Shown: positions 1 through 64,000 of the stretch, piece by piece | Position numbering within the stretch: position 1 is the first letter of the stretch | How the letters are laid out: every line of letters begins with the position of its first letter | IMG/VR virus record: IMGVR_UViG_3300017917_001342 | Location: 248,001 to 312,000 of that record | Reading direction: 5' to 3' (one strand) | Length of the DNA stretch: 64,000 bases | Program-made: the position numbers and the translations under genes | Notes under the pieces: model-generated | Told to the model about the DNA's origin: nothing | Seen by the model: only the letters and a program-made list of their open reading frames with translations | Databases searched by the model: none

Positions 1-1
1 T

Positions 2-298
2 GTTGATACTGTTACTTTAGTAATAACATGGCAGATCGGTTGGCAATTTGTAGGCGGCGGTGTACGTTCAACATGGCTAACTGTAAACGGTGATATTGGC
101 AACAGATATGGTTATAGTACTGTTAACAGTACCGCAGTTGCAACTTTCCAATCTCCTAACACAGTGATATTGTTAAGTAATAATGATTATTTTGAAATCT
201 ACTGTTATCAAACTGCCACTAGCAGTGTTACACTTGGTGGTAACATAGGTAATACTACAGGTAATCGCAGTGTTCGCATACAAGTTACACAGATATAA
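2..298 (+). CDS. 3' end of virion/tail fibre protein (partial, beta-rich C-terminal domain)
   Basis: Open frame from window edge, VDTVTLVITWQIGW...DYFEIYCYQ...RIQVTQI, stop TAA 296-298; directly upstream of collagen gene. Confidence 0.6.
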   Translation, partial: VDTVTLVITWQIGWQFVGGGVRSTWLTVNGDIGNRYGYSTVNSTAVATFQSPNTVILLSNNDYFEIYCYQTATSSVTLGGNIGNTTGNRSVRIQVTQI

Positions 299-310
299 GG
301 CTTATAGTTT

Positions 311-3232
311 ATGGTATACCAACTTATAACAGGACCAACTGGCTATACTGGCCCAACAGGTGTACCCGGTACTGCTGCAAACACTGGAGCACAAGGTGAT
401 CCTGGTCCAACTGGCCCAACTGGTTTACGAGGTATAACTGGACCTACAGGTCCGTTAGGTGGTCCAACTGGTCCGCAAGGCGGTCAAGGTGTTAAAGGCG
501 ATACTGGACCGACCGGCCCGGCAGGCAATGATGGTGTAACAGGTCCGCAAGGTGAACCGGGCACTGCTGCAAACACTGGACCTCAAGGCGATGCTGGACC
601 AACTGGTCCTACAGGGTTGCGTGGTACTACAGGTCCTACTGGACCGTTAGGTGGTCCAACTGGTCCACAAGGTACAAGAGGAGTTACAGGTCCTCAGGGA
701 TTAACTGGTGCAACTGGTGCAACTGGTAATATAGGTCCTACAGGGCCGTTAGGTGGTCCTACTGGTCCGCAAGGATTGCAGGGTGCAACTGGGCCTAGAG
801 GATTTCAAGGATATACTGGGCCTACTGGATTAGGATATACAGGTGCAACTGGCTCAACCGGACCTATAGGATTAACGGGTCCTATTGGTAACACAGGTCC
901 AACTGGTTATACAGGATTGCAAGGAACTACTGGCCCAACTGGCCCATTGGGCGGTCCTACAGGTCCAACTGGTACCATTGGTGATATAGGTCCAACCGGC
1001 CCAACCGGTAATGCTGGTTATACAGGCCCTACTGGTAATATTGGCCCTACTGGTGCAGCAAGCACAGTAACAGGCCCTACTGGATATACAGGCGTTACTG
1101 GACCAGCTGGTGCTGATGGTATTACTGGTTCAACTGGCCCAACAGGTGCCGCAAGTACAGTAACAGGCCCAACTGGATATACAGGTGTTACAGGTCCAGC
1201 TGGTGCAGATAGTGTAATTACTGGTCCAACTGGTGCAAATGGAAATAACGGAGCAACAGGTCCTACAGGTGCAAATGGCACTAACGGAGCAACTGGACCG
1301 ACTGGCGCAAACGGAATTAACGGATCAACTGGTCCTACAGGTGCAAATGGCACTAATGGAGCAACAGGCCCAACTGGTGCAAGCGGAGCAGATAGTACAG
1401 TAACAGGCCCTACTGGTGCTACAGGTGCAAATGGCACTAATGGAGCAACAGGCCCAACTGGTGCAAATGGCACTAATGGAGCAACAGGCCCAACTGGTGC
1501 AAGCGGAGCAGATAGTACAGTAACAGGCCCTACTGGTGCTACAGGTGCAAATGGAACTAATGGAGCAACGGGACCAACTGGTGCAGCAAGCACAGTAACA
1601 GGACCAACAGGCTATACAGGTGTTACAGGTCCAACAGGTACTAACAACCCATTTAACCAATCTCTTAATACAAGTGATGCAGTTGAATTTGCAAATTTAA
1701 TTGTTACAGGCAATGCACTTGTATTAACTAATCTTAATGTAAACGGCAATATTACTCTAAGCGGTAATGTTACACAAATATCCGGTAACAGTGGTCAATT
1801 TTTTGGTGATGTAAATGGTATAGGTGCACTGTATGCAGGTATATCGGTTGGCTATAGCACTGTTGTAAATCCTGTAATACAAAGTTCAGCTAGTATCGCA
1901 AATTATGTACAAAACAATTTCCAAAACATTAACAGTAGCAATATTGCATCAGCAGATTTAGTTGTTACAGCGGATAATGGTACTGATACTACACATTATA
2001 TAGATCTAGGTATTGCCAGTAGTGGATGGGATGGTACACAAGAAAACAGTATATCAACCGCGCTTTATCCAGACGATGGTTATCTATATGTTCAAGGACA
2101 TCCGGCATTTCCCGGAGAAGGTGGCAACCTTGTAATTGGTACCAGTATAACTGGAACGTCGTTAAAAATCATTGTAGGTGGCTCTAATTCTACAGCAATA
2201 GTTGCGCATTTTAATGCTGCAAATACTGTTACTAATAGCACAACTACAGGTGCATTAGTTGTCAATGGCGGAGTCGGTGTATCTGGTAACATATATTCTA
2301 GTGGTAATGTTGTAGCTCAAACTGTTATTGCAGATAACGTAATAGTAAATGGCCAACGTATAATATCTAGTACCGGACCAACTGGACCGACAGGCGCAGC
2401 AAGTACAATTACAGGACCAACAGGTGCTACAGGCGCAAATGGCACTAACGGAGCAACAGGCTTTACTGGTGCTACAGGTGCAAATGGTATTGATGGAGCA
2501 ACTGGACCTAACGGTATCAACGGAGCAACTGGTCCTACAGGCGCAAATGGTACTAACGGAGCAACAGGCCCTACAGGTGCTACAGGTGCAAATGGCACTA
2601 ACGGAGCAACGGGACCTACTGGTGCTACAGGTGCAAATGGCATTAACGGAGCAACGGGACCCACAGGTGCTAGCGGCGCAGATAGTACAGTAACAGGCCC
2701 TACTGGTGCTACAGGTGCAAATGGTACTAACGGGGCAACAGGCCCTACAGGTGCTAGCGGCGCAGATAGTACAGTAACAGGTCCTACTGGTGCTACAGGT
2801 GCAAATGGAACTAACGGAGCAACTGGCCCTACTGGACCAACTGGTGCAAATGGTACTGACGGAGCAACAGGTGCTACTGGTGCAAGTGGCCCAACTGGTA
2901 CATTACAGCCAAGAGTGACTCAGCTAGCTGATGCTACATCTGTTACATTTAACATTGATACTACAGATTTAGCATATCAAATTAATACTCAGGCTGTAGG
3001 AACGCTAACTATTAATGCACCAACTGGTACACCTGCGGACGGCCAAAAAATTGTATTTAGACTTAAATCTACAAATATACAGACATTTTCATGGAATGGT
3101 ATATTTGCAGGATCTATAGATTTACCGTTACCTACTGCATCAAGCGGCGGTTCTTTAACAGATTACTTGGGATTTGAATACAATGCAATCAACACCAAAT
3201 GGGATATATTAGGTAAAAACTTCGGATTTTAA
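311..3232 (+). CDS. Collagen-like (G-X-Y, GPT/GAT-rich) tail/head fibre protein
   Basis: Two long G-X-Y tracts flanking a central beta-rich domain, plus a C-terminal globular domain. Confidence 0.85.
1340..1580 (+). repeat. 120-bp near-perfect tandem duplication in collagen gene
   Basis: Lines 1381 and 1501 are identical except one base; a related 84-bp-period unit occurs at 2671/2755. Confidence 0.85.
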
Positions 3233-3234
3233 TA

Positions 3235-3429
3235 ATGATTAAAATTGATTATGAAAAAACCAATGCAGACGGCACTTTAGTTTTTAGAGATGCATTATAT
3301 TTGCCTGATGATCATACATTTTCTGATGCAGAATTAGAAGCTATGAAACAAGCAAGGTTTGATAATTGGTATGCAGCAGTTACAGCTATTCCCGACCCAG
3401 TGATTGACCCTAACACAGAACAGGTATAA
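3235..3429 (+). CDS. Small fibre-associated protein
   Basis: 64 aa, packed tightly between two fibre genes. Confidence 0.65.
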   Translation: MIKIDYEKTNADGTLVFRDALYLPDDHTFSDAELEAMKQARFDNWYAAVTAIPDPVIDPNTEQV

Positions 3430-3431
3430 CA

Positions 3432-6400
3432 ATGGCAGATAGATATTGGGTAGGTGGTACTGGCGATTGGAGCGGAACTAATACTACAAACTGGTCAACT
3501 GCTAGCGGAGGTGCCGGAGGTGCATCTGTTCCGACTATCGCAGATAACGTATTTTTTGATCAAAATAGTGATCTAGCTGGCGCAGCATTTGTAGTAACTA
3601 TAACTCAATCAGCATCTAGTTTAAATTTCACTGTTCAAAATTTAGATAGTGCTATGACATTAGCAGGGTCTAATAACTTAGAAATAGATGGTAACTTATC
3701 ATTACCTGCTACTAATTTTACTGCTACTTACACTGGAAATTTAACATTTAACAGCAGTTCACCTAGAACTGTTAATACTAATGGCGTCACACTAGCCTGT
3801 AATATTTTTATAAACATGTCACCTAGCACGTTGACTCTGCAGGCAGCACTTACGACTACCGGATCTGTTACGTTAAGTGTTGGAACTTTAATTCTAGGCG
3901 GGTTTGCGTTAACTTGCGCTAGTTTTCTTTCGTCTAACAGTGCCACTCGTTCTATAACGTTTGGTACTACAGGGTCTATCAATTTATCAGGATCCGGTAC
4001 AGTATGGAATACATCTACTACTACAGGGTTTACCTACACTGGCACAAGTAACGTAAGATTAACCAATAGCGGTTCTACTACAACTGCTATAACAACTGGT
4101 AATTTGAGTTCTTCGCAGGCTTTGAATTTTAATGTTACCGCAGGAACATATAGCTTAACACTAGGATCTACCGCAGTATTCAATAACTTGAATTTTACTG
4201 GATTTAGTGGTTCATTTGATATGGCTGCTATATCTGCTACTGTGTATGGAAATACAACTTTTTCAAACACGATGACTACATCATCTACAACTGGTGTACT
4301 AACTCTTAGTCCGAGTAGCGGTGGCAAAACTATTACATCGAATGGCAACAGTTTAGCGTTGGCATTAACACTTAGTGGCACTGGAAGTACACTGCAATTA
4401 GTAGATAATTTAACAATAACTAAAGCGTTTACGTATTCTGGTAATACTTTAGATTTAAATTCAAATTCGCTGTCAGTGCAGAGTTTTGCGTCGCCTAGTG
4501 GTACTCGTGTTATTGCATTTGGTACAGGATCTATCACTACTACTGGTACTGGTACAGTATGGAACGTAAGCGGTACAATAGGCTTATCATATACTGGTAT
4601 TTCAAATATAACAATATCAAATAACACTGCAACTGCTGTTACAATCACAAACACTGCAACCGCAGCTAGTGCAATGAACTTTAATATTGTTAATGGTACA
4701 TATGCATTAACACTGACCAGTGGTAACAGCTATAGAAATTTGAACTTTACTGGTTTCAGTGGTACTTGGTCTCCAGCTGCTACTACACATACAATGTATG
4801 GTAATTTAACGATATCTGCTACTACACAAACTATTTCGCCTGCTACAGCAGGCAATGATACAATAACGTTTGCATCCACATCTGGCACAAATATTATAAC
4901 AACCAACAATTGGGTTATAAATTGCGGTATAGCAATAAACGGTGCGGGAGGAACGGTGCAGTTTGCAGATCTTTTTGGGCAGGGTCCCAGTTACAGTCTT
5001 AAACTAACAAACGGTACACTAGATATAAATTCTCAATCTACTAGTGCGGGAATTTTTACTATACTAAGTGGTACACATGCAATCTCAAATGGCATATTAA
5101 CCTGTGCAAGTGTTACTCATACCAGTGGTGATCTAAGTATAGGTACAGGATACAATGTGGTATGTAATGGCCTATATACATTTACTGCTGGCTCTATTAC
5201 TATCAACGACGGCGTCAATCTATCCATTAACTCAATGAGTTCTTCTAATACCAATACTAGAAGTATTGCATTTGGTACTGGTTCAATTACAACTACTGGT
5301 ACTGGTACAGTATGGAGTGTAACTGGAACAACCGGTTTATCATACACTGGTATTAGTAATATCATAATCTCAAACAACACGGCAACATCGATTACTATTA
5401 CCAATACTACATCCGCTGCAAGTGCTTTGAACTTTTATTTCATCAATGGCACTTACAATCTTCTCTTAACAACTGGTAATGTCTATAATGATTTAAACTT
5501 TACTGGGTTTGCCGGCGCTGTGTTAATTGGAACTAATACTAATACATTATACGGCAATCTCATAGTTAGCAACACTGCTAGTGTCAGTGGATCTGCTGCT
5601 ACTACAAATTTTGCATTTGCTGCAACTGGCGTAACCAGAACTATCACTACCGGCAATCGCACAGTTAACTTTGGTGTTAGCTTTAACGGTGTTGGGAGTA
5701 CATTCCAACTAGCTGACAATTTTATTCAATCTGTCGGCCAATATTTTCAAATAGTAAACGGCACAATTGATTTTAATAATGTAACTTATAGTTTAGGTAC
5801 ATTGGTTTTTGTAAATGGTACAAAATCTTACATTAACTATGGTGGTACACTAGCACCAGCGGCAATTATACATACATCTGGCAATGTAACATTAGATACA
5901 GGTGCAGTAATAACAACTGCGGGATCGTATACATTTAGTGCTGGTACTATTACACTGAATAACGGTGTTAATTTATCTGTTGGATCGTTTATTTCTAGTA
6001 ACAACAACACTCGTTTAATTGCATTTGGTACCAGTGCTATCATAGTTACTGGCACAGCTACAGTGTGGAACGTAACCGGTACTACTGGATTAAGTTATAA
6101 TGGTACCAGTAACATAGTTGTATCTAACACAACAACAACTGGAATTACTATTAGTAACAACACCGGTACCGCTGCAAATGCAATGAATTTCAATTTTATC
6201 AACGGCACATACGCATTAACATTTCCAAACACTGGAGGTAACTTTAATGATTTAAACTTTACTGGATTTGCTGGGACAGCTGATTTAGTTACAACAACTC
6301 ATACAATATATGGTAACCTTATAGTTGGCTCTACTGCTACAATCACCGGCACTGGTGGTACAGGTAATTTTATATTTTCTGCAACTAGCGGAACTAGAAC

Positions 6401-8639
6401 TGTCACTACCAGTAATCGTACAGTTACCTTTGGTGTTAACTTTAACGGTCTTGGTGGCACATTTCAGTTAGCTGACAATTTTATTCAAGCAGCGGCGCAG
6501 TCATTTATAATAACCAACGGTACAGTTGATTTCAATAATGTAACTTATAGTTTAGGTGCATTGACATTTGTAACAGGTACAAAGTCTTATATTAACTACG
6601 GTGGCACACTGGCACCCGCATCAGTTCTACATACATCTGGCAATGTAATATTAGATACAGGTGCATTGATAACAACTACGGGATCTTATACATTTACTAG
6701 TGGTAATATTATATTAAATAACGGTGTTAATTTATCTGTTGGATCGTTTATTTCTAATAACAATAACACTCGTTTAATTGCGTTTGGTACTGGTTCGATT
6801 ACTGTAAACGGCACCGGTACAATATGGAACGTGGCGGGTACTACTGGATTAAGTTATACTGGTACCAGTAACATTATTATATCTAACAATACAGCAACCG
6901 CAGCTACTATTAGTAACAACACCGGTACCGCTGCAAATGCTATGAATTTCAATTTTATCAATGGCACATACACATTAACGCTTCCAGTTACTGGGGTCTT
7001 TAATAATTTAAACTTTACTGGGTTTGCCGGTATAGTTGCATTTTCAAATAGATTGCAAACATTATATGGTAATTTGATAATTGGACCTAATACTTCGTCT
7101 ACTGGAACTAGCAGTGCTAATGGTGTAACATGGACTGCTACCAGTGGCACTAGAACTATTACTACTAATGGAAGAACAATTAACTTTGGTATTACTATAA
7201 ATGGTGTAGGACAAACTGTACGATTAACTGATGCACTTGTACAAGGTTCATCTCAGTATCTATATCTAACCAATGGTACATTAGATCTAGCAGGTTATTC
7301 AAACAGCTTTGGTGTGTTAAGTCTTGCAACAGGCAATCGTTCATTTATAAACGGTAATATCAACTGTACCACAGTGAATCATGACCGTGGTGACTTAACT
7401 GTAAATCCAGCAAATACTGTAATTGCGACCGGTGCATATAATCTTACAATAGGTAATCTTACCATCAATAGCGATGCTACATTATCAGTTGGTTCAATGA
7501 TATTCGCAGTTGGTGCGAAGTCTATTGCATTTAACACAGGTCGTATTAACTTAACAGGCACAGGTACTGTTTGGAATAGCAGTCTTCTTACTACTTTTAG
7601 TTACACAGGTACTAGCAATATTAGATTAACCAATAGCGGTTCTACAGCAACAACTATAACAACTGGTGCTATGACTGCTGCACAGGCATTGAATTACTAT
7701 GTAACTGCCGGTACTTATACGCTAACACTAACTAATGGTAATGTTTATAGAGATTTAAATTTTACTGGGTTTGCCGGTACTGTTGCGTTATCTGCAACTA
7801 CCCACACAATGTATGGCAATCTTACATTGGGACCTAGTACCAACACCAGTGCTACAGCCGGTACAAATAATTTTGCATGGACATCAACTAGCGGTATCAG
7901 AACTATCACTACCAACAGTCGTACAGCTAATTTTGGTATAAACATCAACGGCGCAGGTCAAACTGTACAATTAGCCGATAACTTTACACAGGGTGCAACA
8001 CAGGTTACAACATTAACTGCCGGCACATTAGATATCAACGGTAAAACACTAACTGCTGGTGCAACATTTGCAGCACCGGGTGCAGTTGCAAAAAATATAA
8101 CATTTAATAGTGGAACACTTATTTGTACTGCATCAACAACTACTGCATTTAATGCCAGTGGTTCAAACTTAACTACCACGGCTGGTACCGGTAACGGTGT
8201 AATATCGATGTCGGGTGCAACTGCTAAAACATTTGTAGGCGGCGGTGTTAATTATGCAGCAACACTTAGCCAAGACGGTCTAGGCAATTTGACTATAACT
8301 GGTAACAATACATTTGCAAATATACGTAACACAGTACAACCAACTGCGGTATTGTTTACAGCTAATAGTACCAATACATTTAGTAATTTTTCTCTAAGCG
8401 GTACATCTAGCAATTTAGTAACTATTACTAGTCCTACTGCATTTACTCACACATTGAGTAAATCCGGAAGCGATGTTCAAGTTTCGTATTGTGCAATAAG
8501 TTATTCAAATGCCACAGGTGGTGCAACATGGCGGGCACCAGGTAACTTAGGTAACCTCAACAACAATTTCAATACTGGATGGAATTTTTCGCCCACTTCT
8601 ACTACGGTAGTTCTCAGCAACATGATAGCATTCTTTTAA
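3432..8639 (+). CDS. Large T/G/S/N-rich beta-solenoid virion/adhesin protein with about 250-aa internal repeats
   Basis: N-terminus MADRYWVGGTGDW; about 6 copies of IAFGTGSIT..GTVWN..LSYTG.SNI; DNA repeat period 759 bp (5882/6641). Confidence 0.75.
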   Translation: MADRYWVGGTGDWSGTNTTNWSTASGGAGGASVPTIADNVFFDQNSDLAGAAFVVTITQSASSLNFTVQNLDSAMTLAGSNNLEIDGNLSLPATNFTATYTGNLTFNSSSPRTVNTNGVTLACNIFINMSPSTLTLQAALTTTGSVTLSVGTLILGGFALTCASFLSSNSATRSITFGTTGSINLSGSGTVWNTSTTTGFTYTGTSNVRLTNSGSTTTAITTGNLSSSQALNFNVTAGTYSLTLGSTAVFNNLNFTGFSGSFDMAAISATVYGNTTFSNTMTTSSTTGVLTLSPSSGGKTITSNGNSLALALTLSGTGSTLQLVDNLTITKAFTYSGNTLDLNSNSLSVQSFASPSGTRVIAFGTGSITTTGTGTVWNVSGTIGLSYTGISNITISNNTATAVTITNTATAASAMNFNIVNGTYALTLTSGNSYRNLNFTGFSGTWSPAATTHTMYGNLTISATTQTISPATAGNDTITFASTSGTNIITTNNWVINCGIAINGAGGTVQFADLFGQGPSYSLKLTNGTLDINSQSTSAGIFTILSGTHAISNGILTCASVTHTSGDLSIGTGYNVVCNGLYTFTAGSITINDGVNLSINSMSSSNTNTRSIAFGTGSITTTGTGTVWSVTGTTGLSYTGISNIIISNNTATSITITNTTSAASALNFYFINGTYNLLLTTGNVYNDLNFTGFAGAVLIGTNTNTLYGNLIVSNTASVSGSAATTNFAFAATGVTRTITTGNRTVNFGVSFNGVGSTFQLADNFIQSVGQYFQIVNGTIDFNNVTYSLGTLVFVNGTKSYINYGGTLAPAAIIHTSGNVTLDTGAVITTAGSYTFSAGTITLNNGVNLSVGSFISSNNNTRLIAFGTSAIIVTGTATVWNVTGTTGLSYNGTSNIVVSNTTTTGITISNNTGTAANAMNFNFINGTYALTFPNTGGNFNDLNFTGFAGTADLVTTTHTIYGNLIVGSTATITGTGGTGNFIFSATSGTRTVTTSNRTVTFGVNFNGLGGTFQLADNFIQAAAQSFIITNGTVDFNNVTYSLGALTFVTGTKSYINYGGTLAPASVLHTSGNVILDTGALITTTGSYTFTSGNIILNNGVNLSVGSFISNNNNTRLIAFGTGSITVNGTGTIWNVAGTTGLSYTGTSNIIISNNTATAATISNNTGTAANAMNFNFINGTYTLTLPVTGVFNNLNFTGFAGIVAFSNRLQTLYGNLIIGPNTSSTGTSSANGVTWTATSGTRTITTNGRTINFGITINGVGQTVRLTDALVQGSSQYLYLTNGTLDLAGYSNSFGVLSLATGNRSFINGNINCTTVNHDRGDLTVNPANTVIATGAYNLTIGNLTINSDATLSVGSMIFAVGAKSIAFNTGRINLTGTGTVWNSSLLTTFSYTGTSNIRLTNSGSTATTITTGAMTAAQALNYYVTAGTYTLTLTNGNVYRDLNFTGFAGTVALSATTHTMYGNLTLGPSTNTSATAGTNNFAWTSTSGIRTITTNSRTANFGININGAGQTVQLADNFTQGATQVTTLTAGTLDINGKTLTAGATFAAPGAVAKNITFNSGTLICTASTTTAFNASGSNLTTTAGTGNGVISMSGATAKTFVGGGVNYAATLSQDGLGNLTITGNNTFANIRNTVQPTAVLFTANSTNTFSNFSLSGTSSNLVTITSPTAFTHTLSKSGSDVQVSYCAISYSNATGGATWRAPGNLGNLNNNFNTGWNFSPTSTTVVLSNMIAFF

Positions 8640-8709
8640 AATTGATCAATTATTGTTGTGACTATAACATAGTTTAGTTGTAACATGTGTAACAATAAAG
8701 GAGTACAAC

Positions 8710-8832
8710 ATGGCAGATCCAAGAACTAAACTTAAACCTAAAAAAGTAAAACTCAAGGAATCAGTTGCAAATCCGCCGAGAGATCAAAAAGCTGCTGCAC
8801 AACAAACTCCAGCCAAAACTAATAAAAAGTAA
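8710..8832 (+). CDS. 40-aa basic peptide (not in ORF track)
   Basis: AAAGGAG SD, then MADPRTKLKPKKVKLKESVANPPRDQKAAAQQTPAKTNKK, then a terminator. Confidence 0.55.
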   Translation: MADPRTKLKPKKVKLKESVANPPRDQKAAAQQTPAKTNKK

Positions 8833-8839
8833 ATAAATC

Positions 8840-8873
8840 AATGCTGGTATAATTAAGTTATGCCAGCATTTTT
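8840..8873 (+). terminator. Rho-independent terminator
   Basis: aatgctggtataa..ttatgccagcatt hairpin followed by a T run. Confidence 0.6.
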
Positions 8874-8938
8874 CTATCATTCTGTTGGTATTTTTTGTTT
8901 ACAATATAGGTAAATAATACCGACTACGGCGAGGAATT

Positions 8939-9151
8939 ATGGTTACTGCTATACCAGCAACAGGCACGTCTATTAGAATGGGCGGTGTTTATAACGCTTA
9001 TTATGTACCAGGTGCCACCGGTGCACCCGCTGCTGGTACTATCGTAACTCTCAATGTTAAGTTAGGTAGTAAAATTGGTATAGCTGCTAATAGCATTACA
9101 TTGCTCAGTACTAACTTTGGTGGTCGTGTAGGACCAAACAATTACGTGTAA
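8939..9151 (+). CDS. Small late hypothetical protein
   Basis: TAAATA at 8911, GAGG SD. Confidence 0.65.
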   Translation: MVTAIPATGTSIRMGGVYNAYYVPGATGAPAAGTIVTLNVKLGSKIGIAANSITLLSTNFGGRVGPNNYV

Positions 9152-9195
9152 TTTAATTTGATTTTTGTCTTAAGTGCGGTAAACTTTATAGCACT

Positions 9196-9936
9196 ATGGA
9201 GGCAACAATGGACCTAACTGCTACATCAAAATTACTAGACCTTATGCCCGGCACACGGTCTGAATATGAATTCAAACATATGATTGTGGAACAACAAAAT
9301 ACATTTCACAGACAACTGAAATATCTTCTTAGCGAAAAAGAAAAGTGTATTTCCTTTATACAGGAAAAGAAGGCTGCTATCAGTCTTATGAAATATAAAA
9401 CATCAATGATTGCAGACGATGTCGAACGCAACATAGTTGAAGAAATCAATAACGCTAGAGAAATTAGACTTCGTCGAGAAATTTTCGATTTAGAAGGTGA
9501 TCTTGCACAGATTGACAAATGGTTATTAAATCATTCACAAGAAGAGCTTGAAGAAGCCGCTGGTAGTTTCGAACACGGTGAACCTGAACATTGGGCAGGT
9601 ATCATGGGCCGTAAGAGCGCATTAGAAATTCTTGCAGACGATAAAGTCAGTATAGAAACCATGCTGAAAATGACACTGTTACCATTGCCTGATTATCGCC
9701 GTGCTGTACAGATTACCAGTCAGTATGCAGAGTTTATCAAGTCAACTACTGCCAAAGCAGAACAGCAACTACTACCGAATGTAGCAAAACCCACTACTGT
9801 AAACGAAGGCACAATACCTTCTTCTAAAACAGTTGCACCAGCAGCACCAACAACACCGGCTGCTAAACCAGCTATGAAAACCACAGTTGATTCAAACGTA
9901 ATTGACGACATCTTTAACAGTGTACAAGGGCTTTAA
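9196..9936 (+). CDS. Hypothetical coiled-coil protein
   Basis: 246-aa ORF; GGAGG lies before the second Met (MDLT, probable start). Confidence 0.7.
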   Translation: MEATMDLTATSKLLDLMPGTRSEYEFKHMIVEQQNTFHRQLKYLLSEKEKCISFIQEKKAAISLMKYKTSMIADDVERNIVEEINNAREIRLRREIFDLEGDLAQIDKWLLNHSQEELEEAAGSFEHGEPEHWAGIMGRKSALEILADDKVSIETMLKMTLLPLPDYRRAVQITSQYAEFIKSTTAKAEQQLLPNVAKPTTVNEGTIPSSKTVAPAAPTTPAAKPAMKTTVDSNVIDDIFNSVQGL

Positions 9937-9958
9937 TAGCCCTTTACAATTGCTCAAT

Positions 9959-9993
9959 AAAAAACAGCGAGTGGAAACACTCGCTGTTTTTTT
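9959..9993. terminator. Bidirectional terminator
   Basis: aaaaaacagcgagtg-gaaa-cactcgctgttttttt between convergent genes. Confidence 0.85.
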
Positions 9994-10011
9994 CTACAAC
10001 CCAATGTGTGA

Positions 10012-10725
10012 TCAGAGATGTGGTTGTAGCTGTGTCGCATCACCTCTAAATGTAAAGTAACCCATATGGTTTAGAGTAATAGTAAGGTCGGCCCAAATCT
10101 TACCGCCCATTGCTCTCCAACGCTTACAGAATGTGTAGTCTTCTGATAGGTACTCTTTACTGTTAGGATCAATTTCAGTATCAAACAGTGCATACTTGAA
10201 TGGATCATATTTTGGATCAAGTCCGATACTGTCCACATAGTGCAGTTCTGGATGCTTAGCAATCATCTGTTCAAGCACATGTCGTTTGATCATCATAAAG
10301 CCGGTACCAAGGTTACTTACTTCAACTAAGTTACCTTCTTTGATTGCGCCTGGTACTTTGTTAACTACGTAGTTGATAGGCAATGCTTTTTTAGGATACA
10401 AGCCACCTACAACATCTTTGTTTGAAAGTATCAGTTTGAAAATTTCTTCTGGTTCAAAACCAATGTCTGCGTCAACAAACATCAAGTGTGTACTCTTTGG
10501 TTCAAAGTACAGCATTTTTGCAACAAGACTGTTGCGAGCGCGGCAAACTAGACTTTCGTTTACCATAGTGTCAATTGTAAAGTTCAAGCCAAGGCGTTGC
10601 GCAGTTGCCATGTACTTGAGCATACTAATAAAAGTGCCTTCGTTGATCTGACCGCCGTAGCAAGGTATACAGAAATGTACCCGTGCTGCTTGCAAGGTTT
10701 TGACCATATCTTGTGTGAGTTCCAT
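10012..10725 (-). CDS. GT-A-fold glycosyltransferase-like protein
   Basis: PCYGG, RARN, FVDAD (DxD), GTGFMMI, LSEDYTFC, final H. Confidence 0.75.
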   Translation of the reverse strand: MELTQDMVKTLQAARVHFCIPCYGGQINEGTFISMLKYMATAQRLGLNFTIDTMVNESLVCRARNSLVAKMLYFEPKSTHLMFVDADIGFEPEEIFKLILSNKDVVGGLYPKKALPINYVVNKVPGAIKEGNLVEVSNLGTGFMMIKRHVLEQMIAKHPELHYVDSIGLDPKYDPFKYALFDTEIDPNSKEYLSEDYTFCKRWRAMGGKIWADLTITLNHMGYFTFRGDATQLQPHL

Positions 10726-10796
10726 AGGTATCTCCGATCTGTCACATGTTTAATTATGTGGCAAATCGGAGACTTTTTCAAAATAGCAGTAGATAA

Positions 10797-12986
10797 TTAT
10801 TGTGGTACTTCGTCATCCATACCAGCAGTAAGCATGTTAAACGTATAGGTTGTGTCTACGGCATCAATATAGTCTACCAGTGCTGAAAGTTTTTCTTCGG
10901 TCATTGATTTACTGTAATAGCTAATACCGTAGTCAATATGCTTGAGCATGGAATATTTCTTACCGATGAATTCTGCCAGTATCACACGATCGCTGTTGAA
11001 TGTGGGTTCTTCAACCTTTACGCTAAAGTATCTGCAAAGATCTGTGATCATTGATGTGTTAGACGATCGCGAACTGCGAAGATGAATTAGATCGCTGAAG
11101 AATTTAATAAAATCGCTGTCTTTGTATTTCAAACGCTGTGATAGCGAATGAAACGAACCACCAGTTAGATTGTTGACAACTGAACTACCAATGGTTTTTC
11201 CAACTACTGTTTCAATTGCAGTGAGTTCAACGTTCTTAGCAATGCTGTTTAGATATTCTGAGTCTGTCGACAACCGAACAGCATGCGATTTTAGAAAATG
11301 TCCAAGGTGTACCCAATGAGCATTGCCTTTGACATTTTCCAAGTTCTTGCCACGAATACCATAGACTTTGATATTATTGGGAATCAGCTTCAATGTTTTT
11401 GCATGTTCCAAAACACGTTGAACGCCACCAACTGATGACGGGTGTTCACGTGTTACAATCACTTCCCACCCGTGCATAGGCAAGTAATAACAAATGTTTG
11501 TTTCAGACGCGATCACTTCGCTCGCCGGCGTCCAAGCTTTTTTACCACCGTCGACTTTGCAGTTCATCAGCCAAACTTCTGGCGGCTTAGTTCGAGTCTT
11601 CTTTTCCGGTGCAGCAAGTTCGCTGGTCAGCATATACTTGGGATGACCAAGCAGATTCAAAATAGTGTTCATGTCATCGTTATGCTTGAACACAACAATG
11701 TGATTTTTCAACAGTTTGGCAACATGATATTCTTTGACACGAGTGTGACTACCGCGTTTGGTATCATCAAACATAATAACAGTGTTTTCGGAACAGTTGA
11801 TATGCGGTTTAAGTGTTGCGTTTGCTGACTTTTTATCAATTGAAAATACACGGACCCCAAGCGAATCGTTTGAAATTCGATTAGCTGTTGCCAAATCTGC
11901 CAGATTAAGAATAAAGCTTTGGCTTTTGATTACTTCACCGCTGTGAACCGGCTTGTCATAGTCGTTATAGATTTTGCTAAACACAGAACCAAGGTCTTTG
12001 TCGTTAAACACTGCACCGTAGGCCTTACGTGCTTCCCAACGTGTGGGTTTGGATTCAACTGCATCCCACAGTGTGTGTTTGAGATCATTAACAACTGAAA
12101 TCAAACGATTGACAATGTTTGTGCTAGTGCGAGCATCATAGCCAATGCTTTCACGGCTAGCAGCCACTTCAAGATCGCCGATGTCAAATTCAATAACCAA
12201 CGGCAATTCGTTCATAGAATAGATAATGTCGATTTGATCCTGTGCAATAGCAGCCAAATCAATGCTATAGACATTGATTGGATATAGCACACCGCCCATC
12301 AGTGCCTGGAGAGATTCACCGTTCCAAAACCGCTTGCTCCAGATACGCCATCCTTTACCTGTGTAAGCAGCCGGTGTCATGAGTACATAGCTGATAGCAG
12401 TACCAGTTTGCACAGGCTTTTGATCAAACCATTGCAGAACTTCGACGGCTTTTGCTGCCCAGCGATTGATATCGCCGTACTTTACGTTGAATTTAACCGT
12501 AACACCGCTGTCGCTGCTAAACCCGCTGCCGACTGTTTCTACTCGCGGTGTATCTGTTGCGTCAAAATACATACGGTATTGAGTTGCAATACCTTTGTGC
12601 CGGCTGGTAACAAAAAACTCATTGGTATAGCTGAACGGACTCTTGCTGCCAAGTCCAAGCTGACCTACGTAGTCATTGCTAGAAGTTTTGGTGCTGGCGA
12701 AATACCGAGTGTAGATAGCATGTACATCTGCGTCGCTCATGCCAGTACCGTAATCAGTGATACTAAACCACTGTTCGTCAACAGTTGGCAAATGCATTTC
12801 CCAGGGATTTGTGTTTTTAGCTGCAACATGACTGTCGCGAGCATTACAGCTCAGTTCTCGAATCACTGCGCGAATCTTGTCGCTATACAAGCCGTCGCTA
12901 AGAATGCGGAAAGCTTTGCCTGTAGCAGCAATAGTAAATGCATCACCTTTGCCGGCAACGGTTGCAACGGTATCATTGATCTTCAT
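10797..12986 (-). CDS. rIIA: rIIA-like protein (N-terminal GHKL ATPase)
   Basis: LYSDKIRAVIRELSCNARDSH, DYGTGMS, STK, GQLGLGSKSPFSY. Confidence 0.8.
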   Translation of the reverse strand: MKINDTVATVAGKGDAFTIAATGKAFRILSDGLYSDKIRAVIRELSCNARDSHVAAKNTNPWEMHLPTVDEQWFSITDYGTGMSDADVHAIYTRYFASTKTSSNDYVGQLGLGSKSPFSYTNEFFVTSRHKGIATQYRMYFDATDTPRVETVGSGFSSDSGVTVKFNVKYGDINRWAAKAVEVLQWFDQKPVQTGTAISYVLMTPAAYTGKGWRIWSKRFWNGESLQALMGGVLYPINVYSIDLAAIAQDQIDIIYSMNELPLVIEFDIGDLEVAASRESIGYDARTSTNIVNRLISVVNDLKHTLWDAVESKPTRWEARKAYGAVFNDKDLGSVFSKIYNDYDKPVHSGEVIKSQSFILNLADLATANRISNDSLGVRVFSIDKKSANATLKPHINCSENTVIMFDDTKRGSHTRVKEYHVAKLLKNHIVVFKHNDDMNTILNLLGHPKYMLTSELAAPEKKTRTKPPEVWLMNCKVDGGKKAWTPASEVIASETNICYYLPMHGWEVIVTREHPSSVGGVQRVLEHAKTLKLIPNNIKVYGIRGKNLENVKGNAHWVHLGHFLKSHAVRLSTDSEYLNSIAKNVELTAIETVVGKTIGSSVVNNLTGGSFHSLSQRLKYKDSDFIKFFSDLIHLRSSRSSNTSMITDLCRYFSVKVEEPTFNSDRVILAEFIGKKYSMLKHIDYGISYYSKSMTEEKLSALVDYIDAVDTTYTFNMLTAGMDDEVPQ

Positions 12987-13013
12987 GGGTATCTCCAGCG
13001 ATGTTATGCCTGT

Positions 13014-13042
13014 TACATAACATACATTACGTTGGTTGTCAA
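13014..13042 (-). promoter_or_regulatory. Sigma70-type early promoter
   Basis: TTGACA-17-TATGTA. Confidence 0.65.
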
Positions 13043-13088
13043 CACAAAATCTATATTGTAATCAATTGATTTTACTTGAAACTTTAAA

Positions 13089-13658
13089 TTAAAACGGTGG
13101 TTTTGTTACTGGTCCGTGCCACACACACTGTTCTTTACTGTTAGCTAAGGTGTTACATTCGGACTGATAATAAGTTCTAACATATGCTGCACTACCGCCG
13201 GGAAAGTATTGGATAATTCCAATTACATAAAGATACAGCGGCAAGGTGAAAATCGGTGTCCAAAACCAAAACAAACCTTTTTTCCATCGTGATCCAAACG
13301 ACATAAATCCAATTGCAGACACAATTGCAATACCAAACATTGCAAACAGTACAAAACCAAAGACTGTATCATGTGTTGCAGCACCGTCAAACACCATGTG
13401 AATTCCGGTGTCGGTTGAATTAGTTGGTACATAATAATGGCCGGCATTAAACTCTTGTGTATAATTGAGTTTATAGTGACCAAGTTTCAAATAGATAAGG
13501 CCCCAGCCTACCCATAGCCAAATGCCTAGTGCAGCACCTATTGCCTCAGTGATAGTAAGCACTGTTGTAATAATGACAACAGTAATAATAAATTTCAAAA
13601 TTGAGTCTAGAGTGCTGTCTTTTTCTTGAGACATGATGCAGTCCTTTTGTTTCGGCAT
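13089..13658 (-). CDS. Membrane protein
   Basis: Four hydrophobic segments. Confidence 0.65.
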   Translation of the reverse strand: MPKQKDCIMSQEKDSTLDSILKFIITVVIITTVLTITEAIGAALGIWLWVGWGLIYLKLGHYKLNYTQEFNAGHYYVPTNSTDTGIHMVFDGAATHDTVFGFVLFAMFGIAIVSAIGFMSFGSRWKKGLFWFWTPIFTLPLYLYVIGIIQYFPGGSAAYVRTYYQSECNTLANSKEQCVWHGPVTKPPF

Positions 13659-13662
13659 ACAT

Positions 13663-13691
13663 CACATAGCACCAAGCTAAGAAGCTGTCAA
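13663..13691 (-). promoter_or_regulatory. Sigma70-type early promoter
   Basis: TTGACA-17-TATGTG, TG extended -10. Confidence 0.65.
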
Positions 13692-13695
13692 GGTG

Positions 13696-13983
13696 TTATT
13701 GGTATTCTTCCCAACATTGTTGTTGTTGACCTGCGTAGTAGCCCCACTGATCATATACAGCAACCCATCTGCAAACAGTGATTATGCGATATGTTCGAAC
13801 TGGGGGCTCATAGTAACGCGGTGCTGGCTGGTACCGCGGTTGCTGACTCAGTGCATTGCCGATAATGATACCACTAACCAGAGGTAGTACCCAATCATTT
13901 CGATGATTATGATTGCCGCCGTCTGCCTGTGCAGCAGTTGCAATACTCAATGCAATTAACAGTGATGTAATAAATCTACGCAT
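13696..13983 (-). CDS. Small exported protein
   Basis: Signal peptide ending AQA; AGGA SD. Confidence 0.65.
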   Translation of the reverse strand: MRRFITSLLIALSIATAAQADGGNHNHRNDWVLPLVSGIIIGNALSQQPRYQPAPRYYEPPVRTYRIITVCRWVAVYDQWGYYAGQQQQCWEEYQ

Positions 13984-14002
13984 GATAGTTCCTTTATTGT
14001 AA

Positions 14003-14365
14003 TTAGTCTTGATTGCGGTTTAGGTGACTTAGCCATACCATTTCAAAAAGCATTCTGTCATCGTTAGTTAGTTTGACAAAAAATTTACCAAATGATTCAT
14101 TAGCTTCGCCGTTTTCGGAGTGTCTATATTTCCAATCCGTTGCATTGTCAAGACAACCACCCGCTATCAACTGATGTGTTTCTTTACAAAATATAAAATT
14201 TCTAGTGCAATTATGGCATAACCATGTGTCCATAGCATACTCTTCATCTTGAGACCAATTTTGGTCAAATGTGTATTGTATGTCAAATAGACCAATAATC
14301 CTGTGATCAGTTGTAACACCGGGATATTCTGTTATGAAAAATGGGAACAGTTTTTCGTTACTCAT
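14003..14365 (-). CDS. Paralogue-family small protein
   Basis: WLCHNC...DDRMLFEMVW. Confidence 0.65.
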   Translation of the reverse strand: MSNEKLFPFFITEYPGVTTDHRIIGLFDIQYTFDQNWSQDEEYAMDTWLCHNCTRNFIFCKETHQLIAGGCLDNATDWKYRHSENGEANESFGKFFVKLTNDDRMLFEMVWLSHLNRNQD

Positions 14366-14370
14366 TGCAC

Positions 14371-14640
14371 TTACCCCCAAGTTAATTTGAACAGTGCTGC
14401 ATCATCTTTGTCGTAGATACCTATATAAAATGCAGGATCACCAGAGTTTAGTCTAAACTCGCAATATGACGGTTCTTTGATATTTTCATCAAACCATGCT
14501 TGTAATGCATCTAGTTCTTTGTTAGTGCAATGCCTAGCATATATGATACAGTTCCACGATGGATCCCTTGCCTCGGTCCATTGGTTAATAGCCGACATGT
14601 AGTGCGGTTTACCATCGTCGTATCTGTATTCCCATTTCAT
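14371..14640 (-). CDS. Paralogue-family small protein
   Basis: WFDENI...DKDDAALFKLTWG. Confidence 0.7.
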   Translation of the reverse strand: MKWEYRYDDGKPHYMSAINQWTEARDPSWNCIIYARHCTNKELDALQAWFDENIKEPSYCEFRLNSGDPAFYIGIYDKDDAALFKLTWG

Positions 14641-14642
14641 AG

Positions 14643-15056
14643 TCAATCTCGTGTTAGCCTATAGTGCATCCATGCGCTGTTGAGTTCGTCTATCAGTGCA
14701 ATACCATCGTCGTCACATTCTAAAGTACAGCGTTCTAGTTTGAAACTGCTGCCTATTTGTTTAGATATAGTTTCCCTAAACTGTATTACATAGCTGGTAT
14801 AATTTTCTAACGTGTTGTCACTTAGCATTTCAGTCAACCAGTCCGGGTAATAGGTAGTAGACATTTGATCACCACGTGATGTGTTCGACTGCCATTTTAA
14901 TGTTATAGGGTTTTGTATCGCAGCAGATTCAAAAGCCAGTATGGGTATAAAATACTGCAACCACAGTTGATTAACGTCTGCTGACCATTTGATCCACGGC
15001 TTACCTTCGCCGACTGCATGTAATCTAAAAGGACCTACTTGATCAATCACGGACAT
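14643..15056 (-). CDS. Hypothetical protein (divergent family member)
   Basis: Ends WMHYRLTRD; overlaps neighbours. Confidence 0.6.
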   Translation of the reverse strand: MSVIDQVGPFRLHAVGEGKPWIKWSADVNQLWLQYFIPILAFESAAIQNPITLKWQSNTSRGDQMSTTYYPDWLTEMLSDNTLENYTSYVIQFRETISKQIGSSFKLERCTLECDDDGIALIDELNSAWMHYRLTRD

Positions 15057-15291
15057 TGTTATTCCACACTAGTTTGAACATGAACACATCGTTATTGTCG
15101 ATGAATTCTATGTTGGTTTGATTTTTTAATATACCAGTTTCGCTACCTGGTTCCACTTCTATTAGCGTAGATCTAAGTGTCCATCGCTGCGGTTCCGGTA
15201 ACGGTGGATTTGGCATCATAGCATCTAACCACTCGCCTATTTCACCTAGAGGTATAGTGCCGCCTAGTTTTACAACTTTTATATCTGTCAT
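15043..15291 (-). CDS. Paralogue-family small protein
   Basis: EWLDA...FIDNNDVFMFKLVW; ATGA overlap with upstream gene. Confidence 0.7.
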   Translation of the reverse strand: MTDIKVVKLGGTIPLGEIGEWLDAMMPNPPLPEPQRWTLRSTLIEVEPGSETGILKNQTNIEFIDNNDVFMFKLVWNNNVRD

Positions 15292-15626
15292 GCCCACCTC
15301 ATTAAAAATGCCATTGCATCAGCACGACTGCGAAATCTAAATTCGCCATGCAATTCACTAACAACTGTGAGATTGTGCGGCTTAGTTAAACGATAGGTCT
15401 TAACAGTGCAGTTTACCCACACTGTTTTTTTAAAATTAGGTATGTTGTCTTTGATCCATTCATACCTATCTCTATAATCGTTAACGTATTTGATACCAAC
15501 AGTTTCAGTCTTAACTGCATGCCGATTAAAAATTAAACTATACGTGTATCTCAACGGCCTGAATAGCCGATGTAACGCAGATGGTGCATTAGCCAGTGAT
15601 GTCACGATAGTCGAAATTTTCATCAT
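15288..15626 (-). CDS. Paralogue-family small protein
   Basis: EWIKDNI...FRFRSRADAMAFLMRWA; start uncertain. Confidence 0.7.
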   Translation of the reverse strand: MMKISTIVTSLANAPSALHRLFRPLRYTYSLIFNRHAVKTETVGIKYVNDYRDRYEWIKDNIPNFKKTVWVNCTVKTYRLTKPHNLTVVSELHGEFRFRSRADAMAFLMRWA

Positions 15627-15912
15627 ACTTTTCCCAGGTGTTGTTTTCGTAGTCCCAGTGTCGGTTATCATGAAAGTCGATGACCAATCCATACCCAAGA
15701 ATATCTAGATGCAGTCTAACACCGGCATGGTCTTGACCTCTAATAGCAGTGTCAAGAGTGATAGCAAACAGATCTGTCATTTGACCCCAGCGGCTAAATT
15801 GAACCTCTAGGTATTTGTGACCAAACAGATGTTTGTTGTAAACTATGTAATCTTTTTGTGGTTTGGGTTTTGATTTAAAATAGTTGATTATGGAGAAATG
15901 GATGTGAAACAT
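15589..15912 (-). CDS. Hypothetical phage protein
   Basis: DHAG...HDNRHWDYENNTW. Confidence 0.65.
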   Translation of the reverse strand: MFHIHFSIINYFKSKPKPQKDYIVYNKHLFGHKYLEVQFSRWGQMTDLFAITLDTAIRGQDHAGVRLHLDILGYGLVIDFHDNRHWDYENNTWEKYDENFDYRDITG

Positions 15913-15961
15913 GATAGCCGGCCATTATGCTGAATGTTTATTGAGTGTACAGTACGGGTTC

Positions 15962-16264
15962 TTATACGTCAAGTTTTATAGTAGTTGCGGGCCAATTCAT
16001 ACGAAACCACATTATGTCTTCTTGATTTTCAAACAGTACAAACCAATGGTCGCTAGGTGATGTTCTCACTGTGCTCATAAACCATCGCTTTGGCAAATTT
16101 TCAAGTGACAGGTCTTTTAGATCTGGTAAGTACCCAAGATTGGTTTCGCACCATTCAAATACATCATCTACATCACCTTGCGGTATGTTTAACAAGTGCC
16201 AACCGTTGTCTAACAATCGGTGCATTATTTTTTGTCGTAGCTGTATCAATGTGCCTATTCCCAT
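15962..16264 (-). CDS. Paralogue-family small protein
   Basis: EWCETNLG...FENQEDIMWFRMNW. Confidence 0.7.
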   Translation of the reverse strand: MGIGTLIQLRQKIMHRLLDNGWHLLNIPQGDVDDVFEWCETNLGYLPDLKDLSLENLPKRWFMSTVRTSPSDHWFVLFENQEDIMWFRMNWPATTIKLDV

Positions 16265-16680
16265 TAGTCTACCTGATACCATCCCAGTTCATACAGGTCT
16301 GAACGAATTTCGTCTGTGACTGTGCCTAGTTCCACTGTGTTGTTGTCGTTCATATAGAAGTCAAGATAACCTCCATATTCTCGCATATCTGCAACAACAC
16401 CACCGGCATAGCGCCAGCTACAACACCAAGTGTCGTTTTTCAAAATTGTTAACATATCTCTGCGTTGCCAAGTAGTATTACACAATGCTGCATAGAGATT
16501 CTGTGCATAGACATCATTCTTGACTTTTTCGCAAAGCGTATCGCTGGTACGCAGGTCGTACTCGAGATTATTCTCTTGCCATTCTGGATCAGTTTCGCGT
16601 TTACGAGTTGCTAAATTGATTTCCTTGTATATTTCAGTCAGCACATCGTATCGCTGTTCACTTGTGCGCAACTTGGTCAT
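16264..16680 (-). CDS. Hypothetical phage protein
   Basis: YAQNLYAALCN...SWRYAGGVVADMR; ATGA overlap. Confidence 0.7.
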   Translation of the reverse strand: MTKLRTSEQRYDVLTEIYKEINLATRKRETDPEWQENNLEYDLRTSDTLCEKVKNDVYAQNLYAALCNTTWQRRDMLTILKNDTWCCSWRYAGGVVADMREYGGYLDFYMNDNNTVELGTVTDEIRSDLYELGWYQVD

Positions 16681-16919
16681 TTCCATGTTAACCTATATTC
16701 AACCCAGGTAGGTTCATCCATAAATGCAATTATAACATCTACATACGAATAAGTTGTAGCTTCTGCGTAATGTTCGAATTCAATTTTACACCCACGGTCT
16801 TCTAGCCATTCTATTATATCTAGATACGGGCCGTATATTTCCTGCATCTTAGGTATGGTTAGATACTCGTGCTTATCTCGTGTAATTTTACCTATGTTTA
16901 CTCGTATCAATGTGTTCAT
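16677..16919 (-). CDS. Paralogue-family small protein (YRLxW subtype)
   Basis: WLEDRG...DEPTWVEYRLTWK; similar to 54312-54566. Confidence 0.7.
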   Translation of the reverse strand: MNTLIRVNIGKITRDKHEYLTIPKMQEIYGPYLDIIEWLEDRGCKIEFEHYAEATTYSYVDVIIAFMDEPTWVEYRLTWK

Positions 16920-17164
16920 GACCATGTTAATGTAAACAGTGCAAAATCTTCACGGTGTTTAAAATAAAAGTTAGAACCATCTTCCATCCAACGTATGGTT
17001 TTTGCCTTAGCAGTCATACTGGAGTAGTATTCTTTTTTACTCGAACCTTCTATACCAAAGTGTTCGTTGCACCAAGCAAGTACTATACTGTATGGAGTAT
17101 CTAACCGTTTAAAGCTAGCTACATAAAAAGAAACACCTGCAAAAATTGTTACAGTCTCGGCCAT
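16916..17164 (-). CDS. Paralogue-family small protein
   Basis: WCNEHFG...FKHREDFALFTLTWS; start uncertain. Confidence 0.65.
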   Translation of the reverse strand: MAETVTIFAGVSFYVASFKRLDTPYSIVLAWCNEHFGIEGSSKKEYYSSMTAKAKTIRWMEDGSNFYFKHREDFALFTLTWS

Positions 17165-17397
17165 CCGGTTAGATCTTCTGCACTTAGTATTATAAGCATA
17201 AGCTCTTCTTGACTAATGTCATTATCTTTACGACGATAGCTGCGATCTTTAACCCACTTTTTGTTATTGCCTTCAATTGTCAATACATAATCGCATTTTT
17301 GCATTAGTTTATGATCGTTATCACCAAATATCACGTACTTTGGTAAGTCGTAGTATTCAGCTACATGATCGTTTAAGATACCATAAAACTTTGTCAT
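17149..17397 (-). CDS. Hypothetical protein
   Basis: ATGA overlap, GAGGTG SD. Confidence 0.6.
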   Translation of the reverse strand: MTKFYGILNDHVAEYYDLPKYVIFGDNDHKLMQKCDYVLTIEGNNKKWVKDRSYRRKDNDISQEELMLIILSAEDLTGWPRL

Positions 17398-17555
17398 AGC
17401 CACCTCAATCTAAAAAACGTCCATGCTGCGTCTGTGTAAAACATAATAGTTTCCCAACCATTGTAAGACCAATCCGCTGGCTCTAAACTGTTGTCGCACC
17501 AAGATATAATTGTATACATAGGTGCTGCACCGTTGTATTGCCATTCAACTGTCAT
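17394..17555 (-). CDS. 53-aa minimal paralogue-family protein (not in ORF track)
   Basis: MTVEWQY...SWCDNSL...FYTDAAWTFFRLRWL; ATGA overlaps at both ends. Confidence 0.7.
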   Translation of the reverse strand: MTVEWQYNGAAPMYTIISWCDNSLEPADWSYNGWETIMFYTDAAWTFFRLRWL

Positions 17556-17932
17556 TGCCAACACATTTTAAATGCCAGTGCGTCTTCATTATTTGCAAAC
17601 CAAAAATCTGTATGACTGCATACCCAACTGCCGTTTTTAAGATTGTCGTAACACCAATCGAGTGCCTGCGAATACAAATCGTCTCGTCTACTTACTTTAA
17701 CGTGCAAATATCCGAGACTCGTTAGATATTCTGGATGATGGTAAACACGACGATTATATACTCGCAAGAAATATCTGTAATGGTCTTTGGTAAGTTTAAC
17801 ACGCCCGCGCCAGCCATTTTTTAACCCAAAAATACCAGCTGCTGGCCCAACCATTGGTTGAACACCTATAATTTCATGTGCAATGAGTGTTGGTAAAACA
17901 CGGCGAATTATTGGTAACAGTACAGAGTTCAT
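17552..17932 (-). CDS. Fusion of a major-capsid (gp23 Gol-region-like) fragment and the paralogue-family domain
   Basis: VLLPIIRRVLPTLIAHEIIGVQPMVGPAAGIF plus WCYDNL...FANNEDALAFKMCW. Confidence 0.75.
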   Translation of the reverse strand: MNSVLLPIIRRVLPTLIAHEIIGVQPMVGPAAGIFGLKNGWRGRVKLTKDHYRYFLRVYNRRVYHHPEYLTSLGYLHVKVSRRDDLYSQALDWCYDNLKNGSWVCSHTDFWFANNEDALAFKMCWQ

Positions 17933-18165
17933 TCCCACCTCAGAATCATATACATGCGATCTTCTTCATGCAAGAAGTTAAACTGTAGATCATTGGCATA
18001 CCATCTACGTGGCGGAATAGTATCGCAGAGACTTGGATCGCCGAACTGTTCAACTGCCCAGAGGTACATAGCTTTCCATTTCTCTTTGCGTTTGCTGTAC
18101 AGGCCCAAATCCGGCCTATACCGATAGTACGTATCGCCGTGCCTCTGAATTTCACCCGTTTGCAT
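17929..18165 (-). CDS. Paralogue-family small protein
   Basis: WAVEQFG...FLHEEDRMYMILRWE. Confidence 0.7.
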   Translation of the reverse strand: MQTGEIQRHGDTYYRYRPDLGLYSKRKEKWKAMYLWAVEQFGDPSLCDTIPPRRWYANDLQFNFLHEEDRMYMILRWE

Positions 18166-18166
18166 T

Positions 18167-18427
18167 TTATAGCCATATCAGTTTAAACAACACTACATCT
18201 TCGTCAAGTTCAAGTCGCACAAATCCCATACCAACCCAATAGCGACCGTGGCAGTTGAGTTCACACCAGTCAAACAGTCTAGCACGAGTCTCTTCTCTCA
18301 AAACTTTGCCATTGTCAATGGGATCTCGAATGAAGATCTGTGTACCAAGGGATTGATCAAACAGCAGTTTCTCCTTTGTAACAGTAGGTTCAACTGTGAG
18401 CAATCTTTTACTGTCAGTGTTTGTCAT
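18167..18427 (-). CDS. Paralogue-family small protein
   Basis: WCELNC...LELDEDVVLFKLIWL. Confidence 0.7.
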   Translation of the reverse strand: MTNTDSKRLLTVEPTVTKEKLLFDQSLGTQIFIRDPIDNGKVLREETRARLFDWCELNCHGRYWVGMGFVRLELDEDVVLFKLIWL

Positions 18428-18645
18428 TTAGACCACGTTAATGTAAATGCCAGTCGCTGTTCTTCTGTAACCCAATCCTCAAATTCGACCCAGAACGTAG
18501 TGCGACGACGAGCTCTAAAATTGAAATTGTTAGCAATTACCCAACCATTTCCGGCCATTCTACTTCTAGCTGTGCCTATGTTGGTGTCTAACCATGCAAT
18601 TAACTCGTCTTTGTCGCAATCGTTATTAAAGATATATTTGATCAT
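18424..18645 (-). CDS. Paralogue-family small protein
   Basis: WLDTNIG...EEQRLAFTLTWSK. Confidence 0.7.
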   Translation of the reverse strand: MIKYIFNNDCDKDELIAWLDTNIGTARSRMAGNGWVIANNFNFRARRRTTFWVEFEDWVTEEQRLAFTLTWSK

Positions 18646-18866
18646 CCCCAACGCATCCTGAACCACAGTGTGTCATCAGCTGATTCAAAGCAGAATTCAT
18701 TGTGATTTCGCGGCCATGCACTGATTGTACGAACATAGTATTGACCTAACATTTCATTGTCAACCCAATCTAAAACAGCAGTTAGCTCTGTTCTTGAACT
18801 CAGTGTAATTCTAACTGCGTTCCAATCTGCAATGTTGTCAGGCGGTAGAATTACACGTTTAGCCAT
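18642..18866 (-). CDS. Paralogue-family small protein
   Basis: WVDNEM...FESADDTLWFRMRWG. Confidence 0.7.
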   Translation of the reverse strand: MAKRVILPPDNIADWNAVRITLSSRTELTAVLDWVDNEMLGQYYVRTISAWPRNHNEFCFESADDTLWFRMRWG

Positions 18867-18869
18867 AGC

Positions 18870-19241
18870 TTACCAAGTTCTGTGTTGTTCTCGGATTGTT
18901 TCAATGCCATCATATTCGTCAATGTACCATTTGACATCATCTGGCACATCTGCAATACGCAGTTCTGCGTAATTGCCGCCCGCAGCAGCGCCTAGTTCTT
19001 CAACAGTTTGAACCAATGCAGGATCATCGCGATCAATATCGTAATAGGAGAAATAACGCTCATCTTCATCGGCAATATCGGCACGTTCCCAATGCGCACT
19101 GTGGTATTCCCATTCCTCTTTACCATACTGAGTCTGAGGTACCCAGATCAGTTCAATGCCTTTGATTTCGGCATAGCGTTTGACAGCAGCATCGCTGAGT
19201 CCAAAACCGCCAAAGCAGGAGTTTACAACAATTTTAGGCAT
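18870..19241 (-). CDS. Conserved hypothetical phage protein
   Basis: KIVVNSCFGGFGLS...RDDPALVQTVEELG...IDEYDGIE. Confidence 0.75.
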   Translation of the reverse strand: MPKIVVNSCFGGFGLSDAAVKRYAEIKGIELIWVPQTQYGKEEWEYHSAHWERADIADEDERYFSYYDIDRDDPALVQTVEELGAAAGGNYAELRIADVPDDVKWYIDEYDGIETIREQHRTW

Positions 19242-19253
19242 AGATACGTCCTT

Positions 19254-19643
19254 TCAAAGTTTTCTAAAATCAACACGTTCGCTGTAGTAGCCATTGCTAG
19301 TACCATACCAACGCAGATGCACACCACCTTTGATAGTGTGCAGTTTGTAATAGGTCCAAGTGTAGCTTTCGTCGTATTCGTTGCGAGGACCGTCGTGCTT
19401 TATCTGATGTTCAAGATTAGTAACTTCATCTGCAATCAGTATCGGCGAACCAACAAGATCGTCAAAATCACCGTTGTAATCTTCAAGCCATACAGATTCG
19501 CAGCAGCTTTGATCGTGGTACAACTGATAACGGTCACCGTCAACAGTTTCAAATTCGAGAATTTCTCGATCACTAGACAGTTCAACTCGTGACAAAGTTT
19601 TACCTACTAATTCGGAAATGTTGTGTTCGTCGTACCAGCCCAT
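19254..19643 (-). CDS. Conserved hypothetical phage protein
   Basis: HDQSCCESV, WTYY, WYGTSNGYYSE; AGGA SD. Confidence 0.75.
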   Translation of the reverse strand: MGWYDEHNISELVGKTLSRVELSSDREILEFETVDGDRYQLYHDQSCCESVWLEDYNGDFDDLVGSPILIADEVTNLEHQIKHDGPRNEYDESYTWTYYKLHTIKGGVHLRWYGTSNGYYSERVDFRKL

Positions 19644-19653
19644 GATTATTCCT

Positions 19654-19851
19654 TTACCAACTGTCGTAATCTGTAAAATCTTTCCATACACCAGACCCTT
19701 CATCTGTTTCTGCAAATGCAATAACAGTCTGTCCGATGTTTGTCTGTGTGACTTTTATTTCTATAGGAATGTTTCGAGGCCCGAGCGTATCAGCCCAGGC
19801 CGCCAAACGTCTAATGTCTTCAAGTCGCAATTTAACACTAGTATCTGTCAT
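19654..19851 (-). CDS. Hypothetical protein
   Basis: Fits operon packing; ends DFTDYDSW. Confidence 0.6.
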   Translation of the reverse strand: MTDTSVKLRLEDIRRLAAWADTLGPRNIPIEIKVTQTNIGQTVIAFAETDEGSGVWKDFTDYDSW

Positions 19852-19853
19852 AG

Positions 19854-20585
19854 TCAATCCCACAGTGCCATATAATATTTGCCAAACAGTTTGAAGCCAT
19901 TTTGCATGCGGTTGTAGTGTGCAGTATAACCTTCCTTGTCGAACACATGAGTGTCATTTGGTCCGCGATCCATACGGAACAGATCAGCACTGTCTCGTTG
20001 ATCAGCTGGCAACTCATTGCCATCTTTGTCAACTGGCACACTGACAAAATCAATCTTGCCTTTGTGGAATTGATCTTCCCAATCACCTTTTTCAACCTGT
20101 TCAAATGCCCAGATCATTTCGTTGAGAACCCAATCCCAACGTTTAAAGTGAAATTCGTCGGGCGCATGGTAATGCTTTTCTTCTTCAGTGAGCTCGCGTG
20201 CCGCAGTGCTGCGAAGATGTTCAGGAACATCATCATCGTAGACATGCGGCGCCCCGTGTTTGTTTTCACGCAGTTTGCGCAGCATTGGTGCAACAATGTA
20301 AGCAATAGTATCGTATGCACTCCAGATATCGTAGTTGTCGATTCGTACTTTGACTTTGCGATTGCCGTTGCGTTGAAAACGCTTGTGATACCATTGACAT
20401 ACGGTGGTAATCCAACTGTCGTTGCCGTGACGATCTTCGCTCAGCCAGCGTCCAAAATTGTGAACCCAGTCAGGTTTGCTTTTAATACCATATTTGTCAA
20501 CTTCAGGTTTAGCCCAAAAGCAGAGCATTTCTGCAATTTGATAGGGCCCAACCCAACGAGGATATTTTCCCATGTATACTTTCAT
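19854..20585 (-). CDS. Conserved hypothetical phage protein
   Basis: Trp-rich; RWDWVLNEMIWAFE, GFKLFGKYY. Confidence 0.75.
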   Translation of the reverse strand: MKVYMGKYPRWVGPYQIAEMLCFWAKPEVDKYGIKSKPDWVHNFGRWLSEDRHGNDSWITTVCQWYHKRFQRNGNRKVKVRIDNYDIWSAYDTIAYIVAPMLRKLRENKHGAPHVYDDDVPEHLRSTAARELTEEEKHYHAPDEFHFKRWDWVLNEMIWAFEQVEKGDWEDQFHKGKIDFVSVPVDKDGNELPADQRDSADLFRMDRGPNDTHVFDKEGYTAHYNRMQNGFKLFGKYYMALWD

Positions 20586-20621
20586 AGTGTTATGCCTTTA
20601 CTGCATATTGCGTTTGATATT

Positions 20622-21308
20622 TTATGTTGTTCGTGCAACAATTAAATCTCTGTATCTTCCGTCGTCGTAGATAGCGTTCATCATTTTAAGGCCTGGCCAG
20701 TCGTCGGCAAACATTTTAACATCGTATTCGTAAATATTCTTGCCGCGTCCACCACCGGTGCCAGTATTAATACCAACCCCAGTATTAAACACATCGCTAC
20801 CACTAATATCGTGACTAAGTTCAAACTTAATGTGTCCGCCCCAGCCTGGATATCCACGAGGACGGCCGTCCTTAGACTCCCAACTGCTCCAACAGGTAAC
20901 ACCGCCGCGAGGGCAACTGTGACTGTTACTCAGCATATGAGTGTAACTAACATCAATGTAATGGATTTTGATCCAAAAATCTTCGCGAAACTTTTCACGC
21001 CGATGGCGCCAACCTGCGCGGCCCTGTGCAATCATGCGATCAAAAAAGAATTCAGGATGCAGTTCGATCCAGTTAACAATAGATTCGAGATCGGGCTGAT
21101 GAATAAATTCGTCAAACAGTGCATTTTGCCTACGATTACGAATACGCTTAAACGTGCGATCAGCACGAAGTTTAGCAAGATAATTTACATAGCTGGCTTT
21201 GGTACTAAAGATACGCTTAGTCCATGGACATTGATATGCCGTGACGATTTTAACGTCCTTAACAGGAACCAATGCGCCGTCGCACTTATATGCTTTGATC
21301 TTTCCCAT
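20622..21308 (-). CDS. Hypothetical protein
   Basis: 228-aa ORF; SNSHSCP...GYPGW. Confidence 0.7.
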   Translation of the reverse strand: MGKIKAYKCDGALVPVKDVKIVTAYQCPWTKRIFSTKASYVNYLAKLRADRTFKRIRNRRQNALFDEFIHQPDLESIVNWIELHPEFFFDRMIAQGRAGWRHRREKFREDFWIKIHYIDVSYTHMLSNSHSCPRGGVTCWSSWESKDGRPRGYPGWGGHIKFELSHDISGSDVFNTGVGINTGTGGGRGKNIYEYDVKMFADDWPGLKMMNAIYDDGRYRDLIVARTT

Positions 21309-21315
21309 TAGGTCC

Positions 21316-21528
21316 TCACATCACTGCACTGTCATCAAACGACCGCGGATTTGGTGTTTGCAGATTCTTCCAGTCTTTGTCATTTGCAAACACCACAACA
21401 TCGGTGTCTTGCACTTCTTGTGCAGCACGAACATCCCAGTAGCGGTGGATAAAATGCGGACGGCCCCACACACGAACAGCGCGGTTGTATGCGTCGTCTT
21501 TGAAACCAACAAAGTGAACATGTGCCAT
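21316..21528 (-). CDS. Hypothetical protein
   Basis: AGGAGG SD; promoter at 21551-21579. Confidence 0.7.
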   Translation of the reverse strand: MAHVHFVGFKDDAYNRAVRVWGRPHFIHRYWDVRAAQEVQDTDVVVFANDKDWKNLQTPNPRSFDDSAVM

Positions 21529-21550
21529 GTGTGTGCCTCCTGTTAAGATA

Positions 21551-21579
21551 CAGTTACACTATCTATCGATGCATGTCAA
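21551..21579 (-). promoter_or_regulatory. Sigma70-type early promoter
   Basis: TTGACA-17-TAACTG. Confidence 0.55.
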
Positions 21580-21583
21580 CTGT

Positions 21584-21739
21584 TTATTCGTTGACTGCAA
21601 CAAAAATAACTGTTTCTCTGAAATTTAGATAGGTTTCGGCACTGTTAAATGCAGCCCATGCTGACTCTTCGGTATCGCCCTTGGCAAGCACTGTGCCGAT
21701 GATTTTACCAGATTTTGTTTTACGTTTGATATACCACAT
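21584..21739 (-). CDS. 51-aa hypothetical protein (not in ORF track)
   Basis: MWYIKRKTKSGKIIG...; fills gap between genes. Confidence 0.5.
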   Translation of the reverse strand: MWYIKRKTKSGKIIGTVLAKGDTEESAWAAFNSAETYLNFRETVIFVAVNE

Positions 21740-21741
21740 TG

Positions 21742-22137
21742 TTATGCTACCTTCAATTCAACGTCATCAATCATCAATTGCCGAACATAGTATTCAATCG
21801 GCTTCGGTGGCACTGCCATGTAGATCCTGGGATCGAACGTCATACCAACAGCGTCATACGCCGAAATCACAAATTCAATCAACGCCAACGATGGTGCAGT
21901 GTTGCCCTTTTTGCAGTTACAAGGATGGCATGCGGGCATTGCGTTACACACAATCGAATAACCGTGCGATTTAGGAAACACATGATCAGCAGTCATCACA
22001 TTGAACGGCATTTCACATCCACACAAATAACAACGCTTGCCAATTTGGTTGTAGAGTGCTTTGATTACCTGACGAGTGCATTGCTTTTTAGGGACACGCA
22101 TTTTAGTTACCGTTGTGTGGTTGCTGTGTAAATGCAC
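21742..22137 (-). CDS. HNH endonuclease
   Basis: CYLC...TADHVFPKSHG...NAMPACHPCNCKK; probable start about 22101. Confidence 0.8.
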   Translation of the reverse strand: MHLHSNHTTVTKMRVPKKQCTRQVIKALYNQIGKRCYLCGCEMPFNVMTADHVFPKSHGYSIVCNAMPACHPCNCKKGNTAPSLALIEFVISAYDAVGMTFDPRIYMAVPPKPIEYYVRQLMIDDVELKVA

Positions 22138-22187
22138 AGATATAACAATCTAATTAGATTGTCAACTGTTGCAGTTAGATTTTTTGA

Positions 22188-22457
22188 TTATCTAATCTCA
22201 GCGTAGTCCCGTGCATCTTCTTCGTCAAACCCTTTTAGCATAAGGAAAAAATATCGCAGGCTCCAATCGTACCCTTGTTCTACCTCATCGATATAAATGG
22301 TATCATCGGTTTTAGCTTCTTCTTTAAGAGCATCGACATTTGCAATCATGTCGTTGATCTCAATCGACAATTCTTCGTTTTTATGCATATTTTTGAACAC
22401 CCATTTCTTAACAGAATTGGTGTCCATTTTGTGAAGCCGCTCGATCACATTAGTCAT
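22188..22457 (-). CDS. Hypothetical acidic protein
   Basis: GGAG SD before MTNVIE. Confidence 0.6.
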   Translation of the reverse strand: MTNVIERLHKMDTNSVKKWVFKNMHKNEELSIEINDMIANVDALKEEAKTDDTIYIDEVEQGYDWSLRYFFLMLKGFDEEDARDYAEIR

Positions 22458-22533
22458 TTCTATCTCCGATTTAGTTGATTGCGTTGTTTGTATAGTTGAT
22501 ATAGCAGGCTCACTATCAACGGTCAACCAAAAA

Positions 22534-22911
22534 CTAGAGATAGTTTCCAGTAAACCCACACTGTTCACAGTAGAATTGTTTGTTGACTTTGTCTTGTTTT
22601 ATATTTTCACAGCTTAGCTGATCGGGTGCATTACAGGGAATGCGTTTAAACTTTTCTTTGAACGCAACAGCATGTGTTTCTTCAGTAAAATGAATAGTTA
22701 CCCATGCAGGACCTTCACCAAAATCTCCTTTGTCAAATACTATTCGACATGCTGGATCATTAGCTGCTAGCCATGTGTTTAACTCATCACTTAAAAATGT
22801 GTCCCAGTTTTCATTTTTAATGTAATCATTGTAAATGCTGCCTTCGTCAAACCTAACAGTGTATTCTGCAGGCTTGACTATCACTTCTTTGTGTTTGATA
22901 TTAAGTTTCAT
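22534..22911 (-). CDS. Paralogue-family domain plus Cys-rich tail
   Basis: WLAAN...FTEETHAVAFKEKF, then CEQC. Confidence 0.6.
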   Translation of the reverse strand: MKLNIKHKEVIVKPAEYTVRFDEGSIYNDYIKNENWDTFLSDELNTWLAANDPACRIVFDKGDFGEGPAWVTIHFTEETHAVAFKEKFKRIPCNAPDQLSCENIKQDKVNKQFYCEQCGFTGNYL

Positions 22912-23269
22912 TGGTCTGTGATTCCGTATGCAAAAGATTCATATATGCGCGAAGACCTTCAAACTTTTCATTGAACCGTTGTTCTTTAGTTTTTAGATCA
23001 ATACGTTGTCTTTTTAGTACGTCTTCTTCGTCGCGCATTTTTTGCCGATGCGCAAACCATTCGGTATTTTTCTCTCGATTCAACTCGTTACAGGTTTGAT
23101 TTGCACGATTTAGTTTGTCTTTCAATTCGTTGATTCGTGCAACTGCTTCCTTAAGCAAGCTACATTCTTTCATCTTGCCACGTTCAACAATCCACATACC
23201 ATCCTCGCCCATATAGGCAGAGACAATGCGTTCTTCAACTGATTTGACTTCTTTAGCCATATTAGACAT
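22901..23269 (-). CDS. Hypothetical coiled-coil protein
   Basis: ORF packing. Confidence 0.6.
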   Translation of the reverse strand: MSNMAKEVKSVEERIVSAYMGEDGMWIVERGKMKECSLLKEAVARINELKDKLNRANQTCNELNREKNTEWFAHRQKMRDEEDVLKRQRIDLKTKEQRFNEKFEGLRAYMNLLHTESQTNET

Positions 23270-23594
23270 CCAATGTAGTTAATATACGTTTATTATGAAC
23301 TTCAGTTGCTTTGTTTTTCCATTTGGCAAGTTTAGGCAATGCAAGACGAATAAGGTCTTCTTCTGTTAGTTCGGGTGCATGTACACGGATAATATCAACT
23401 GCACAGGCAATTACATCAATTGCTTCGCCAACGATGCCATCCTTACCTGGCTGCTTATAGCTTTTGCCCTGTTCAATGATCACTTCCATTGCAAGTTCGC
23501 CTAGTTCTGTAACTGTATGGTTAAGAACGTCTTGAACTGTGCGATTGTTTTCAATTGCATCTGATGCAGAGAAGATTTCGCTAATCAGTGTCAT
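23262..23594 (-). CDS. MazG-like nucleotide pyrophosphohydrolase
   Basis: ELGELA...GEAIDV all-alpha NTP-PPase motif. Confidence 0.65.
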   Translation of the reverse strand: MTLISEIFSASDAIENNRTVQDVLNHTVTELGELAMEVIIEQGKSYKQPGKDGIVGEAIDVIACAVDIIRVHAPELTEEDLIRLALPKLAKWKNKATEVHNKRILTTLDV

Positions 23595-23758
23595 GATAAA
23601 AACACTCCTGTATAACCCCAGCTGACTTCGGTTGATCGTCTAGCAATCTCAACCTGTCGCACTTCTCGCCAATCATCTTTGTAATCGCCGCCCTCGTAGA
23701 AAACTTCATACTCGGGCGGCATTTTTTGTAACTGTTCAATTAAGTCTTTAACATTCAT
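23591..23758 (-). CDS. 55-aa hypothetical protein (not in ORF track)
   Basis: MNVKDLIEQLQKMPPEYEV; ATGA overlaps at both ends. Confidence 0.6.
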   Translation of the reverse strand: MNVKDLIEQLQKMPPEYEVFYEGGDYKDDWREVRQVEIARRSTEVSWGYTGVFLS

Positions 23759-24825
23759 GCTTGCACTCCATTAACTTCGTGTTGACGACCTGCACCATAC
23801 ATCCAATGCTTTTGCGTTGCAACGTGATTTGCACGAACAAACTTTGCAACGCTGGTCTTGAAGTCTTTGTATGCAAATGCATCTGCAACTCGCACTACAT
23901 AGCCTTCGTGAACATCACGATCAGTTTTTTCGTTGTACAGCGTCTTGATTGCTGCTTCATCCCAGATACCATCATAGATAACCGGAACCGTCGGCATATC
24001 AAGCAGTGCAAACCATTCTACAGTTTCGTCCCAGCTAAGACATTCGTTGCGATCAGTCCAGATGCTAAACCCAAGCAGGTAACCAGGCAAGTTATCATAG
24101 CGGATGCTATGCACAGCATAGAGGTTTTCTGCACATACACGCCAACCTTCTGGCAACTCATAGCTGCGTTGCATCCAAAAGTTCTTTGCCCAATCTCTAG
24201 TATAATGGCTACGACCGTCAACACTGCGAGCATGACAGTAGTCGCGATAACCACTGAAATTCTCACCGTCCATCTTGCGAGTAACAATCACACGGCGCCC
24301 CGCAAATACACCAGTGTCTTTCATAACACGGTCATCATCGGTTGCACCGGGGCTCCACGGCAAGTGATAGGTACGAGGATACTTAACGTATTCTACAAAC
24401 AGTGTGTCAAAGTCGGGATGATAACGAAGAATCTTTTGTACAGATTCGTCGTAGAACAACGGACCTTTGGTACGCTTGCCGTTGTCAAGAATCACATTGC
24501 CCCACTTATCGTAAACATGATCGTGGTACATGTCCTCAGGCAGCACGATTTTCTCGATCTTAGCAGCAATACGAATGTCTTCGACACTCAGGGTAGTAAC
24601 TTCTGCATTGCTGTGGCAACCCATTGGAAAACCATTGCTGTTACCATGATCGCACAGTGTTGCACCATTGTCAAGATAATAGCCACCATCTGTCCAAAGA
24701 CGGCGTTCGATAATGTGATGTGCATCAAGCCGAACACCATCGCGTGCTTCGTTACCGCAGATCACACAGCGATGGCCATCACGCTCAAAAACAGCGTTTC
24801 TAAATTGTTCGCGTGTGAGTAGCAT
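23755..24825 (-). CDS. HNH domain fused to ATP-dependent RNA ligase
   Basis: CVICG..DAHHI..NGATLC..CH; KYPRTYHLPWS, KMDGEN (motif I), EGYVVR, AKFVR. Confidence 0.8.
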   Translation of the reverse strand: MLLTREQFRNAVFERDGHRCVICGNEARDGVRLDAHHIIERRLWTDGGYYLDNGATLCDHGNSNGFPMGCHSNAEVTTLSVEDIRIAAKIEKIVLPEDMYHDHVYDKWGNVILDNGKRTKGPLFYDESVQKILRYHPDFDTLFVEYVKYPRTYHLPWSPGATDDDRVMKDTGVFAGRRVIVTRKMDGENFSGYRDYCHARSVDGRSHYTRDWAKNFWMQRSYELPEGWRVCAENLYAVHSIRYDNLPGYLLGFSIWTDRNECLSWDETVEWFALLDMPTVPVIYDGIWDEAAIKTLYNEKTDRDVHEGYVVRVADAFAYKDFKTSVAKFVRANHVATQKHWMYGAGRQHEVNGVQA

Positions 24826-24855
24826 GATAGCACCTTGATATTTGTTTACATGCTT

Positions 24856-24884
24856 ACACTACACAGTTTAATCTACAGTGTCAA
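24856..24884 (-). promoter_or_regulatory. Sigma70-type early promoter
   Basis: TTGACA-17-TAGTGT. Confidence 0.65.
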
Positions 24885-24892
24885 GCACTTTG

Positions 24893-25090
24893 TCAGTCAT
24901 CGTCTCGATTTGAATTAATTACTGCATTGCGTTGTGCTGCAATGCATTGCTCAAGAGTCACATCAGTGTAGCCAAGATGTCGCATATTTGAGTATTGAAT
25001 ACCACCTAGCACTCGACTCAATCTATCAAGTGCAGCTTCTGCTTCTGCTTGTTCATAATCAAGCATTTCGGGTGAACAGTATGTGGTCAT
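24893..25090 (-). CDS. Hypothetical protein
   Basis: ATGA overlap. Confidence 0.55.
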   Translation of the reverse strand: MTTYCSPEMLDYEQAEAEAALDRLSRVLGGIQYSNMRHLGYTDVTLEQCIAAQRNAVINSNRDDD

Positions 25091-25863
25091 TTCTTAAGAC
25101 CTTCCAACATAGCAATAGTCTCTGTAATAAATGTACGAATCTTATCGTGTTCTTTTTGCCAGCGACGTTGCAGGAAATCCAGCGTATCGCCGCGATATTC
25201 GCATTGCCAGTTTTCAGTAATAGCTGCCCAAAATTCGGATTCGCTTGCAGTTTCTTTTTTGTACTTCTCAAAGAACTGCTCTTGATCTTTGATACGGCGT
25301 TCCAATTTTTTTGGATCAGTTGTTACTGCACGATGGTATTCGTGTGCATCGGGTCCGTCAAAGAAATCTTCGCACTTGCGATAAAACCAAATGATTTCCT
25401 CAATCCAGTCCATTGTAAGCAACGCAGTGTCGATCTGCCAAACAGTACTGTATTCTTTTTGAAAGTTGGGATATGGGATGAATTTGCTAGAAACATTGAA
25501 GCCTAGCCAATACTTTACTTCAGGATGATCAGCTTTTTCTGCTTCGGTAAAAACTTCATCTAAGCTAGAGCCATGTTTCGGCATAGAAAACTTACAATCG
25601 CCTTCTCCAAAATCTTCAGTTTCCGTATAAGCATAATGCAGACGTTCTCCACTAAGATATTTTGCAGGCGGAGTTTGTACACCTTTACGTCGGTCGCGCA
25701 GGCAGTCAACGAACTCGTCTGAATCTCGGATGCCGTTGCCAATCACATTAAAAATGTGATCATACACACGAAGTTTTGCAATTTCAATGCCAGCAGACGC
25801 ATACAAACTGGGATGCATATTAATGTTGAAATTTACAGCTTTGACTGGTGTCATCAGTTTCAT
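25087..25863 (-). CDS. Hypothetical protein
   Basis: 258-aa ORF, AGGA SD. Confidence 0.7.
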   Translation of the reverse strand: MKLMTPVKAVNFNINMHPSLYASAGIEIAKLRVYDHIFNVIGNGIRDSDEFVDCLRDRRKGVQTPPAKYLSGERLHYAYTETEDFGEGDCKFSMPKHGSSLDEVFTEAEKADHPEVKYWLGFNVSSKFIPYPNFQKEYSTVWQIDTALLTMDWIEEIIWFYRKCEDFFDGPDAHEYHRAVTTDPKKLERRIKDQEQFFEKYKKETASESEFWAAITENWQCEYRGDTLDFLQRRWQKEHDKIRTFITETIAMLEGLKK

Positions 25864-25874
25864 AGTCGAAATCC

Positions 25875-26108
25875 TTATTCTGTTAGGATTGTGCCAGTTC
25901 TGATCTCATACATAGCAAGCTCTGCTAGCTTTGTCAATGCCATTTTTAACTCGGGATAGAGAATATCCCAATTGTTATGTGTGTTTTCATTTTGTGTAAA
26001 CCATGCGCGAGCCATAGTCTCTGCATCGTCAAAGGTCTGGTCTGCTAGCACAGATTTCATATCTGCGATAGCATCCATAACTAATTCTTTAGTGAGTTCA
26101 GTCGCCAT
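25875..26108 (-). CDS. Hypothetical protein
   Basis: ORF packing. Confidence 0.55.
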   Translation of the reverse strand: MATELTKELVMDAIADMKSVLADQTFDDAETMARAWFTQNENTHNNWDILYPELKMALTKLAELAMYEIRTGTILTE

Positions 26109-26310
26109 GTGTTAATTTCCACAATGTGATGTAATCATCCCAAGCACGTTGCAGTGCAGGGGTTTTTGCATGCCTAATTTCTTGATCTGCTGTAACTGCA
26201 TCAGGATCAAACTTTTTCTTTGCTTCATGCTTTTCTAAAATGTTGTTAATCAAATCAGTATAATCATGTCGCAATTCCCATGATACTGCTTTATATTCAT
26301 CTGGTTCCAT
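26098..26310 (-). CDS. Hypothetical protein
   Basis: GAGG SD; PALQRAWDDY. Confidence 0.6.
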   Translation of the reverse strand: MEPDEYKAVSWELRHDYTDLINNILEKHEAKKKFDPDAVTADQEIRHAKTPALQRAWDDYITLWKLTHGD

Positions 26311-26319
26311 TGTTACCTC

Positions 26320-26721
26320 TTAAAACTGTTGTTGGGCACGATTCATTTCAAACCATTCATCGAGTGTATAAACCTCTGGCATTCCGATCAATTGCATAAC
26401 ACCGTGCTTGTCAGTGTCGTAATCTTGAAAATACCAGAACTCTACACCATCTACAATTAGACTGCTGTAATAGTTGTTAGACTCTGTGTATGACAGTAGA
26501 TCTGCTAACGCCTTGGCAATTTTCTTTTCATTCTGGCTTGCTCGTGCGGCAGCAAGCCGACGCTCCAGCTCGCGACGTCCATTCTTTGAAACAGCCCAGG
26601 CTTCAAATGCATCAATAAAAGCCACAAGGAAATGATCCTTAGACTCGTATTCAACACAGATGTTCTCATGCCAAGTACCAGATCCTTCTGATCCGTGGCT
26701 ATAGCATACTACCAGTTTCAT
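26320..26721 (-). CDS. Hypothetical protein (paralogue of 27787-28182)
   Basis: MKLVV..EYESKDHFL..PEVYTLDEWFE. Confidence 0.65.
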   Translation of the reverse strand: MKLVVCYSHGSEGSGTWHENICVEYESKDHFLVAFIDAFEAWAVSKNGRRELERRLAAARASQNEKKIAKALADLLSYTESNNYYSSLIVDGVEFWYFQDYDTDKHGVMQLIGMPEVYTLDEWFEMNRAQQQF

Positions 26722-26722
26722 T

Positions 26723-27016
26723 TTAGAATTCCTTTTCTAGGAATTGCAACATACGCTCTTGTTGTCGTTTGTCAAGTCGGTCATTGGTTTTACTACGATC
26801 TACTGCGCCGACTAGCAGCATTGGTACATATATCAGCACAGATACTGCAATACCAACAATTATAGCAACTGTACCCTTGCTTGCTACACCTAGCATAGTT
26901 ATTAGTGTCAACACTGCTACTGCACGAATACCTGGATGTGGGCCAACATGCTCAAGAGTAGTTAAACCCCTGAACATGTGTTGGAATAGATTACGTTTTG
27001 GTAACGCTATGGTCAT
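26723..27016 (-). CDS. Small membrane protein
   Basis: Two TM segments. Confidence 0.6.
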   Translation of the reverse strand: MTIALPKRNLFQHMFRGLTTLEHVGPHPGIRAVAVLTLITMLGVASKGTVAIIVGIAVSVLIYVPMLLVGAVDRSKTNDRLDKRQQERMLQFLEKEF

Positions 27017-27249
27017 TTTTGGACATTACCGTAGACTGCTTGATAGCAGGCAAGCTCTTGTTCAAATGTAGCACGAAACGGTGTACACAAATCTACTGCC
27101 AAGCGCAAGTCGGCCCCGTCGACTCCTTTTGGTGCATCTGATGCGCTGCCTTTGCTGATAGCAACTACAAGTGCAAACAATGCAATTACACAAGCAAGCA
27201 CAGCAAAGCCGCCTACTGTTGCAACATCAGTTTGATTATCGTTAGCCAT
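27013..27249 (-). CDS. Small membrane-anchored protein
   Basis: GGAGG SD, one TM segment. Confidence 0.55.
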   Translation of the reverse strand: MANDNQTDVATVGGFAVLACVIALFALVVAISKGSASDAPKGVDGADLRLAVDLCTPFRATFEQELACYQAVYGNVQK

Positions 27250-27730
27250 GTGCAGCCTCCAGCGCCATTTCCAGTTGCATAGCATGCTTGTAGGCACGCT
27301 CTTCTGCCGCAGCTTCCAGCGCAGCAAAATCATTCTTCCATTTAACGTGTTCGTAAAATTCTTCGATCACGGCATCATCTTCGGCTTTCTGTGCTTGCAG
27401 TGCAGCAAGTACTTTGGCCTGTGCTTTAGCAACAGCTTCTTCAAGCAGTTGACGGGAGTAGATCTCAATACGGCTGTTGCCGTCCTTCATCGGAGCACGC
27501 CAGTACGCAACCTGCTTGGGCGACAAATAACCTTTGCGCTCAAAAAAGTCTGCCATGTTAGTACCCATACGTGCATGCGCCGGACGGAACCCACGACCGT
27601 TTTGATGTTTGGTAGTTTCGCTGACTTTCTCATCAGCAGTTTGACGATTGCGCAGAACAATCAGCGCACGCCCAACAGCTTTGTCGTTGGTTGCAAGCAG
27701 GCTCTTGATGTTTTCGATCGACAGTTGCAT
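27242..27730 (-). CDS. Conserved hypothetical phage protein
   Basis: NDKAVGRAL..QTADE..NGRGF..LSPKQ; GGAG SD and promoter. Confidence 0.7.
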   Translation of the reverse strand: MQLSIENIKSLLATNDKAVGRALIVLRNRQTADEKVSETTKHQNGRGFRPAHARMGTNMADFFERKGYLSPKQVAYWRAPMKDGNSRIEIYSRQLLEEAVAKAQAKVLAALQAQKAEDDAVIEEFYEHVKWKNDFAALEAAAEERAYKHAMQLEMALEAAHG

Positions 27731-27761
27731 GATATGCTCCGTTGCGTTGCTGTTGCATTAG

Positions 27762-27790
27762 CAAATAACAGATTAAAAATAGCTTGTCAA
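27762..27790 (-). promoter_or_regulatory. Sigma70-type early promoter
   Basis: TTGACA-17-TATTTG. Confidence 0.6.
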
Positions 27791-28182
27791 TGGTGGCCGA
27801 GCACCGAAAATGTCTTTTTGCAATTATTTTCGTACCACTCGTCAACAGTATAAACAGTTGGTAATCTAATCGGGTTACACTCTGTACCATTATGCGTAAT
27901 ATACAACGGATAACCTACACCATCAACAACTGCACCAGGTTGCCGTGTGCGATGTGCATTGCTAAATTCTTCATATGCAATACGTGCATTTTCAATTAAC
28001 CTTGGTTCTTTTGATTCCGACGCTGTTTTGATATTGTCGGTTAGTTGTTTGAACATTGCGTAATGTGCATAGTATTCTTCTACGCTTTTAGAAAAATCCA
28101 GCAGGAATTCTTCTTTAGATGGATATTCAATGAACGTAATAGTATCTGGTCCACACTGTGCGGATACAACTACCAATTTCAT
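27787..28182 (-). CDS. Hypothetical protein (paralogue of 26320-26721)
   Basis: MKLVV..EYPSKEEFL..PTVYTVDEWYE. Confidence 0.65.
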   Translation of the reverse strand: MKLVVVSAQCGPDTITFIEYPSKEEFLLDFSKSVEEYYAHYAMFKQLTDNIKTASESKEPRLIENARIAYEEFSNAHRTRQPGAVVDGVGYPLYITHNGTECNPIRLPTVYTVDEWYENNCKKTFSVLGHH

Positions 28183-28190
28183 AATATGCC

Positions 28191-28325
28191 TCATTTAGTA
28201 AGGAACATACAGTATCCAATGTGATCTGGTGCAAGCCATTCACACTTTTTGTATTTGAGCCAAATACCACCGGTTGCAAGCAACACAAACAGCAGAATGG
28301 CACCAACGATTTGATAAGCACGCAT
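28191..28325 (-). CDS. 44-aa membrane peptide (not in ORF track)
   Basis: AAGGAG SD; MRAYQIVGAILLFVLLATGGIW. Confidence 0.55.
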   Translation of the reverse strand: MRAYQIVGAILLFVLLATGGIWLKYKKCEWLAPDHIGYCMFLTK

Positions 28326-28337
28326 TTCAAGTTCTCC

Positions 28338-28577
28338 TTAGTGTGTTGTGTAGATACTGTGCTGGTATTCGGTTGCCCAATATAACACAGTACCATCTGC
28401 TAGCGTAATTTTGATGAGAGGCGTACCTGCTACGTAGCTAGTCTTCGGATTGTCGCCTGCTTTAAGACCAGTATCGCTCATGTTGTAAACATGATCATAA
28501 CCTGGCACATTACCCGGTCTATAAAGATCATATGGACCTTTAATGTACAAACCTTTTTCGTCTTGACGGATTTTCAT
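28338..28577 (-). CDS. Hypothetical protein
   Basis: ATGA overlap. Confidence 0.6.
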   Translation of the reverse strand: MKIRQDEKGLYIKGPYDLYRPGNVPGYDHVYNMSDTGLKAGDNPKTSYVAGTPLIKITLADGTVLYWATEYQHSIYTTH

Positions 28578-28759
28578 TGCTCAGCAACCACTTCAAAGTC
28601 AGCCATACTCATGTTGCTTTTGAAATCACGGAACCGACGTTTAAACGACACACCAATTTCTTCAGTGTGTTGATAAGGATGTGCTTTATGACCGCTGCCG
28701 TGACCATTAGTAGTAATGGTATAAAGCAACCCGTTTTTCTTGTAGCGGAACAGTGTCAT
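28574..28759 (-). CDS. Hypothetical protein
   Basis: GAGGTG SD. Confidence 0.6.
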   Translation of the reverse strand: MTLFRYKKNGLLYTITTNGHGSGHKAHPYQHTEEIGVSFKRRFRDFKSNMSMADFEVVAEQ

Positions 28760-28768
28760 TCTTGCACC

Positions 28769-29029
28769 TCAGAATTCATAAAATTCGATGTTGTTGATCA
28801 TTGCAACATACTCGCTTTTGGCTTTTTTCAGCGCAGTGCGAGCATATTCAATCATACTGTCGGCTTCGTTTTTGCGAGCAATCAGCTCATCGCTGGGAAT
28901 TTCTTTACGCAGAGCAACTTGCACAAGTTCTTCACAGACCTTGGTCAAATCGCGCTTGCCTTCGGCAAAATCACGAAATGCCTGAGCAATATCAAACTCG
29001 AGCTGTTCACGTTTACGAGTGTCGATCAT
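28769..29029 (-). CDS. Hypothetical protein
   Basis: GGAG SD; promoter TTGACC-17-TAAACA at 29062-29090. Confidence 0.6.
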   Translation of the reverse strand: MIDTRKREQLEFDIAQAFRDFAEGKRDLTKVCEELVQVALRKEIPSDELIARKNEADSMIEYARTALKKAKSEYVAMINNIEFYEF

Positions 29030-29109
29030 TTTGTGCTCCCACAAAAAAGTGCCTATGCTGTTGTTTAGCATAGGCACCGATGTTGGTCAACCAAAATTTG
29101 AAGATTTAA

Positions 29110-29457
29110 TTAGTATTCTGCCATTTCGTACTGCACATCGTAGGTATTGACGATATTGTCGAACGCATTGGGGTTGTTGAAACGATCTGCATCGAAGAAC
29201 CAAAAGTCTACGGAATCTTCGTTACGAATAGCATAGGCTTCAATCAAACCTTGCCATACCAGTTCACACACAGCATCGTTAGTTGCTTCACTGGTTGCAT
29301 CGTTGCGGCTGAGAATCTCTAGCCTGCTATATGCATATTCCCAGACTTCAGTGTCTGTAAGGTCGGCTGCAAGTTCAAGACAGCGATCAAAAATGTCTTG
29401 AACCAGTGCGTTACCTTTGTCTGAAAACATGCCCCAGTGGAATTCGGTATCGATCAT
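29110..29457 (-). CDS. Hypothetical acidic protein
   Basis: GMFSDKGNALV; GGAG SD. Confidence 0.65.
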   Translation of the reverse strand: MIDTEFHWGMFSDKGNALVQDIFDRCLELAADLTDTEVWEYAYSRLEILSRNDATSEATNDAVCELVWQGLIEAYAIRNEDSVDFWFFDADRFNNPNAFDNIVNTYDVQYEMAEY

Positions 29458-29488
29458 TTTACTTCTCCGAGTTTTGCCCTGTTTAAAT

Positions 29489-29517
29489 TACATAGCACTG
29501 CTATGTTTTGTAGTCAA
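29489..29517 (-). promoter_or_regulatory. Sigma70-type early promoter with palindrome
   Basis: TTGACT-17-TATGTA; ACATAGCA-c-TGCTATGT. Confidence 0.65.
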
Positions 29518-29523
29518 TGGTGT

Positions 29524-29703
29524 TTAATCGTCAAATGATGCATCGTCCCAGCCTTGCTGCCATGCATCATATTCTGTCGACTCCCCTTGTATATCGCCAG
29601 TTCTATATGGATTATCAGGTCTTGCACCGCCGCCCCAACTCCAGGATTGGTATGCTTTATAACCTTCTCGATAAGCATCTGATTTTGGATTTGTGTAATA
29701 CAT
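29524..29703 (-). CDS. Small protein (Rmf/CrpP-like pattern)
   Basis: AYREGYKA...NPY...AWQQGWDDA. Confidence 0.5.
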   Translation of the reverse strand: MYYTNPKSDAYREGYKAYQSWSWGGGARPDNPYRTGDIQGESTEYDAWQQGWDDASFDD

Positions 29704-29764
29704 TAGCATCTCCAATTTGACGTACATAGTACTAATTATACACGATATAACGTCACTCACAAGA

Positions 29765-29795
29765 ACAGGGCCCGTAGGCCCTGTGCTTTTATTTT
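29765..29795. terminator. Terminator hairpin
   Basis: acagggcc-cgta-ggccctgt. Confidence 0.65.
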
Positions 29796-29804
29796 ACTGT
29801 GTTA

Positions 29805-30374
29805 TTAGGCTTCCAGTGCATCAAAGTCAGGCAGGTCAACACCCAGATCGTTCAGATCCACCAAGTCTTCGGCATCAACATCGAGCAGTTCAACGTCTGC
29901 GACCTGTTCAGCTTGCATACGCTCATGCACAGCTTTGATCAGCTTGCGATTCTTAGCTTTGATTGCAGCAGCTTCTTCCGGAGTACGCTTGGTACGCTTG
30001 GCCTTAGCAGCCATTTCAGCCAGCCGAGCCAGCAGCATTTCTTCGCGGGTAGCACGCTTCAGGAAGTGACCTTTTTCGTCACGCTTGGGCATGTCGTCCA
30101 GCGTCAGCTTAGGCGCCTTTGCAGCCTTGACCGGCTTTTCATCTTCGCCGTAGGCTTTCAGCACAGCCTGCGCATCAGCGTCTTGGAAGTCCGCATGTGC
30201 CAGCAGCGCAGCAACCGCAGCTTCTTTGGTCATCGGCTCAGCCAGCATCACCAGCCGGATTGCAGTGTGACCGTTCTTTTCCAGAATCTTTGCACGAGCA
30301 AGCTCGTTAGCAAAGCGCACCTTGGTCTTGCCTTCCAGGGTCGACAGTCCGGCAACAGCAAACATCTTTTCCAT
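29805..30374 (-). CDS. Early protein with basic K/A/R region and acidic tail
   Basis: Start MEKMFAVAG after GGAG SD; own promoter and terminator; GC-rich codons. Confidence 0.75.
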   Translation of the reverse strand: MEKMFAVAGLSTLEGKTKVRFANELARAKILEKNGHTAIRLVMLAEPMTKEAAVAALLAHADFQDADAQAVLKAYGEDEKPVKAAKAPKLTLDDMPKRDEKGHFLKRATREEMLLARLAEMAAKAKRTKRTPEEAAAIKAKNRKLIKAVHERMQAEQVADVELLDVDAEDLVDLNDLGVDLPDFDALEA

Positions 30375-30437
30375 TTTGTAGTCTCCTATGTGTGTTACAG
30401 TCTTGCTTACGAGCGTTTTGTTTTGCTCTATGCCATA

Positions 30438-30466
30438 TACATAGCAGTACTGAAAACCACTGTCAA
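30438..30466 (-). promoter_or_regulatory. Sigma70-type early promoter with A-tract UP region
   Basis: TTGACA-17-TATGTA, A-tracts upstream. Confidence 0.7.
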
Positions 30467-30552
30467 CAGTGTTTTGGATCTTTTTTGTCTTTTTTTCAAA
30501 AAAATAAGCAGTGGTTTCCCACTGCTTATGTCTAACCAATAAATTCAATGCG

Positions 30553-30759
30553 TTACGCAGTTTCTGTGGGTGCGTCACTGTTATTTGCGGGTACTGTGTC
30601 TTTTGTACGCAGTGCCTGCAACGCATTGCCAACTACTACAATACCAATACATGCCCACCAGTAGATTGAAGTCATGCCGCCTTCGAACACCTGTCCTGCA
30701 AGAATGCCGACTAGTGCAGCATTAATTGTACTACCGAGGATGTTTAGGAATTTCTTCAT
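30553..30759 (-). CDS. Small 2-TM protein
   Basis: Hydrophobic; TAATG overlap. Confidence 0.6.
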   Translation of the reverse strand: MKKFLNILGSTINAALVGILAGQVFEGGMTSIYWWACIGIVVVGNALQALRTKDTVPANNSDAPTETA

Positions 30760-31046
30760 TAATGTGTCCTGTGTTTGTTAAGTTGTTGATAAAGTTCTTC
30801 TGGATTTTCTGCCGACAGTTTAAATTCGCCGCGCTGTTCGGCTAGTTTACGTTCCAACCTAACGTATTCTTGTATGCCTTTTATAGCCTTAAACAGACTA
30901 AATGCTGTAAACACAACTAAACAGATCATAACAAACAACATTATATTATTGAATAGTTGTTCAGCTTGATGCCGCTGTTGTGCTGCGGTGTGTACATAAC
31001 TTACAACTTTAGACACAGTGTATGTTAGTACGATTAAAAAATCCAT
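30759..31046 (-). CDS. Small membrane protein
   Basis: One TM segment. Confidence 0.5.
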   Translation of the reverse strand: MDFLIVLTYTVSKVVSYVHTAAQQRHQAEQLFNNIMLFVMICLVVFTAFSLFKAIKGIQEYVRLERKLAEQRGEFKLSAENPEELYQQLNKHRTH

Positions 31047-31230
31047 AGCAAACCTGTAGTAAATGCGAGCAGTTGTTATGACATGCTCAGGTCATTGTCT
31101 CTGTAGTAAAAACTTGCCACCCCTATTACGGGACAAACGTATGGTCGGCCATAATAAATTAGTCTATGTCAATAAAATTAAAATATAAAACCTCTAGGAC
31201 CGTCTCGTGTATTTTGCATTTTAATACCTT

Positions 31231-32088
31231 TTACTTTACGCCAATGAACGGAGTAGCTTCGCCCGGGATCATAGTAGTAGGCAGTTTGCCATCCCAGACT
31301 TCTAGTGCTTTGTACTGCATCAGTTCAGCAGTAAGAGACTCGGCTAGCAGCTTGTTAGCTTTGGCCTGTGCCTCAGCAACCTTTAGAATACTGTTAGCCT
31401 GACCTTCTGCTTCTGCTACTTTTTTCTTAGCTTCTGCTTCTGCTTGTGCAATTTCATTCTGACGTTGCTGCGCCTTCTGTGTAGAAGCGTTTTTAGCATT
31501 GATGCTTGCAACCACATCGTCAGGTAGACGGATTTCGCTTAGCCAAGAAATAGATTCGATCTTAATACCGATTGGTGCAACCTGTGCCGCAACATCTTCT
31601 TGTACCGCAGCCAACAGTTGTGCTTTGCCTTCGCCGTAGACACTGTCTACAGTACGAGTACTAGCCTGTTTGTTCAAGCTGTCGCGAACCATGTTGTAAA
31701 GGAACGTGTCGGTAATTTCTTCAACACCGCGACGATACTTTTGGAACACAGTGCTGACCTTAGTCGGATCAATGCTGTAAGCAATACCAATGTCGGCGTT
31801 TGCAATGTTACCATCGCGAGTTTGGAAACTGATGCTTTCGTCGTTTGGTGAACCACAGCTTCCATCGTCGCCCGCAGTCCAGCAGTAGTTCTGCACAAAC
31901 GTAGGGAACAGATACAGTTCTTCGTTCCAACCAATCCAATAGCGACCAACACCTAGTTCTTCACTATCGATACCCTTTTCGCCACCAAGCAAGTAGACTT
32001 TAACACCTACGTGACCCGCTGGCACTGTGCTACATGCTGCTAGAGACCCTAGCAGCATGGTAAGCATAAAACCCTTACGAAAATTCAT
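31231..32088 (-). CDS. SPFH/band 7 (prohibitin-like) lipoprotein
   Basis: Lipobox LAAC; VPAGHVGVKV; AEAEA coiled coil; WDGKLP. Confidence 0.85.
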   Translation of the reverse strand: MNFRKGFMLTMLLGSLAACSTVPAGHVGVKVYLLGGEKGIDSEELGVGRYWIGWNEELYLFPTFVQNYCWTAGDDGSCGSPNDESISFQTRDGNIANADIGIAYSIDPTKVSTVFQKYRRGVEEITDTFLYNMVRDSLNKQASTRTVDSVYGEGKAQLLAAVQEDVAAQVAPIGIKIESISWLSEIRLPDDVVASINAKNASTQKAQQRQNEIAQAEAEAKKKVAEAEGQANSILKVAEAQAKANKLLAESLTAELMQYKALEVWDGKLPTTMIPGEATPFIGVK

Positions 32089-32099
32089 CTGTGTAATCC

Positions 32100-33026
32100 T
32101 TATTCAAGTTCGCCAAAGGTATTCTTGATCGCAGGCTTAGCCTTAGCAGTAGCAGTGATCAGCTCTTCAAGCGCCTTTTGATTGTCGTTGAAGTATTGCT
32201 TGTTCACATATACGCCTGCTTGCCATGCAACTGTGTCAACACTAGTAAACCAGCCGCTTTGGAAGTTGCTTGGATAGCTACCCGACGGAATAGCTTGCCA
32301 CTTGTACAGCGGCTTACCGTCAATGTTTGCAGCATCGTTGAAGTCCTTGTCGTTTGCACCAACCAGGTTGATAGCATCGCCAAAGTCAGTATCAGCAGCA
32401 AGCACAGTGGCATTTACCACAGCAGCAGGAACCAATGCGCAGGTAGTAGTGTTGCTAGCAACAGAACTCATTGCAATCGGACCATCTTCGTTGGTAACCT
32501 GCACTTCTTCATAGCTCTTGTCTTCGTTGATGAAGTTTTGCCAAATCAACCAAGCGCCGGAACCGTTCGGACCAAGTGCAACGCTCTTAGTATTGTCACC
32601 TGCAATATCGCTCAGATCTTCAACACCGGATTCTTTGCTGCACAGCACATGCAGGAATTCGCGTGGACCCTGACCGATAATGCGCAGATTGTCAGCAGCA
32701 GCAGGATTCTTACGCTTGAGAACCACAGCACCGTCTGGCTGACCAATAAACGCTTGGCAGGACGATTCGTTTGCAATGTTTTCAGGTGTAGCCGGAGTCA
32801 GCACAGTGCGTTCGATGTTGTCCCAGGTGCCTTTGGTAAGGACAACATGCACATCAATATTCTTGGAATCGGTTAGGAAACCTTGAATATATTGACCAGT
32901 GAGGTTGTAGGGTTTGCCCTCGCCGCCAGTGCAAATATTAACACGGACACGTTCTGCATGAGCAGTGCCTGCAAGTGCAGTAGTACCGATCAGTGCAGCA
33001 GCAGTAAGAGTAAGGAAGCGTTTCAT
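32100..33026 (-). CDS. TAXI-type periplasmic solute-binding protein
   Basis: Signal peptide; ICTGGEGKPYN, TKGTWDN, QPD, EFLH, GPNGSGA. Confidence 0.7.
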   Translation of the reverse strand: MKRFLTLTAAALIGTTALAGTAHAERVRVNICTGGEGKPYNLTGQYIQGFLTDSKNIDVHVVLTKGTWDNIERTVLTPATPENIANESSCQAFIGQPDGAVVLKRKNPAAADNLRIIGQGPREFLHVLCSKESGVEDLSDIAGDNTKSVALGPNGSGAWLIWQNFINEDKSYEEVQVTNEDGPIAMSSVASNTTTCALVPAAVVNATVLAADTDFGDAINLVGANDKDFNDAANIDGKPLYKWQAIPSGSYPSNFQSGWFTSVDTVAWQAGVYVNKQYFNDNQKALEELITATAKAKPAIKNTFGELE

Positions 33027-33232
33027 TGTGCATTCTCCTTGAAAGAGTTGATTAGTTTGTTGATGTGTTTGCGATTGAGGTAGTATAGCGTAACTGGAAG
33101 TAACAGTACACCGTAGATGACGCCTGCAATAACCAATGCAGTGTCAGGGTATGAAATCAGCCACGGTAGGATGATTCCAAAACTGACCACTATCAGCAGT
33201 AAGTCAGTAACCAATAGTAGATAAGTTTTCAT
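33023..33232 (-). CDS. Small 2-TM protein
   Basis: Hydrophobic; ATGA overlap with TAXI gene. Confidence 0.65.
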   Translation of the reverse strand: MKTYLLLVTDLLLIVVSFGIILPWLISYPDTALVIAGVIYGVLLLPVTLYYLNRKHINKLINSFKENAQ

Positions 33233-33263
33233 GCATACTCCAATTTCAGTTTGTTGAGTCGTA

Positions 33264-33301
33264 ATAATAGCACCTAACTAAAGTATGTCAAGTGCTATTA
33301 T
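33264..33301 (-). promoter_or_regulatory. Promoter inside a 10-bp inverted repeat
   Basis: TTGACA-16-TATTAT; ATAATAGCAC...GTGCTATTAT. Confidence 0.6.
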
Positions 33302-33303
33302 GA

Positions 33304-33717
33304 TCAGATACCAAGTTCTTCTGTGGCAATGGTGCCAGCACGCTTCATGTCAACAAGCGAACCAAACTTTGCACGAAGACCTTTCATCACTTCACCTTTG
33401 TTTGCAGGCACAGTGAATGTTTCGCGCAGATATGTGCGAACAGCGTCGTCCGATGCCATCTGTGGCAGTACAGACATCAGCACAGCCTTTTCCTGTTCAA
33501 TTACAGCAGTGTCGGCAGCAACTTTGAGATTTTCATCAAGTGTTGCAACAATCTTTTGCAGCACTTTGATAGCTTCGTCTTCTGTAGTTGCACGGTTGCC
33601 TGCGTTTTTACCAACCTTTTCAATTTCGCTAAGTGCGAAAGTGATCGAAGGTGCAATTGGATTGCGTTCTTTGCGGAGACGCAACGATTCAGTTTTGAGT
33701 TTTTCGATAACAGACAT
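33304..33717 (-). CDS. GatB/YqeY domain protein
   Basis: EKAVLMSVLPQM, KGEVMKGL, DMK. Confidence 0.7.
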   Translation of the reverse strand: MSVIEKLKTESLRLRKERNPIAPSITFALSEIEKVGKNAGNRATTEDEAIKVLQKIVATLDENLKVAADTAVIEQEKAVLMSVLPQMASDDAVRTYLRETFTVPANKGEVMKGLRAKFGSLVDMKRAGTIATEELGI

Positions 33718-33862
33718 CGTCTTCTTCCTTTATATTTCTAGTTGTATTACAGCGAGTACATGTGTACTCGTCTGCAAATGGTATAGTAAGCGAACCGCCC
33801 CATTTAGACACGTACCAATTGTGACCAAACAAGTTACATATCAACTGGTTCAATCGTATCAT
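33689..33862 (-). CDS. Small Cys/His protein
   Basis: ICNLFGHNW...CTRC. Confidence 0.55.
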   Translation of the reverse strand: MIRLNQLICNLFGHNWYVSKWGGSLTIPFADEYTCTRCNTTRNIKEEDDVCYRKTQN

Positions 33863-33873
33863 AACGTGTCCTC

Positions 33874-34338
33874 TCAAGAAATAGTAGTTACATCTTCGGT
33901 GGTTACACGTTCGTATTGATAGTCAACACGTTCTTTAACAAATGACATTGCAGCAAGATAGTTTTCAGTGCGCACAATTTCATCAGTAATGGCTTTATCA
34001 GCAGTTGCCCAATAAAACCCGTTATCCTTGTTGGTTTTTAGGATTTCAAAGTATACCTTCGGTACTGCATCAACTGTGCTGGCCATAAAATGCTCATTGC
34101 CATATTTGGCTTCTAGCACATACAGCATTGGATAGCGGCTGTGCTTGCGCTGTTCTTCGTTGCGCTTGAGATAAAACATTTCACGTTGGCCAAGTTTGGT
34201 CAGTCGTGCAAGGTCTTTTTCCAAGTCGTATTCGTTTTCTTTACGCCACTGTGCATCAGCCTTTTCGGCATCAGCTAGTTTATCGTAAACATACCCGTCT
34301 AGCGATTTGTAGCGTTCAACAGTGACTACTTCGACCAT
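33874..34338 (-). CDS. Hypothetical protein
   Basis: 154-aa ORF. Confidence 0.65.
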   Translation of the reverse strand: MVEVVTVERYKSLDGYVYDKLADAEKADAQWRKENEYDLEKDLARLTKLGQREMFYLKRNEEQRKHSRYPMLYVLEAKYGNEHFMASTVDAVPKVYFEILKTNKDNGFYWATADKAITDEIVRTENYLAAMSFVKERVDYQYERVTTEDVTTIS

Positions 34339-34352
34339 GATCTTGACCTATA

Positions 34353-34604
34353 TCAAAGGTTGGTGTTGGGTTTGGTTTCAGTTGAACGAATCTTACGTTC
34401 ATTCATGTGTTGGATTTGCAGTGCAAAACTTTCGGGGGTGCTTTCATACTCCCAGGCGTGCTTAGCAGCAAGTTTAGTAACTTTGCTACCGTCAATTTTG
34501 CGACGCTTGATTTCTGCAATTGCCAGCTTGCACCAATCTTCGAGACTGGTATTGTGCCGGGTGTGTAGTGTACGAAGCTTAGACTCTTGCACGTTCTCTG
34601 TCAT
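34353..34604 (-). CDS. Hypothetical protein
   Basis: Promoter TTGACA-17-TAGTGT at 34647-34675. Confidence 0.6.
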   Translation of the reverse strand: MTENVQESKLRTLHTRHNTSLEDWCKLAIAEIKRRKIDGSKVTKLAAKHAWEYESTPESFALQIQHMNERKIRSTETKPNTNL

Positions 34605-34671
34605 TTTAACTGCCTATATTCAAGTTGGTTGTTTAACACTGTGTTGACACTAGCATGCTGTATTGAAGTTG

Positions 34672-34983
34672 TCAAGCAGCTACGGGCCATTTAGATTTAA
34701 ATTCTTCTAGTTGGAGGTCGGTTGATAGATACAGTATACCACTGTCTACAGCAGAACCTCTGTACTTCATACAGTCCCAGGCCCACGGCATCTTTTTACC
34801 AGTGTATTCGTAATAGTTTATCCAATGCATAGATTCAATGCCAGAGCCCCATTGTGACCAACACCAGTCTCTTGCATCAAAAAATTCCAGAATTCCCCAA
34901 CTGATTTGATGCATCATATAACCGTGTAGTTGATTTCGATTACCAACTGGCTTAACAGTCCAATCCATTAATATTTTCCCCAT
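34672..34983 (-). CDS. Paralogue-family small protein
   Basis: WCWSQWG...LYLSTDLQLEEFKSKW. Confidence 0.65.
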   Translation of the reverse strand: MGKILMDWTVKPVGNRNQLHGYMMHQISWGILEFFDARDWCWSQWGSGIESMHWINYYEYTGKKMPWAWDCMKYRGSAVDSGILYLSTDLQLEEFKSKWPVAA

Positions 34984-35285
34984 GTAAATCTAAACAGCAT
35001 AGCATCTTCTTCTGTGAGAAACCATACATGGCTTTCAACCCAAGCGTAGTTTGAGCCATAGGCATCATAGCACCATTGCATGATAGCAGGTGCATCTTTT
35101 GCTGCGGCTTTGTCAAGTTTGATTCCGTAATATCCTGCGTCTTTAAATGCAGCAGACGACACTATGCGTTTAGGATCAAGCTTGGTAAACACTAGACGAT
35201 ATCGATCGCGCGAAGGTACGGCATTGCGACCAACATCACGATGCTTTGAAAACCGAGCAGGTGTTCTAAGATTCTTATTGATCAT
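34968..35285 (-). CDS. Paralogue-family small protein
   Basis: WCYDAYG...FLTEEDAMLFRFTWG. Confidence 0.7.
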   Translation of the reverse strand: MINKNLRTPARFSKHRDVGRNAVPSRDRYRLVFTKLDPKRIVSSAAFKDAGYYGIKLDKAAAKDAPAIMQWCYDAYGSNYAWVESHVWFLTEEDAMLFRFTWGKY

Positions 35286-35294
35286 GTAGAGTCC

Positions 35295-35339
35295 TGTAGA
35301 TGCTATGCTACACTATAGCATCTACATAAACACAGTCAA
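35295..35339 (-). promoter_or_regulatory. Promoter overlapped by a 12-bp inverted repeat
   Basis: TTGACT-16-TATAGT; TGTAGATGCTAT-8-ATAGCATCTACA. Confidence 0.6.
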
Positions 35340-35349
35340 TACAGTATTA

Positions 35350-36186
35350 TCAGACTTCTAACACTAGTTTCGGATCAAACGCACCCTGTGGACGTTCTTT
35401 TGGATAACCTCTGGGATTGCAAACTACTCTGGTATTGCCAATCATGTAATCGTGACTGTCGTGTACATGTCCATGTATCCACAGCTTGAGATGATCATGA
35501 CTGACCATTAACCAATCTAAGTTGCTGACAAATGCACCATTCATATGCAGTTGATGTGCATACTTTGGATGAATACTACGAAAGCTCGGTGCATGATGAC
35601 CTACAACAACAGTGTTGCGCTTGTCTAGTTCAAGTTGTGTTTTTAGCCATTCAACAGTTTTACGATGTGTATCAGCAGTTACACTCGGTGGTAGTTTATA
35701 ATACAAATCACCTACATTGTAGGTAATTGATTTATAATCATTCATCATATCCTTAACAACCATTTCAGTCATAGGATCATAGTTGTTGAGGCTGCTCCAA
35801 ACTGTTGCACCAAGAAACACGGTATCGTTGATAACCATCTTGTCTTGTTCTAGAAGATGGATGTTACCGTGCCGAGCAGCTTCTGTACGAAGTATGTCAG
35901 CAGTGCGATCCCAACGTCCGCTGTAGTGTTCATGGTTGCCCATCACATAGAGCACAGTGTCAAACTCTTGACTTACCTGATGAAAAAAGCTTCGATATCT
36001 GATAGCATCGTCTGCATACCAGCCCTTTTGAATATAAGTGTAATCAATACCTGCGCTGGGATTTCTATGCATGTGTTCTGCAACACAGATGTCGCCTGCA
36101 AGTACCAGTACATCTGCACCTGCATTTTCTACTCGTATGTCTTCTGCAAATTCCAAATGCAGGTCACTGATCAACTGTATTTTCAT
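35350..36186 (-). CDS. Calcineurin-like metallophosphoesterase
   Basis: SDLH, AGD, GNHE, HH, HGHVH. Confidence 0.85.
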   Translation of the reverse strand: MKIQLISDLHLEFAEDIRVENAGADVLVLAGDICVAEHMHRNPSAGIDYTYIQKGWYADDAIRYRSFFHQVSQEFDTVLYVMGNHEHYSGRWDRTADILRTEAARHGNIHLLEQDKMVINDTVFLGATVWSSLNNYDPMTEMVVKDMMNDYKSITYNVGDLYYKLPPSVTADTHRKTVEWLKTQLELDKRNTVVVGHHAPSFRSIHPKYAHQLHMNGAFVSNLDWLMVSHDHLKLWIHGHVHDSHDYMIGNTRVVCNPRGYPKERPQGAFDPKLVLEV

Positions 36187-36241
36187 TTTTAACTCACTGT
36201 GTTAAGACATTAACTTAGCATCATACTGTGTTGATGTAAAG

Positions 36242-36694
36242 TTATCTAGCAGACTTTTTAGATTCCTCAGAATCGTGTACACGTTTGCGCAGATCGCTGC
36301 TGCTGAATCTATGATCTCGCTTGTTGAAATACAGTTGTATTCCGCGACGTCTGCAAATATCTTTGCCAGTGAAATCTTTGTCTTTGTATTCCACACCTAA
36401 TATACGAACGTCTATGCGATACATTTCCAATATATCTTCAAGATCTTTTTCTGTAGCATAGGGTATGATCTCGTCAACATACTTTACGCCTTTTAACTGT
36501 GTGTATCGTTCAACTATGGTTTGTACAGGTGTGTTTTTGTCTTTGCGATCAGCACTGGGATCCGTTTGCAATGCACAGATAAGATAGTCACACTGTTCTT
36601 TAGCTTCTCTTAGCATTTGAACATGTCCGGCATGCAATAGATCAAACGCAGATGCAGTAAATCCAATCTTTACAGTTTTTGTTATATCGTTCAT
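36242..36694 (-). CDS. tagD: Glycerol-3-phosphate cytidylyltransferase-like protein
   Basis: FDLLHAGH (HxGH), SSSDLR. Confidence 0.8.
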   Translation of the reverse strand: MNDITKTVKIGFTASAFDLLHAGHVQMLREAKEQCDYLICALQTDPSADRKDKNTPVQTIVERYTQLKGVKYVDEIIPYATEKDLEDILEMYRIDVRILGVEYKDKDFTGKDICRRRGIQLYFNKRDHRFSSSDLRKRVHDSEESKKSAR

Positions 36695-36768
36695 TTTTTA
36701 TCTTTGTTTATAATTGGTTGCACTTAGTAAAATGCTGCTGCACATATCGTGTACAGCAGCATTGATTT

Positions 36769-38622
36769 TTACACTGGATCAGCTTTTACATCGATTGGGC
36801 CATCATCGGGCGGCGATGATTGCGACTTGTAAATTATTTCACCCATTTTCATTAGGCTGTCACCTAGTGATTGCAATGCGGACTGCATTTCTTCAACAGT
36901 GTCTTTAGACAATGCTTCGCGTGTAGTAACAAGCTTTTCTTCTATTTCACTTTTCAGTTCTGCAGGAAGTTTGTCTTCATGTTCCTTGAGTTGCTTTTCA
37001 GCCTGATGGATCTGTGCTTCGCCTTGGTTACGAGTTTCAATTACAGCACGCTTCTTTTTGTCAGCTTCGGCATTTTCCTCAGCTTCTTTAACCATGCGAT
37101 TAATATCGTCCTCGCTAAGGCCGCCGCTGCTTTGAATTGTAACTTTTTGTTCTTTACCAGTTGCTACATCTTTTGCGCTTACATTTACGATACCGTTTGC
37201 GTCAATGTCAAATGTAACTTCGATCTGCGGAACGCCTCTAGGTGCTGGTGGGATGCCTTCAAGATTAAATGTAGCTAGAAGTTTGTTATCACGAGCAAGT
37301 TCGCGTTCACCTTGGCAAACCACAATCTGTACACCCGGCTGATTGTCTTGTGCAGTACTAAAGACCTGACTCTTCTTAGTAGGAATAGTAGTGTTGCGTT
37401 CAATCAGTTTGGTAAACACGCCACCGAGTGTTTCAATGCCCAGGCTAAGAGGTGTAACGTCTAGCAGTAGAACGTCTTTAACGTCGCCTTGTAGAACGCC
37501 ACCTTGAATAGCAGCACCCATAGCAACTACTTCATCTGGGTTAACACCCTGACTTGGGTCACGCTTGAACAGTTCTTTGACTGTTTGCTGTACCTTAGGC
37601 ATACGTGTTTGACCACCGACAAGAATTACTTCTGTAATATCTTCTGGCTTTAGCTTAGCATCAGCAAGTGCTTTACGGCAAGGTTCTTTAGTGCGTTCAA
37701 CTAGTTTTTCAACTAGACTTTCTAGTTTAGCACGAGTGAGTTTTACAGTAAGGTGCTTAGGACCTTCTGCCCCTGCGGTAATATATGGCAAGTTGATTTC
37801 AGTCTGCGAACTGCTACTAAGTTCAATTTTGGCTTTTTCAGCAGCTTCTTTGAGACGCTGTAGAGCCATGCCATCTTTGCGAAGGTCAACACCCTGTTCT
37901 TTTTTGAATTCGTCTGCAAGATAATCAACGATCTGCAAGTCGAAATCTTCACCGCCTAGCTGTGTATCGCCGTTGGTACTGAGAACTTCAAATACACCGT
38001 CGCCTAGTTCTAGAATACTGATATCAAATGTACCACCACCGAGGTCATAGACTGCAATCTTGCCACTGCCCTTTTTGTCAAGACCGTATGCTAGTGCAGC
38101 AGCAGTCGGTTCGTTGATAATACGTAGTACTTCTAGTCCGGCAATTTTACCTGCGTCTTTAGTAGCCTGACGCTGTGCATCGTTAAAGTATGCAGGTACA
38201 GTAATAACAGCCTGTGTTACTGCGGTACCGAGATAGCGTTCAGCAGTTTCTTTCATCTTGACAAGAATCTTTGCAGATACTTCTGCAGGACTCATTGCTT
38301 TGCCGTCAACTGAAACATATGCGTCGCCATTTGGTGCAGCTACAATTTCGTAAGGCAATAGTTTGCTGTCTTTTTGAACAGATGAATCTGTAAAACTACG
38401 ACCAATTAGTCGCTTTACAGCATGTAGTGTATTTTTTGGGTTTGTAACGCTTTGACGTTTTGCAGCAGCACCGACTAGCTGTTCACCGTCTTTTGCAAAT
38501 GCAACAATACTAGGTGTGGTGCGAGCACCTTCTGAATTTTCAATTACTTTGGCAGTTCCGCCATCCATGATACTTACACAACTGTTTGTTGTACCAAGGT
38601 CAATACCAATTACTTTGCTCAT
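36769..38622 (-). CDS. dnaK: Hsp70 chaperone DnaK
   Basis: [36 protein letters not shown]. Confidence 0.97.
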
Positions 38623-38680
38623 TTTATCTCCTCATAAAGCAAGATATGCAACATCTGCCTAAGGCCAGACACTGCATGTC
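38620..38680 (-). promoter_or_regulatory. ROSE-like RNA thermometer in dnaK 5' UTR
   Basis: UCUUGCU-uuaug-AGGAGA SD hairpin with bulged G, preceded by a second hairpin. Confidence 0.6.
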
Positions 38681-38702
38681 TAATATATATATTTTTTCTT
38701 AA

Positions 38703-39233
38703 TTAGTCAAGAGTTTGCTCAAGATATTGTGCCAGTTGAAATATATTAAGCTTATCTTCATTTACTTCTACCCAACCGACAACACTTATGCCTGCTTCTT
38801 TAACTGTATCTCTGCTACCACTTACTAGATGATGCCACCAGTGCAAAGGCTTATTGTGTTTCAACAATTTATATGCGCAGGTATCTGGCAATAGTCCGGG
38901 GGTGTCTATCACGTCTAGCGTAACTTTCATACAGTTACTTACACGCTGTTGACGATTGATATAGTCTGTGCATTTTGCAGTTTTAACATCAAGCAGTTTA
39001 CAGGCGATTTTACAACTTTTGACTTCATAGCCTTTCCAAGCTTTTACTAAACAGCAGCGCCCGCACCCATCGCAGAGTTCGTCCCACTGCTGCGTTGTCA
39101 TTGATTCAAGTGGAATAGTTTCCCACCATTTATCAACTGTAGCTGCTAAGGTCGACTGGTCGCATTCTAACGATCGGTGTTGGTTCTGCTGGTGGTTCGC
39201 CTCTGTTGATGCCGTGTACATGTTCCATACCAT
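38703..39233 (-). CDS. YcgN/UPF0260 (CxxCxxCC) cysteine-cluster protein
   Basis: WDELCDGCGRCC, LPDTCAY, WHHLVSG; start uncertain. Confidence 0.8.
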   Translation of the reverse strand: MVWNMYTASTEANHQQNQHRSLECDQSTLAATVDKWWETIPLESMTTQQWDELCDGCGRCCLVKAWKGYEVKSCKIACKLLDVKTAKCTDYINRQQRVSNCMKVTLDVIDTPGLLPDTCAYKLLKHNKPLHWWHHLVSGSRDTVKEAGISVVGWVEVNEDKLNIFQLAQYLEQTLD

Positions 39234-39582
39234 ATATGACTTTGCCCCACACAGTATATTGTCTATCTAAGAAACGTGCATCACCAAAACAGATAAAAAA
39301 TTGATCGCTAGCACTGTTTGGATCAGGAGTTCTTGCCATACTGCAAATACCTTCTGTGTGTGGTACATCATTAAATTCTGCTACAAGTTGCGGCAATGTT
39401 TTTTGTGTCCAACCGCCCTGTGCCATAAAGCCTTCTATAACACGATGAAACACTGTACCATCATAAAGTCCTTGTTCAGCTTGTGACAAAATCTGTGCAA
39501 CGTGGTTTGGTGCTTTATCTGGATAGCATTCTATCAAAACTACACCGGCTGGCAAATGCATTTTTAAAACTGGATTACTCAA
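39133..39582 (-). CDS. Cyclophilin-type peptidyl-prolyl isomerase
   Basis: FHRVIEGFMAQGG, SMART, QFFI, LDRQYTVWG. Confidence 0.92.
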   Translation of the reverse strand: MSNPVLKMHLPAGVVLIECYPDKAPNHVAQILSQAEQGLYDGTVFHRVIEGFMAQGGWTQKTLPQLVAEFNDVPHTEGICSMARTPDPNSASDQFFICFGDARFLDRQYTVWGKVIYGMEHVHGINRGEPPAEPTPIVRMRPVDLSSYS

Positions 39583-39657
39583 CGTAATAGATCCTTATAA
39601 TATAATAATAAGATTATAACTCAAAAGTTTAACATTGCAAAAATGGTAAATAACTCC

Positions 39658-40548
39658 ATGTGTATAATAGCTGCAAAATATTTCGATGGTGTCGGCTGGG
39701 TCGGTGTAAAAAACCGAGATAGAAATTATATACCGGAGATCAGCTTTAAACGTCAAAAGAAAAATGGCGTTGAAATCATGTTATTTTGGGATGACATTAC
39801 ACAATATTGCGAAGGTATGAACTCCGGTGGTGTTTGCATATTATCTGCAAGCCTTATGGTGTTAGATGACGAAAAAGAAATAACCAAACGTTCTAAAACA
39901 CCTAGCAAAGATGGCATTAAGATTAAAAAAGCACTGCAATATCCCAATGTCAAAGCCGTTGCAATGAGTTTAATCAAAAGCAAGCTGACCGGTAACACCA
40001 TCATTTTTGACAAAGACACCTGTTATCTGTTAGAAGGTGCGTGGCGCAGAGGCGGATATAGCGATAGAGATTATCGTTATAAAATACACGAAATACCTCG
40101 TGACAAGTTTGTTGCTAGAACCAATCACGGTGTATGGATAAAAGATGCAGGGTATCAACGCAATCCAGAGAATGATGCCGAAACACTCAGTCGTGTAAGC
40201 AGCGAAAGTCGCAAGGCAATCGGAGATCATGTTACTAAACGTGCTAATACTCCGGAAGAATTGATAGACGGTTTAGCAGGCACATGGACCAATAATCCGC
40301 AGTTAAACGGTTTGCGAACTGCTAAAGGCAAAAAGCAAATGCGTACTACAAGTCAAATCATGCTTATACCTAGTGAAGATACAATGTTTGTCAGACCAGT
40401 TCAAAGTCATATGACTTTTAACTTCTGGGATCTAAATAAACCTGACAATGATCTATGGGTAGAAATACTAAGTAACAGAGTATTACATCAGCATAAAAAG
40501 GAAGGTGGCGAACCACCGTTCCCTAAAATGAATCATTCTACAAAATAA
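39658..40548 (+). CDS. Ntn-hydrolase (NRDE/C45-like)
   Basis: Start MCIIA (Cys2 nucleophile), KNRD, EGMN, RTNHG; TAAATA just upstream. Confidence 0.65.
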   Translation: MCIIAAKYFDGVGWVGVKNRDRNYIPEISFKRQKKNGVEIMLFWDDITQYCEGMNSGGVCILSASLMVLDDEKEITKRSKTPSKDGIKIKKALQYPNVKAVAMSLIKSKLTGNTIIFDKDTCYLLEGAWRRGGYSDRDYRYKIHEIPRDKFVARTNHGVWIKDAGYQRNPENDAETLSRVSSESRKAIGDHVTKRANTPEELIDGLAGTWTNNPQLNGLRTAKGKKQMRTTSQIMLIPSEDTMFVRPVQSHMTFNFWDLNKPDNDLWVEILSNRVLHQHKKEGGEPPFPKMNHSTK

Positions 40549-41247
40549 ATGATATCAAATAAAAAAGTTCTACTATTTGGTGATAGCTTTGCAGATAAAA
40601 ATTCAGTCGGCGAATATGTGGGCTGGCCTGGTTTGCTAGAAAGCTATTATAAAGTTACAAATTTTGCAGTTTCTGGATCTAGTCCGGATCATCAATTAAA
40701 ATTGATGTTGGATTTTATAGAAAACACTGACAGTCACAGCTTCAAAGACACTGTGGTAATATTTTTAATATCCAGTCCAAATAGATTTGTTTTCAACTTT
40801 TATAAGAATCCGTCTGATCATCATTTATCAATTCATCTAGCTTATTACGAATCTGCAGACCTGTCATATCACGATGAATTGTCGCCGTATTTAAAATACA
40901 AAAAATTTGTAGAAGATTTTTACAAATATTATGCACTTAATGACGAATTTCAACTTACTCATGTGTTGAAAATATTAGGTATGCTGAATTTGTATTCAAC
41001 TCTGTTTGATAAAGTATTAGTTTGGCCTATATTTGAAAATTTGCCGTACAAATTACCAACGATGTCTGACAAAATGACATTTGTCAGTACACCGTTATTC
41101 AATATAGAGGGTAACCCTTACTGTAATGATGATAAACGACCAAACCATTTAATTAAAGAAAACCATCATATTATGGTATCGCAATTAATAGAATGGATAG
41201 AAACTAATCGATCAATTGATCTTGATCAGTTCAAATGGACCAAATAA
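40549..41247 (+). CDS. SGNH/GDSL-like protein
   Basis: FGDSF, N.AVSGSS, C-terminal NH. Confidence 0.55.
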   Translation: MISNKKVLLFGDSFADKNSVGEYVGWPGLLESYYKVTNFAVSGSSPDHQLKLMLDFIENTDSHSFKDTVVIFLISSPNRFVFNFYKNPSDHHLSIHLAYYESADLSYHDELSPYLKYKKFVEDFYKYYALNDEFQLTHVLKILGMLNLYSTLFDKVLVWPIFENLPYKLPTMSDKMTFVSTPLFNIEGNPYCNDDKRPNHLIKENHHIMVSQLIEWIETNRSIDLDQFKWTK

Positions 41248-41265
41248 AGTCTTAAAACTTTGGAT

Positions 41266-41577
41266 TTATTCTACAGGTGTAATATCTGCCTGCAACGGAA
41301 ATCCACTTTGTCTAGCAATTGTAACGGTTTCGTCACGTTTCTGAGATGCAACTTCGTGACTGTAAGTACCTGCAATACCTTTGTCATTGTTATGAATGTG
41401 CATCATAATATCCTGCGCTTCTTCAAAGGTCTTATGAAAAATTTGCATAAGAACAAGCACAACAAATTCCATACTGGTTTGATCATCATTGTATAACCAA
41501 ACATTCCACATTCTAGGTGGGGTAAGTGTAACTTTATCTACTACAGTGACAACAGTGCCTGTTTTAGTATTAGCCAA
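41266..41577 (-). CDS. clpS: Clp protease adaptor ClpS
   Basis: NDDQTSMEFVV, MMHIH, GFPL; TTG start with AGGAG SD. Confidence 0.9.
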   Translation of the reverse strand: MANTKTGTVVTVVDKVTLTPPRMWNVWLYNDDQTSMEFVVLVLMQIFHKTFEEAQDIMMHIHNNDKGIAGTYSHEVASQKRDETVTIARQSGFPLQADITPVE

Positions 41578-41603
41578 AATAATCTCCTAAGTTCTTTGTA
41601 AGT

Positions 41604-41635
41604 ATGCGGTTGACCGCTAGTGCAGTCAACCGCAT
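41604..41635. terminator. Hairpin after hsp20
   Basis: atgcggttgac..gtcaaccgcat. Confidence 0.5.
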
Positions 41636-41642
41636 GTTAAAT

Positions 41643-42119
41643 TTAGTTGTTGTCTGTACTTACTTTGACATCGACGATATTACCGTTTGTAATAGGAATA
41701 CTACGACCCTTAGCTGGTTCGGGTATTTCTCGCAGTAATTCAATTACCAGTAGACCGTCTTCAAGTTTAGCAGATACGACTTTAATATGTTCTGCTAGTG
41801 TGAATTGTCGCTCAAAATCGCGTGCTGCAATACCACGATGCAGCCAATTGCGTTCTGGTTGGTCTGTGTTTTTACTGCCTTTGACGCTTAGTATGCGATC
41901 ATTTGTAATATCGATACTGAGTTCGTCTAACTTAAACCCGGCCACTGCTAGCTCAAGACGATATGTGTCACCGTCACAGTCTAGGTTGTAAGGTGGGTAA
42001 CCGTTTGCTTGTGTAACATTGATGTTGTTGATACGTGTAAGCATAGGCTCAAAACCTATAGCAAAACGATTTAGATCTCTAAAAAGATCATCGATCATGA
42101 GAGATGGTAATTGACGCAT
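41643..42119 (-). CDS. Small heat-shock protein Hsp20/IbpA
   Basis: YPPYN, LAVAGF, HRGIAARDFERQFTLAE, DGLL. Confidence 0.93.
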   Translation of the reverse strand: MRQLPSLMIDDLFRDLNRFAIGFEPMLTRINNINVTQANGYPPYNLDCDGDTYRLELAVAGFKLDELSIDITNDRILSVKGSKNTDQPERNWLHRGIAARDFERQFTLAEHIKVVSAKLEDGLLVIELLREIPEPAKGRSIPITNGNIVDVKVSTDNN

Positions 42120-42176
42120 TTATACCTCCTAATATAGCGAAGCACTACCTTAAGTGGGCCTCGAAAGCGCCCACAC
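42117..42176 (-). promoter_or_regulatory. ROSE-like RNA thermometer in hsp20 5' UTR
   Basis: CUUCGCU-auauu-AGGAGG; upstream GUGGGC/GCCCAC hairpin; promoter TTGACT-17-TAAATA at 42181-42209. Confidence 0.65.
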
Positions 42177-42212
42177 TATATATTTAATAACGTGTGAGCG
42201 CAAAGTCAAGAG

Positions 42213-43466
42213 TTAGTTGGCAGCTTCTGCGGTTTTATTGTATATTTTCAATGGGTCGCTGCGTTCGTTAACAACATCTTCTGTAACGACAATCCTACGA
42301 ATACCTTCGCCGGCCATAGACGGTAGTTCAAATTGCGAACGTAGTAGAATCTTTTCTAAAATACTACGCAGCCCTCTTGCACCAGTTTTACGTTCCATAG
42401 ACTGCTTTGCAATTGCACGGAGCGCATCAGTTTGAAATTCAAGGTCAATTCCTTCAATTTTAAACATTTTTTGGTACTGTTTAACAATTGCGTTCTTTGG
42501 TTCGGTGAGAATGTTAACTAGATCGTCTTCTTTGAGATCACAGAATGGTACCATAACTGGAATACGACCAATAAGTTCTGGGATAAGTCCGAACTTAATA
42601 AGATCTTCCTGCCTAGTTTGTGAGATCAATTCAAACGTATCTTTGTCACTGAGTGACTCACCCGGCAACGATGCACCAAAGCCAATGCCAGCACCCTTGT
42701 CTAGTCGCTTGCTGATGATATCAGTTAGCCCAACAAATGCACCACCTAGGATGAACAAGATATTCTTTGTGTTGATTAGAATATATTCACCATGTGGATT
42801 TTTACGACCGCCGGTTGGTGGTACTTTGACTTCGCAGCCTTCGATCATTTTAAGCAGTGCTTGCTGAACACCTTCACCGCTTACATCGCGTGTAATACTA
42901 GTGTTTTCGCTTTTACGGCCTTTTTTGTCAATTTCGTCAATGTACACAATACCACGTTCTGTACGCTCAACGTCTTGATCAGCAGCTTGATATAGTCGTG
43001 CAATAGCTTCTTCAACATCAAGTCCAACATATCCGCTTTCTGTAAGACTGGTAGCATCAATGATAACCATTGGAACATCAAGCAGTTTTGCAGCTTGTTG
43101 AATGATGTAGGTTTTACCAACACCAGTTGGTCCGATGAACATTAGGTTGGTTTTATCAATCTCAACATCGTCAATCACTGGATTGTTGATGCGCTTCATG
43201 TGAGAATAGATTGCAACACTCAGCATCATCTTAGCTTGGTGCTGGCCAACCATTCGTTCGTCGAGATACGCCATAATTTTATCGGGTGTAAGTACACCAA
43301 AATCTTTTGGCTGTTTGACGAATTCTTCTTTAAGAACCCCGTAACATAGTTCTACACATTCGTTACAAATGTATACATCGTTACCACTGATCAGCTTATT
43401 GACCTCTGTTTGATTCTTACCGCAGAAACTGCAAGAATATGTAGGACGTGAACTATCCCTGGCCAT
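42213..43466 (-). CDS. clpX: ATP-dependent Clp protease ATPase ClpX
   Basis: CSFC..CNEC zinc-binding domain, [30 protein letters not shown]. Confidence 0.95.
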
Positions 43467-43469
43467 AGA

Positions 43470-45221
43470 TTAATCCTCTGTTTTATTGTTTGCGTGATTT
43501 TGTAATCTCTGCTGATGCAGAGTTTTGAGTCTGTTTAAAAATTCAACGGTAGTTTGTGTATCTGTCACTATTTGTTCTACTACAGGCAATCTGTCTATCA
43601 ATTGCCATTCTAATTTGTCGTCTTTTGATACTACTTGGTTGTCGACCTGATTGTCAACAGTGGGAATGTCATCTTCAACTACAGGTGTGCGAACAATAGG
43701 TTCTTCAAAAGACATTTCATATTGTGTAGTATTTTGTTCGGCAACTATAGTTAAATCATTTGATACACCATCGAACGATATAGTATGGTTTGATGGTGTT
43801 GCTGCTGGTTCAACCACTCTAGTTGTCTCAGTTACAGCAGTAGAACTTAAAACTGTGTTTAGTTTAGATATTTCTGTTTGAAGAGTGTTTATAGCCGGTA
43901 CTAGTTGTTCAATTCCTTGAATTACAACGGGCTCTGTTGTTTTTTCAGGTTGAACACTGTGTTCTTCTTTGGGTTCAATAAACGGTTGTTCAGCAGTGAC
44001 TGATTGGATAGGCGGTGCATTTTTATTTTTGCGTAACCCATATTCTGCAAGACCTTGGTTTGCAGCTATCAACATTAATATTGCCAAAGGATCAAACACT
44101 ACAATTATAACAAGTATAACACCGCGAACTGCTTTTTCTAAAAGATTAGTGTCCGGATTATTACCGTACATCATTTCAGCGATGTATTTTAGTGGCCCGA
44201 CTTCTACTTCAAGTTTTCTATATTCAGCTTCTAAACCGAATTTCTGTTCAGTTAGTGTAGCAATTTCTTTTTCAGCAGCAGCAATTGCAGATTTTTGTTT
44301 TTCTATGTCGGCTGCAACTTGACTGTTGTCGGTTGTACCTAACTGTTGCCTTAATCGGTTAATTAATTCATTTGAGTTGGCAATTTCTTTTTCTGCAATA
44401 CTACGCAAACGTTGAATCTCTGCACGAGCAGCATCAATTGTAGGCGACGTAATTTTAGCACTTTCTGCTGCAATTGACTCAGTTAATCGTTGTTTTTCTG
44501 CTAGCTGTGCAGTTTTATATGCTTCAATTGCACGTTCTGTTGCAGGACCCAGATTGCCATCTGCCTTGACACCTACTAATGCCTGTACTGCTTTGACATT
44601 ACCTGCTGTGATATTTTCTTCTATGCTTTTGAGATTTTGATCAATTGCAGCAACTTGATCTTTATATAAATTTGCAGTAGTGCCTAGTCGTTCTTCTTCT
44701 TTTGCGATAATAGTGTTTTGTTCATCTATTGCAGGTTGAATGCGACTATATGCACTGTCAATGCGAGTTTGTTCTCTATCAATTTGTGCTTGTATTTCAG
44801 AGTCTTGGTTTACTCCGGCGGTTTCTAATTTTGCAATTTCTTTTTCTGCTTCAGATACAACAGTTTCTTGACGTTTAATCTGTGTATCTATTTGTTCAAG
44901 TCGTGCCACACCTTCTGTTGCTTTAGCTGTTTGGTCGATATGTGCTTTGGACAGATATCCAAAAATACCCATACTGGTAATGCACATGAGAATTACCACA
45001 GCCGCGCTGAGATATGCTTTCAATGCAAATGGTGTTTTATTCCAGTTATTGTATAACCAACTTGCAACAATAACTTTGCTGGCTTCCAATATACCAGCCA
45101 TGATGATAATAGGTATGAAAGCACCTGCGAAAATGCTTGCCATACCTATTACACTGTAATAACCTGCTACAGCACTAAGCCCAATTGCTGCTACAAACAT
45201 AAGCACGGTTGACAACATCAA
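43470..45221 (-). CDS. Membrane coiled-coil protein with peptidoglycan-binding-like insert
   Basis: Three N-terminal TMs; VKAVQALVGVKADGNLGPATERAI; EVGPLKY; VFDPLA TM. Confidence 0.7.
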   Translation of the reverse strand: MMLSTVLMFVAAIGLSAVAGYYSVIGMASIFAGAFIPIIIMAGILEASKVIVASWLYNNWNKTPFALKAYLSAAVVILMCITSMGIFGYLSKAHIDQTAKATEGVARLEQIDTQIKRQETVVSEAEKEIAKLETAGVNQDSEIQAQIDREQTRIDSAYSRIQPAIDEQNTIIAKEEERLGTTANLYKDQVAAIDQNLKSIEENITAGNVKAVQALVGVKADGNLGPATERAIEAYKTAQLAEKQRLTESIAAESAKITSPTIDAARAEIQRLRSIAEKEIANSNELINRLRQQLGTTDNSQVAADIEKQKSAIAAAEKEIATLTEQKFGLEAEYRKLEVEVGPLKYIAEMMYGNNPDTNLLEKAVRGVILVIIVVFDPLAILMLIAANQGLAEYGLRKNKNAPPIQSVTAEQPFIEPKEEHSVQPEKTTEPVVIQGIEQLVPAINTLQTEISKLNTVLSSTAVTETTRVVEPAATPSNHTISFDGVSNDLTIVAEQNTTQYEMSFEEPIVRTPVVEDDIPTVDNQVDNQVVSKDDKLEWQLIDRLPVVEQIVTDTQTTVEFLNRLKTLHQQRLQNHANNKTED

Positions 45222-45277
45222 ATATCCCTCACGACAATTAACTATTGTACCGAATAACTGCTATTTGTCAACGACTA

Positions 45278-46435
45278 TTAGGCGTTAGCTATTTGAGTAA
45301 CTGCTATATTTCCTTCAACTGTTTGTATGTTTGCAACTGTATCAATAGCAGCCGCAGTAACCTGTTGCACCACTGTTTGTACTGGTGTATATGCAACATT
45401 ACTGCCGCCTATTACCACATTGCTGTTCCAAATGTTTCTGTTGGTAATCCAAGTGCTAGTTAATGCTCTAGCGATTAAACGCTTGAGCGCCGCAGGACCT
45501 ACTAACTCTGTGTTTACGGTTTCCGGCTCCCCTGCAACTGTGCGAGTAACTAGCTGATCAATGTGTTCGATACCAACAGTCCATGCTACTGTGGTTGGCG
45601 GTGCATTACCAGATACTGTTGATCCGGTAAGTGCAATCGCACCGTAGACTGTGGCTGTTAAATTGCTTTCAATATAACTTGCAACACCTGTCCAACGCAT
45701 ATTACCACGTTCAATGTCCTTTGCCTGTGCAAAGGTCATGTTTGGTATATAAACTGTGCTTGCTGCAAATCCAATATCGGATGCTGCACTGCCAGTGTCT
45801 GCGCCAAAATAGATAGGTGACAAGCTTTGACTATTAAGCTGAATCTTGTTTGTATATGGTGTTGCATATACACCAGTCTGTTCACTTACTGCATTTATGG
45901 TATTGCATACGCCTGCTAGTGTTAATGCACCAGTGACAAAAGTAATTGTCACACCGTTGATAACAATAGTTTCAGCGTTGGACGGGCTACTAAATGATCC
46001 ACCATAGATTGGACTTTGGTATGTAAATGCACCAACTGGTAAACCTATTGTAGTTAAAGGTGTACCCGAGACGTTTGCAAGTACAATTGGCAATGTGCTT
46101 TGTGGCCATGCACTTTGTAATGTAATGTAGTTTGTTGCAGTTATAGATGCCATTACATTTGTATACTGGCTCATTAAATTAAAACGGTCTACAATGTCAC
46201 TTACAGTGTCGCCAGAGTCAAATGGTCCTATAATATAACCGTTGCAACTCAATGTATCACCTGTTGTCATTGTAGGCGATGCGTTGTAACTGGATACCGC
46301 AACCATTGTGTGATATTGGTTACTGGTGTACGGTGATATACCACCAGCAGTAGTATCTGAACCTGTATAATTTGTTGGACTATTAAGAGTCCATGTTACC
46401 CTGTAGTAAGTCGGTGTTGGTTTAAAAGTGGCCAT
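45278..46435 (-). CDS. Probable virion structural protein
   Basis: T/S/G-rich; repeated IVINGVTITF..IN-like units; TAAATA late motif at 46464-46469. Confidence 0.6.
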   Translation of the reverse strand: MATFKPTPTYYRVTWTLNSPTNYTGSDTTAGGISPYTSNQYHTMVAVSSYNASPTMTTGDTLSCNGYIIGPFDSGDTVSDIVDRFNLMSQYTNVMASITATNYITLQSAWPQSTLPIVLANVSGTPLTTIGLPVGAFTYQSPIYGGSFSSPSNAETIVINGVTITFVTGALTLAGVCNTINAVSEQTGVYATPYTNKIQLNSQSLSPIYFGADTGSAASDIGFAASTVYIPNMTFAQAKDIERGNMRWTGVASYIESNLTATVYGAIALTGSTVSGNAPPTTVAWTVGIEHIDQLVTRTVAGEPETVNTELVGPAALKRLIARALTSTWITNRNIWNSNVVIGGSNVAYTPVQTVVQQVTAAAIDTVANIQTVEGNIAVTQIANA

Positions 46436-46557
46436 CTAATGATTCTCCGGGCTATGCTTGGAATATTTAGTCAAAATGACTGTACAGATACCAAATCAAT
46501 AAATATCGAGTAGTTGCATATTTGCACTACATAGATTATAATTTCTTTATAAGGCAA

Positions 46558-46600
46558 AGTGGTCTAAGACGCTCATCCCACTCTAAATACTCTGCGTGTC
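46558..46600 (+). ncRNA. Candidate preQ1-I-like riboswitch
   Basis: AGUGG-UCUAAGACGCUCAUC-CCACU-CUAAAUA..GCGU pseudoknot directly upstream of queD. Confidence 0.5.
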
Positions 46601-46627
46601 GTCAAACTTACTTATGAAAGGCAAGAG

Positions 46628-47143
46628 ATGACAAAATACGAACCAGTACATTACAAGTACACCAGCACCAAAGAATACCACGACGCATTTCCCTGTGCTT
46701 ATCGACAGTGGCGTGCAGACAGTCATTGTAATCTAATTCATGGTTACAGTTTTAACATGAAATTTTACTTCGGTACCAATGATCTTGATGCTCGTAATTG
46801 GGCTGCTGATTATGGTGGACTAAAAGAACTAAAACGTTTCTTAGAAGATCAATTTGACCACACTCTGCTGGTTGCACAAGACGATCCAGAATTTGAATTC
46901 TACAAAGAAATGGAACGTCGTAAGCTGGCAAAACTCACTGTATTACCAAAACTAGGTTGTGAAGGTCTAGCAGACACACTTTACAAATATGTAAACGGTG
47001 TTTACATTCCAGACATGTGGGGTCCAGGCGAAGCTGCAAGACTGTGGTGTTACAGAGTCGAAGTTCGAGAAACACAAAGCAATATGGCTTTCCGCGAAGG
47101 TCATAGAGAATGGGAAGAAGATCTTTTTGCAGATTACAAGTAA
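46628..47143 (+). CDS. queD: 6-pyruvoyl-tetrahydropterin synthase / QueD-like protein
   Basis: SHCNLIHGYS, DYGGLK, FDH, EVRET. Confidence 0.8.
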   Translation: MTKYEPVHYKYTSTKEYHDAFPCAYRQWRADSHCNLIHGYSFNMKFYFGTNDLDARNWAADYGGLKELKRFLEDQFDHTLLVAQDDPEFEFYKEMERRKLAKLTVLPKLGCEGLADTLYKYVNGVYIPDMWGPGEAARLWCYRVEVRETQSNMAFREGHREWEEDLFADYK

Positions 47144-47146
47144 AAT

Positions 47147-47173
47147 AAAAGCCCCGCTTAGCGGGGCTTTTTT
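47147..47173. terminator. Bidirectional terminator
   Basis: aaaagccccgc-tta-gcggggctttttt. Confidence 0.85.
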
Positions 47174-47822
47174 ATGACAACAACATGCTTTTTTGATGCC
47201 CTACTCTTATAGTAGGATCAACATATATAGTTTCACCTATGTCTGCTGCACTCCAACAGAATCCCACATCTTCTGCCGTAAACTCTGAAAACACACCGTC
47301 TTCTACCCACCGTGGCCTAAACCATGGGTATTCCATACGTTCCATTACGCCTTTGGCAACTGCAACAAATCCAAAGCCAACATAGTTTGCAGTGAACAGA
47401 TTGGTTCTAGAATCGAGCTCACTGCGCTGCATAAAATCAAACTTGCCGTTTTTCAGTAGATTATTGTAATCAAGACGTTCGACTATGGGAAACTCATTGA
47501 CATTTTGTGTTGGGTAACAGCCACTAACAATGGGTTTGTTGTGCGATAACAGTTTTAGTACGTCTTCACCTTTCCATACAATATCACTGTCAATCCATAC
47601 TTGGTAATCGTAGTCAATATTGCCACCAAATGGTTTTTGTTTTCTACCGTCTACATTGTTACCACCTAGTACGCGATTTCTTGCATAGTACACAACTGGA
47701 TCATAAGCAACACTAAATGCCCATTCTATATTGTTTGCACCGCAAGTGGTAATAGTGTCTGTCCATGACCGCATCCAAAGATCACTAAATTCTCTGCCGG
47801 GTACACAAAATATTACTCTCAT
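47172..47822 (-). CDS. GT-A-fold glycosyltransferase-like protein
   Basis: YARN, WIDSD, GFGF, EDVGFC, VGHQK. Confidence 0.7.
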   Translation of the reverse strand: MRVIFCVPGREFSDLWMRSWTDTITTCGANNIEWAFSVAYDPVVYYARNRVLGGNNVDGRKQKPFGGNIDYDYQVWIDSDIVWKGEDVLKLLSHNKPIVSGCYPTQNVNEFPIVERLDYNNLLKNGKFDFMQRSELDSRTNLFTANYVGFGFVAVAKGVMERMEYPWFRPRWVEDGVFSEFTAEDVGFCWSAADIGETIYVDPTIRVGHQKSMLLS

Positions 47823-47868
47823 GTGATTTGCCTTTGTTTTTATTAAACTATAAAGACAATTGGCACGT

Positions 47869-49161
47869 TTACCAAATAGTTTCGCCGTTTCTTTTTACAA
47901 CAGCAGTGTAGGTTCCGTCAGTATTCCTAGACACATATAAGCGTTGTTTGATAAAACCGATTACATCGCCAACACTGTATTGATTTGATCTGTCTTGTAC
48001 GTCTTTTAGACTTTGTTTGTACACTTCTTCTATATTGTGTATGTCTAAAACACTGCCATCTTCTTCATTGGCTTCTTTAGCATATTCTCTAACTTCGTCC
48101 GGAGTTAGATCTATAGCATCTTCTATTGTGTCAAATATACCACGTGCTTCGTCGTTGTAAGATAGATAACTGGGTGCATCATCTGTTATTTCATCGTCGT
48201 CGTTGACATAGCCTTCGCTACGCAACCACTCGTAATAGTAGTCGTCATTGGTTTCCCAATCGCTTAGCATTTCGTATACATAATCCATCAACAGTTCTTT
48301 TATTTTTTTAGTCAATGGTACTAGTATTTCGTCGGGAGCAAATTCCAACATGCGATCGAAGTATTCTGGGTGTCGTTCTTTAAAAAAGTCAAACAGTTCA
48401 GGAAAACGTGTTCTAAGCAGCCAGGTCAATCCCACTGCATCGTCGTCTTCATTCATAAACTGTTCACTTGGAAAGTGTAGTTGATACTTTTCACCATCAT
48501 GTTCAGGGTTCTTAGGTATCAATATGTACAGCGGTCCTTGACGGTTATAACGTTCAAAGTAATTGGTACCATGAGTAGCAGCAGTACACCAGCGAGTACC
48601 TCGGCCATATCTACATGCTGCTGGTTCATCTAGTGGATGTACAATTGCAACTTCTGAGCTATCGTAGATTTTTTCTGCTCGACCCTTGTCGGCATCATCT
48701 TCAACGTCTTCGTATTCGTCCATTCTATCTAGAAATTCGTCAAATGTCTTGTAGCGATTAATGTCATTGAATGGTGCAGCTATACGCTTTTTGCGATTGA
48801 GTTTGTCAAACTTGGCAAGATATGTTGCAACAGTACTGACCATATCTTCTATCTGCGTGATTCTTGTATTTTGTGGTGATGCAAATAGTCTAGCCATCCA
48901 CTGAGTATACTTTTTATTTGGCGACGGATCAGCAGCTTCAAACTGTTCCATAGCTCGTTCTGCAAAATCATTGAGGCTGTCAGGATCTGATGCTGCATCG
49001 TGATATAATGGGCTATTTTTAAGTTTATCGGCTAATTGGTTCAAAGGTGTCGAATATAAACCAACTGCATCACGTAGTGCAGCTAATCCTAAATTTGGAC
49101 CTATCGCAGCAATAGCACGAGCGCGATCATATTCTAGTAATAGTAAAGTTTGTATTTTCAT
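47869..49161 (-). CDS. Jumbo-phage hypothetical protein, possibly internal to the virion
   Basis: MKIQTLLLLE N-terminus; DPSPNKKY, CRYGRGTRWCT, KYQLH; acidic C-terminal half. Confidence 0.7.
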   Translation of the reverse strand: MKIQTLLLLEYDRARAIAAIGPNLGLAALRDAVGLYSTPLNQLADKLKNSPLYHDAASDPDSLNDFAERAMEQFEAADPSPNKKYTQWMARLFASPQNTRITQIEDMVSTVATYLAKFDKLNRKKRIAAPFNDINRYKTFDEFLDRMDEYEDVEDDADKGRAEKIYDSSEVAIVHPLDEPAACRYGRGTRWCTAATHGTNYFERYNRQGPLYILIPKNPEHDGEKYQLHFPSEQFMNEDDDAVGLTWLLRTRFPELFDFFKERHPEYFDRMLEFAPDEILVPLTKKIKELLMDYVYEMLSDWETNDDYYYEWLRSEGYVNDDDEITDDAPSYLSYNDEARGIFDTIEDAIDLTPDEVREYAKEANEEDGSVLDIHNIEEVYKQSLKDVQDRSNQYSVGDVIGFIKQRLYVSRNTDGTYTAVVKRNGETIW

Positions 49162-50264
49162 CGTTCGAGCTCATCTGCTACTATTAGGTTGCCTTTTCTG
49201 ACAAATTTTCTCAAACCATCTGCTTGTATAAGTTCGTGAGTGCGTTCGTCAGTTGGATAGACTTTACATACTTCTAATTCATTTTCCCAGGTGTACTCTG
49301 GATTGGGATCGCCTGCTTGCCAATCGTCAAATCCCTGTTTACCATCGGCTAACGCAGTCTCAGGAGTCTGGCCGGTACCCCAAGCATAATCTTCACTGGG
49401 ATTGCCAAAGAAATACCACTCGGCTTTGGTTTGTGGTATTGGGCCAGCTTTTTCTTTTGGACGATTCATAGTAGTTTGATCGTAATAGACTTTACCGTTT
49501 GATCTATTTTCGATTCGTATAATACGAGTTTTACCTTTGAATCCTATGTTGCGTGTAACTCTAACTGTGTCAGATTCAATAGGTTTAACTGTGGCAAGTA
49601 CATTGTACATTGCGGTTTCGAACGCAGGGGTATGTCTAATGTCATTTAATATGCGAAAACTTACATAATTTCTAAATTTACTAGACGATTGCTTCTTATT
49701 GACAATATGTCGTAAAAATACAGTTGCGAGTACTCTTATTTCAAGTAGCGCATTGCGATTCAATTTGATTTTTGTAGGTCTGGCATTGTATTGGCGCAGG
49801 TTTATTTTAGTTGGATTTAAAAATGCCTGTTCAACATGCGTTAATGCGTTTTGAAAATTTTGTTTGTTTGAATAGTATGCCGAAGCGTCTTCTACAGATT
49901 CAATTGCTGCGGGTGTTGAATCTAATATAGACTCAGTTAATATTGCCATAATATCATCTTCGTCTATAGTACCTGAACTTATCACATACTGTAGAGTTAT
50001 TAAAACAGGATCACCGCCATGTGCAGTAGATGCGTTGTCTGCACCTTCTTCTGCTTTGTCTAAGTCAGAAGTTAGATACACACCGCCTTTAAATGTATCA
50101 TATCCACCAGTATCTACATTAGTCTCTCTACTGTATGTGGATTTTGGTGGATTAGCTAATAATCCGTGCTTTAGTATACTAGGTACTAGTGCGCTGCTAG
50201 TACCATGATACATGGTTTGAACACGTTGTATTTTTCGTTCGGTGAGGATGTCGTTGATTTGCAT
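49158..50264 (-). CDS. ADP-ribosyltransferase-like protein with capsid-targeting-like N-terminus
   Basis: Start MQINDILTE just after TATAAATA; MYHGTS, ILKHGL, GVYLTSD. Confidence 0.6.
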   Translation of the reverse strand: MQINDILTERKIQRVQTMYHGTSSALVPSILKHGLLANPPKSTYSRETNVDTGGYDTFKGGVYLTSDLDKAEEGADNASTAHGGDPVLITLQYVISSGTIDEDDIMAILTESILDSTPAAIESVEDASAYYSNKQNFQNALTHVEQAFLNPTKINLRQYNARPTKIKLNRNALLEIRVLATVFLRHIVNKKQSSSKFRNYVSFRILNDIRHTPAFETAMYNVLATVKPIESDTVRVTRNIGFKGKTRIIRIENRSNGKVYYDQTTMNRPKEKAGPIPQTKAEWYFFGNPSEDYAWGTGQTPETALADGKQGFDDWQAGDPNPEYTWENELEVCKVYPTDERTHELIQADGLRKFVRKGNLIVADELER

Positions 50265-50268
50265 CCAA

Positions 50269-50276
50269 TATTTATA
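50269..50276 (-). promoter_or_regulatory. T4-type late promoter
   Basis: Exact TATAAATA. Confidence 0.65.
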
Positions 50277-50523
50277 AGCAAGATAGCTTGAATAACAGTT
50301 GTTCTTCTTGACTGGCAAACCCTATGTATGCATGATTTGCATCAAACCACCACGCCCAGGGTCCTTGGCAGTTTACATCACACCATTCTATTAATTCATG
50401 TTCTATAGTTGGTATTCTGTTGTCGAAGAGCGATGTATGTTTGTAAACATACGGTACATCATTAGGCGGGAGATTATCCCGCCTAAATTTGCTTTCAACT
50501 GACTTACGCAGGGAAGAAGTCAT
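50272..50523 (-). CDS. Paralogue-family small protein
   Basis: EWCDVNCQGPW...FASQEEQLLFKL. Confidence 0.65.
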   Translation of the reverse strand: MTSSLRKSVESKFRRDNLPPNDVPYVYKHTSLFDNRIPTIEHELIEWCDVNCQGPWAWWFDANHAYIGFASQEEQLLFKLSCL

Positions 50524-51109
50524 AGATCATTACTTCTTCACGAGGCAATGATGTTTTAGGATATGGTGTACCTTGTGGAATACCAATTGCAATCAGCATA
50601 CCAACAACGTGATTTTCTGGCATGTTAATTGCTGCGCCAACTGCATCAGCATCAAACCCAATCATTGGGCTACATGCAAATCCAAGATCTGTTGCTGCTA
50701 GCATGATAGCAGATGCTGCCATACCTACGCTACGCATAGCTTCGTCACGCTGTACTTCTGGACGATCCTTATAAAATCCCACGGTCATATCTGACATGTA
50801 TTTTGCAGTTTCTTCGCCGTTTGCAACCCAATAACGAGCCGGGTCGTTTTTCCATGCATTGAGATCTGCACACACTGCGATCAACACACTGTTAACACCG
50901 ACCTGTGCTTGATCCCAAGCACTGCGCTTGATCTTTTCTTTAATGCCACGATCACGAATTGCAACAAAACGCCAATTTTGAATATTGAAACTGGTCGGCA
51001 TGCTGCGAGCAGCGTCAATAATGTAATTTAGATCTTCATCTGACATCTGATGACTGGGGTCAAAATCGCGCTGTGTTCTACGAGCCGTTACTACGTCTTT
51101 AAATTCCAT
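50504..51109 (-). CDS. Nitroreductase family protein
   Basis: RRTQRDF, PTSFNIQNWRF, PMIGFD. Confidence 0.88.
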   Translation of the reverse strand: MEFKDVVTARRTQRDFDPSHQMSDEDLNYIIDAARSMPTSFNIQNWRFVAIRDRGIKEKIKRSAWDQAQVGVNSVLIAVCADLNAWKNDPARYWVANGEETAKYMSDMTVGFYKDRPEVQRDEAMRSVGMAASAIMLAATDLGFACSPMIGFDADAVGAAINMPENHVVGMLIAIGIPQGTPYPKTSLPREEVMIYDFFPA

Positions 51110-51196
51110 TTGTTATCTCCTTAGGATATTATTATTTTATAGTCAATAGTGTGCGATTACAATGTGTAGATCTGCATAGTGTATGTGTAAAAGAAT

Positions 51197-51222
51197 AAGG
51201 GCAAGCGTAAAGCTTGCCCTTT
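51197..51222. terminator. Terminator hairpin
   Basis: aagggcaagc-gtaaa-gcttgccctt. Confidence 0.6.
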
Positions 51223-51242
51223 GAGTCACTGTGCAGTGTTGA

Positions 51243-51755
51243 TTAGACCCACTCTTGGCCCATTGCACGCATCTTAACGATGCTGTCGAGTGCGTAGGTG
51301 CGGATAACAACCTTGTTGTCAAGCCCGCCTTGACCGTTGTCGTCACGCTTTTCCGGAAGCCCTTCGATCAGTTCGGGTGCAATCGGATAGCCATCTTGCA
51401 GGTATTGCACTTCGCCTGCATTCATGAAGATCACTTCCAAATAGTGCGCACCCTTGTGTTCAACAAAGGGCGTACCGGCAATACGCTGTCCCCAGGCACG
51501 CTCACCGAGTTGGAACGATTCGGGATCTTTGCCTTCAGCAGCAAGACGACGCTTAACCATTGCATCATATGCGCTGCCATTGGTGTTAGTGAAGCACATT
51601 ACCGTAGAACCAGTAACTTCTTTGGTAATGCGACCTTGCTGCGGATTCTTTTTGCCGCCCTTGAGCACAACTTCGGTAACAGTGTCAATACCAACAAACG
51701 TACCACCTGCCAGCGTTTCGAACACTTTCTGTGCAGTTTCCAGTTTCATTTGCAT
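51243..51755 (-). CDS. Conserved hypothetical phage protein
   Basis: GGKKNP..GRITK; promoter TTGACA-17-TAGTGT at 51784-51812. Confidence 0.7.
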   Translation of the reverse strand: MQMKLETAQKVFETLAGGTFVGIDTVTEVVLKGGKKNPQQGRITKEVTGSTVMCFTNTNGSAYDAMVKRRLAAEGKDPESFQLGERAWGQRIAGTPFVEHKGAHYLEVIFMNAGEVQYLQDGYPIAPELIEGLPEKRDDNGQGGLDNKVVIRTYALDSIVKMRAMGQEWV

Positions 51756-51831
51756 AACCCTTTGTGTGTTTGCCTATGCGTTCACACTATAGATATTTGT
51801 TAACCATGTCAACTGGATATTTTGAAAAATC

Positions 51832-52218
51832 TCAATTTTTTAATGCAGCAAGTCTAGCAGCACGAGCAGCAGCTTGTTCGGCTTTGCACTTTTCTACATG
51901 TGCAAGCCCTGCATCAAGTGCAGTCTGCATTGCTTTGATACCTTTTTCATCAAGTATCACATCTGACACAAAAGTATAGTGTCCTGTAAACAGTATCTTA
52001 GCAGCAGTCTTAATGCGCCAAGGCCAGCGTTTAAAGAAGTTACCCCAACGTTCAAATGCACCGAACCGCAGTTCAACATTTAGAGAAATTTCAGTAAATT
52101 CTTTTTCTGCTTCAAAAAACATACTGACGTCGTGATCACAATCGCCGCAATCGCATGCAACTCGCCAATGGCTAGAACCATCGCAGTAGTCGTTGAGTTT
52201 CATTAGCTTTTCTTGCAT
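51832..52218 (-). CDS. Hypothetical protein
   Basis: CDCGDCDH; AGGA SD. Confidence 0.65.
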   Translation of the reverse strand: MQEKLMKLNDYCDGSSHWRVACDCGDCDHDVSMFFEAEKEFTEISLNVELRFGAFERWGNFFKRWPWRIKTAAKILFTGHYTFVSDVILDEKGIKAMQTALDAGLAHVEKCKAEQAAARAARLAALKN

Positions 52219-52235
52219 TGTGTTTCCTTGTTGTT

Positions 52236-52312
52236 TGGTAGGGGATGCAGGACTCGAACCAGCAACCTACGGATTATGAGTCCGGCGCTCTAACCAATTG
52301 AGCTAATCCCCC
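52236..52312 (-). tRNA. tRNA-Ile2 (anticodon CAT, lysidine type)
   Basis: GGGGGATTAGCTCAATTGGTTAGAGC..CTCATAA..TTCGAGT..ACCA cloverleaf; adjacent to tilS. Confidence 0.85.
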
Positions 52313-52322
52313 ATTGTAGCTA

Positions 52323-52943
52323 TTATATAGCTTCGTTGTGCTTTTCTTGCAAGCGTTTTTTAATTGTCTTGTGAATACCAGGGTTTACCTTAAGCACATG
52401 CGGCATAAGTTCTTTACGAATATAGTTACGAGTAAAATCCAAATTGGCATTGCTAGTGTCTTCAAGCCACGGCACATTATGCGATTCGCACCAAGCAACT
52501 AGATCAGCTTTGCGAGTAGTGAGAAATGGACGCACTACATTACCGCGATGCAGTTCTGGCAGCTTTGGTTGTCCGTTGATGCTGCCCCATAGCCAAGTTT
52601 CAACCGCATCGTCGAGATGATGTGCAACTACCACTGTTTCAGACAGCTTTTCAAAAAATGCATAGCGTTCTTCACGCCAGTATTCTTCAATGCTTTCGCT
52701 TTTATGACGCGGTCTTGACACAGACCCTATTACAATTGGAATGTCATGTGTAGTGCAATAATTTTCAACAAACTGCAACGACTCAGTACTGTTATCAGCA
52801 GCATGGTCAAAATATGCAACCACAACCTGATGATTCCTACGAAGGAAGTCTAGTGCAGCCATTGAGTCGGCACCGCCTGAACAGGCAATGTAAAGGTGTC
52901 TCGGGAGTTTGTTCATAAGCTTGATCATGTGTAATATATACAC
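52323..52943 (-). CDS. tilS: tRNA(Ile)-lysidine synthetase, catalytic domain only
   Basis: SGGADS, R.ERY.FF, AHHLDDAVET, RPFL, EDTSN, RNYIR. Confidence 0.88.
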   Translation of the reverse strand: MYILHMIKLMNKLPRHLYIACSGGADSMAALDFLRRNHQVVVAYFDHAADNSTESLQFVENYCTTHDIPIVIGSVSRPRHKSESIEEYWREERYAFFEKLSETVVVAHHLDDAVETWLWGSINGQPKLPELHRGNVVRPFLTTRKADLVAWCESHNVPWLEDTSNANLDFTRNYIRKELMPHVLKVNPGIHKTIKKRLQEKHNEAI

Positions 52944-52967
52944 GTTGCGATCAACAACTTCAACCGT

Positions 52968-53690
52968 TTATTTGGCTCTCCATGGGAAGTTACCACCATA
53001 GCGTTCGTACTGTATGCGGTTACCATTGTTGAAAAACTCTTGGTTAACACTGTTGGGATTGCCATCTAGTCTATAATTTAGTGTGTACTGTCCAGTGGTT
53101 CCCCATTGCGGAAAGTGTTGAGATATTGCAGCAAGAAAACGTCTGTCACCGCCCCAGCCCCAGTGCCATGCAGAACCTATCTGTGTAATAACTTCACGCT
53201 TAATGCAGAAACTGCTGGTGTCAACTAGGTGATGATTTGCACCAAGATATATAGGCCAACGACCTAGACTTTCACAGTCGTCTAGACAAAGGTAGTTACC
53301 ATCCTTGTCTACAATTTTACGTAGGCTGTGCCCCCATTGCCAGCCATTGGCTTCTATGGCAGCAATCTGTGTAGCTACGTGATCAATATCAAACCAATTG
53401 TCTTGATCCAAATACAGTATGTAATCTGTATTCACCAAGTGGCTAACTGCTGCATAGATGCGATGACCATAAAAACCATTTGCACCAGTGTTGTCGGGCA
53501 ATTGCAATATTTTTACATAGTTGCGGTACTGTTCAATGACTGTGTTTACTGCGTCAGTAAACTGCGGCCCATCTATTACTACCCAGACTTCTGTATTTGG
53601 ATGTGTTTGCAACAAAGCAGAATCAACTGCTTTGGCTAAAACTTCGTTACCAGTGGCGGCTATGACTATGGTTGCTGTACTCATACTCAA
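52968..53690 (-). CDS. GT2 glycosyltransferase
   Basis: VIDG, YLDQDNW (DxD), GDRRF. Confidence 0.8.
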   Translation of the reverse strand: MSMSTATIVIAATGNEVLAKAVDSALLQTHPNTEVWVVIDGPQFTDAVNTVIEQYRNYVKILQLPDNTGANGFYGHRIYAAVSHLVNTDYILYLDQDNWFDIDHVATQIAAIEANGWQWGHSLRKIVDKDGNYLCLDDCESLGRWPIYLGANHHLVDTSSFCIKREVITQIGSAWHWGWGGDRRFLAAISQHFPQWGTTGQYTLNYRLDGNPNSVNQEFFNNGNRIQYERYGGNFPWRAK

Positions 53691-53706
53691 GTGTGCGATC
53701 TAACAG

Positions 53707-54258
53707 TTAACCTTGCAACCATAGAGGGAACAATGCATCTTTGTTGTCAGTGCTGATAAAGTATCCGTTAAAGTCGCTGGTGTTAGGTACGATACGTACA
53801 TTGGTATCTTTCAGATACTTTTTTATTTCGCGTAACGGTATACCTTGTGCATAGCACACATGTAGTCTCGGTGGAAGCTGTCTAACCCATTCTATTGCAG
53901 AGTCTATCATTGCATCTGTTCCAATAACGCAAACTTCATTTTCAACATAGGTGCAATCAATTAAATCATCTGGTAGGTTCATAACCTGATGCACATAGCT
54001 GTTATGTAGGAAATCTTCAAACTTGCGTTTTTTTGAAATGTGTATAGCACCCTGTGCTGTGCAATAATCTACAATTTGTGAGTGTTCCCAGTCACTTATA
54101 GCAGCAACACTCATACCTTTTATACCTGGTATATTCCACCATTTTTTAAAACTGTCATCGTGTGTTAATTTCAATTCCCAGGCGGCTAATGAGAACGGAA
54201 CTTTGTCCATGCTATTAACCATTCTTCTGAACATTCTGTAACGGTGATGTGTGGTCAC
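53707..54258 (-). CDS. Hypothetical protein
   Basis: 183 aa; family-like C-terminus. Confidence 0.55.
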   Translation of the reverse strand: MTTHHRYRMFRRMVNSMDKVPFSLAAWELKLTHDDSFKKWWNIPGIKGMSVAAISDWEHSQIVDYCTAQGAIHISKKRKFEDFLHNSYVHQVMNLPDDLIDCTYVENEVCVIGTDAMIDSAIEWVRQLPPRLHVCYAQGIPLREIKKYLKDTNVRIVPNTSDFNGYFISTDNKDALFPLWLQG

Positions 54259-54311
54259 GGTAGTTGCTGTACCTTATTGTATTATTTAAGATATTTACTA
54301 TCATTTGGCAT

Positions 54312-54566
54312 TTATCCCCAGACAAGTCGGTATTCTGTCCACAACTCGTCATCTAGCCATACAAATATAGTAGTCGCAATCCACGGTTCGCTATTTCTTT
54401 TATAACGAACATGTTCAGTTCCTATGGTAATACCTCGATCTTGTAGCCAAAGATTCTGTTCAACAAGGTTAACATTCTGTAAAAGATCATCGTAATGACG
54501 GCGAGTATGATAACTGCGCCATTCCATATATTGTGGTTCTTCTAAGTGAAGCAATACTCGTTTCAT
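54312..54566 (-). CDS. Paralogue-family small protein (YRLxW subtype)
   Basis: WLQDRG...DDELWTEYRLVWG. Confidence 0.7.
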   Translation of the reverse strand: MKRVLLHLEEPQYMEWRSYHTRRHYDDLLQNVNLVEQNLWLQDRGITIGTEHVRYKRNSEPWIATTIFVWLDDELWTEYRLVWG

Positions 54567-54576
54567 ACGTAATTAC

Positions 54577-54798
54577 TTACGCACGAAGTCGTTCTTCCAA
54601 TGTAAAATGTTCTACATCAAGAACATCCAACAACCAGTTAGTCATTACATCATCTATATAGTGTTGTGATTTACCTAAAATATCACGACGTGCAACTGCA
54701 ATATCGTTTTTGTAGAATGTAATCGAGTATCCGCCCTCGATATCACTGCAAACCGAATATTTGTTATCATCTGGTATAAGGGAATAGATCTGATGCAT
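54577..54798 (-). CDS. Hypothetical protein
   Basis: TAATG overlap. Confidence 0.6.
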   Translation of the reverse strand: MHQIYSLIPDDNKYSVCSDIEGGYSITFYKNDIAVARRDILGKSQHYIDDVMTNWLLDVLDVEHFTLEERLRA

Positions 54799-55247
54799 TA
54801 GCCGGCTTTTTTAAGTTTCTCTTGAAACATTTTAAGTCTTTTTGCAGCAATGTCATTGTTTAACAGCATATCAACTGTCCACGACAACGGTCTTGGCATT
54901 TCACTGAGATCTGCCCATTTATATTCAACATGTTCCCAACTAAGCTTGGGTTCAAATTCCTTATTGATACCTATTGCAAAATTAGTGTGTATGAACTTGG
55001 GTTCTTCTGTAGTGTTTGTAGACAGTTTAACAATAGGTGCTTCTGATAGACTGCGACCTATTTCTTCAGTTAGTTCTCTGTACAGTCCTTCTAGGACTGT
55101 TTCTCCACGTTCTACATGACCACCGGGTAAACACCAATGCAGTGGATCATTTACTAGATCACTGCGCAAAATAAAGAGGACACGTTCTGTCTCTCTGGCC
55201 CATATCAGTGCAGATGCTGCCTGTTTGATTAGTTCATCATATCTCAT
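54798..55247 (-). CDS. Nudix hydrolase
   Basis: PGGHVERGETVLEGLYRELTEEIG. Confidence 0.9.
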   Translation of the reverse strand: MRYDELIKQAASALIWARETERVLFILRSDLVNDPLHWCLPGGHVERGETVLEGLYRELTEEIGRSLSEAPIVKLSTNTTEEPKFIHTNFAIGINKEFEPKLSWEHVEYKWADLSEMPRPLSWTVDMLLNNDIAAKRLKMFQEKLKKAG

Positions 55248-55255
55248 ATACTAAT

Positions 55256-55810
55256 TTATCCAAAATTCTCAATTGCCAACACTGTGTCATGATGTTGTAA
55301 TATTTCGTAATGATTAGCTTGAACTCTAACAAATTCGCCGCAACTCCAACCAGTTTGTATTTTAACTGGTAATACACCATCGTTGTCTTCGTAGATAAAT
55401 GGGTTAAAACCGGTGCCAGCAACAATATGCCGGACCGGTTTAGTGTAGGTTGCACGTTTCATATCTTTTATAACATGACTGTCTTTTGCGATCTGTCCTA
55501 TTAGCCTACTGCGACTGAAATACAACTGTATGAGATTCAGTTCAAGTCCTGCTAATGGCGATGCTAGTGTGATAATGCGATTGACCAGTGGATGATCGTG
55601 TAAATGCAGTGCAACTATACCACCTAGACTGTGTCCTATAACTGTGCAGGGTTCGGTGATACTATCGTTTGCACGCTGTATTATATCTCGCATTCCGTCA
55701 GCAGCGTGATCATAGGATAACATAGTCCAGTTAGCAGTTATCTGTGAACGCAAATAGTTAAAACTAACCGGACTGCTCCATGCGCCGTGTATTGCAAATA
55801 TATTAGTCAA
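55256..55810 (-). CDS. Alpha/beta hydrolase
   Basis: IHGAW, GHSLGG, NDG, NH. Confidence 0.85.
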   Translation of the reverse strand: MTNIFAIHGAWSSPVSFNYLRSQITANWTMLSYDHAADGMRDIIQRANDSITEPCTVIGHSLGGIVALHLHDHPLVNRIITLASPLAGLELNLIQLYFSRSRLIGQIAKDSHVIKDMKRATYTKPVRHIVAGTGFNPFIYEDNDGVLPVKIQTGWSCGEFVRVQANHYEILQHHDTVLAIENFG

Positions 55811-55857
55811 TGCGTAAACTCTCTAATAAGAGTATTATTTACGCTGCTATTGCATGG

Positions 55858-56028
55858 TTAACCCCAAGTTAGTTTAAACAGAACAGCGTCATCGAGATTT
55901 TTGAAATACCAATAATGGCCATAGCATTTGTACTTGCCAATGTTTTCGTTTAACCATGGCACAGGTATACCTTTCCATGTAGGTACAAAAACCATATGCC
56001 ATGATTTATCAAGATGACGTTTATTCAT
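55858..56028 (-). CDS. 56-aa minimal paralogue-family protein (not in ORF track)
   Basis: WLNENIG...YFKNLDDAVLFKLTWG. Confidence 0.7.
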   Translation of the reverse strand: MNKRHLDKSWHMVFVPTWKGIPVPWLNENIGKYKCYGHYWYFKNLDDAVLFKLTWG

Positions 56029-56213
56029 CAATCCAGCGATGGACCAGTGTCGTGATCAAGCTCGTAGAACCGAGCATCATCAAGAGTTTTCAGCCAACGA
56101 CCGGTTTCAAACGGATGAGTGATAACATAGATGCTGAGTACAAAAATGTACAAGCCAAGCACAGAAAGAACAACGTCGCGAATAGTTTTAGTAACGTACA
56201 TGTGATGCCCCAA
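56028..56213 (-). CDS. Small membrane protein
   Basis: One TM segment. Confidence 0.5.
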   Translation of the reverse strand: MGHHMYVTKTIRDVVLSVLGLYIFVLSIYVITHPFETGRWLKTLDDARFYELDHDTGPSLD

Positions 56214-56273
56214 ATATCAAAGTAGAACAGATTGTCTACCAAAACAATTTAACACAACTTATAGCGTTGTCAA

Positions 56274-56570
56274 TCAATAGTCGCCATCTTGTAGTACAAT
56301 TGCACTAGGTGTAGTTGTATCAATCAGTTTCATAGTGCCTCTGTATGCAAGTCCACGTTTTTGCAATTCTTCTGTTAATAATTCAATGGCTTGCGTTTCC
56401 GATTCTGCAACTACTACCGCGCTTACACCAACTGGCCATAATCCTTCGAAATCAGTATTGTAGTAGACTTTTAGTTGTTTTGAAATTGTTGCATTGGCAG
56501 TGTCTAACTGCATTTGCAATGTTTCTAATTTAGCCTGTGCGTATGTTGCTTCGTATAGCCAGTCTGACAT
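56274..56570 (-). CDS. Hypothetical protein
   Basis: FEGLWPVGVSAVVVAE; GGAG SD. Confidence 0.65.
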   Translation of the reverse strand: MSDWLYEATYAQAKLETLQMQLDTANATISKQLKVYYNTDFEGLWPVGVSAVVVAESETQAIELLTEELQKRGLAYRGTMKLIDTTTPSAIVLQDGDY

Positions 56571-56628
56571 GTTGACACTCCATGGATAATTTTCATTATA
56601 TGGTAATATATCTCAAAGAATAAAATTC

Positions 56629-57306
56629 TTGAGAATAAATACTGTTACAGCGAGGTGCATCACTATGGAAATGGATTATAGAGATATAATGAAAGCAGTG
56701 TTGAGAAGCCAACATTGCCAGCGCAATTTTGATTTGTCTAAGACAATACCAGACGAAGATTTGGATCTGATGATAAATGCAGCAACAAATTGCCCCAGTA
56801 AACAAAACATTTCATTTTATGATTTGTATGTAATTAGAGACCAAGATCTCATTGCTAAGATACACAAGCTGTCTACTGGTGTTACTGCACACAATACCAT
56901 AACTGGCGAGCGCGACACACCAACTACAAACAGTCAAACACTGGCAAACGTTTTGTTCTTGTATATACATAAAGATCTCGACGAAGTTACTCCCAGTGCA
57001 TTTGAAAAATGGAGTCGTGCAGACGAAGCAGAACTCAAAGTATTCGAACGCGATGTTAACACTGCAATAGGTATATCTGCCGGATATGTTAACTTTGCTG
57101 CAAGCCTGCTCGGATATGCAACTGGTTGTTGCCAGTGTTTCCAAAAAGAAGAAATTAGAAAACTTCTAGGTCTTAAGAAGGGTCCAGACTTGCTTATGGG
57201 TATTGGATATTCAGACGAAACAAGAAATCGTAGAGTACATGCTACACAGCCTGAGTTGATGTTCCCAACTAGAGCTAAAGAAGATATTGCTGTACATTAT
57301 ATGTAA
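56629..57306 (+). CDS. Nitroreductase family protein
   Basis: SQHCQRNFD, CPSKQN, GYATGCC, MGIG; start probably MEMDY. Confidence 0.75.
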   Translation: MRINTVTARCITMEMDYRDIMKAVLRSQHCQRNFDLSKTIPDEDLDLMINAATNCPSKQNISFYDLYVIRDQDLIAKIHKLSTGVTAHNTITGERDTPTTNSQTLANVLFLYIHKDLDEVTPSAFEKWSRADEAELKVFERDVNTAIGISAGYVNFAASLLGYATGCCQCFQKEEIRKLLGLKKGPDLLMGIGYSDETRNRRVHATQPELMFPTRAKEDIAVHYM

Positions 57307-57334
57307 AAAAAGCCGCGCTTAGCGCGGCTTTTTT
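57305..57334. terminator. Bidirectional terminator
   Basis: aaaaaaagccgcgc-tta-gcgcggctttttt. Confidence 0.85.
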
Positions 57335-57344
57335 ATTTCAACTG

Positions 57345-58037
57345 TTACTTGCGTTGTCCGAGCAGCTTGAGCAAGTACAACATTAGGTTTACAAAGTCTA
57401 GGTATAGACTCAATGCACCCATGATACCAGCTTTTGCACGTTCTTCGCCACTGGTAAGGTAATAGACTTCTTTGACTTTCTGTGTGTCATATGCAGTCAA
57501 CCCCACAAAGATCAACACACCGATTACACTGATCGCAAAGTCAAATGCAGCACTTTGCATAAAAAGGTTGACAATGCTTGCTACGATCAATCCGATTAGA
57601 CCCATTAGCAGGAACCCACCAAGACTGGTTAGATCCTTTTTAGTAGTATAACCGTAGATACTCATAGAAAGAAACATCACAGCAGTAATACCAAATACTT
57701 GGAATACAGATCCCAGTTGGTACATAAGGAACACTGTGCTAAGGCTAACGCCCATAACAGCAGCGTATGCATAGAACATTGTTTGTAGTGCAGATGCACT
57801 AAACTTTTCAAATCCAAAGCTCATCACCAGCACCATTGCCAACGGTGCAAAGACAAACAGGAATGCCTGCGGTCCGCCTAGGAACAGTGCGGTAAGTTCC
57901 GGCACAGTTGCAACTAGATACGCAACAACACCGCTGACTACAAGACCAATGCCCATGTTGTTGTAAACACTGAGCATATGTTCACGCAACCCGTTATCAA
58001 TTACAGCAGTTGCAGTATGACCATTTAGTTTTTCCAT
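57345..58037 (-). CDS. Bax inhibitor-1/YccA family membrane protein
   Basis: Seven TMs; GYTTKKDL, AYDTQK, ALSLYLDFVNL. Confidence 0.9.
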   Translation of the reverse strand: MEKLNGHTATAVIDNGLREHMLSVYNNMGIGLVVSGVVAYLVATVPELTALFLGGPQAFLFVFAPLAMVLVMSFGFEKFSASALQTMFYAYAAVMGVSLSTVFLMYQLGSVFQVFGITAVMFLSMSIYGYTTKKDLTSLGGFLLMGLIGLIVASIVNLFMQSAAFDFAISVIGVLIFVGLTAYDTQKVKEVYYLTSGEERAKAGIMGALSLYLDFVNLMLYLLKLLGQRK

Positions 58038-58108
58038 TAACAGTACCCTTTCTTAAGGTTATATGAAAAACAGTTATAATATAGTACAGTGTTTGATTAT
58101 TTACAAGA

Positions 58109-58405
58109 TCATCTATTATTTTTTAGATGTTGTTCGTACCATTCTTCTAGTCTAGGTACAATACTATGACTATCCATAGTTAATTTAAACAAAAATGCGT
58201 CGTCTGCAGATTGAAAACAGATTGTAACAGGCTGATTTGCTACAACACGGCCTTCTTGGTTTTTTACAAAACTCAGTTTGAATTTCGCAGTACCGTCGCG
58301 GTTAGTACCGTATTCGGCTTTAATCCACTCTATTAAACGACCACCATGGCCAGTCCATATTTCAGTTGGTATACTAACATGGTAAGGTGTGGGGAGATAC
58401 GTCAC
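58109..58405 (-). CDS. Paralogue-family small protein
   Basis: EWIKAEYG...FQSADDAFLFKLT. Confidence 0.65.
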   Translation of the reverse strand: MTYLPTPYHVSIPTEIWTGHGGRLIEWIKAEYGTNRDGTAKFKLSFVKNQEGRVVANQPVTICFQSADDAFLFKLTMDSHSIVPRLEEWYEQHLKNNR

Positions 58406-59571
58406 AGTACCACCCCACTCAGCAGTTCTTCTTTGGTAGCAACATAGCCGCTATCTGCCCAGGCATTTTTCAGCCGGTTCAGCATTGCACCCAGGTCTTT
58501 ACCCGGCTTCATACCCATAGCAATCAGATCCTTACCTGTAACAGGAAACGGATCAAATTCCCAATGAACCAGAGCATTCTGACTCCATGCATCGCGCTCT
58601 TCGATTGCAGCCAGTTCAGCAACCCATTTGCGTGGTGCACCATCAACAGCAATCAGACGACGCAGGTCATCGTTACGCTTGTAATGCTTGCACAGCCACA
58701 GTGCATGATCACGTTCTTCGCTGCTCCATTTCAGGTCAACGGCAATACGTGCAACGTCATCGTAGTCCCAAAATTGCCATGCTGCCATAACAACCTCGGG
58801 ATCTTGCGAAAATTGCAAAATTGCTTTTGCAAAAGCTGGCATGTGATCAGCAAACACTGCAACATTGGTCGAAATGTAGCTGCCCATACCAATTTCGTGC
58901 ATTGCAGCAAACAGCGCAGAACCACGAGGATGAACAACGATCTTTTTCAGTTCGCTCCAAACACGCTCTCTGCTGATCTGATTCAGACCTTTGTAGTTGT
59001 CCAGGATAGCCTGCCAAGCAGCGGGATCAATGCGGCCCGGCTTGCCGAACCGTGCTTGAAAACGGAACCAGCGCAGGATACGCAGGTAGTCTTCTTTAAC
59101 ACGAGTATCAGCATCACCAACAAAGCGAACCAGTTGGTCCTGCAGATCCTGTTGACCATTGAACGGATCAATCAGCACACCATCGAACGTCATTGCCATA
59201 GCATTGAACGTAAAGTCCCTACGGCTCAGGTCTTCGATCCAATCGCGAGTGTAAGCAACTTTTGCATGACGACCATCGTGATCGGTTTCAGTACGCAAGC
59301 TGGTGATTTCATAACCAACATGGTCAATTACCACAGTGATAGTACCGTGTTGCAGACCAGTTTCTACATACCGGTAACCAAATGCACGGTAGATTTCCAG
59401 TTGTTCTGTGGGATCAGCATCAGTGCAGAAGTCCATATCCTTGGGTTCAACACCTGCAACAATGTCACGAACTGCACCACCAACTAGACGGATATCAAAC
59501 CCACGGCTTTGAAATGCAGCACGCAGCGTTTTCAGTTCTTCTGTGAAGTATTTGTCGAACACAGTTGACAC
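58402..59571 (-). CDS. cca: CCA-adding tRNA nucleotidyltransferase (class II)
   Basis: VGGAVRD, DMDF, HGT, RRDFTFNAM, EDYLRILR. Confidence 0.9.
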   Translation of the reverse strand: MSTVFDKYFTEELKTLRAAFQSRGFDIRLVGGAVRDIVAGVEPKDMDFCTDADPTEQLEIYRAFGYRYVETGLQHGTITVVIDHVGYEITSLRTETDHDGRHAKVAYTRDWIEDLSRRDFTFNAMAMTFDGVLIDPFNGQQDLQDQLVRFVGDADTRVKEDYLRILRWFRFQARFGKPGRIDPAAWQAILDNYKGLNQISRERVWSELKKIVVHPRGSALFAAMHEIGMGSYISTNVAVFADHMPAFAKAILQFSQDPEVVMAAWQFWDYDDVARIAVDLKWSSEERDHALWLCKHYKRNDDLRRLIAVDGAPRKWVAELAAIEERDAWSQNALVHWEFDPFPVTGKDLIAMGMKPGKDLGAMLNRLKNAWADSGYVATKEELLSGVVL

Positions 59572-59626
59572 CCTTTTTTGTATGTAGCCATAATAGCATA
59601 ATACACTAGGGTGTCAACCGTTTAGA

Positions 59627-59887
59627 TCAAAGTTTATTGACCGCAGTGACGTTCGCAACTCTGAAACTGCGCCATTCGTTTTTGTCAGTACACCATGCTA
59701 CCATAACAGCTTCGTTGAGTTCTCTGACTCGCTTTTGACTGATAGCATCTGATTTAGTAGGTGCAGGAATCAGTGTTTCTTTAAGTGTACAGGACATGGT
59801 TCTAACCTCACCACTGACTTTGGTAAACGTTATTTCGCAAACACCCTCTTTGAGTGCGGCATGTAGTTCTTCTCTGGTAATAGTCAT
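59627..59887 (-). CDS. WYL-like/Sm-like SH3 barrel protein
   Basis: FTKVSGEVRTM.CTL...WRSFR. Confidence 0.7.
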   Translation of the reverse strand: MTITREELHAALKEGVCEITFTKVSGEVRTMSCTLKETLIPAPTKSDAISQKRVRELNEAVMVAWCTDKNEWRSFRVANVTAVNKL

Positions 59888-59896
59888 CTGTGCCTC

Positions 59897-61261
59897 TTAT
59901 CTATCAACTTTAGCTAGCTTTTTAAGTGCTAGAACTTCTTTGCGGTAAATGTCTTTTTGTTTCTTTGGATCTGCTAACAGTGTTTGATGCTCTGCAATTC
60001 TAGCACTGAGATCTGCAATCTTAGCAACGATTTCGCTGTATGCATCTTTAGCCCAGCGATAACTTGGTAGGCTTGCAATGCGATCTGTTTGATCTTCGTC
60101 TATATCAATGCCTTTACACAGGGTTTGTACTTTTGCGACAACATCGGATTTGTCTGCGGCTTTGGGTAAGAACTCAGGTAGCTTACCATCTATACAGGCT
60201 TTGAGTGCTAGGTTCCAATTCAATTGATAGGTCAAATCTGCAATGATTTTTTCAAAGCGTACTTTGTACCAACCTAGACGCCACTGCACAAATTCTGTAA
60301 TCAACTGGTCAGCAGTTTCAAACTGACGAACACTGTTGCCGTTCCAGTCTAGCACAACCAGTCGTTCTGTTACACGACTACGCAGTTTAAAGAAATCAAT
60401 TGCAGTTTCTTCAGTCCAATCTGCAATTGTACCGCGCTTGAAACGCACTTCAATTTTGATAGTTTTTGTGCTGCGGTCGATATAGGTCTGAATCTTATCA
60501 TCGTCTTCAAGACCATTGAGACGTTCTTTGAATTTCTCAAGGCTAAGGTTAGGCGGAAGTTCTTCGATCCAAACAGTGCTACCATCTATTCTTGCACGAC
60601 CTGTAAACTCCCAGGCATTGCCTGCAATGTTTCGCACGTTGCAATCAAGATAGTCATACTTGGGTGCCAGTGTTTTAATAGGCTTACCATCAATTGCTGC
60701 AACAGTGGCTTCGATTAGATCTTCAAGACTGCGAGGAAGAATGTCGGTACTCCATCCGACTGCAATACCACTGATACCATTTAGCAAAACCATTGGTATT
60801 AAAGGCAAGTAATTCTTTGGCTCCATTACACTGCCGTCATAGTTTTCTTTCAATGGCACAATGTCGTAATCTGTAAACACCAACGCATCTGTATTGGCAT
60901 TGCGCTTCAAATACGTATAACGAGGTGCACCCCAGTCAGTTGGTCCAATTTTAGTACCAAACGCACCGATACCTTGCAGCAACGGCACGTTGTTGCAGTA
61001 GGGTGCAGCCATTAGACTCAGTGTTTCTGCCGCACTGGCATCACCGTGCAGGTATACGTTTTGACTGATCATTTCGCCTGCAAGCGAAATAGTCTTGATC
61101 TTATCGCTTTTAGGTTTGATTACAAACAGTGCTTTGCGCTGTGCATCTTTAAGTCCGTCGCACACACTGGGAATACCGCGTGTTTGACACACATAGATAC
61201 TGTAGTCACGACTGGTACTTTTGATGTAATCAGTTGTAGTAGTGTTCTGTGTATCAAGCAT
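59897..61261 (-). CDS. Type II topoisomerase DNA-cleavage subunit (gp52/GyrA-like)
   Basis: DGLKDAQRK, YLHGDAS, APRY, NGISGIAVGW. Confidence 0.93.
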   Translation of the reverse strand: MLDTQNTTTTDYIKSTSRDYSIYVCQTRGIPSVCDGLKDAQRKALFVIKPKSDKIKTISLAGEMISQNVYLHGDASAAETLSLMAAPYCNNVPLLQGIGAFGTKIGPTDWGAPRYTYLKRNANTDALVFTDYDIVPLKENYDGSVMEPKNYLPLIPMVLLNGISGIAVGWSTDILPRSLEDLIEATVAAIDGKPIKTLAPKYDYLDCNVRNIAGNAWEFTGRARIDGSTVWIEELPPNLSLEKFKERLNGLEDDDKIQTYIDRSTKTIKIEVRFKRGTIADWTEETAIDFFKLRSRVTERLVVLDWNGNSVRQFETADQLITEFVQWRLGWYKVRFEKIIADLTYQLNWNLALKACIDGKLPEFLPKAADKSDVVAKVQTLCKGIDIDEDQTDRIASLPSYRWAKDAYSEIVAKIADLSARIAEHQTLLADPKKQKDIYRKEVLALKKLAKVDR

Positions 61262-63131
61262 CTAATGCAATCCATTCTTTACGTGCATCTGCACCTTTGG
61301 GGTCGAATATCAATTTAAGTGCTTCACTTAGATTACCATCATCTATCAGCGGAACCAATTTAGGTTTAACCAAACTGTGACGCCAATCTGCTTCTTCTAG
61401 ACTACCAAGACCTTTTGCACGAGTTGGCTTTGGACAGTTTTTCCAATCTTTAGGATCGTATGTGTGATAGTCGTCTGCATACCAATAGTGCCGTGTTTTG
61501 CCTTTTTCTTGAATGATAAAAGGTGTTTGGAATGCATAGAAGAATGGTTCAAGTTTTGAATCAAACAGTTCTGGCCAATGTAGATAAAAGAAGTTAACCA
61601 GCAATGCTGTGATGTTTGCACCGTCAGGGTCTTGGTCAGCAGCTAGATAAACTCTGCCATAGCGTAGATCTGCACGATTAGCCTTTTGACCTAGCGCACA
61701 ACCAATACTGGTCATTATGTCAGTTAGAATCTGATTGTCTAGCAGTGTCTTAGGTGCTTCACCGCGCACATTGAGTATTTTACCACGCAGTGGCAACGCA
61801 CCGTGTATCTCCGGATCACGTACAGCACTGACCATGGTCTTAGCACTGTCCCCTTCTGTGATAAGCAGTATGCACTTTGTACGATCTTTACCATTGGCAT
61901 CTAGTAGTTTAGGTACCTTGGTACGCATCATCTTGCGAGTAGCTTTGGCTAGCTCTGCATCGTCTTTTTTCTGTGTACGAGCAGCACACCTTGCATAGAT
62001 TTCATCAATCCATTCTTTATTGGTTTTGATAATGCTTTTGAAGGTGTTTTCATCTTCTAGCGTTTTACGAATATACACATCTACATCGTCATTGATCAGT
62101 CGAGTTTTGCTCTGACTGTCAAAGTTAGGTGCATGCATTACAGTTACGTTGTATATCAGTAAACCGTCAGCTACGTCACTGCGGTTAGGTGTTAGCCCGC
62201 GGCGTTTGCTTTCGCGCTCTAGTCCTTTGATAAGACCGCTGTAAAACAATCGTTTGAATGTGTCAATGTGCTGTCCGCCGTTGAATGCAGGAATGTCATT
62301 AACAGTAGTATGCAGATATTCACCATCGTCTGCAAAATTTGGTACCAAGTAGTAGCTGCTGTTGAAGTTTTTGTCCTTAACAACAATTTCAATCACACGC
62401 TTGTTATCAAAGAATGTTTTTGCAACAGTTGGTTTGACTACTATGCGACTGTCGTTGAAATAAAACTTGATCTTAGGATGGTTAGCAGCAATCTCGGTTA
62501 TACGAGCCTTGACAAATGCCAATGGCAAATTGATCTTCTTGAACACAGTTTTGCTGAGTTTAAAAGTCACAGTAGTACCGCTTTTCGCAGCACTTTTTGT
62601 AATCTTAGGTTCGCGAATATCAAGTTCGTCAATTGCAGCATTGCCTTCGTTAAACGTCTGTTGGAAACGCTGTCCGTCTCTAACAATGTCTAACATGAAG
62701 TATTCGCTACAACTTACCACTGTGCTGGCACCGATACCGTTGGTGCCGCGCACTTCTTCTCTTACACCAAAGTTACGTCCAGCTCTTGCCTGTGTAAGAG
62801 CGATCGTTGCTTTGTGCATACGTTCGTTTTCATCCCAGTCAATTGGAATACCGCGACCATCATCGGACACTGTGAATTCCATAGTTTTGGGATCATACTT
62901 TACATCAACGCGACTGCCATGCCCATGACCAATGACTTCGTCAAGTGCGTTGTCGAGTATTTCGCGGAATGCGCAATACACAGCAGGGGTCCATGTCATT
63001 TCAACTGGCTTGAGTTCTTTGCCATCCCAATTGACAATGGTCTGCGTATGCGGACTGCGACTACCCAAGTACATTTCTGTACGTAGTCTATGATGTTGAT
63101 AATCTGTGAGTTTTTGAATATTTTCTGTCAT
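61254..63131 (-). CDS. Type II topoisomerase ATPase/TOPRIM subunit (gp39+60/GyrB-like)
   Basis: EILDNALDE, DDGRGIP, EGDSA, PLRGK, DQDPDG, KGLGS. Confidence 0.93.
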   Translation of the reverse strand: MTENIQKLTDYQHHRLRTEMYLGSRSPHTQTIVNWDGKELKPVEMTWTPAVYCAFREILDNALDEVIGHGHGSRVDVKYDPKTMEFTVSDDGRGIPIDWDENERMHKATIALTQARAGRNFGVREEVRGTNGIGASTVVSCSEYFMLDIVRDGQRFQQTFNEGNAAIDELDIREPKITKSAAKSGTTVTFKLSKTVFKKINLPLAFVKARITEIAANHPKIKFYFNDSRIVVKPTVAKTFFDNKRVIEIVVKDKNFNSSYYLVPNFADDGEYLHTTVNDIPAFNGGQHIDTFKRLFYSGLIKGLERESKRRGLTPNRSDVADGLLIYNVTVMHAPNFDSQSKTRLINDDVDVYIRKTLEDENTFKSIIKTNKEWIDEIYARCAARTQKKDDAELAKATRKMMRTKVPKLLDANGKDRTKCILLITEGDSAKTMVSAVRDPEIHGALPLRGKILNVRGEAPKTLLDNQILTDIMTSIGCALGQKANRADLRYGRVYLAADQDPDGANITALLVNFFYLHWPELFDSKLEPFFYAFQTPFIIQEKGKTRHYWYADDYHTYDPKDWKNCPKPTRAKGLGSLEEADWRHSLVKPKLVPLIDDGNLSEALKLIFDPKGADARKEWIALDA

Positions 63132-63384
63132 CGTGTGTTAGTTATACAAGAAACGACTGCGTTGAACAAGAGTTTTTATTTTCATATGCTTAAAACAATG
63201 AAATCGGAATGTATTTTTACATCCCGACTCACTGTATTCGTTTATAATATAATAATTTAGAGTCTGACAAATTCAACGCCTTCGGCGTGGCTTGGCAGTA
63301 ATATAATAATTTATCTTGACGGGTACTTTATATTTACTAGTCTTGATAGGTATGTAGTTAATATGTTATCATCATTGGTGTAGT

Positions 63385-63718
63385 AAAACGGCAGTTTGAT
63401 TCTGTTTCCAAGTCCAAACTGCCAAAAACTCATTTACGCTGCGAGAGCGTAAGAAGGTGCAACGTTATCGTTTGCAACTGTTGATTTTCTTGCGTTAACC
63501 GAGCTTGCGCCGGGCAACTCCACTCACATAGTCCGCCTGTCGATCCTATTTCGAGCCCATCAAGAATACACACCGTGATCTAAGGCCGGAATTCCCGCCC
63601 CTTGACGTATCGAAGTCGCTGTCCAGTTTCCCGAACTATTTCGATACATGTGTACTCTTGGTGGACCCGCTGGGTACCGCCCCCAGGTCCAGAACGTGTT
63701 CCGTTTGCTTCAACGTTA
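63385..63718 (-). ncRNA. ssrA: Two-piece (circularly permuted) tmRNA
   Basis: Acceptor piece ending GGACCTGGGGGCGGTACCCAGCGGGTCCACCA (63659); coding piece starting GGGCTCGAAATAGGATCGAC (63558); G3.U70 pair; tag ANDNVAPSYALAA* at 63434-63475; terminal hairpin 63390-63423. Confidence 0.9.
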
Positions 63719-63723
63719 CAGTG

Positions 63724-63754
63724 TATTTATAGCTTCACTTTTTTGGTTTGTCAA
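63724..63754 (-). promoter_or_regulatory. tmRNA promoter (sigma70 with overlapping late motif)
   Basis: TTGACA-17-TATAAATA. Confidence 0.7.
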
Positions 63755-63866
63755 CTGGTGTTTTTTCTAACTTCTTGTCTTGCTTAGTCTGTTCTTCTAA
63801 ACATTCTGGACAAAATTCTGAACCGTATTCTGCACAATCTTTACAATGGTCTTTTTCTTTTTTCAT
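63735..63866 (-). CDS. 43-aa CxxC..CxxC peptide (not in ORF track)
   Basis: MKKEKDHCKDCAEYGSEFCPECL; ATGA overlap. Confidence 0.5.
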   Translation of the reverse strand: MKKEKDHCKDCAEYGSEFCPECLEEQTKQDKKLEKTPVDKPKK

Positions 63867-64000
63867 AGTGCGGCCTTACGCTTTTCTATCATAAATGCAG
63901 TTGCACAAGCAGGACCACAAAATCCTGCTTGATACTCAGTTAAATGGTATAATGGCGCATAATAAGATCGTTTACTAACATCGAATGTATGTAACATTGT
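63863..64000 (-). CDS. 3' end of hypothetical gene (partial)
   Basis: ...FCGPACATAFMIEKRKAAL*. Confidence 0.4.
   Translation of the reverse strand, partial: TMLHTFDVSKRSYYAPLYHLTEYQAGFCGPACATAFMIEKRKAAL

What the first reader, a model, noticed from the sequence alone, without database searches (positions are those of the whole stretch)
14003..18866. Tandem array of a massively expanded small-protein family (about 20 copies in the window)
Seen: about 13 near-consecutive 53-137-aa ORFs share W-[CL]-x2-[NH]-x-G ... W ... F-x3-[ED]-D/A-x2-F-x-L-x-W at the C-terminus. More copies occur at 22534, 34672, 34968, 50272, 54312, 55858 and 58109, and perhaps 53707. Two minimal copies (17394, 55858) are missing from the ORF track. 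N-termini are unrelated and I see no obvious DNA-level repeat, so the family looks old and diversified. Inference: one small alpha/beta scaffold reused as a library of adaptors, decoys or anti-defence binders. This is my best candidate for an undescribed system; its function cannot be read from the sequence.
Basis: partly seen in the sequence, partly recalled or inferred. Interest (0 to 1): 0.8.

Follow-up and report, generated by a model that had tools for sequence, protein, structure and literature searches.

The report
Undescribed small-protein family in jumbo phage
A giant phage carries 17-18 old, diverged copies of a roughly 55-residue protein domain that no database names; 13 sit in one tightly coupled gene array, and one copy displays the capsid-protein segment that a classic bacterial suicide defence recognises.

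Summary
On the minus strand of 14003-18866, 13 of 17 consecutive ORFs share one C-terminal domain. Four more firm copies lie at 34968, 50272, 55858 and 58109, and 54312 is probable.

The window comes from a 519-kb jumbo phage related to Agrobacterium phage Atu_ph07.

- **Fold:** a confident beta-alpha-beta-beta-alpha model (pLDDT 91.5). The conserved residues are mostly aromatic and hydrophobic, with helix-end positions; the remaining positions are hypervariable.
- **Genes are real and old:** the pooled dN/dS proxy is 0.18. The paralogues share no DNA similarity, and for 15 of the 17 the best-scoring match lies in another phage rather than in this genome.
- **Spread:** an exhaustive profile search finds 1,604 cluster representatives. 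Other T4-type phage contigs carry arrays of 10-14 copies.
- **Annotation:** Pfam, PHROGs, NCBIfam, PDB and the searchable literature have no name for it.
- **One paralogue (17552-17932):** it fuses a predicted-disordered 40-residue tail, homologous to T4 gp23 residues 85-132, to the domain. As I recall it, that span contains the Gol region. The fusion is conserved in distant phages.

Best reading, inferred and not shown: a scaffold for diversified binding or display proteins used in host takeover or counter-defence. It is an undescribed family within a known phenomenon.

The parts
18642..18866 (-). Family member, 74 aa. First gene of the array and the protein modelled.
   Evidence: HMM 69 bits. 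AF2 pLDDT 91.5, b-a-b-b-a. dN/dS 0.09.
18424..18666 (-). Family member. The probable start is the ATG at 18645 (73 aa), which overlaps the upstream stop as ATGA.
   Evidence: HMM 51 bits. Close homologue P0011 starts MIKYIF. ATGA overlap.
18167..18427 (-). Family member, 86 aa.
   Evidence: HMM 45 bits. dN/dS 0.08.
17929..18165 (-). Family member, 78 aa.
   Evidence: HMM 56 bits. dN/dS 0.04.
17552..17938 (-). Fusion paralogue. The probable start is the ATG at 17932 (126 aa). In the numbering of the 128-aa ORF, residues 5-34 are homologous to T4 gp23 residues 93-122 (the Gol-type segment) and are predicted disordered. A linker follows, then the family domain at residues 75-128.
   Evidence: Pfam Gp23 profile positions 5-42, E 2.4e-10. 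HHalign to T4 gp23 85-132, probability 96.8%. AF2: residues 1-43 pLDDT <50, blocks from residue 51 on 81-93. Homologues P0189-P0197, P0034 and L004:10213-10596. dN/dS 0.11.
17394..17564 (-). Minimal family member, 53 aa from the ATG at 17555.
   Evidence: HMM 51 bits. Intact in L007-L009 at 65% identity, dN/dS 0.31 with dS 0.81.
16916..17164 (-). Family member, 82 aa.
   Evidence: HMM 74 bits. Relative P0036 at 45% identity.
16677..16925 (-). Family member, 80-82 aa.
   Evidence: HMM 50 bits. Close homologue P0007.
15962..16282 (-). Family member, 100-106 aa, with a short C-terminal extension after the final W.
   Evidence: HMM 64.5 bits. Close homologue P0004.
15288..15698 (-). Family member with a basic N-terminal extension. 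The probable start is at 15626 (112 aa).
   Evidence: HMM 59 bits. The gene is called as 112 aa in L007.
15043..15297 (-). Family member, 82 aa from the ATG at 15291.
   Evidence: HMM 60 bits. Close homologues P0160-P0163.
14371..14646 (-). Family member, 89 aa from the ATG at 14640.
   Evidence: HMM 43 bits. Close homologues P0154 and P0155.
14003..14380 (-). Family member and last gene of the array (120 aa from the ATG at 14365). It is the most divergent array copy.
   Evidence: HMM 42 bits with the window profile, but only 12.7 bits with the broad profile.
34968..35285 (-). Dispersed family member, 105 aa.
   Evidence: Not in the seed set. E 3.5e-8. Relative P0069 at 48% identity.
50272..50523 (-). 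Dispersed family member, 83 aa. The terminal W is replaced, giving ...KLSCL.
   Evidence: Not in the seed set. E 1.8e-4, then 63 bits after iteration.
55858..56031 (-). Dispersed minimal family member, 57 aa.
   Evidence: Not in the seed set. E 2.7e-5. 37 bits with the broad profile. Relatives P0071 and P0038.
58109..58405 (-). Dispersed family member, 98 aa, with a C-terminal extension.
   Evidence: Not in the seed set. E 1.6e-6. 25.7 bits with the broad profile.
54312..54566 (-). Probable divergent member, 84 aa.
   Evidence: 7.8-11 bits against decoys at about 8 bits. C-terminal ...DDELWTEYRLVWG aligns to the motif. Same Atlas neighbourhood as a firm member.
14643..15056 (-). Unrelated ORF inside the array, 137 aa. 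Not a member. The same holds for 15589-15912, 16264-16686 and 17149-17403.
   Evidence: HMM E >1. HHalign probability <1% for 14643, 16264 and 17149; 15589 rests on the HMM searches alone. All four are intact and under purifying selection.

Best explanation
**Shown.** The array is a co-directional, translationally coupled block of genes for small cytoplasmic proteins. They share a domain of about 55 residues: strand, helix ending in W-C-x2-N-x-G, a two-stranded hairpin carrying W and F-x-F, then a helix [ED]-D-A-x2-F-K-L-x-W that ends the protein. The conserved residues are mostly aromatic or hydrophobic, plus positions at the helix ends. All other positions, and the N-terminal extensions, differ freely between paralogues. 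The family is old, is under purifying selection, and is widespread in T4-type and jumbo phages, often as arrays.

**Inferred.** The domain is a stable scaffold. Its variable surface and N-terminal tail give each paralogue its own binding or display specificity. The proteins act stoichiometrically on host proteins, or on proteins of competing phages, during host takeover or counter-defence.

The clearest case is the paralogue at 17552-17932. It presents a flexible copy of the most conserved segment of the T4-type major capsid protein. In T4 that segment binds EF-Tu and triggers the Lit suicide protease. The copy could act as a decoy or competitor for capsid-sensing immunity, or as an EF-Tu ligand.
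For: - **Family is real:** HMM searches with decoy controls, and 1,604 external representatives whose inspected top hits carry the same motif.
- **Fold:** AF2 pLDDT 91.5, pTM 0.78, E16-20 H25-38 E42-49 E54-60 H63-73.
- **Core-only conservation:** W34 100%, W51 91%, F60 97%, D65 91%, F69 96%, L71 82%, W73 98%. Most other positions have entropy above 3 bits.
- **Real genes:** the array ORFs are intact in three strain-level relatives. The pooled pN/pS ratio (a dN/dS proxy) is 0.18 for family genes and 0.09 for neighbours.
- **Old subfamilies:** for 15 of the 17 paralogues the best-scoring match lies in another phage (26-58% identity over the aligned part). In-genome paralogues score only 19-40 bits, and there is no DNA similarity between them.
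- **Arrays elsewhere:** L002, L004, L010, L011 and L012 carry 10-14 copies each, in L011 next to a family-B DNA polymerase.
- **Coupling:** 8 of 13 array genes end W-x-TGA with an ATGA overlap, and in several the codons AGG-TGG form a Shine-Dalgarno-like site for the next gene.
- **Fusion paralogue:** homology to T4 gp23 is confined to residues 85-132. The tail is predicted disordered on a folded body. The architecture is conserved down to 29-39% overall identity, with the capsid-like segment the best-kept part at 45-60%.
- **Gol biology:** the Gol region binds EF-Tu, activates Lit and is the most conserved region of gp23 (PMC3014915).
Against: - There is no direct evidence for any binding partner, expression time or phenotype.
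- The fold is a generic ferredoxin/ACT-like half-sandwich and carries no functional signal: best PDB match Z 7.3, which is background level.
- Only the fusion subfamily shows recognisable mimicry. The other N-termini match nothing.
- dN/dS is low, so there is no sign of the rapid positive selection typical of arms-race genes between close strains.
- The first 74.5 kb of the cultivated relative Atu_ph07 holds at most one weak copy, so the expansion is not a fixed feature of this lineage.
- The exact Gol coordinates (T4 gp23 93-122) are from my memory. The paper I could read says only that Gol is a 29-residue region in the first quarter of gp23.
Confidence: 0.42

Rival explanations
1. The proteins are virion or assembly factors: small proteins that join the prohead, scaffold or capsid. 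The gp23-like tail of the fusion paralogue would let it co-assemble with, or cap, the major capsid protein.
For: The fusion carries a segment of the capsid protein's N-terminal region. In Atu_ph07, 102 of 131 virion proteins have no assigned function (PMC6102473).
Against: The array lies among chaperone, RNA-repair and topoisomerase genes, not among head genes. The T4 late-promoter motif TATAAATA is rare in the window, with 2 matches against 4.3 expected. The capsid-like tail is predicted disordered and no other part of gp23 is present. In L011 the array adjoins the DNA polymerase gene.
Confidence: 0.13
2. The proteins modulate translation. Family members would bind EF-Tu or other translation factors or ribosomes to retune host protein synthesis.
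For: In T4 the Gol segment binds EF-Tu domains II and III (PMC3014915). The Atlas places a cluster labelled RF3_C fragment near the family. BFVD lists a 243-aa CcrBL9 'peptidyl-tRNA hydrolase' as a structural match. The phage encodes a tmRNA, a tRNA, a CCA-adding enzyme and DnaK.
Against: The RF3_C and Pth leads were not verified and may reflect only a shared ferredoxin-like fold. Sixteen of the 17 window members have no translation-related segment. Nothing conserved on the surface suggests one common partner.
Confidence: 0.12
3. The proteins are ACT-like small-molecule sensors or sponges. The domain would oligomerise and bind a metabolite or a signalling nucleotide.
For: The best structural neighbours are ACT domains (Z 7.2-7.3). 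Natural two-domain proteins exist, which is compatible with dimer formation.
Against: The Z-scores are at background level for this search. No ACT Pfam family matches. The beta1-alpha1 loop, where ACT domains bind ligand, is hypervariable, and the fourth strand is missing. A single common ligand would not explain 17 paralogues with diverged surfaces.
Confidence: 0.08
4. The ORFs are non-functional, or are selfish duplicated filler.
For: There is no known function and no annotation.
Against: The genes show purifying selection and are intact in relatives. Most paralogues have their own, better-scoring relatives in other phages. The fold prediction is confident and the genes are translationally coupled.
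Confidence: 0.03

Closest known systems
[quoted passage not shown]
   Same: Residues 5-34 of the paralogue at 17552-17938 (128-aa ORF numbering) align to T4 gp23 residues 93-122 and keep the conserved RR-x2-P-x-LIA-x4-GVQPM-x2-P pattern.
   Different: Here the segment is a free, predicted-disordered tail on an unrelated small domain, not part of a capsid protein. Whether it binds EF-Tu, and whether it triggers or blocks a Lit-type protease, is untested. It applies to one subfamily only.
ACT and other ferredoxin-like b-a-b-b-a-b regulatory domains
   Same: Two helices pack on one face of a small antiparallel sheet. ACT domains are the top structural neighbours.
   Different: There is no sequence relationship, the terminal strand is absent, no ligand loop is conserved, and the match strength is at background level.
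Lineage-specific expansions of small domains in jumbo phages, such as the roughly 35-copy zinc ribbon of Bacillus phage G (PMC7824862)
   Same: Many paralogues of one small domain sit in a giant phage genome with unknown roles.
   Different: This is a different domain. The copies are ancient subfamilies shared across phage lineages, not a recent burst within one genome. That review does not mention the family under any of the five search terms I tried.
Clusters of small accessory genes between conserved genes in T4-type phage genomes (from my own knowledge)
   Same: Co-directional runs of small overlapping ORFs lie next to replication and repair genes.
   Different: Here most of the run consists of one homologous family rather than unrelated ORFs.

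Membership tests
ACT domain (Pfam ACT families) | Sequence match to an ACT profile | tested here: not met
   None of the 17 window members and none of 125 wider members match any ACT family at the listing thresholds used, E <= 1 and E <= 0.01.
ACT domain (Pfam ACT families) | Complete b-a-b-b-a-b fold with a conserved ligand-binding loop after strand 1 | tested here: not met
   The model ends after helix 2 with no fourth strand. Positions 21-24 have entropy above 3.5 bits. The structural Z of 7.3 is at background level.
Pfam DUF6275 (PF19791) | Score at or above the gathering threshold (22.6 bits) | tested here: not met
   One window member, scanned in both sets, reaches 17.1 bits; no other sequence matches.
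T4-type major capsid protein Gp23 (PF07068) | Full-length capsid domain | tested here: not met
   Only profile positions 5-42 of 376 match, in one paralogue. HHalign finds only T4 gp23 residues 85-132.
Gol peptide (functional class) | Homology to the gp23 segment that defines Gol | tested here: met
   The alignment to T4 gp23 covers residues 93-122. That numbering of Gol is from memory. PMC3014915 confirms a 29-residue region in the first quarter of gp23 that is also its most conserved region.
Gol peptide (functional class) | Binds EF-Tu and activates Lit cleavage of EF-Tu | not testable with these tools
   This needs biochemistry or genetics.
Known phage protein families (PHROGs v4) and NCBIfam | Profile match | tested here: not met
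   None of 125 family sequences match any PHROG at E <= 1e-3. None of the 17 window members match NCBIfam at E <= 0.01.
Proteins with a solved structure, including anti-restriction DNA mimics and anti-CRISPRs in the PDB | Sequence or fold match | tested here: not met
   The family profile against PDB sequences gives a best E of 0.24. Foldseek against the PDB gives a best E of 0.044.
Immunity-protein arrays of polymorphic toxin systems (SUKH/Imm type) | Match to an Imm or SUKH family and adjacency to a toxin gene | tested here: not met
   No such Pfam hits. The Pfam and PHROG scans of array neighbours and of the window's larger ORFs named no toxin domain.

The most novel reading that the evidence does not exclude
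The family is a general phage 'display scaffold'. A stable mini-domain would present short peptide mimics, and the gp23-tail paralogue would be a capsid-PAMP decoy. A soluble, probably early-made copy of the capsid protein's most conserved segment would pre-occupy or blunt capsid-sensing abortive-infection systems (Lit-type proteases and other capsid sensors), or capture EF-Tu before the real capsid protein appears. The other paralogues would hold analogous mimics that have not yet been recognised.
Probability: 0.15. Interest if true: 0.85.

Novelty: new variant of a known kind. Interest (0 to 1): 0.62.

Why it matters
Small proteins of unknown function make up much of the coding capacity of large phages. 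This analysis defines one such family clearly:

- It has a usable profile, a confident fold and more than 1,600 cluster representatives.
- It recurs as tandem arrays in several T4-type phage lineages.
- Pfam, PHROGs and NCBIfam do not contain it.

That makes it a concrete target for structural work, interaction screens and defence-panel screens.

The capsid-segment fusion offers a direct experiment on an old question. Why is the Gol segment the most conserved part of T4-type capsid proteins, and can phages counter immunity that senses it?

Tried and rejected
- **Nucleotide search of the array against 50,697 phage records:** no match.
- **tblastn of two outside members against the same records:** no match, because the proteins are too short and too diverged.
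- **The search for related loci:** A narrower alignment gave only 3 viral loci and nothing in bacterial genomes.
- **Promoter and terminator scan:** not above the shuffled background in any useful way.
- **T4 late-promoter motif:** uninformative.
- **Recovering the window phage's own capsid protein, to compare it with the fusion tail:** it was not among the 120 listed hits.
- **Exact Gol coordinates in the literature:** the primary papers are not held.
- **CcrBL9 'Pth + domain' lead:** a Pth2 query did not bring up that phage among the 40 of 53 records listed, so the lead stays unverified.
- **Atu_ph07 copy count:** I scanned only the first 74.5 kb of 490 kb and did not fetch the rest.
- **L004 fusion against Acinetobacter phage capsid proteins:** the apparent 94%-length tblastn alignment did not recur in two direct comparisons of the fusion with T4 gp23. 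Only residues 85-132 of gp23 are homologous.
- **Rejected as members:** 22534, 34672, 53707, 14643, 15589, 16264 and 17149.

Full report
**Context.** The window belongs to a very large phage. It encodes:
- a T4-type topoisomerase II (59897-63131, minus strand), whose large subunit is 54-56% identical to those of Agrobacterium phage Atu_ph07 and Sinorhizobium phage Phosso;
- DnaK, ClpX, a CCA-adding enzyme and an HNH-RNA ligase;
- a tRNA-Met and an alphaproteobacterial-type permuted tmRNA.

The protein database places the window's proteins on one contig of 518,643 bp. The array has no nucleotide-level relative among 50,697 deposited phage records.

**Checking the observation.** The ORF listing shows an unbroken run of minus-strand ORFs across 14003-18866.

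- An HMM built from the 13, run against all 480 six-frame ORFs of at least 35 aa, recovered four ORFs that were not in the seed set: 34968, 58109, 55858 and 50272, at E 3.5e-8 to 1.8e-4.
- Five shuffled copies of the ORF set peaked at 10.5 bits.
- Three more iterations stayed at 17 members.
- A profile built mostly from outside sequences again recovered the same 17.
- 54312 is borderline in the HMMs, but it has the C-terminal motif and the same Atlas neighbourhood as a firm member. I count it as probable.
- 22534, 34672 and 53707 are not supported.
- Four ORFs inside the array are unrelated: 14643-15056, 15589-15912, 16264-16686 and 17149-17403. The window-built HMMs reject all four, and profile-profile comparison rejects the three that were tested.
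- No tandem DNA repeat exists, and the paralogues share no DNA similarity beyond overlapping ends.

**The genes are real.** Three metagenomic contigs from strain-level relatives (L007-L009) carry the same block in the same order, with the array ORFs intact.

- Nei-Gojobori estimates against L007 range from 0.04 to 0.31 for most family genes. The pooled pN/pS ratio is 0.18 for family genes and 0.09 for neighbours.
- Exceptions: 15043 gives 0.96 on only nine substitutions, and 14003 and 14371 are identical between the two genomes, so they give no estimate.
- The 53-aa minimal copy at 17394 and the adjacent fusion gene form a patch of much higher divergence: dS of about 0.8 against 0.04-0.38 in the other genes compared, and 65% and 85% protein identity. 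A different allele was evidently recombined in, and it still shows purifying selection.

**Gene organisation.**
- Eight of the 13 array genes end W-x-TGA, with the next ATG overlapping as ATGA.
- In several, the codons for the conserved R-W (AGG TGG) form a Shine-Dalgarno-like site for the downstream gene.
- The GTG starts that the ORF listing reports for 15043, 17149 and 17552 lie inside that AGGTGG and are probably artefacts. The corresponding genes called on the database contigs have the lengths expected from the later ATG starts.
- The block therefore looks like one translationally coupled unit.

**What the domain is.** AlphaFold2, run with a 125-sequence alignment, gives a confident model of the 74-aa member: pLDDT 91.5, strand 16-20, helix 25-38, hairpin 42-49/54-60, helix 63-73.

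- Conserved positions: W34 100%, C35 78%, G40 71%, W51 91%, F60 97%, D65 91%, F69 96%, L71 82%, W73 98%. I read these as core and helix-cap residues. I could not compute solvent exposure from the model.
- Nearly every other position has entropy above 3 bits. No conserved set of polar residues suggests catalysis.
- Foldseek finds nothing in the PDB below E 0.04.
- A Foldseek-independent search puts ACT domains first at Z 7.3, which the tool's own notes class as background.
- BFVD and AlphaFold-DB cluster matches are almost all uncharacterised phage or bacterial proteins, including one from Atu_ph07.
- No recurrent hit exists in Pfam (17 window and 125 wider members), PHROGs, NCBIfam or PDB sequences.

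**Distribution.** The window-only profile, scored against 1.84 billion cluster representatives, returns 1,604 proteins at E <= 1e-3.

- The top 150 are almost all proteins of 43-115 aa. Some are natural two-domain proteins.
- Four long proteins with many matched stretches also appear. The one I read (P0006) is a spurious eukaryotic repeat, and I presume the same for the other three.
- None of the ten top hits whose clusters I looked up carries an informative name.
- Other large-phage contigs hold arrays of their own: a 155-kb contig (L002), a 77.6-kb contig encoding seryl-tRNA synthetase and Pth2 (L004), and IMG/VR contigs with 10-14 copies in 4-6 kb. In one of these the array lies beside a family-B DNA polymerase.
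- The first 74.5 kb of Atu_ph07 has at most one weak copy.
- For 15 of the 17 window paralogues the best-scoring match lies in another phage (26-58% identity over the aligned part), while the best in-genome paralogue scores only 19-40 bits; 14003 has no outside match in the set and 18424 only ties.
- The set is therefore a collection of old subfamilies, not a recent burst.

**The fusion paralogue.** The member at 17552-17938 matches Pfam Gp23 over its first 40 residues (E 2.4e-10).

- Aligned with the T4 record, its residues 5-34 correspond to gp23 residues 93-122 (PAVMGMVRRAIPNLIAFDICGVQPMNSPTG).
- Profile comparison and BLASTP find no other part of gp23.
- As I remember it, 93-122 is the Gol region. 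The review I could read confirms that Gol is a 29-residue stretch in the first quarter of gp23, that it is the protein's most conserved region, that it binds EF-Tu domains II and III, and that it activates the e14 Lit protease (PMC3014915).
- AlphaFold2 predicts this tail as disordered (residues 1-43, pLDDT below 50). The rest of the protein is folded, with ten-residue pLDDT blocks of 81-93 from residue 51 on.
- The architecture recurs at 53-85% identity in related contigs and at 29-39% in distant ones, including L004, where it again sits inside an array.
- In the distant homologues the capsid-like tail is the best-conserved part: 45-60% against 14-33% for the rest.
- None of the deposited phage records holds this fusion at tblastn sensitivity.

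**Interpretation.** What is shown is a real, ancient, widespread and unannotated mini-domain family that occurs in translationally coupled arrays. It has an invariant aromatic and hydrophobic framework, and its other positions and N-terminal tails are variable.

What is inferred is that it serves as a scaffold for diversified binding or display proteins acting on host or rival-phage targets. The gp23-tail paralogue would be a candidate decoy or EF-Tu ligand.

Against an arms-race reading, dN/dS between strains is low, and only one subfamily shows recognisable mimicry. The rivals are a virion or assembly role, translation-factor modulation, and ACT-like ligand binding. None is excluded, and I rate each lower for the reasons given in its entry.

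**Novelty.** Expansions of small domains in jumbo phages are a known phenomenon (PMC7824862), so this is not a new kind of thing. The domain itself and the capsid-segment fusion, however, appear undescribed in every library and in the searchable literature.

Noticed in passing
window 63390-63758 (-): The phage encodes a permuted, alphaproteobacterial-type tmRNA (Rfam alpha_tmRNA 97 bits, tmRNA_permuted 101 bits; ARAGORN tag ANDNVAPSYALAA). This points to an alphaproteobacterial host, in line with the kinship to Atu_ph07 and Phosso.
   Followed up: partly
window 52236-52312 (-): tRNA-Met (CAT) gene.
   Followed up: no
window 17394-17938 (-) against L007:9995-10533: This two-gene patch (the fusion paralogue and the minimal copy) is far more diverged between strain-level relatives than its surroundings: dS about 0.8 against 0.04-0.38 in the other genes compared, and 85% and 65% protein identity against 92-100%. 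It looks like an allele swap by recombination.
   Followed up: partly
window 311-3232 (+) and 3432-8639 (+): A 973-aa protein with extensive collagen triple-helix repeats (Pfam Collagen, E 8e-65) is followed by a 1,735-aa ORF with no PHROG match (it was not scanned against Pfam). They may be fibre or 'hair' proteins like those described for Atu_ph07.
   Followed up: no
window 36769-38622 (-), 42213-43466 (-), 10797-12986 (-): The phage encodes a full-length DnaK/Hsp70 (Pfam 901 bits), a ClpX with its zinc finger, and a 729-aa protein with a GHKL/Hsp90-type ATPase domain. Together these form a sizeable chaperone and unfoldase set.
   Followed up: no
window 23755-24825 (-): An RNA ligase whose N-terminal residues 5-60 also match HNH endonuclease families. 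This is the Rnl2-HNH fusion type noted for jumbo phages in PMC7824862.
   Followed up: no
window 49158-50318 (-): A 386-aa ORF has a weak, sub-threshold match to the PARP catalytic domain (E 7.6e-4, 19.5 bits against a cut-off of 26.7). It may be an ADP-ribosyltransferase.
   Followed up: no
window 15043, 17149, 17552 and similar starts: The GTG starts given by the mechanical ORF list fall inside the upstream gene's AGG-TGG (R-W) codons. The real starts are probably the ATGs two codons later, which overlap the upstream stop as ATGA.
   Followed up: yes
L013:19580-27663 (Atu_ph07 44090-52173): Atu_ph07 has a run of about ten consecutive hypothetical genes of 250-360 aa, most of them about 260 aa. 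It may be a different tandem paralogue family.
   Followed up: no
window 19254-19721 (-): The gene two places upstream of the array is a DUF7448 protein (Pfam E 3.5e-27), conserved in the strain-level relatives.
   Followed up: no

Follow-up and report, generated by a model that had tools for sequence, protein, structure and literature searches.

A proposed capsid-fragment display protein encoded by a jumbo phage

An uncultured phage with a 518-kb genome encodes a small, conserved protein whose N-terminal tail, predicted to be flexible, is a copy of the most conserved stretch of the phage's own major capsid protein, namely the segment known in T4 as "Gol", which binds EF-Tu; the tail is joined to a small domain that is widespread in phages. 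Relatives carry a sister gene in which a second, different capsid piece is fused to the same domain, so that phages seem to display pieces of their capsid protein on purpose. The function of these proteins is inferred rather than shown, and the most likely reading is that they are competitive mimics of unassembled capsid protein, acting either as decoys for capsid- or EF-Tu-based immunity or as modulators of assembly. To our knowledge, this is a new kind of element: literature searches for phage-encoded capsid-fragment fusion proteins found no description of such a family, and no full-length homologue was detected in 50,697 deposited phage genomes.

The gene and its setting

The gene lies within a 64,000-nucleotide stretch of DNA (hereinafter the window) that belongs to the IMG/VR contig UViG_3300017917_001342 (518,643 bp), whose closest cultured relatives, judged by topoisomerase II, are Sinorhizobium phage Phosso (58%) and Agrobacterium phage Atu_ph07 (50%). 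The gene is on the minus strand, with the ATG at 17932-17930 and the stop codon at 17554-17552, and encodes a protein of 126 amino acids that contains the peptide SVLLPIIRRVLPTLIAHEIIGVQPMVGPAAGIFGLK in its N-terminal part. The start codon overlaps the stop codon of the upstream gene as ATGA, and the stop codon overlaps the ATG of the downstream gene in the same manner, so that the gene is one link in a tightly packed, probably translationally coupled, same-strand chain of small genes. The features of the region are as follows.

17552-17932, minus strand: the whole gene (126 amino acids plus stop), a capsid N-arm/Gol piece fused to a carrier that is predicted to be folded; an identical protein and 19 full-length relatives were found
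17819-17932, minus strand: residues 1-38, the copy of the T4-type capsid N-arm/Gol segment, predicted to be flexible
17708-17812, minus strand: residues 41-75, a basic linker sub-domain (GRVKLTKDHYRYFLRVYNRR..HHPEYLTSLGY), the most conserved part of this subfamily, with invariant columns in the family alignment and no Pfam or PHROG match
17555-17707, minus strand: residues 76-126, the shared family domain (helix with W-C, beta-hairpin F.F, helix ..ED(A)..F.L.W)
17936-17941, minus strand: the Shine-Dalgarno sequence GAGGTG, 3 nt upstream of the ATG, which, together with the relatives, supports ATG 17932 rather than GTG 17938 as the start
14003-18866, minus strand: a same-strand array of small, overlapping genes, at least 12 of which carry the family domain (14003-14380, 14371-14646, 15043-15297, 15288-15698, 15962-16282, 16916-17164, 17394-17564, 17552-17938, 17929-18165, 18167-18427, 18424-18666 and 18642-18866; jackhmmer E-values from 8.7e-30 to 2e-3)
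34968-35285, minus strand: a dispersed paralogue with the family domain; others are at 50272-50523, 55858-56031 and 58109-58405, all on the minus strand

The sequence-only reading that prompted this analysis described a stand-alone copy of the capsid Gol region fused to the domain of a local family, and this observation is correct. It further placed the gene in an early region of the genome; however, a scan for promoters and terminators did not rise above the shuffled background, so that early expression is unverified. The other inferences of that reading, in particular that the family domain might be a carrier for bait peptides and that the protein might be a capsid-mimic decoy, an EF-Tu binder or an assembly modulator, are partly supported, as discussed below.

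Homology to the T4-type major capsid protein

The match of residues 2-39 to T4-type capsid proteins is far beyond chance and is recovered with several independent references. The Pfam profile PF07068 (Gp23) is matched with E=2.4e-10 and 40.8 bits, against a curated cut-off of 24.4, over profile positions 5-42 of 376, and PHROG 138 (major head protein) is matched with E=4.8e-10. Among the 50,697 deposited phage genomes, the best matches are the capsid genes of jumbo phages of the Rak2/GAP32/121Q type, with 66% identity over 38 residues and 78% identity at the DNA level over about 75 nt. A tblastn search with the capsid protein of GAP32 hits the window at this gene only (25/38 identical residues, GAP32 residues 58-95, E=2e-11), so that no other part of a capsid protein is present in this gene or elsewhere in the window. 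The absence of a significant match to gp23 had been named in advance as grounds for abandoning the idea; in the event, a profile built from the family hits the solved T4 gp23 chains at residues 94-129 with E=4.6e-6. A second alignment in the same comparison, of the linker to the C-terminus of gp23, had a score of -2.1 and was dropped as not significant. The Gol peptide cited in the sequence-only reading is exact, given that residues 93-122 of gp23 in the T4 record read PAVMGMVRRAIPNLIAFDICGVQPMNSPTG.

Despite this homology, the protein is not a capsid protein: it lacks the complete HK97-type fold (E-loop or insertion domain, P domain with spine helix, A domain), its remaining 85 residues match nothing in the capsid protein, and it is 126 amino acids long compared to 391-521 for capsid proteins. 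Homology to Gol is likewise clear, with 15 of 39 residues identical to T4, but the binding of EF-Tu domains II-III and the cleavage of EF-Tu by Lit at Gly59-Ile60, the activities that define Gol, were not assayed, and conservation of the 13 residues of the 20-residue core that were found to be essential by scanning mutagenesis (Copeland & Kleanthous 2005) was not examined.

The comparison with the phage's own capsid protein, which had also been proposed as a check, required that gene to be located outside the window. A scan of IMG/VR with a degenerate DNA pattern identified it on the same contig (locus L113, positions 3595-4851, minus strand; here and below, L followed by a number denotes an examined locus). 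The Gol segment of this capsid protein is LNKVILPVIRRVMPTVIANEIIGVQPMTGPVGQIHTLRV, the consensus of 223 Rak2-like and Atu_ph07-like capsid proteins in which nearly every position is at least 90% conserved. A scaffold-like protein of the phage is encoded at L113:4814-6022. The capsid gene of Atu_ph07 was found as well, whereas a scan of 420-469 kb of Phosso for its capsid gene gave nothing. The copy in the small gene matches the phage's own capsid protein at 24 of 39 residues; at the DNA level, 72 of 123 bases are identical (58.5%), with third codon positions, at 15/38, near saturation. Thus, this is an old, diverged copy, and a recent duplication or gene conversion from the phage's own capsid gene is rejected. 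Because the capsid segment is invariant across the clade, co-variation of the fragment with each phage's own capsid protein was not assessed.

Conservation of the fusion

Lack of conservation or decay of the fragment in relatives had been the other outcome specified beforehand as fatal to the idea, and it was not observed. A search restricted to proteins of similar length yielded 19 relatives of 118-145 amino acids, with 49-85% identity, all of which align end to end and carry the Gp23 hit, on contigs of up to 374 kb and 323 kb. The conserved core of the piece is V.LP.IR.V.P...A..IIGVQPM..P...IF, and the family retains 6 of the 8 positions that are identical across five capsid proteins, from T4 through three jumbo-phage proteins (the phage's own, GAP32 and Atu_ph07) to one from an uncultured phage. 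In the comparison with the closest relative (85% amino acid identity, dS about 0.9), dN/dS is 0.05 for codons 1-40 and 0.12 for the rest, although this estimate rests on a single sequence pair with about 30 synonymous sites in the piece. So could the gene be a functionless mosaic left by illegitimate recombination between the capsid gene and the paralogue array? Arrays of paralogues recombine readily, and one relative has a tandem paralogue of the gene in which the Gol motif has degenerated (L003:10423-10806). However, the retention of the reading frame and the motif in the 19 relatives, the low dN/dS and the age of the preserved copy bring this possibility close to refutation, all the more so because the relatives are not near-clonal, with dS of about 0.9 even to the closest one.

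Architecture of the protein and the carrier domain

An AlphaFold2 model built on the 20-sequence alignment gives block mean pLDDT values of 45-51 over residues 1-40, with segments 1-7, 18-34 and 36-38 below 50, and of 82-94 over residues 41-126 (83-88 for the linker sub-domain and 82-94 for the family domain). The capsid piece is therefore predicted to be a flexible tail on a compact domain, although the low confidence of the tail might partly reflect the shallow alignment. The compact part consists of the basic, highly conserved sub-domain (GRV.LTKDHYRHFLRVYNRR..HHPEYLTSLGY) and the C-terminal module shared with the neighbouring genes, which comprises a W(C)..N helix, a variable loop, an F.F hairpin and a ..(E/D)D(A)..F.L.W helix at the end of the protein (predicted helix 86-97, strands 103-106 and 109-112, and helix 115-125).

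A jackhmmer search started from the C-terminal 51 residues recovers about 16 open reading frames in the window (E=8.7e-30 for the protein itself and 1e-19 to 1e-9 for paralogues), 12 of which lie in the array, and also the second fusion described below. A profile of this module detects 2,469 clusters (50% identity) at E<=1e-3 among 1.84 billion representatives, most of them 50-160 amino acids long, with the module at the very C-terminus. No structure or function is known for this domain: it has no Pfam or PHROG family, no PDB fold match with E<=1e-3, and a search of BFVD returned only uncharacterised small phage proteins. Pfam and PHROG scans of 30 array members and relatives revealed no annotated family apart from Gp23 and DUF7448.

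A second capsid piece on the same carrier

In the relatives with contigs of 374 kb and 323 kb, a gene 0.4-1.1 kb downstream of the orthologue also carries a Gp23 hit, but to a different part of the profile (positions 136-198, E=7e-16 and 6e-17). The first ~60 residues of its product align to residues 151-208 of the GAP32 capsid protein (45%, E=4e-12) and directly to residues 252-315 of T4 gp23 (44%, E=3e-13), whereas its C-terminus is the same family module. A capsid-protein profile run over all loci finds this pair of genes in L002, L003/L004, L013, L014 (with a stop/start overlap), L015 and L196, that is, in six related contigs, with the second gene 0-1.1 kb downstream; an additional hit for the second fusion in the uncultured phage LR756508 turned out to be simply the full-length capsid protein of that phage. 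The AlphaFold2 model of the second protein shows a disordered stretch of 22 residues at the N-terminus, low confidence for residues 20-40, a long helix at 38-57 (pLDDT rising from about 56 to about 82) and then the carrier with pLDDT values of 83-91. In L014, for example, the orthologue lies at 23-415 and its sister gene at 412-750. The window phage and its closest relative lack the full second gene near the first, and the contig of the window phage has only a shorter, helix-only version about 230 kb away (L183:5989-6237).

The suggestion that the family domain could be a carrier for bait peptides thus gains real support, and the scan of other members' N-termini that had been proposed along with it produced a mixed outcome. 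Among the 149 best family representatives, seven carry a Gol-like N-terminus according to the capsid profile, and up to ten by eye, two of which lack the basic linker, so that such N-termini occur on several variants of the domain. The wider guess, that other members carry pieces of other core proteins, is not supported: only capsid pieces were detectable, and N-termini with a Walker-A-like GKS motif that looked terminase-like by eye found no support in Pfam or PHROG. Other contigs carry the same two capsid pieces in small open reading frames without the carrier.

What is known of the two pieces in the capsid comes from T4. Met98, which lies inside Gol, belongs to an N-terminal region that is disordered in the unexpanded head, becomes an extended, ordered N-arm upon expansion and joins the portal-anchoring cluster, and the E-loop equivalent carries the insertion domain (PMC9546572). 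The second piece contains the spine-helix sites 292/306/307, mutation of which bypasses the requirement for the gp31 chaperonin. Accordingly, piece 1 is the N-arm leading into the E-loop/insertion linker and piece 2 is the return strand plus the spine helix, so that the two pieces flank the E-loop/insertion domain in the capsid sequence; that the two strands pair at the base of the loop follows from the general HK97 topology and was not examined on coordinates.

Possible functions

The hypothesis that we favor, albeit tentatively (probability of about 0.4), is that the gene encodes a capsid-segment display protein, in which a compact carrier of 85 residues, consisting of the basic linker sub-domain and a small alpha-beta-beta-alpha domain common in phage accessory genes, holds out a flexible copy of the N-arm/Gol segment, the most conserved linear stretch of T4-type capsid proteins. 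Under this hypothesis, the protein would act as a competitive mimic of unassembled or nascent capsid protein and would occupy the partner that normally grips this segment, before or while the real capsid protein is made. By homology with T4 Gol, the most specific candidate for this partner is EF-Tu (domains II-III) or an immune sensor that reads the capsid protein together with EF-Tu (a Lit-type protease or an Avs7-type STAND), and the likeliest pay-off would be the blunting of capsid-triggered abortive infection. In relatives, the protein probably works with the neighboring sister protein, which displays the strand and spine helix from the other side of the E-loop/insertion domain. The analysis itself demonstrates the homology of the piece and the two-piece gene pair in relatives, conservation under purifying selection, the prediction of a flexible tail on a folded carrier and the placement in a patchy array of accessory genes, whereas any binding partner, the decoy outcome and cooperation between the two proteins are our inferences.

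This scenario is compatible with several lines of evidence. In T4, Gol (29 residues; gp23 93-122) works as a peptide that binds EF-Tu domains II-III with a preference for EF-Tu:GDP, inhibits the EF-Tu GTPase and makes EF-Tu cleavable by Lit, the protease of Escherichia coli e14; the Gol region was noted as the most conserved part of gp23 and was proposed to bind EF-Tu in all T4-like hosts (PMC3014915). The segment is essentially invariant in the 223 jumbo-phage capsid proteins and in this phage's own, which makes it an ideal target for sensors, and several defense families sense capsid proteins, with Avs7 building EF-Tu into its complex. The distribution of the gene is patchy, with no full-length homologue in the deposited genomes, including Phosso and Atu_ph07, and the setting resembles that of accessory genes; the neighbors in the relative with the tandem paralogue include weak Lar-like restriction-alleviation and Macro hits.

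There are also serious difficulties. In T4, the free Gol peptide activates Lit rather than blocking it (PMC3014915), so that a faithful copy made early should trigger that system, and a blocking role requires the diverged positions to uncouple binding from activation. The copy differs from the phage's own capsid protein at 15 of 39 positions (for example, IH to IF), with unknown effect, and the second piece has no known link to EF-Tu. There are no binding or phenotype data, be it for EF-Tu, Lit or a capsid sensor, complexes were not modelled, and the host, with its EF-Tu, Lit-like proteases and defense systems, has not been identified. Furthermore, the N-arm plus the spine helix is the face that scaffolding proteins grip in other HK97-fold phages, which favors a role in assembly.

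In this alternative, which we consider less likely and doubtful on present evidence, the displayed N-arm, together with the strand and spine helix of the sister protein, would bind the scaffolding core, the portal, the prohead protease or the capsid protein itself and, as a cap or competitor for the surface that normally holds these elements, would delay, nucleate or size-regulate the assembly of the very large capsid. The ordering of the N-arm on expansion and its part in portal anchoring, the chaperonin-related sites in the spine helix, the possibility that the two flanking pieces pair and the strong purifying selection are all compatible with such a role, and capsid-protein homologues that redirect assembly are known (SaPIbov5 Ccm; PMC8569155). 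However, the gene lies in an array of small accessory paralogues and not in the head module, the capsid gene being outside the 64-kb window; it is absent from the closest cultured relatives, which assemble similar capsids; the window phage lacks the full sister gene; and the tandem paralogue with a decayed motif suggests birth-and-death evolution.

Two further possibilities appear unlikely. The Gol-like tail could dock the basic carrier onto EF-Tu in the GDP form to slow or redirect host translation, independent of any immune system. The inhibition of the EF-Tu GTPase by Gol and its preference for EF-Tu:GDP (PMC3014915), as well as the strongly basic character of the linker, are in line with this idea, and relatives encode homologues of the C-terminal domain of ribosomal L7/L12 (Pfam hits) 3.5-5 kb upstream; this stalk domain contacts EF-Tu. 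However, the L12-like gene is absent from the window, EF-Tu is so abundant that stoichiometric inhibition would be costly, and the spine-helix sister protein is left unexplained. Even less likely, the protein could be a weapon against co-infecting T4-type phages, that is, a dominant-negative fragment that poisons head assembly or capsid-protein folding of competitors. The conservation of the segment across all T4-type capsid proteins would give one fragment a broad reach, and similar capsid-piece open reading frames occur in other phage contigs, even without the carrier, but the phage's own capsid protein carries the same consensus segment, so that self-poisoning would have to be avoided by timing, and there is no evidence of exclusion.

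Comparison with known systems

The closest known counterpart is the Gol-Lit exclusion system, which involves the same segment of the same protein family; in T4, however, Gol is a liability of the capsid protein and not a separate factor, whereas here the segment is part of a separate gene product, fused to an unrelated domain and encoded outside the capsid gene. In concept, the protein resembles DSAD1, a small phage protein that competes with the tail-tube protein, a conserved virion protein, for the sensor site of DSR2 (PMC11087589). DSAD1 is not derived from the trigger, whereas the present candidate competitor is a literal copy of part of the trigger, and no sensor has been identified for it; no precedent for capsid-fragment decoys turned up in the literature searched. 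The SaPIbov5 Ccm protein is also an extra homologue of the capsid protein, encoded by a mobile element, that intervenes in head assembly, but Ccm enters the shell (PMC8569155). Ccm has a full HK97 fold, whereas the present protein retains only about 38 residues of the capsid protein (about 60 in the sister protein) and cannot form a shell subunit. Among viruses of eukaryotes, poxvirus K3L is a truncated copy of eIF2-alpha, a protein recognized by an immune effector, and serves as a competitive pseudo-substrate; K3L copies a host protein, however, whereas here the copied protein is the virus's own.

Implications

An intriguing, if unlikely, possibility that is not excluded by the available evidence is that jumbo phages of the Atu_ph07-like lineage encode a two-part mini-capsid-protein, with the N-arm/Gol segment displayed by one small protein, the strand and spine helix displayed by its neighbor, and both sitting on the same carrier domain. 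Together, the two would imitate the face of nascent capsid protein that is read by host factors (EF-Tu, chaperonin) and by capsid-sensing immune receptors, and would therefore act as self-derived decoys, a phage copying its own molecular pattern to blind pattern recognition; this would be the first such case.

Many bacterial defenses are now known to fire on the major capsid protein, including Lit, CapRel, Avs7/8/10 and Dsr1, and how phages with an unchangeable capsid motif escape them has yet to be explained. The family described here takes exactly the invariant capsid segment known to bind EF-Tu and offers it, as predicted, as a free peptide on a carrier, and a sister family does the same with the spine-helix segment, which makes the question directly testable. 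If these proteins are decoys, they define a new anti-defense principle, self-derived pattern mimicry, and would be a ready tool to probe which sensors read which capsid epitope; if they act in assembly, they are a new class of head-assembly regulators for giant capsids. Either way, they provide a first functional handle on a very large, uncharacterised family of small phage proteins.

Capsid pieces and the family domain in related and other contigs

In loci of related contigs, a sister gene lies 0-1.1 kb downstream of the orthologue of the Gol-segment fusion gene. The first ~60 residues of its product are the capsid strand plus spine helix (T4 gp23 252-315), fused to the same family domain. 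This gene is found at the following positions, where L002, L003, L013, L014 and L015 denote the individual loci:

L002:11476-11805, sister gene
L003:10810-11151, sister gene
L014:412-750, sister gene
L015:3542-3862, sister gene
L013:10525-10875, sister gene

The contig of the window itself encodes, about 230 kb from the Gol-segment fusion gene (locus L183:5989-6237), an 82-aa protein that has only the spine-helix-like motif (AKILQEEIDKEVL) plus the family domain, and similar helix-only versions are common in other contigs (loci L169, L170, L185, L186 and L196). Furthermore, L003 contains, at 10423-10806, a tandem paralogue of the orthologue of the Gol-segment fusion gene that has the same 85-residue carrier but in which the Gol motif has degenerated (VLSPVIGNATTNVISSQSIGRALRRV).

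The same two capsid pieces are also carried, without the carrier domain, by small ORFs in other viral contigs, namely at L198:4808-5270, L184:1210-1672 and L222:6720-7070. In L198, the two ORFs overlap within a (DEK)n / (MKK)n repeat, which could be a frameshift site or an assembly error.

Beyond the capsid-derived fusions, many members of the family-domain superfamily, among them the proteins P0261, P0262, P0263, P0264, P0283 and P0286, are tandem duplications of the domain, whereas others (P0320, P0390) have an N-terminal transmembrane helix plus coiled coil. In P0350, P0373, P0401 and P0266, the N-termini contain a Walker-A-like G(R)xxGKS motif and, by eye, looked like pieces of the large terminase; however, comparison with Pfam and PHROGs gave no support for this identification.

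Other genes of the window phage and its relatives

Two relatives encode homologues of the C-terminal domain of ribosomal protein L7/L12 (precomputed PF00542 hits), at L002:6531-6917 and L003:5010-5411, that is, 3.5-5 kb upstream of the orthologue of the Gol-segment fusion gene; these homologues are absent from the window. In the window, the following additional genes were identified:

311-3232 (+), a 973-aa protein with eight matched stretches to the Pfam Collagen repeat (E=7.8e-65)
3432-8639 (+), the following gene, a 1,735-aa protein with no Pfam match
10797-12986 (-), a 729-aa protein with an HATPase_c_3 (GHKL/MORC-type) ATPase domain
19254-19721 (-), a DUF7448 protein (E=3.5e-27)
36769-38622 (-), a full-length Hsp70/DnaK homologue (Pfam HSP70 E=2.6e-271)
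42213-43466 (-), a ClpX-like AAA+ unfoldase with the ClpX zinc finger
59897-61261 (-) and 61254-63131 (-), topoisomerase II subunits (GyrA-like and GyrB-like)

The collagen-repeat protein and the 1,735-aa protein that follows it are possibly fibre or surface proteins. The protein with the HATPase_c_3 domain is conserved at the same relative position in the closest relative (L005:14945-17134). The DUF7448 gene is located just upstream of the paralogue array, and the same domain flanks the arrays in relatives (L002:4272-4700, L005:8290-8679).

The 420-469 kb region of Sinorhizobium phage Phosso (L007) is very dense in tRNA genes, of which there are dozens, including one annotated as tRNA-Pyl(cta), interspersed with small hypothetical genes. 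It is next to this phage and Agrobacterium phage Atu_ph07 that the window phage was placed using the two topoisomerase II subunits.

What the first reader, a model, noticed from the sequence alone, without database searches (positions are those of the whole stretch)
38620..38680. ROSE-like thermometer on a phage dnaK
Seen: UCUUGCU pairs with the SD AGGAGA leaving a bulged G, with a 12-bp hairpin upstream. Known: ROSE elements (U-U/C-GCU anti-SD) mostly control small heat-shock genes in alpha/gamma-proteobacteria, while dnaK is normally regulated by sigma32 or HrcA. Inference: the phage uses RNA thermosensing for its chaperones.
Basis: partly seen in the sequence, partly recalled or inferred. 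Interest (0 to 1): 0.65.

Follow-up and report, generated by a model that had tools for sequence, protein, structure and literature searches.

The report
ROSE-like leader on phage dnaK
The leader of this giant phage's dnaK gene is a real, conserved copy of the short "ROSE-like" RNA element that hides the ribosome-binding site of bacterial small heat-shock genes, and the same element also sits on the phage's own hsp20 and on hsp20, dnaK and groES genes of many marine T4-like phages.

Summary
The 5' leader of dnaK (36769..38622) holds a 12-bp hairpin with a bulged G (38677..38646). UCUUGCU (38644..38638) follows and can pair with AGGAGA (38632..38627), leaving G38640 bulged.

The core motif alone is not significant in the window (1 hit, 0.43 expected). 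Comparison makes it real:
- dnaK orthologues at 63-78% protein identity keep an invariant AUCUUGCUU just before the SD, behind a hairpin of different sequence.
- A collection scan found the same architecture almost only before Hsp20, DnaK and GroES genes.
- 70 of 77 phage hsp20 loci found by protein similarity carry U(U/C)GCU before AGGAG.
- Hairpin I covaries strongly. The outer pair of hairpin II covaries (U-A, C-G, A-U).
- A second copy precedes the phage's own hsp20 (42174..42124).
- Rfam ROSE_3, the Pseudomonas short ROSE model, aligns end to end to a relative (34.6 bits, threshold 43). Its consensus shows the same bulged-G hairpin I.

The window's copies score below every Rfam ROSE threshold. 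My own model ranks them first and second in the window, but at E 0.46 and 1.5.

Thermosensing itself is inferred. Folding predicts the ROSE fold for the leader alone, but a competing pairing once coding bases are added. sHSP-mediated repression is a live alternative.

The parts
38682..38710 (-). Sigma70-like promoter match TTGACT-17-TATATT. It would place the transcript start at about 38677, the first base of hairpin I. The -35 lies in an AACTCTTGACT box that is also found upstream of hsp20.
   Evidence: Consensus scan, 10 of 12 matches. The scan as a whole is at noise level (25 found, 21.7 expected), so this is an inference. It is strengthened by the same arrangement in orthologues: L003 and L004 dnaK have TTGATT-17-TATATT/TATATA, and L001 hsp20 has TTGACA-17-TATAAT.
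38646..38677 (-). Hairpin I of the dnaK leader: 12 bp, a bulged G (38665), 2 bp and a UUA loop. It is the stable 5' hairpin of a short ROSE-like element.
   Evidence: Sequence. Present in every predicted fold at 4-45 C. The family-wide helix has double-sided changes in 8 of 8 pairs and 97% of cells paired.
38638..38645 (-). Anti-SD strand A-UCUU[G]CU containing the ROSE motif UUGCU. G38640 is the bulged G.
   Evidence: Sequence. AUCUUGCUU is invariant in dnaK orthologues L001-L004, L032 and L137. TCTTGCTT occurs 27 times in the 518-kb genome, and only this copy precedes an SD.
38633..38637 (-). Top of hairpin II: U38637.G38633 closing pair around the UAU loop.
   Evidence: MFE fold of the leader. 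In the family the first and last spacer bases are U and A in 60 of 66 sequences.
38626..38632 (-). Shine-Dalgarno AGGAGA (38632..38627) plus U38626, forming the 3' strand of hairpin II.
   Evidence: Sequence. Pairing probability with the anti-SD is 0.79 at 5 C, falling to 0.45 at 45 C, when the RNA ends at the AUG.
36769..38622 (-). dnaK (617 aa), the regulated gene. AUG is at 38622..38620. Codons 2-3 (AGCAA, 38619..38615) can compete for the UUGCU motif.
   Evidence: Pfam HSP70. NCBIfam DnaK equivalog above cut-off. The competing pairing is seen.
42154..42174 (-). Hairpin I of the second copy, in the hsp20 leader: GUGGGC[G]CU-UUCG-AGGCCCAC, again with a bulged G.
42124..42143 (-). Hairpin II of the hsp20 leader: GCUUC[G]CU (42143..42136), loop AUAUU, SD AGGAGGU (42130..42124).
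   Evidence: It is the MFE fold of the leader. TCGCT-N3-7-AGGAG occurs once in the window, here.
41643..42119 (-). hsp20 / IbpA-like small heat-shock protein (158 aa), 49% identical to E. coli IbpA, with a C-terminal I-P-I motif.
   Evidence: Pfam HSP20 E 4.8e-17. BLASTP against E. coli IbpA E 2e-36. Sequence.

Best explanation
The dnaK leader is a short, two-hairpin ROSE-like translational control element. It is a diverged relative of the Pseudomonas/SAR11 ibpA leaders (Rfam ROSE_3 type).

Inferred: transcription starts at the foot of hairpin I, from a sigma70-like promoter. Hairpin I is a stable 5' stem that stays folded.

Shown at sequence and fold level: directly 3' of hairpin I, AUCUU[G]CUU folds back on GAGGAGAU. 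This buries the Shine-Dalgarno sequence in a weak helix of 8 pairs that is interrupted by a bulged G and contains two G.U pairs.

Inferred by homology: at low temperature this helix limits 30S binding, and on warming it melts first, so DnaK translation rises.

Shown: the phage's IbpA-like hsp20, 3.5 kb upstream, has the same leader, so the two chaperone genes share one post-transcriptional control. Related phages put the same leader on hsp20, dnaK and groES.

Inferred: the element most likely entered phages together with a host ibpA gene. The sigma32 promoter was replaced by phage or sigma70-type promoters, and the leader was then copied onto other chaperone genes.
For: Anatomy. The MFE of the leader is exactly hairpin I plus hairpin II, with a bulged G in both.

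Orthologue conservation: AUCUUGCUU plus 3-5 nt plus (A)AGGAGA is invariant in L001-L004, L032 and L137, while the hairpin I sequence differs in each.

Gene specificity: of the 110 ORFs of at least 50 aa that follow the 120+ exact matches to ATCTTGCTT-N3-6-AGGAGA in IMG/VR, 91 are one Hsp20 family, 11 are DnaK and 1 is GroES.

Unbiased set: 70 of 77 phage hsp20 loci found by protein similarity have U(U/C)GCU 4-9 nt before AGGAG (50 UUGCU, 16 UCGCU).

Covariation: hairpin I has double changes in 8 of 8 pairs. Overall 97.1% of cells are paired against 78.7% in shuffles (0 of 500 shuffles reach the observed value). The outer pair of hairpin II reads U-A 56, C-G 8, A-U 2.

Second copy on hsp20 in the window. 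These two are the only exact U(U/C)GCU-SD-ATG sites in the 518-kb genome.

Link to validated thermometers: Rfam ROSE_3 aligns over 1-69 of 69 positions to L203 (34.6 bits, local E 4.6e-6). Its consensus hairpin I, GAU[G]CC..GGGUC, is the one seen in the phage family. E. coli ibpA has the same core geometry, UCGCU + 6 nt + AGGAG. The Pseudomonas short ROSE has two hairpins, an unpaired AUG, and a hairpin II that is sufficient on its own, with 4-6 fold induction from 25 to 42 C (PMC3669281).

Bacterial counterpart: Pelagibacteraceae and alphaproteobacterial ibpA carry CTTGAAA..CCCCATAT promoters and the same leader. R1 scores them at 43-67 bits.

An independent model, R1, built only from other phages' hsp20 leaders, ranks the dnaK leader first and the hsp20 leader second in the window. 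It hits dnaK orthologues L002-L004 at 26-36 bits.

No CIRCE and no sigma32-type promoter were found at dnaK.

Predicted melting: P(helix II) is 0.79 at 5 C, 0.55 at 37 C and 0.45 at 45 C for the leader alone.
Against: No Rfam ROSE model (ROSE, ROSE_2, ROSE_3) matches either window copy at E <= 10.

R1 scores are weak for the window copies: 11.6 bits (E 0.46) and 9.7 bits (E 1.5) in the window. Genome-wide, the dnaK leader ties with an unrelated terminator hairpin at E about 3.7.

When 10 or more coding bases are included, ViennaRNA gives the anti-SD:SD helix a probability below 0.02 at all temperatures. UUGCU then pairs with AGCAA (codons 2-3) and the SD sits in a loop. The validated E. coli ibpA control keeps its SD paired at 0.70-0.87 under the same treatment.

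Hairpin II lacks the flanking G-C clamps, of which the upper one was needed for temperature-dependent repression in Pseudomonas (PMC3669281).

Five of the seven helix II pairs show no double-sided change, because the SD is constrained anyway.

Confidence: 0.7

Rival explanations
1. The shared leader is mainly a binding site for the phage's IbpA-like small heat-shock protein. Free sHSP would bind the leaders of hsp20 and dnaK (and groES in other phages) and repress translation. When unfolded or aggregating proteins titrate the sHSP away, the whole chaperone set would be de-repressed. Temperature would then be sensed only indirectly. This rival can coexist with the thermometer.
For: In E. coli, IbpA binds the structured 5' UTRs of ibpA, ibpB and rpoH and represses their translation. 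That needs the UTR stem-loops and the IX(I/V) motif, and it is relieved by aggregates (PMC10410725). The window's Hsp20 is 49% identical to E. coli IbpA and keeps an I-P-I motif. An hsp20 gene lies within a few kb of the dnaK or groES copies in 9 of 17 loci. Both hairpins carry the same conserved Y-[G]-C / G-G module, which would suit a repeated recognition feature. It would also explain why such a thermodynamically weak helix II is kept.
Against: No binding or regulatory data exist for any phage sHSP. What E. coli IbpA recognises in the RNA is not defined at sequence level, and the E. coli dnaK and groES UTRs are not its targets. The conserved module is equally explained by the known thermolabile geometry of ROSE helices.
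Confidence: 0.3
2. The element is a constitutive leader. Hairpin I protects the 5' end of the mRNA, and the weak helix or the alternative pairing with codons 2-3 merely sets a fixed translation rate. The ROSE-like look would be an inherited relic of the captured ibpA leader, with no regulatory switch in the phage.
For: With coding bases included, folding predicts an open SD at every temperature for both window genes. Hairpin II has only A-U and G-U clamps. Phage infections in a thermally stable ocean may see little temperature change.
Against: A relic would not keep nine invariant bases and the bulged G across dnaK genes that have diverged to 63% protein identity while the rest of the leader changed. 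It would not have been copied onto dnaK and groES either. The UUGCU:AGCAA alternative is not conserved, because L002, L003 and L004 start with other codons.
Confidence: 0.12
3. Hairpin I plus the U-rich AUCUUGCUUU is an intrinsic terminator of the upstream ycgN-like gene (38703..39233), and the anti-SD complementarity is coincidental.
For: The terminator scan lists 38677..38646 with the tail ATCTTGCTTT. The hairpin begins 25 nt after the upstream stop codon.
Against: In the family the hairpin sits 2-8 nt downstream of a promoter (TATAAATA, or a sigma70-like -10). It is usually followed by 4-12 A-rich bases rather than a U tract. The same hairpin-plus-motif unit occurs with many different upstream genes and in bacterial ibpA genes behind sigma32 promoters. 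The tail bases are conserved as a specific word, not as a run of U.
Confidence: 0.05

Closest known systems
Short ROSE-like RNA thermometers of Pseudomonas ibpA (Rfam ROSE_3, RF02523; Krajewski et al. 2013, PMC3669281)
   Same: A leader of about 60 nt with two hairpins. Hairpin I is stable and carries the GAU[G]CC..GGGUC bulged-G module. Hairpin II pairs U(U/C)GCU with the SD around a bulged G and has a small loop. The AUG is unpaired. The element sits in front of an IbpA-type gene. ROSE_3 aligns end to end with a phage family member.
   Different: Scores are below the Rfam threshold: 34.6 and 26.8 bits against 43 for relatives, and no hit for the window copies. Hairpin II is clamped by A-U and G.U pairs rather than G-C pairs. 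In the dnaK clade hairpin I is longer (12-14 bp), abuts hairpin II, and has a G-C rather than a Y-G pair below the bulge. The promoter is phage-late or sigma70-like instead of sigma32. The regulated genes include dnaK and groES.
E. coli ibpA ROSE-like thermometer (Rfam ROSE_2; Waldminghaus et al. 2009) and its IbpA-mediated autorepression (Miwa et al. 2021; PMC10410725)
   Same: Same core geometry: UCGCU + 6 nt + AGGAG in E. coli against UUGCU + 5 nt + AGGAG here. The downstream protein family is the same for the window's hsp20 (49% identity).
   Different: E. coli has three hairpins and a leader of about 100 nt. Its core helix is stronger (predicted SD pairing 0.70-0.87). No ROSE_2 match lies at the window's leaders. 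In E. coli, dnaK and groES are not controlled through such a leader.
ibpA leaders of SAR11 (Pelagibacteraceae) and SAR86 genomes (found here: L253-L256, L281, L288, L312, L317)
   Same: Nearly the same leader as the phage hsp20 family: hairpin I ..AUGCC..GGGU.., then A(U/A)CUUGCU, 5-6 nt, AGGAG. R1 scores are 43-67 bits for the SAR11-type loci and 12-26 bits for the SAR86 and related gammaproteobacterial loci.
   Different: They sit behind sigma32-type promoters (CTTGAAA..CCCCATAT) and only in front of ibpA. SAR86 versions have two bulged-G hairpins before the SD helix.
hsp20 leaders of cultured pelagimyophages: Pelagibacter phage Mosig EXVC030M and Methylophilales phage Melnitz (Kyanoviridae)
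   Same: TATAAATA, hairpin I with bulged G, (A)UCUUGCUU or CUUUGCUU, AGGAG(A/G), ATG of hsp20. R1 scores 35 and 47 bits.
   Different: The element is on hsp20 only, with a late-type promoter, in 141-kb genomes. It is not annotated in the records, and the Melnitz paper does not mention heat shock.

Membership tests
ROSE-like RNA thermometers (definition of the Narberhaus laboratory, PMC3669281) | U(U/C)GCU motif 5' of the SD, imperfectly paired with it in the 3'-proximal hairpin | tested here: met
   UUGCU at 38642..38638 pairs with AGGA at 38632..38629 and lies within an 8-pair helix. This is the MFE fold of the leader. The hsp20 copy has UCGCU.
ROSE-like RNA thermometers (definition of the Narberhaus laboratory, PMC3669281) | Unpaired (bulged) G inside the anti-SD strand, opposite the SD | tested here: met
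   G38640 is bulged. In the R1-aligned family its two flanking pairs are kept in every sequence (col 95-112 C-G in 82 of 82; col 93-113 U.G 67 or C-G 13, 2 unpaired), and the G is invariant in alignments A3 and A4.
ROSE-like RNA thermometers (definition of the Narberhaus laboratory, PMC3669281) | One or more additional 5' hairpins in the same leader | tested here: met
   Hairpin I at 38677..38646. Across the family it has 8 of 8 pairs with compensatory changes.
ROSE-like RNA thermometers (definition of the Narberhaus laboratory, PMC3669281) | Located in the 5' UTR of a heat-shock gene, classically a small heat-shock gene of alpha- or gammaproteobacteria | tested here: inconclusive
   The gene is a heat-shock chaperone, but it is dnaK and it is phage-borne. 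The sister copy in the window is on an IbpA-like hsp20. Bacterial counterparts occur in SAR11 and SAR86.
ROSE-like RNA thermometers (definition of the Narberhaus laboratory, PMC3669281) | Temperature-dependent melting of the SD helix and temperature-dependent translation | not testable with these tools
   In silico only. P(helix II) falls from 0.79 at 5 C to 0.45 at 45 C for the leader alone. It is below 0.02 once 10 or more coding bases are included.
Rfam ROSE (RF00435), ROSE_2 (RF01832), ROSE_3 (RF02523) | Covariance-model score at or above the family's gathering threshold | tested here: not met
   No ROSE hit at E <= 10 on 38560..38780 or 42080..42220. No hit at these sites in whole-genome searches. 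Relatives reach 34.6 bits (L203) and 26.8 bits (L255) against a threshold of 43.
Phage/SAR11 short ROSE-like subfamily (defined here by model R1, built from 24 phage hsp20 leaders) | Significant match to R1 | tested here: inconclusive
   The window's dnaK leader scores 11.6 bits (E 0.46, rank 1) and the hsp20 leader 9.7 bits (E 1.5, rank 2). Genome-wide E is about 3.7. Orthologues L002, L003 and L004 score 32.5, 25.9 and 36.2 bits with E <= 2.4e-4.
Phage/SAR11 short ROSE-like subfamily (defined here by model R1, built from 24 phage hsp20 leaders) | Word A-U-C-U-U-G-C-U-U, 3-6 nt, AGGAG(A/G), 4-8 nt, AUG, directly behind a bulged-G hairpin | tested here: met
Intrinsic (Rho-independent) terminator | G+C-rich stem immediately followed by a U tract, at the end of a transcription unit | tested here: inconclusive
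   The scan lists the site (12 pairs, only 4 of them G-C, tail AUCUUGCUUU). In the family the hairpin follows a promoter and is mostly followed by A-rich spacers.
Classical dnaK transcriptional controls (CIRCE/HrcA; sigma32 promoter) | CIRCE inverted repeat, or CTTGAAA-N13-15-CCCCAT, upstream of the gene | tested here: not met
   No CIRCE within 3 mismatches in the window. Sigma32-like matches are at chance level and none lies upstream of dnaK or hsp20 on the minus strand.

The most novel reading that the evidence does not exclude
Large marine phages run a sigma32-independent, purely post-transcriptional chaperone regulon. One captured ibpA leader has been copied onto hsp20, dnaK and groES. 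All these mRNAs would then be repressed together by the weak ROSE helix and by the phage's own IbpA-like sHSP binding the shared bulged-G hairpins. They would be released together when heat, or the flood of unfolded virion proteins, titrates the sHSP away. In the dnaK genes that begin AUG-AGC-AAA, the anti-SD could additionally toggle between the SD (off) and codons 2-3 (on).
Probability: 0.2. Interest if true: 0.85.

Novelty: new variant of a known kind. Interest (0 to 1): 0.66.

Why it matters
ROSE-like thermometers are the commonest class of bacterial RNA thermometer. They are described for small heat-shock genes of alpha- and gammaproteobacteria.

The element is also carried by phages, including cultured pelagimyophages, a 518-kb phage and many uncultured T4-like phages. 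Within phages it has been moved onto dnaK and groES, genes that bacteria control through sigma32 or HrcA.

Three consequences follow:
- It extends the reach of this RNA class to viruses and to the main Hsp70/Hsp10 chaperones.
- It offers very short natural variants (hairpin II with only A-U and G.U clamps) that may be tuned to cool ocean temperatures. These would be useful for understanding and engineering thermometers.
- It gives a testable handle on how a virus without its own heat-shock sigma factor times or conditions chaperone synthesis, possibly through sHSP-mediated feedback.

The marine SAR11/phage subfamily falls below Rfam's ROSE thresholds, so it is currently invisible to routine annotation.

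Tried and rejected
- Folding with coding sequence included gave an MFE in which UUGCU pairs with AGCAA of codons 2-3 and the SD is open. I did not take this as disproof. The alternative is not conserved in orthologues, and the leader alone folds into the ROSE shape. It is kept as evidence against.
- Rfam searches at permissive thresholds on both window leaders gave no ROSE hit. A weak PyrG-leader match (E 2.1) and miRNA matches were dismissed as chance.
- TCTTGCTT is not a general promoter or UTR word of this phage. Of 27 copies, only the dnaK copy precedes an SD.
- MotA-box or T4 middle-promoter reading of TGCTTTA: rejected by inspection. The distance to any -10 is wrong, and the transcript would start inside the ORF.
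- groES and dnaJ of the same genome lack the element. The R1 hit at G000:361237-361277 is an ordinary terminator hairpin.
- The MAFFT/RNAalifold alignment of the six dnaK-clade leaders was too poorly aligned to show hairpin I, so single folds were used instead.
- The search for related loci with the Hsp20 alignment in genome contigs failed for lack of a conserved stretch. A single protein was used instead.
- Six literature searches found no description of ROSE-like elements in phages or on dnaK (one search was used to locate PMC3669281). Subscription journals are not covered, so absence is not proven.
Full report
WHAT IS THERE

The finding lies on the minus strand. dnaK is window 36769..38622 (-). 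It scores Pfam HSP70 E 2.6e-271 and the NCBIfam DnaK equivalog at 1019 bits against a cut-off of 648.

Reading the leader 5'->3':
- The stop codon of an upstream YcgN-like gene lies at 38705..38703.
- An A/T-rich stretch follows, with a sigma70-like match TTGACT-17-TATATT at 38710..38682.
- Hairpin I spans 38677..38646: 12 pairs, a bulged G at 38665, 2 more pairs and a UUA loop.
- Next come A38645 and UCUU[G]CU at 38644..38638.
- Then U, the loop UAU, and G.
- AGGAGA lies at 38632..38627, followed by UAAA and AUG at 38622.

It extends to 8 pairs: A-U, U-A, C-G, U-A, U.G, bulged G38640, C-G, U-A, U.G.

The sequence is viral. G000 is an IMG/VR record of 518,643 bp with direct terminal repeats and CheckV completeness of 100%. 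It carries T4-like rIIA, topoisomerase II, RNA ligase and tail-fibre genes.

IS IT MORE THAN CHANCE?

Not on its own. TTGCT-N3-7-AGGAG is expected 0.43 times per window, and 37 of 100 shuffles have at least one match. The bare 6-bp helix is worth about -0.2 kcal/mol at 37 C. The comparative evidence settles the question.

(i) dnaK orthologues. Those found by protein similarity in IMG/VR at 63-78% identity (L001-L004, L032) keep an invariant AUCUUGCUU. It sits 3-5 nt before (A)AGGAGA and behind a hairpin whose sequence differs in each locus.

(ii) Collection scan. Nearly all have the same layout: a TATAAATA-type late promoter, a hairpin with ..(A/G)(U/C)[G]CC-loop-GGG(U).., a few bases, the motif, the SD, and ATG. 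Of the 110 downstream ORFs of at least 50 aa, 91 form one family (Pfam HSP20), 11 are DnaK and one is GroES.

(iii) Unbiased set. In 80 phage hsp20 loci found by protein similarity, 70 of 77 readable upstream regions have U(U/C)GCU 4-9 nt before AGGAG. Of these, 50 are UUGCU and 16 are UCGCU, which is exactly the ROSE consensus.

(iv) Within the 518-kb genome. Only two genes have an exact U(U/C)GCU-SD-ATG arrangement: dnaK, and an IbpA-like hsp20 at window 41643..42119 (-). The hsp20 leader is hairpin I 42174..42154, GCUUC[G]CU 42143..42136, AUAUU, AGGAGGU 42130..42124.

STRUCTURE SUPPORT

RNAalifold on 78 leaders recovers hairpin I with an invariant bulged G. In its four lower pairs, 20-42 sequences carry compensatory double changes.

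I built a covariance model, R1, from 24 hsp20 leaders of other phages. On the 87 matches it aligned:
- 97.1% of cells are paired, against 78.7% in shuffles. The covariation score is 0.50 against 0.15, and 0 of 500 shuffles reach it. Sliding the partners destroys the signal.
- Hairpin I has double changes in 8 of 8 pairs.
- Hairpin II is constrained by the SD. Three of its pairs never vary and two vary on one side only (U.G/C-G).
- The outer pair of hairpin II covaries: U-A 56, C-G 8, A-U 2, U.G 2, with 14 unpaired.
- A separate count on the unbiased set gives U:A 41, C:G 9, A:U 2, with C found only opposite G.

Folded from hairpin I to the AUG, the following all give the same two-hairpin MFE with a bulged G in each hairpin: the window's dnaK leader, its hsp20 leader, orthologues L001, L003 and L004, and the leaders of the cultured phages Mosig and Melnitz.

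RELATION TO KNOWN ROSE ELEMENTS

Krajewski et al. (PMC3669281) define ROSE-like thermometers by the U(U/C)GCU motif imperfectly paired with the SD in the 3'-proximal hairpin. They describe short two-hairpin versions (61-62 nt) on Pseudomonas ibpA. In those, the AUG is unpaired, hairpin I is stable, hairpin II is sufficient on its own, and induction from 25 to 42 C is 4-6 fold.

Rfam's model of these, ROSE_3, aligns over all 69 positions to a phage hsp20 leader (L203, 34.6 bits, local E 4.6e-6, threshold 43). Its consensus hairpin I reads GAU[G]CCG..CGGGUC, the very module conserved in the phage family.

E. coli ibpA has the same core geometry: UCGCU, 6 nt, AGGAG.

The nearest bacterial relatives of the phage Hsp20 are in Pelagibacter/Pelagibacteraceae, other alphaproteobacteria and SAR86. 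L255 and L256 carry sigma32-type promoters (CTTGAAA..CCCCATAT) followed by the same leader. R1 scores them at 67 and 43 bits.

The cultured Kyanoviridae phages Mosig (host SAR11) and Melnitz (host OM43) carry the leader before their annotated hsp20. The element is not annotated in those records.

The most economical history is capture of a host ibpA gene with its leader, a promoter swap, and then spread of the leader to dnaK and groES inside phage genomes. In several loci, dnaK and the following hsp20 each have their own copy (L084, L131, L142, L147).

MEMBERSHIP CAVEATS

No Rfam ROSE model reaches threshold on the window's leaders, or even E <= 10. R1 ranks them first and second in the window, but only at 11.6 and 9.7 bits (E 0.46 and 1.5). 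Genome-wide the dnaK leader ties with a terminator hairpin.

The low scores have two causes. In this jumbo-phage clade hairpin I is longer, abuts hairpin II and has a G-C pair below the bulge. In the hsp20 copy the spacer differs. The orthologues L002-L004 bridge the gap, with R1 scores of 26-36 bits.

I therefore call the window's element a diverged variant of the ROSE_3-type family. I do not call it a member by Rfam's criterion.

HOW IT PROBABLY WORKS

Shown:
- The leader can fold into hairpin I plus an SD-occluding hairpin II.
- Both are conserved.
- The element is specific to chaperone genes.
- Neither CIRCE nor a sigma32-type promoter is present at dnaK or hsp20.

Inferred:
- Transcription starts at about 38677.
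- Hairpin II limits initiation in the cold and melts on warming.

Predicted behaviour is mixed. For the leader alone, P(helix II) falls smoothly from 0.79 at 5 C to 0.45 at 45 C. Typical phage hsp20 leaders show median SD pairing of 0.68 at 5 C and 0.45 at 45 C, similar to their bacterial counterparts.

With 10 or more coding bases included, the model prefers UUGCU:AGCAA (codons 2-3) and leaves the SD open. The E. coli ibpA control stays at 0.70-0.87 under the same treatment. That alternative is not conserved in the orthologues. It might be a kinetic irrelevance, or it might be a genuine 'on' conformer.

Hairpin II also lacks the G-C clamps, of which the upper one was needed for temperature-dependent repression in Pseudomonas. 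This could mean a lower melting point suited to sea water, or a dependence on a helper.

A SERIOUS COMPLEMENTARY MECHANISM

In E. coli, IbpA itself binds the structured leaders of ibpA, ibpB and rpoH and represses them. Aggregates titrate it away. This requires the leader stem-loops and the IX(I/V) motif (PMC10410725).

The window's Hsp20 is 49% identical to IbpA and keeps I-P-I. hsp20 lies near the dnaK or groES copies in 9 of 17 loci. Both hairpins share the same Y-[G]-C/G-G module.

A phage chaperone regulon repressed in trans by its own sHSP through a shared leader is not excluded. It is the most novel reading.

NOVELTY AND SCORE

The kind of element is known. Its presence in phages, its transfer onto dnaK and groES, the minimal A-U/G.U-clamped hairpin II and the promoter swaps are, as far as six full-text searches show, undescribed. 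This marine subfamily also lies below Rfam's thresholds.

I rate it a new variant of a known kind, with interest 0.66.

Noticed in passing
window 63390..63758 (-); tRNA at 52239..52312 (-): The phage encodes a permuted (two-piece) tmRNA of the alphaproteobacterial type. ARAGORN reads the tag peptide as ANDNVAPSYALAA. Rfam scores are tmRNA_permuted 101 bits and alpha_tmRNA 97 bits. A tRNA-Met is also present. The tmRNA type hints at an alphaproteobacterial host.
   Followed up: no
window 36769..43466 (-): A proteostasis gene cluster on one strand: ClpX (42213..43466), Hsp20 (41643..42119), ClpS (41266..41577), cyclophilin-type PPIase (39133..39582), a YcgN-like cysteine-cluster protein (38703..39233) and DnaK (36769..38622). 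Two unknown plus-strand ORFs (39643..41247) interrupt it.
   Followed up: partly
G000:C1:488850-489038 (-) and G000:C1:346908-347180 (-): The same genome also encodes a DnaJ-domain protein (293-aa frame) and a GroES (99 aa), but no GrpE. Neither gene has the ROSE-like leader. groES is preceded by a terminator-like hairpin and a plain SD.
   Followed up: yes
window 38705..38715 (-) and 42204..42214 (-): An identical 11-nt box, AACTCTTGACT, lies at the -35 position upstream of both the dnaK and the hsp20 leaders. Orthologous loci have canonical sigma70-like promoters there, for example L001 hsp20 with TTGACA-17-TATAAT. Most pelagimyophage copies instead use TATAAATA. This suggests different timing classes for the same leader.
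   Followed up: partly
L077:4207-4401, L141:10544-10765, L144:3364-3606: Three small ORFs (65-81 aa, no Pfam match) in other phages carry the same ROSE-like leader. They may be a further, unknown member of the phage heat-shock set.
   Followed up: no
L209:904-956; L223:1-97: A glutamine riboswitch (glnA RNA, 64.9 bits, above threshold) lies just downstream of a phage hsp20. A partial manA RNA match (29.5 bits, below threshold) lies upstream of another.
   Followed up: no
L281, L288, L312, L317 (SAR86 and other marine gammaproteobacteria), about 100 nt upstream of ibpA: These bacterial ibpA leaders have two consecutive bulged-G hairpins (..GAUGCC..GGGUC.. and ..CAUGCC..GG(G/A)UG..) before the UCGCU-SD helix. 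The bulged-G module is therefore repeated up to three times in one leader.
   Followed up: no
window 38615..38619 (-) and dnaK starts in L001, L084, L100, L131, L137-L139, L147, L148: Most leader-bearing phage dnaK genes begin AUG-AGC-AAA-GU. AGCAA is the exact complement of the UUGCU motif. Folding with coding bases predicts this competing pairing, which leaves the SD in a loop.
   Followed up: partly
window 311..3232 (+) and 49158..50318 (-): A 973-aa collagen-repeat tail-fibre protein (many PHROG tail-fibre families), and a 386-aa ORF with a weak PARP catalytic-domain match (E 7.6e-4, below the Pfam cut-off).
   Followed up: no
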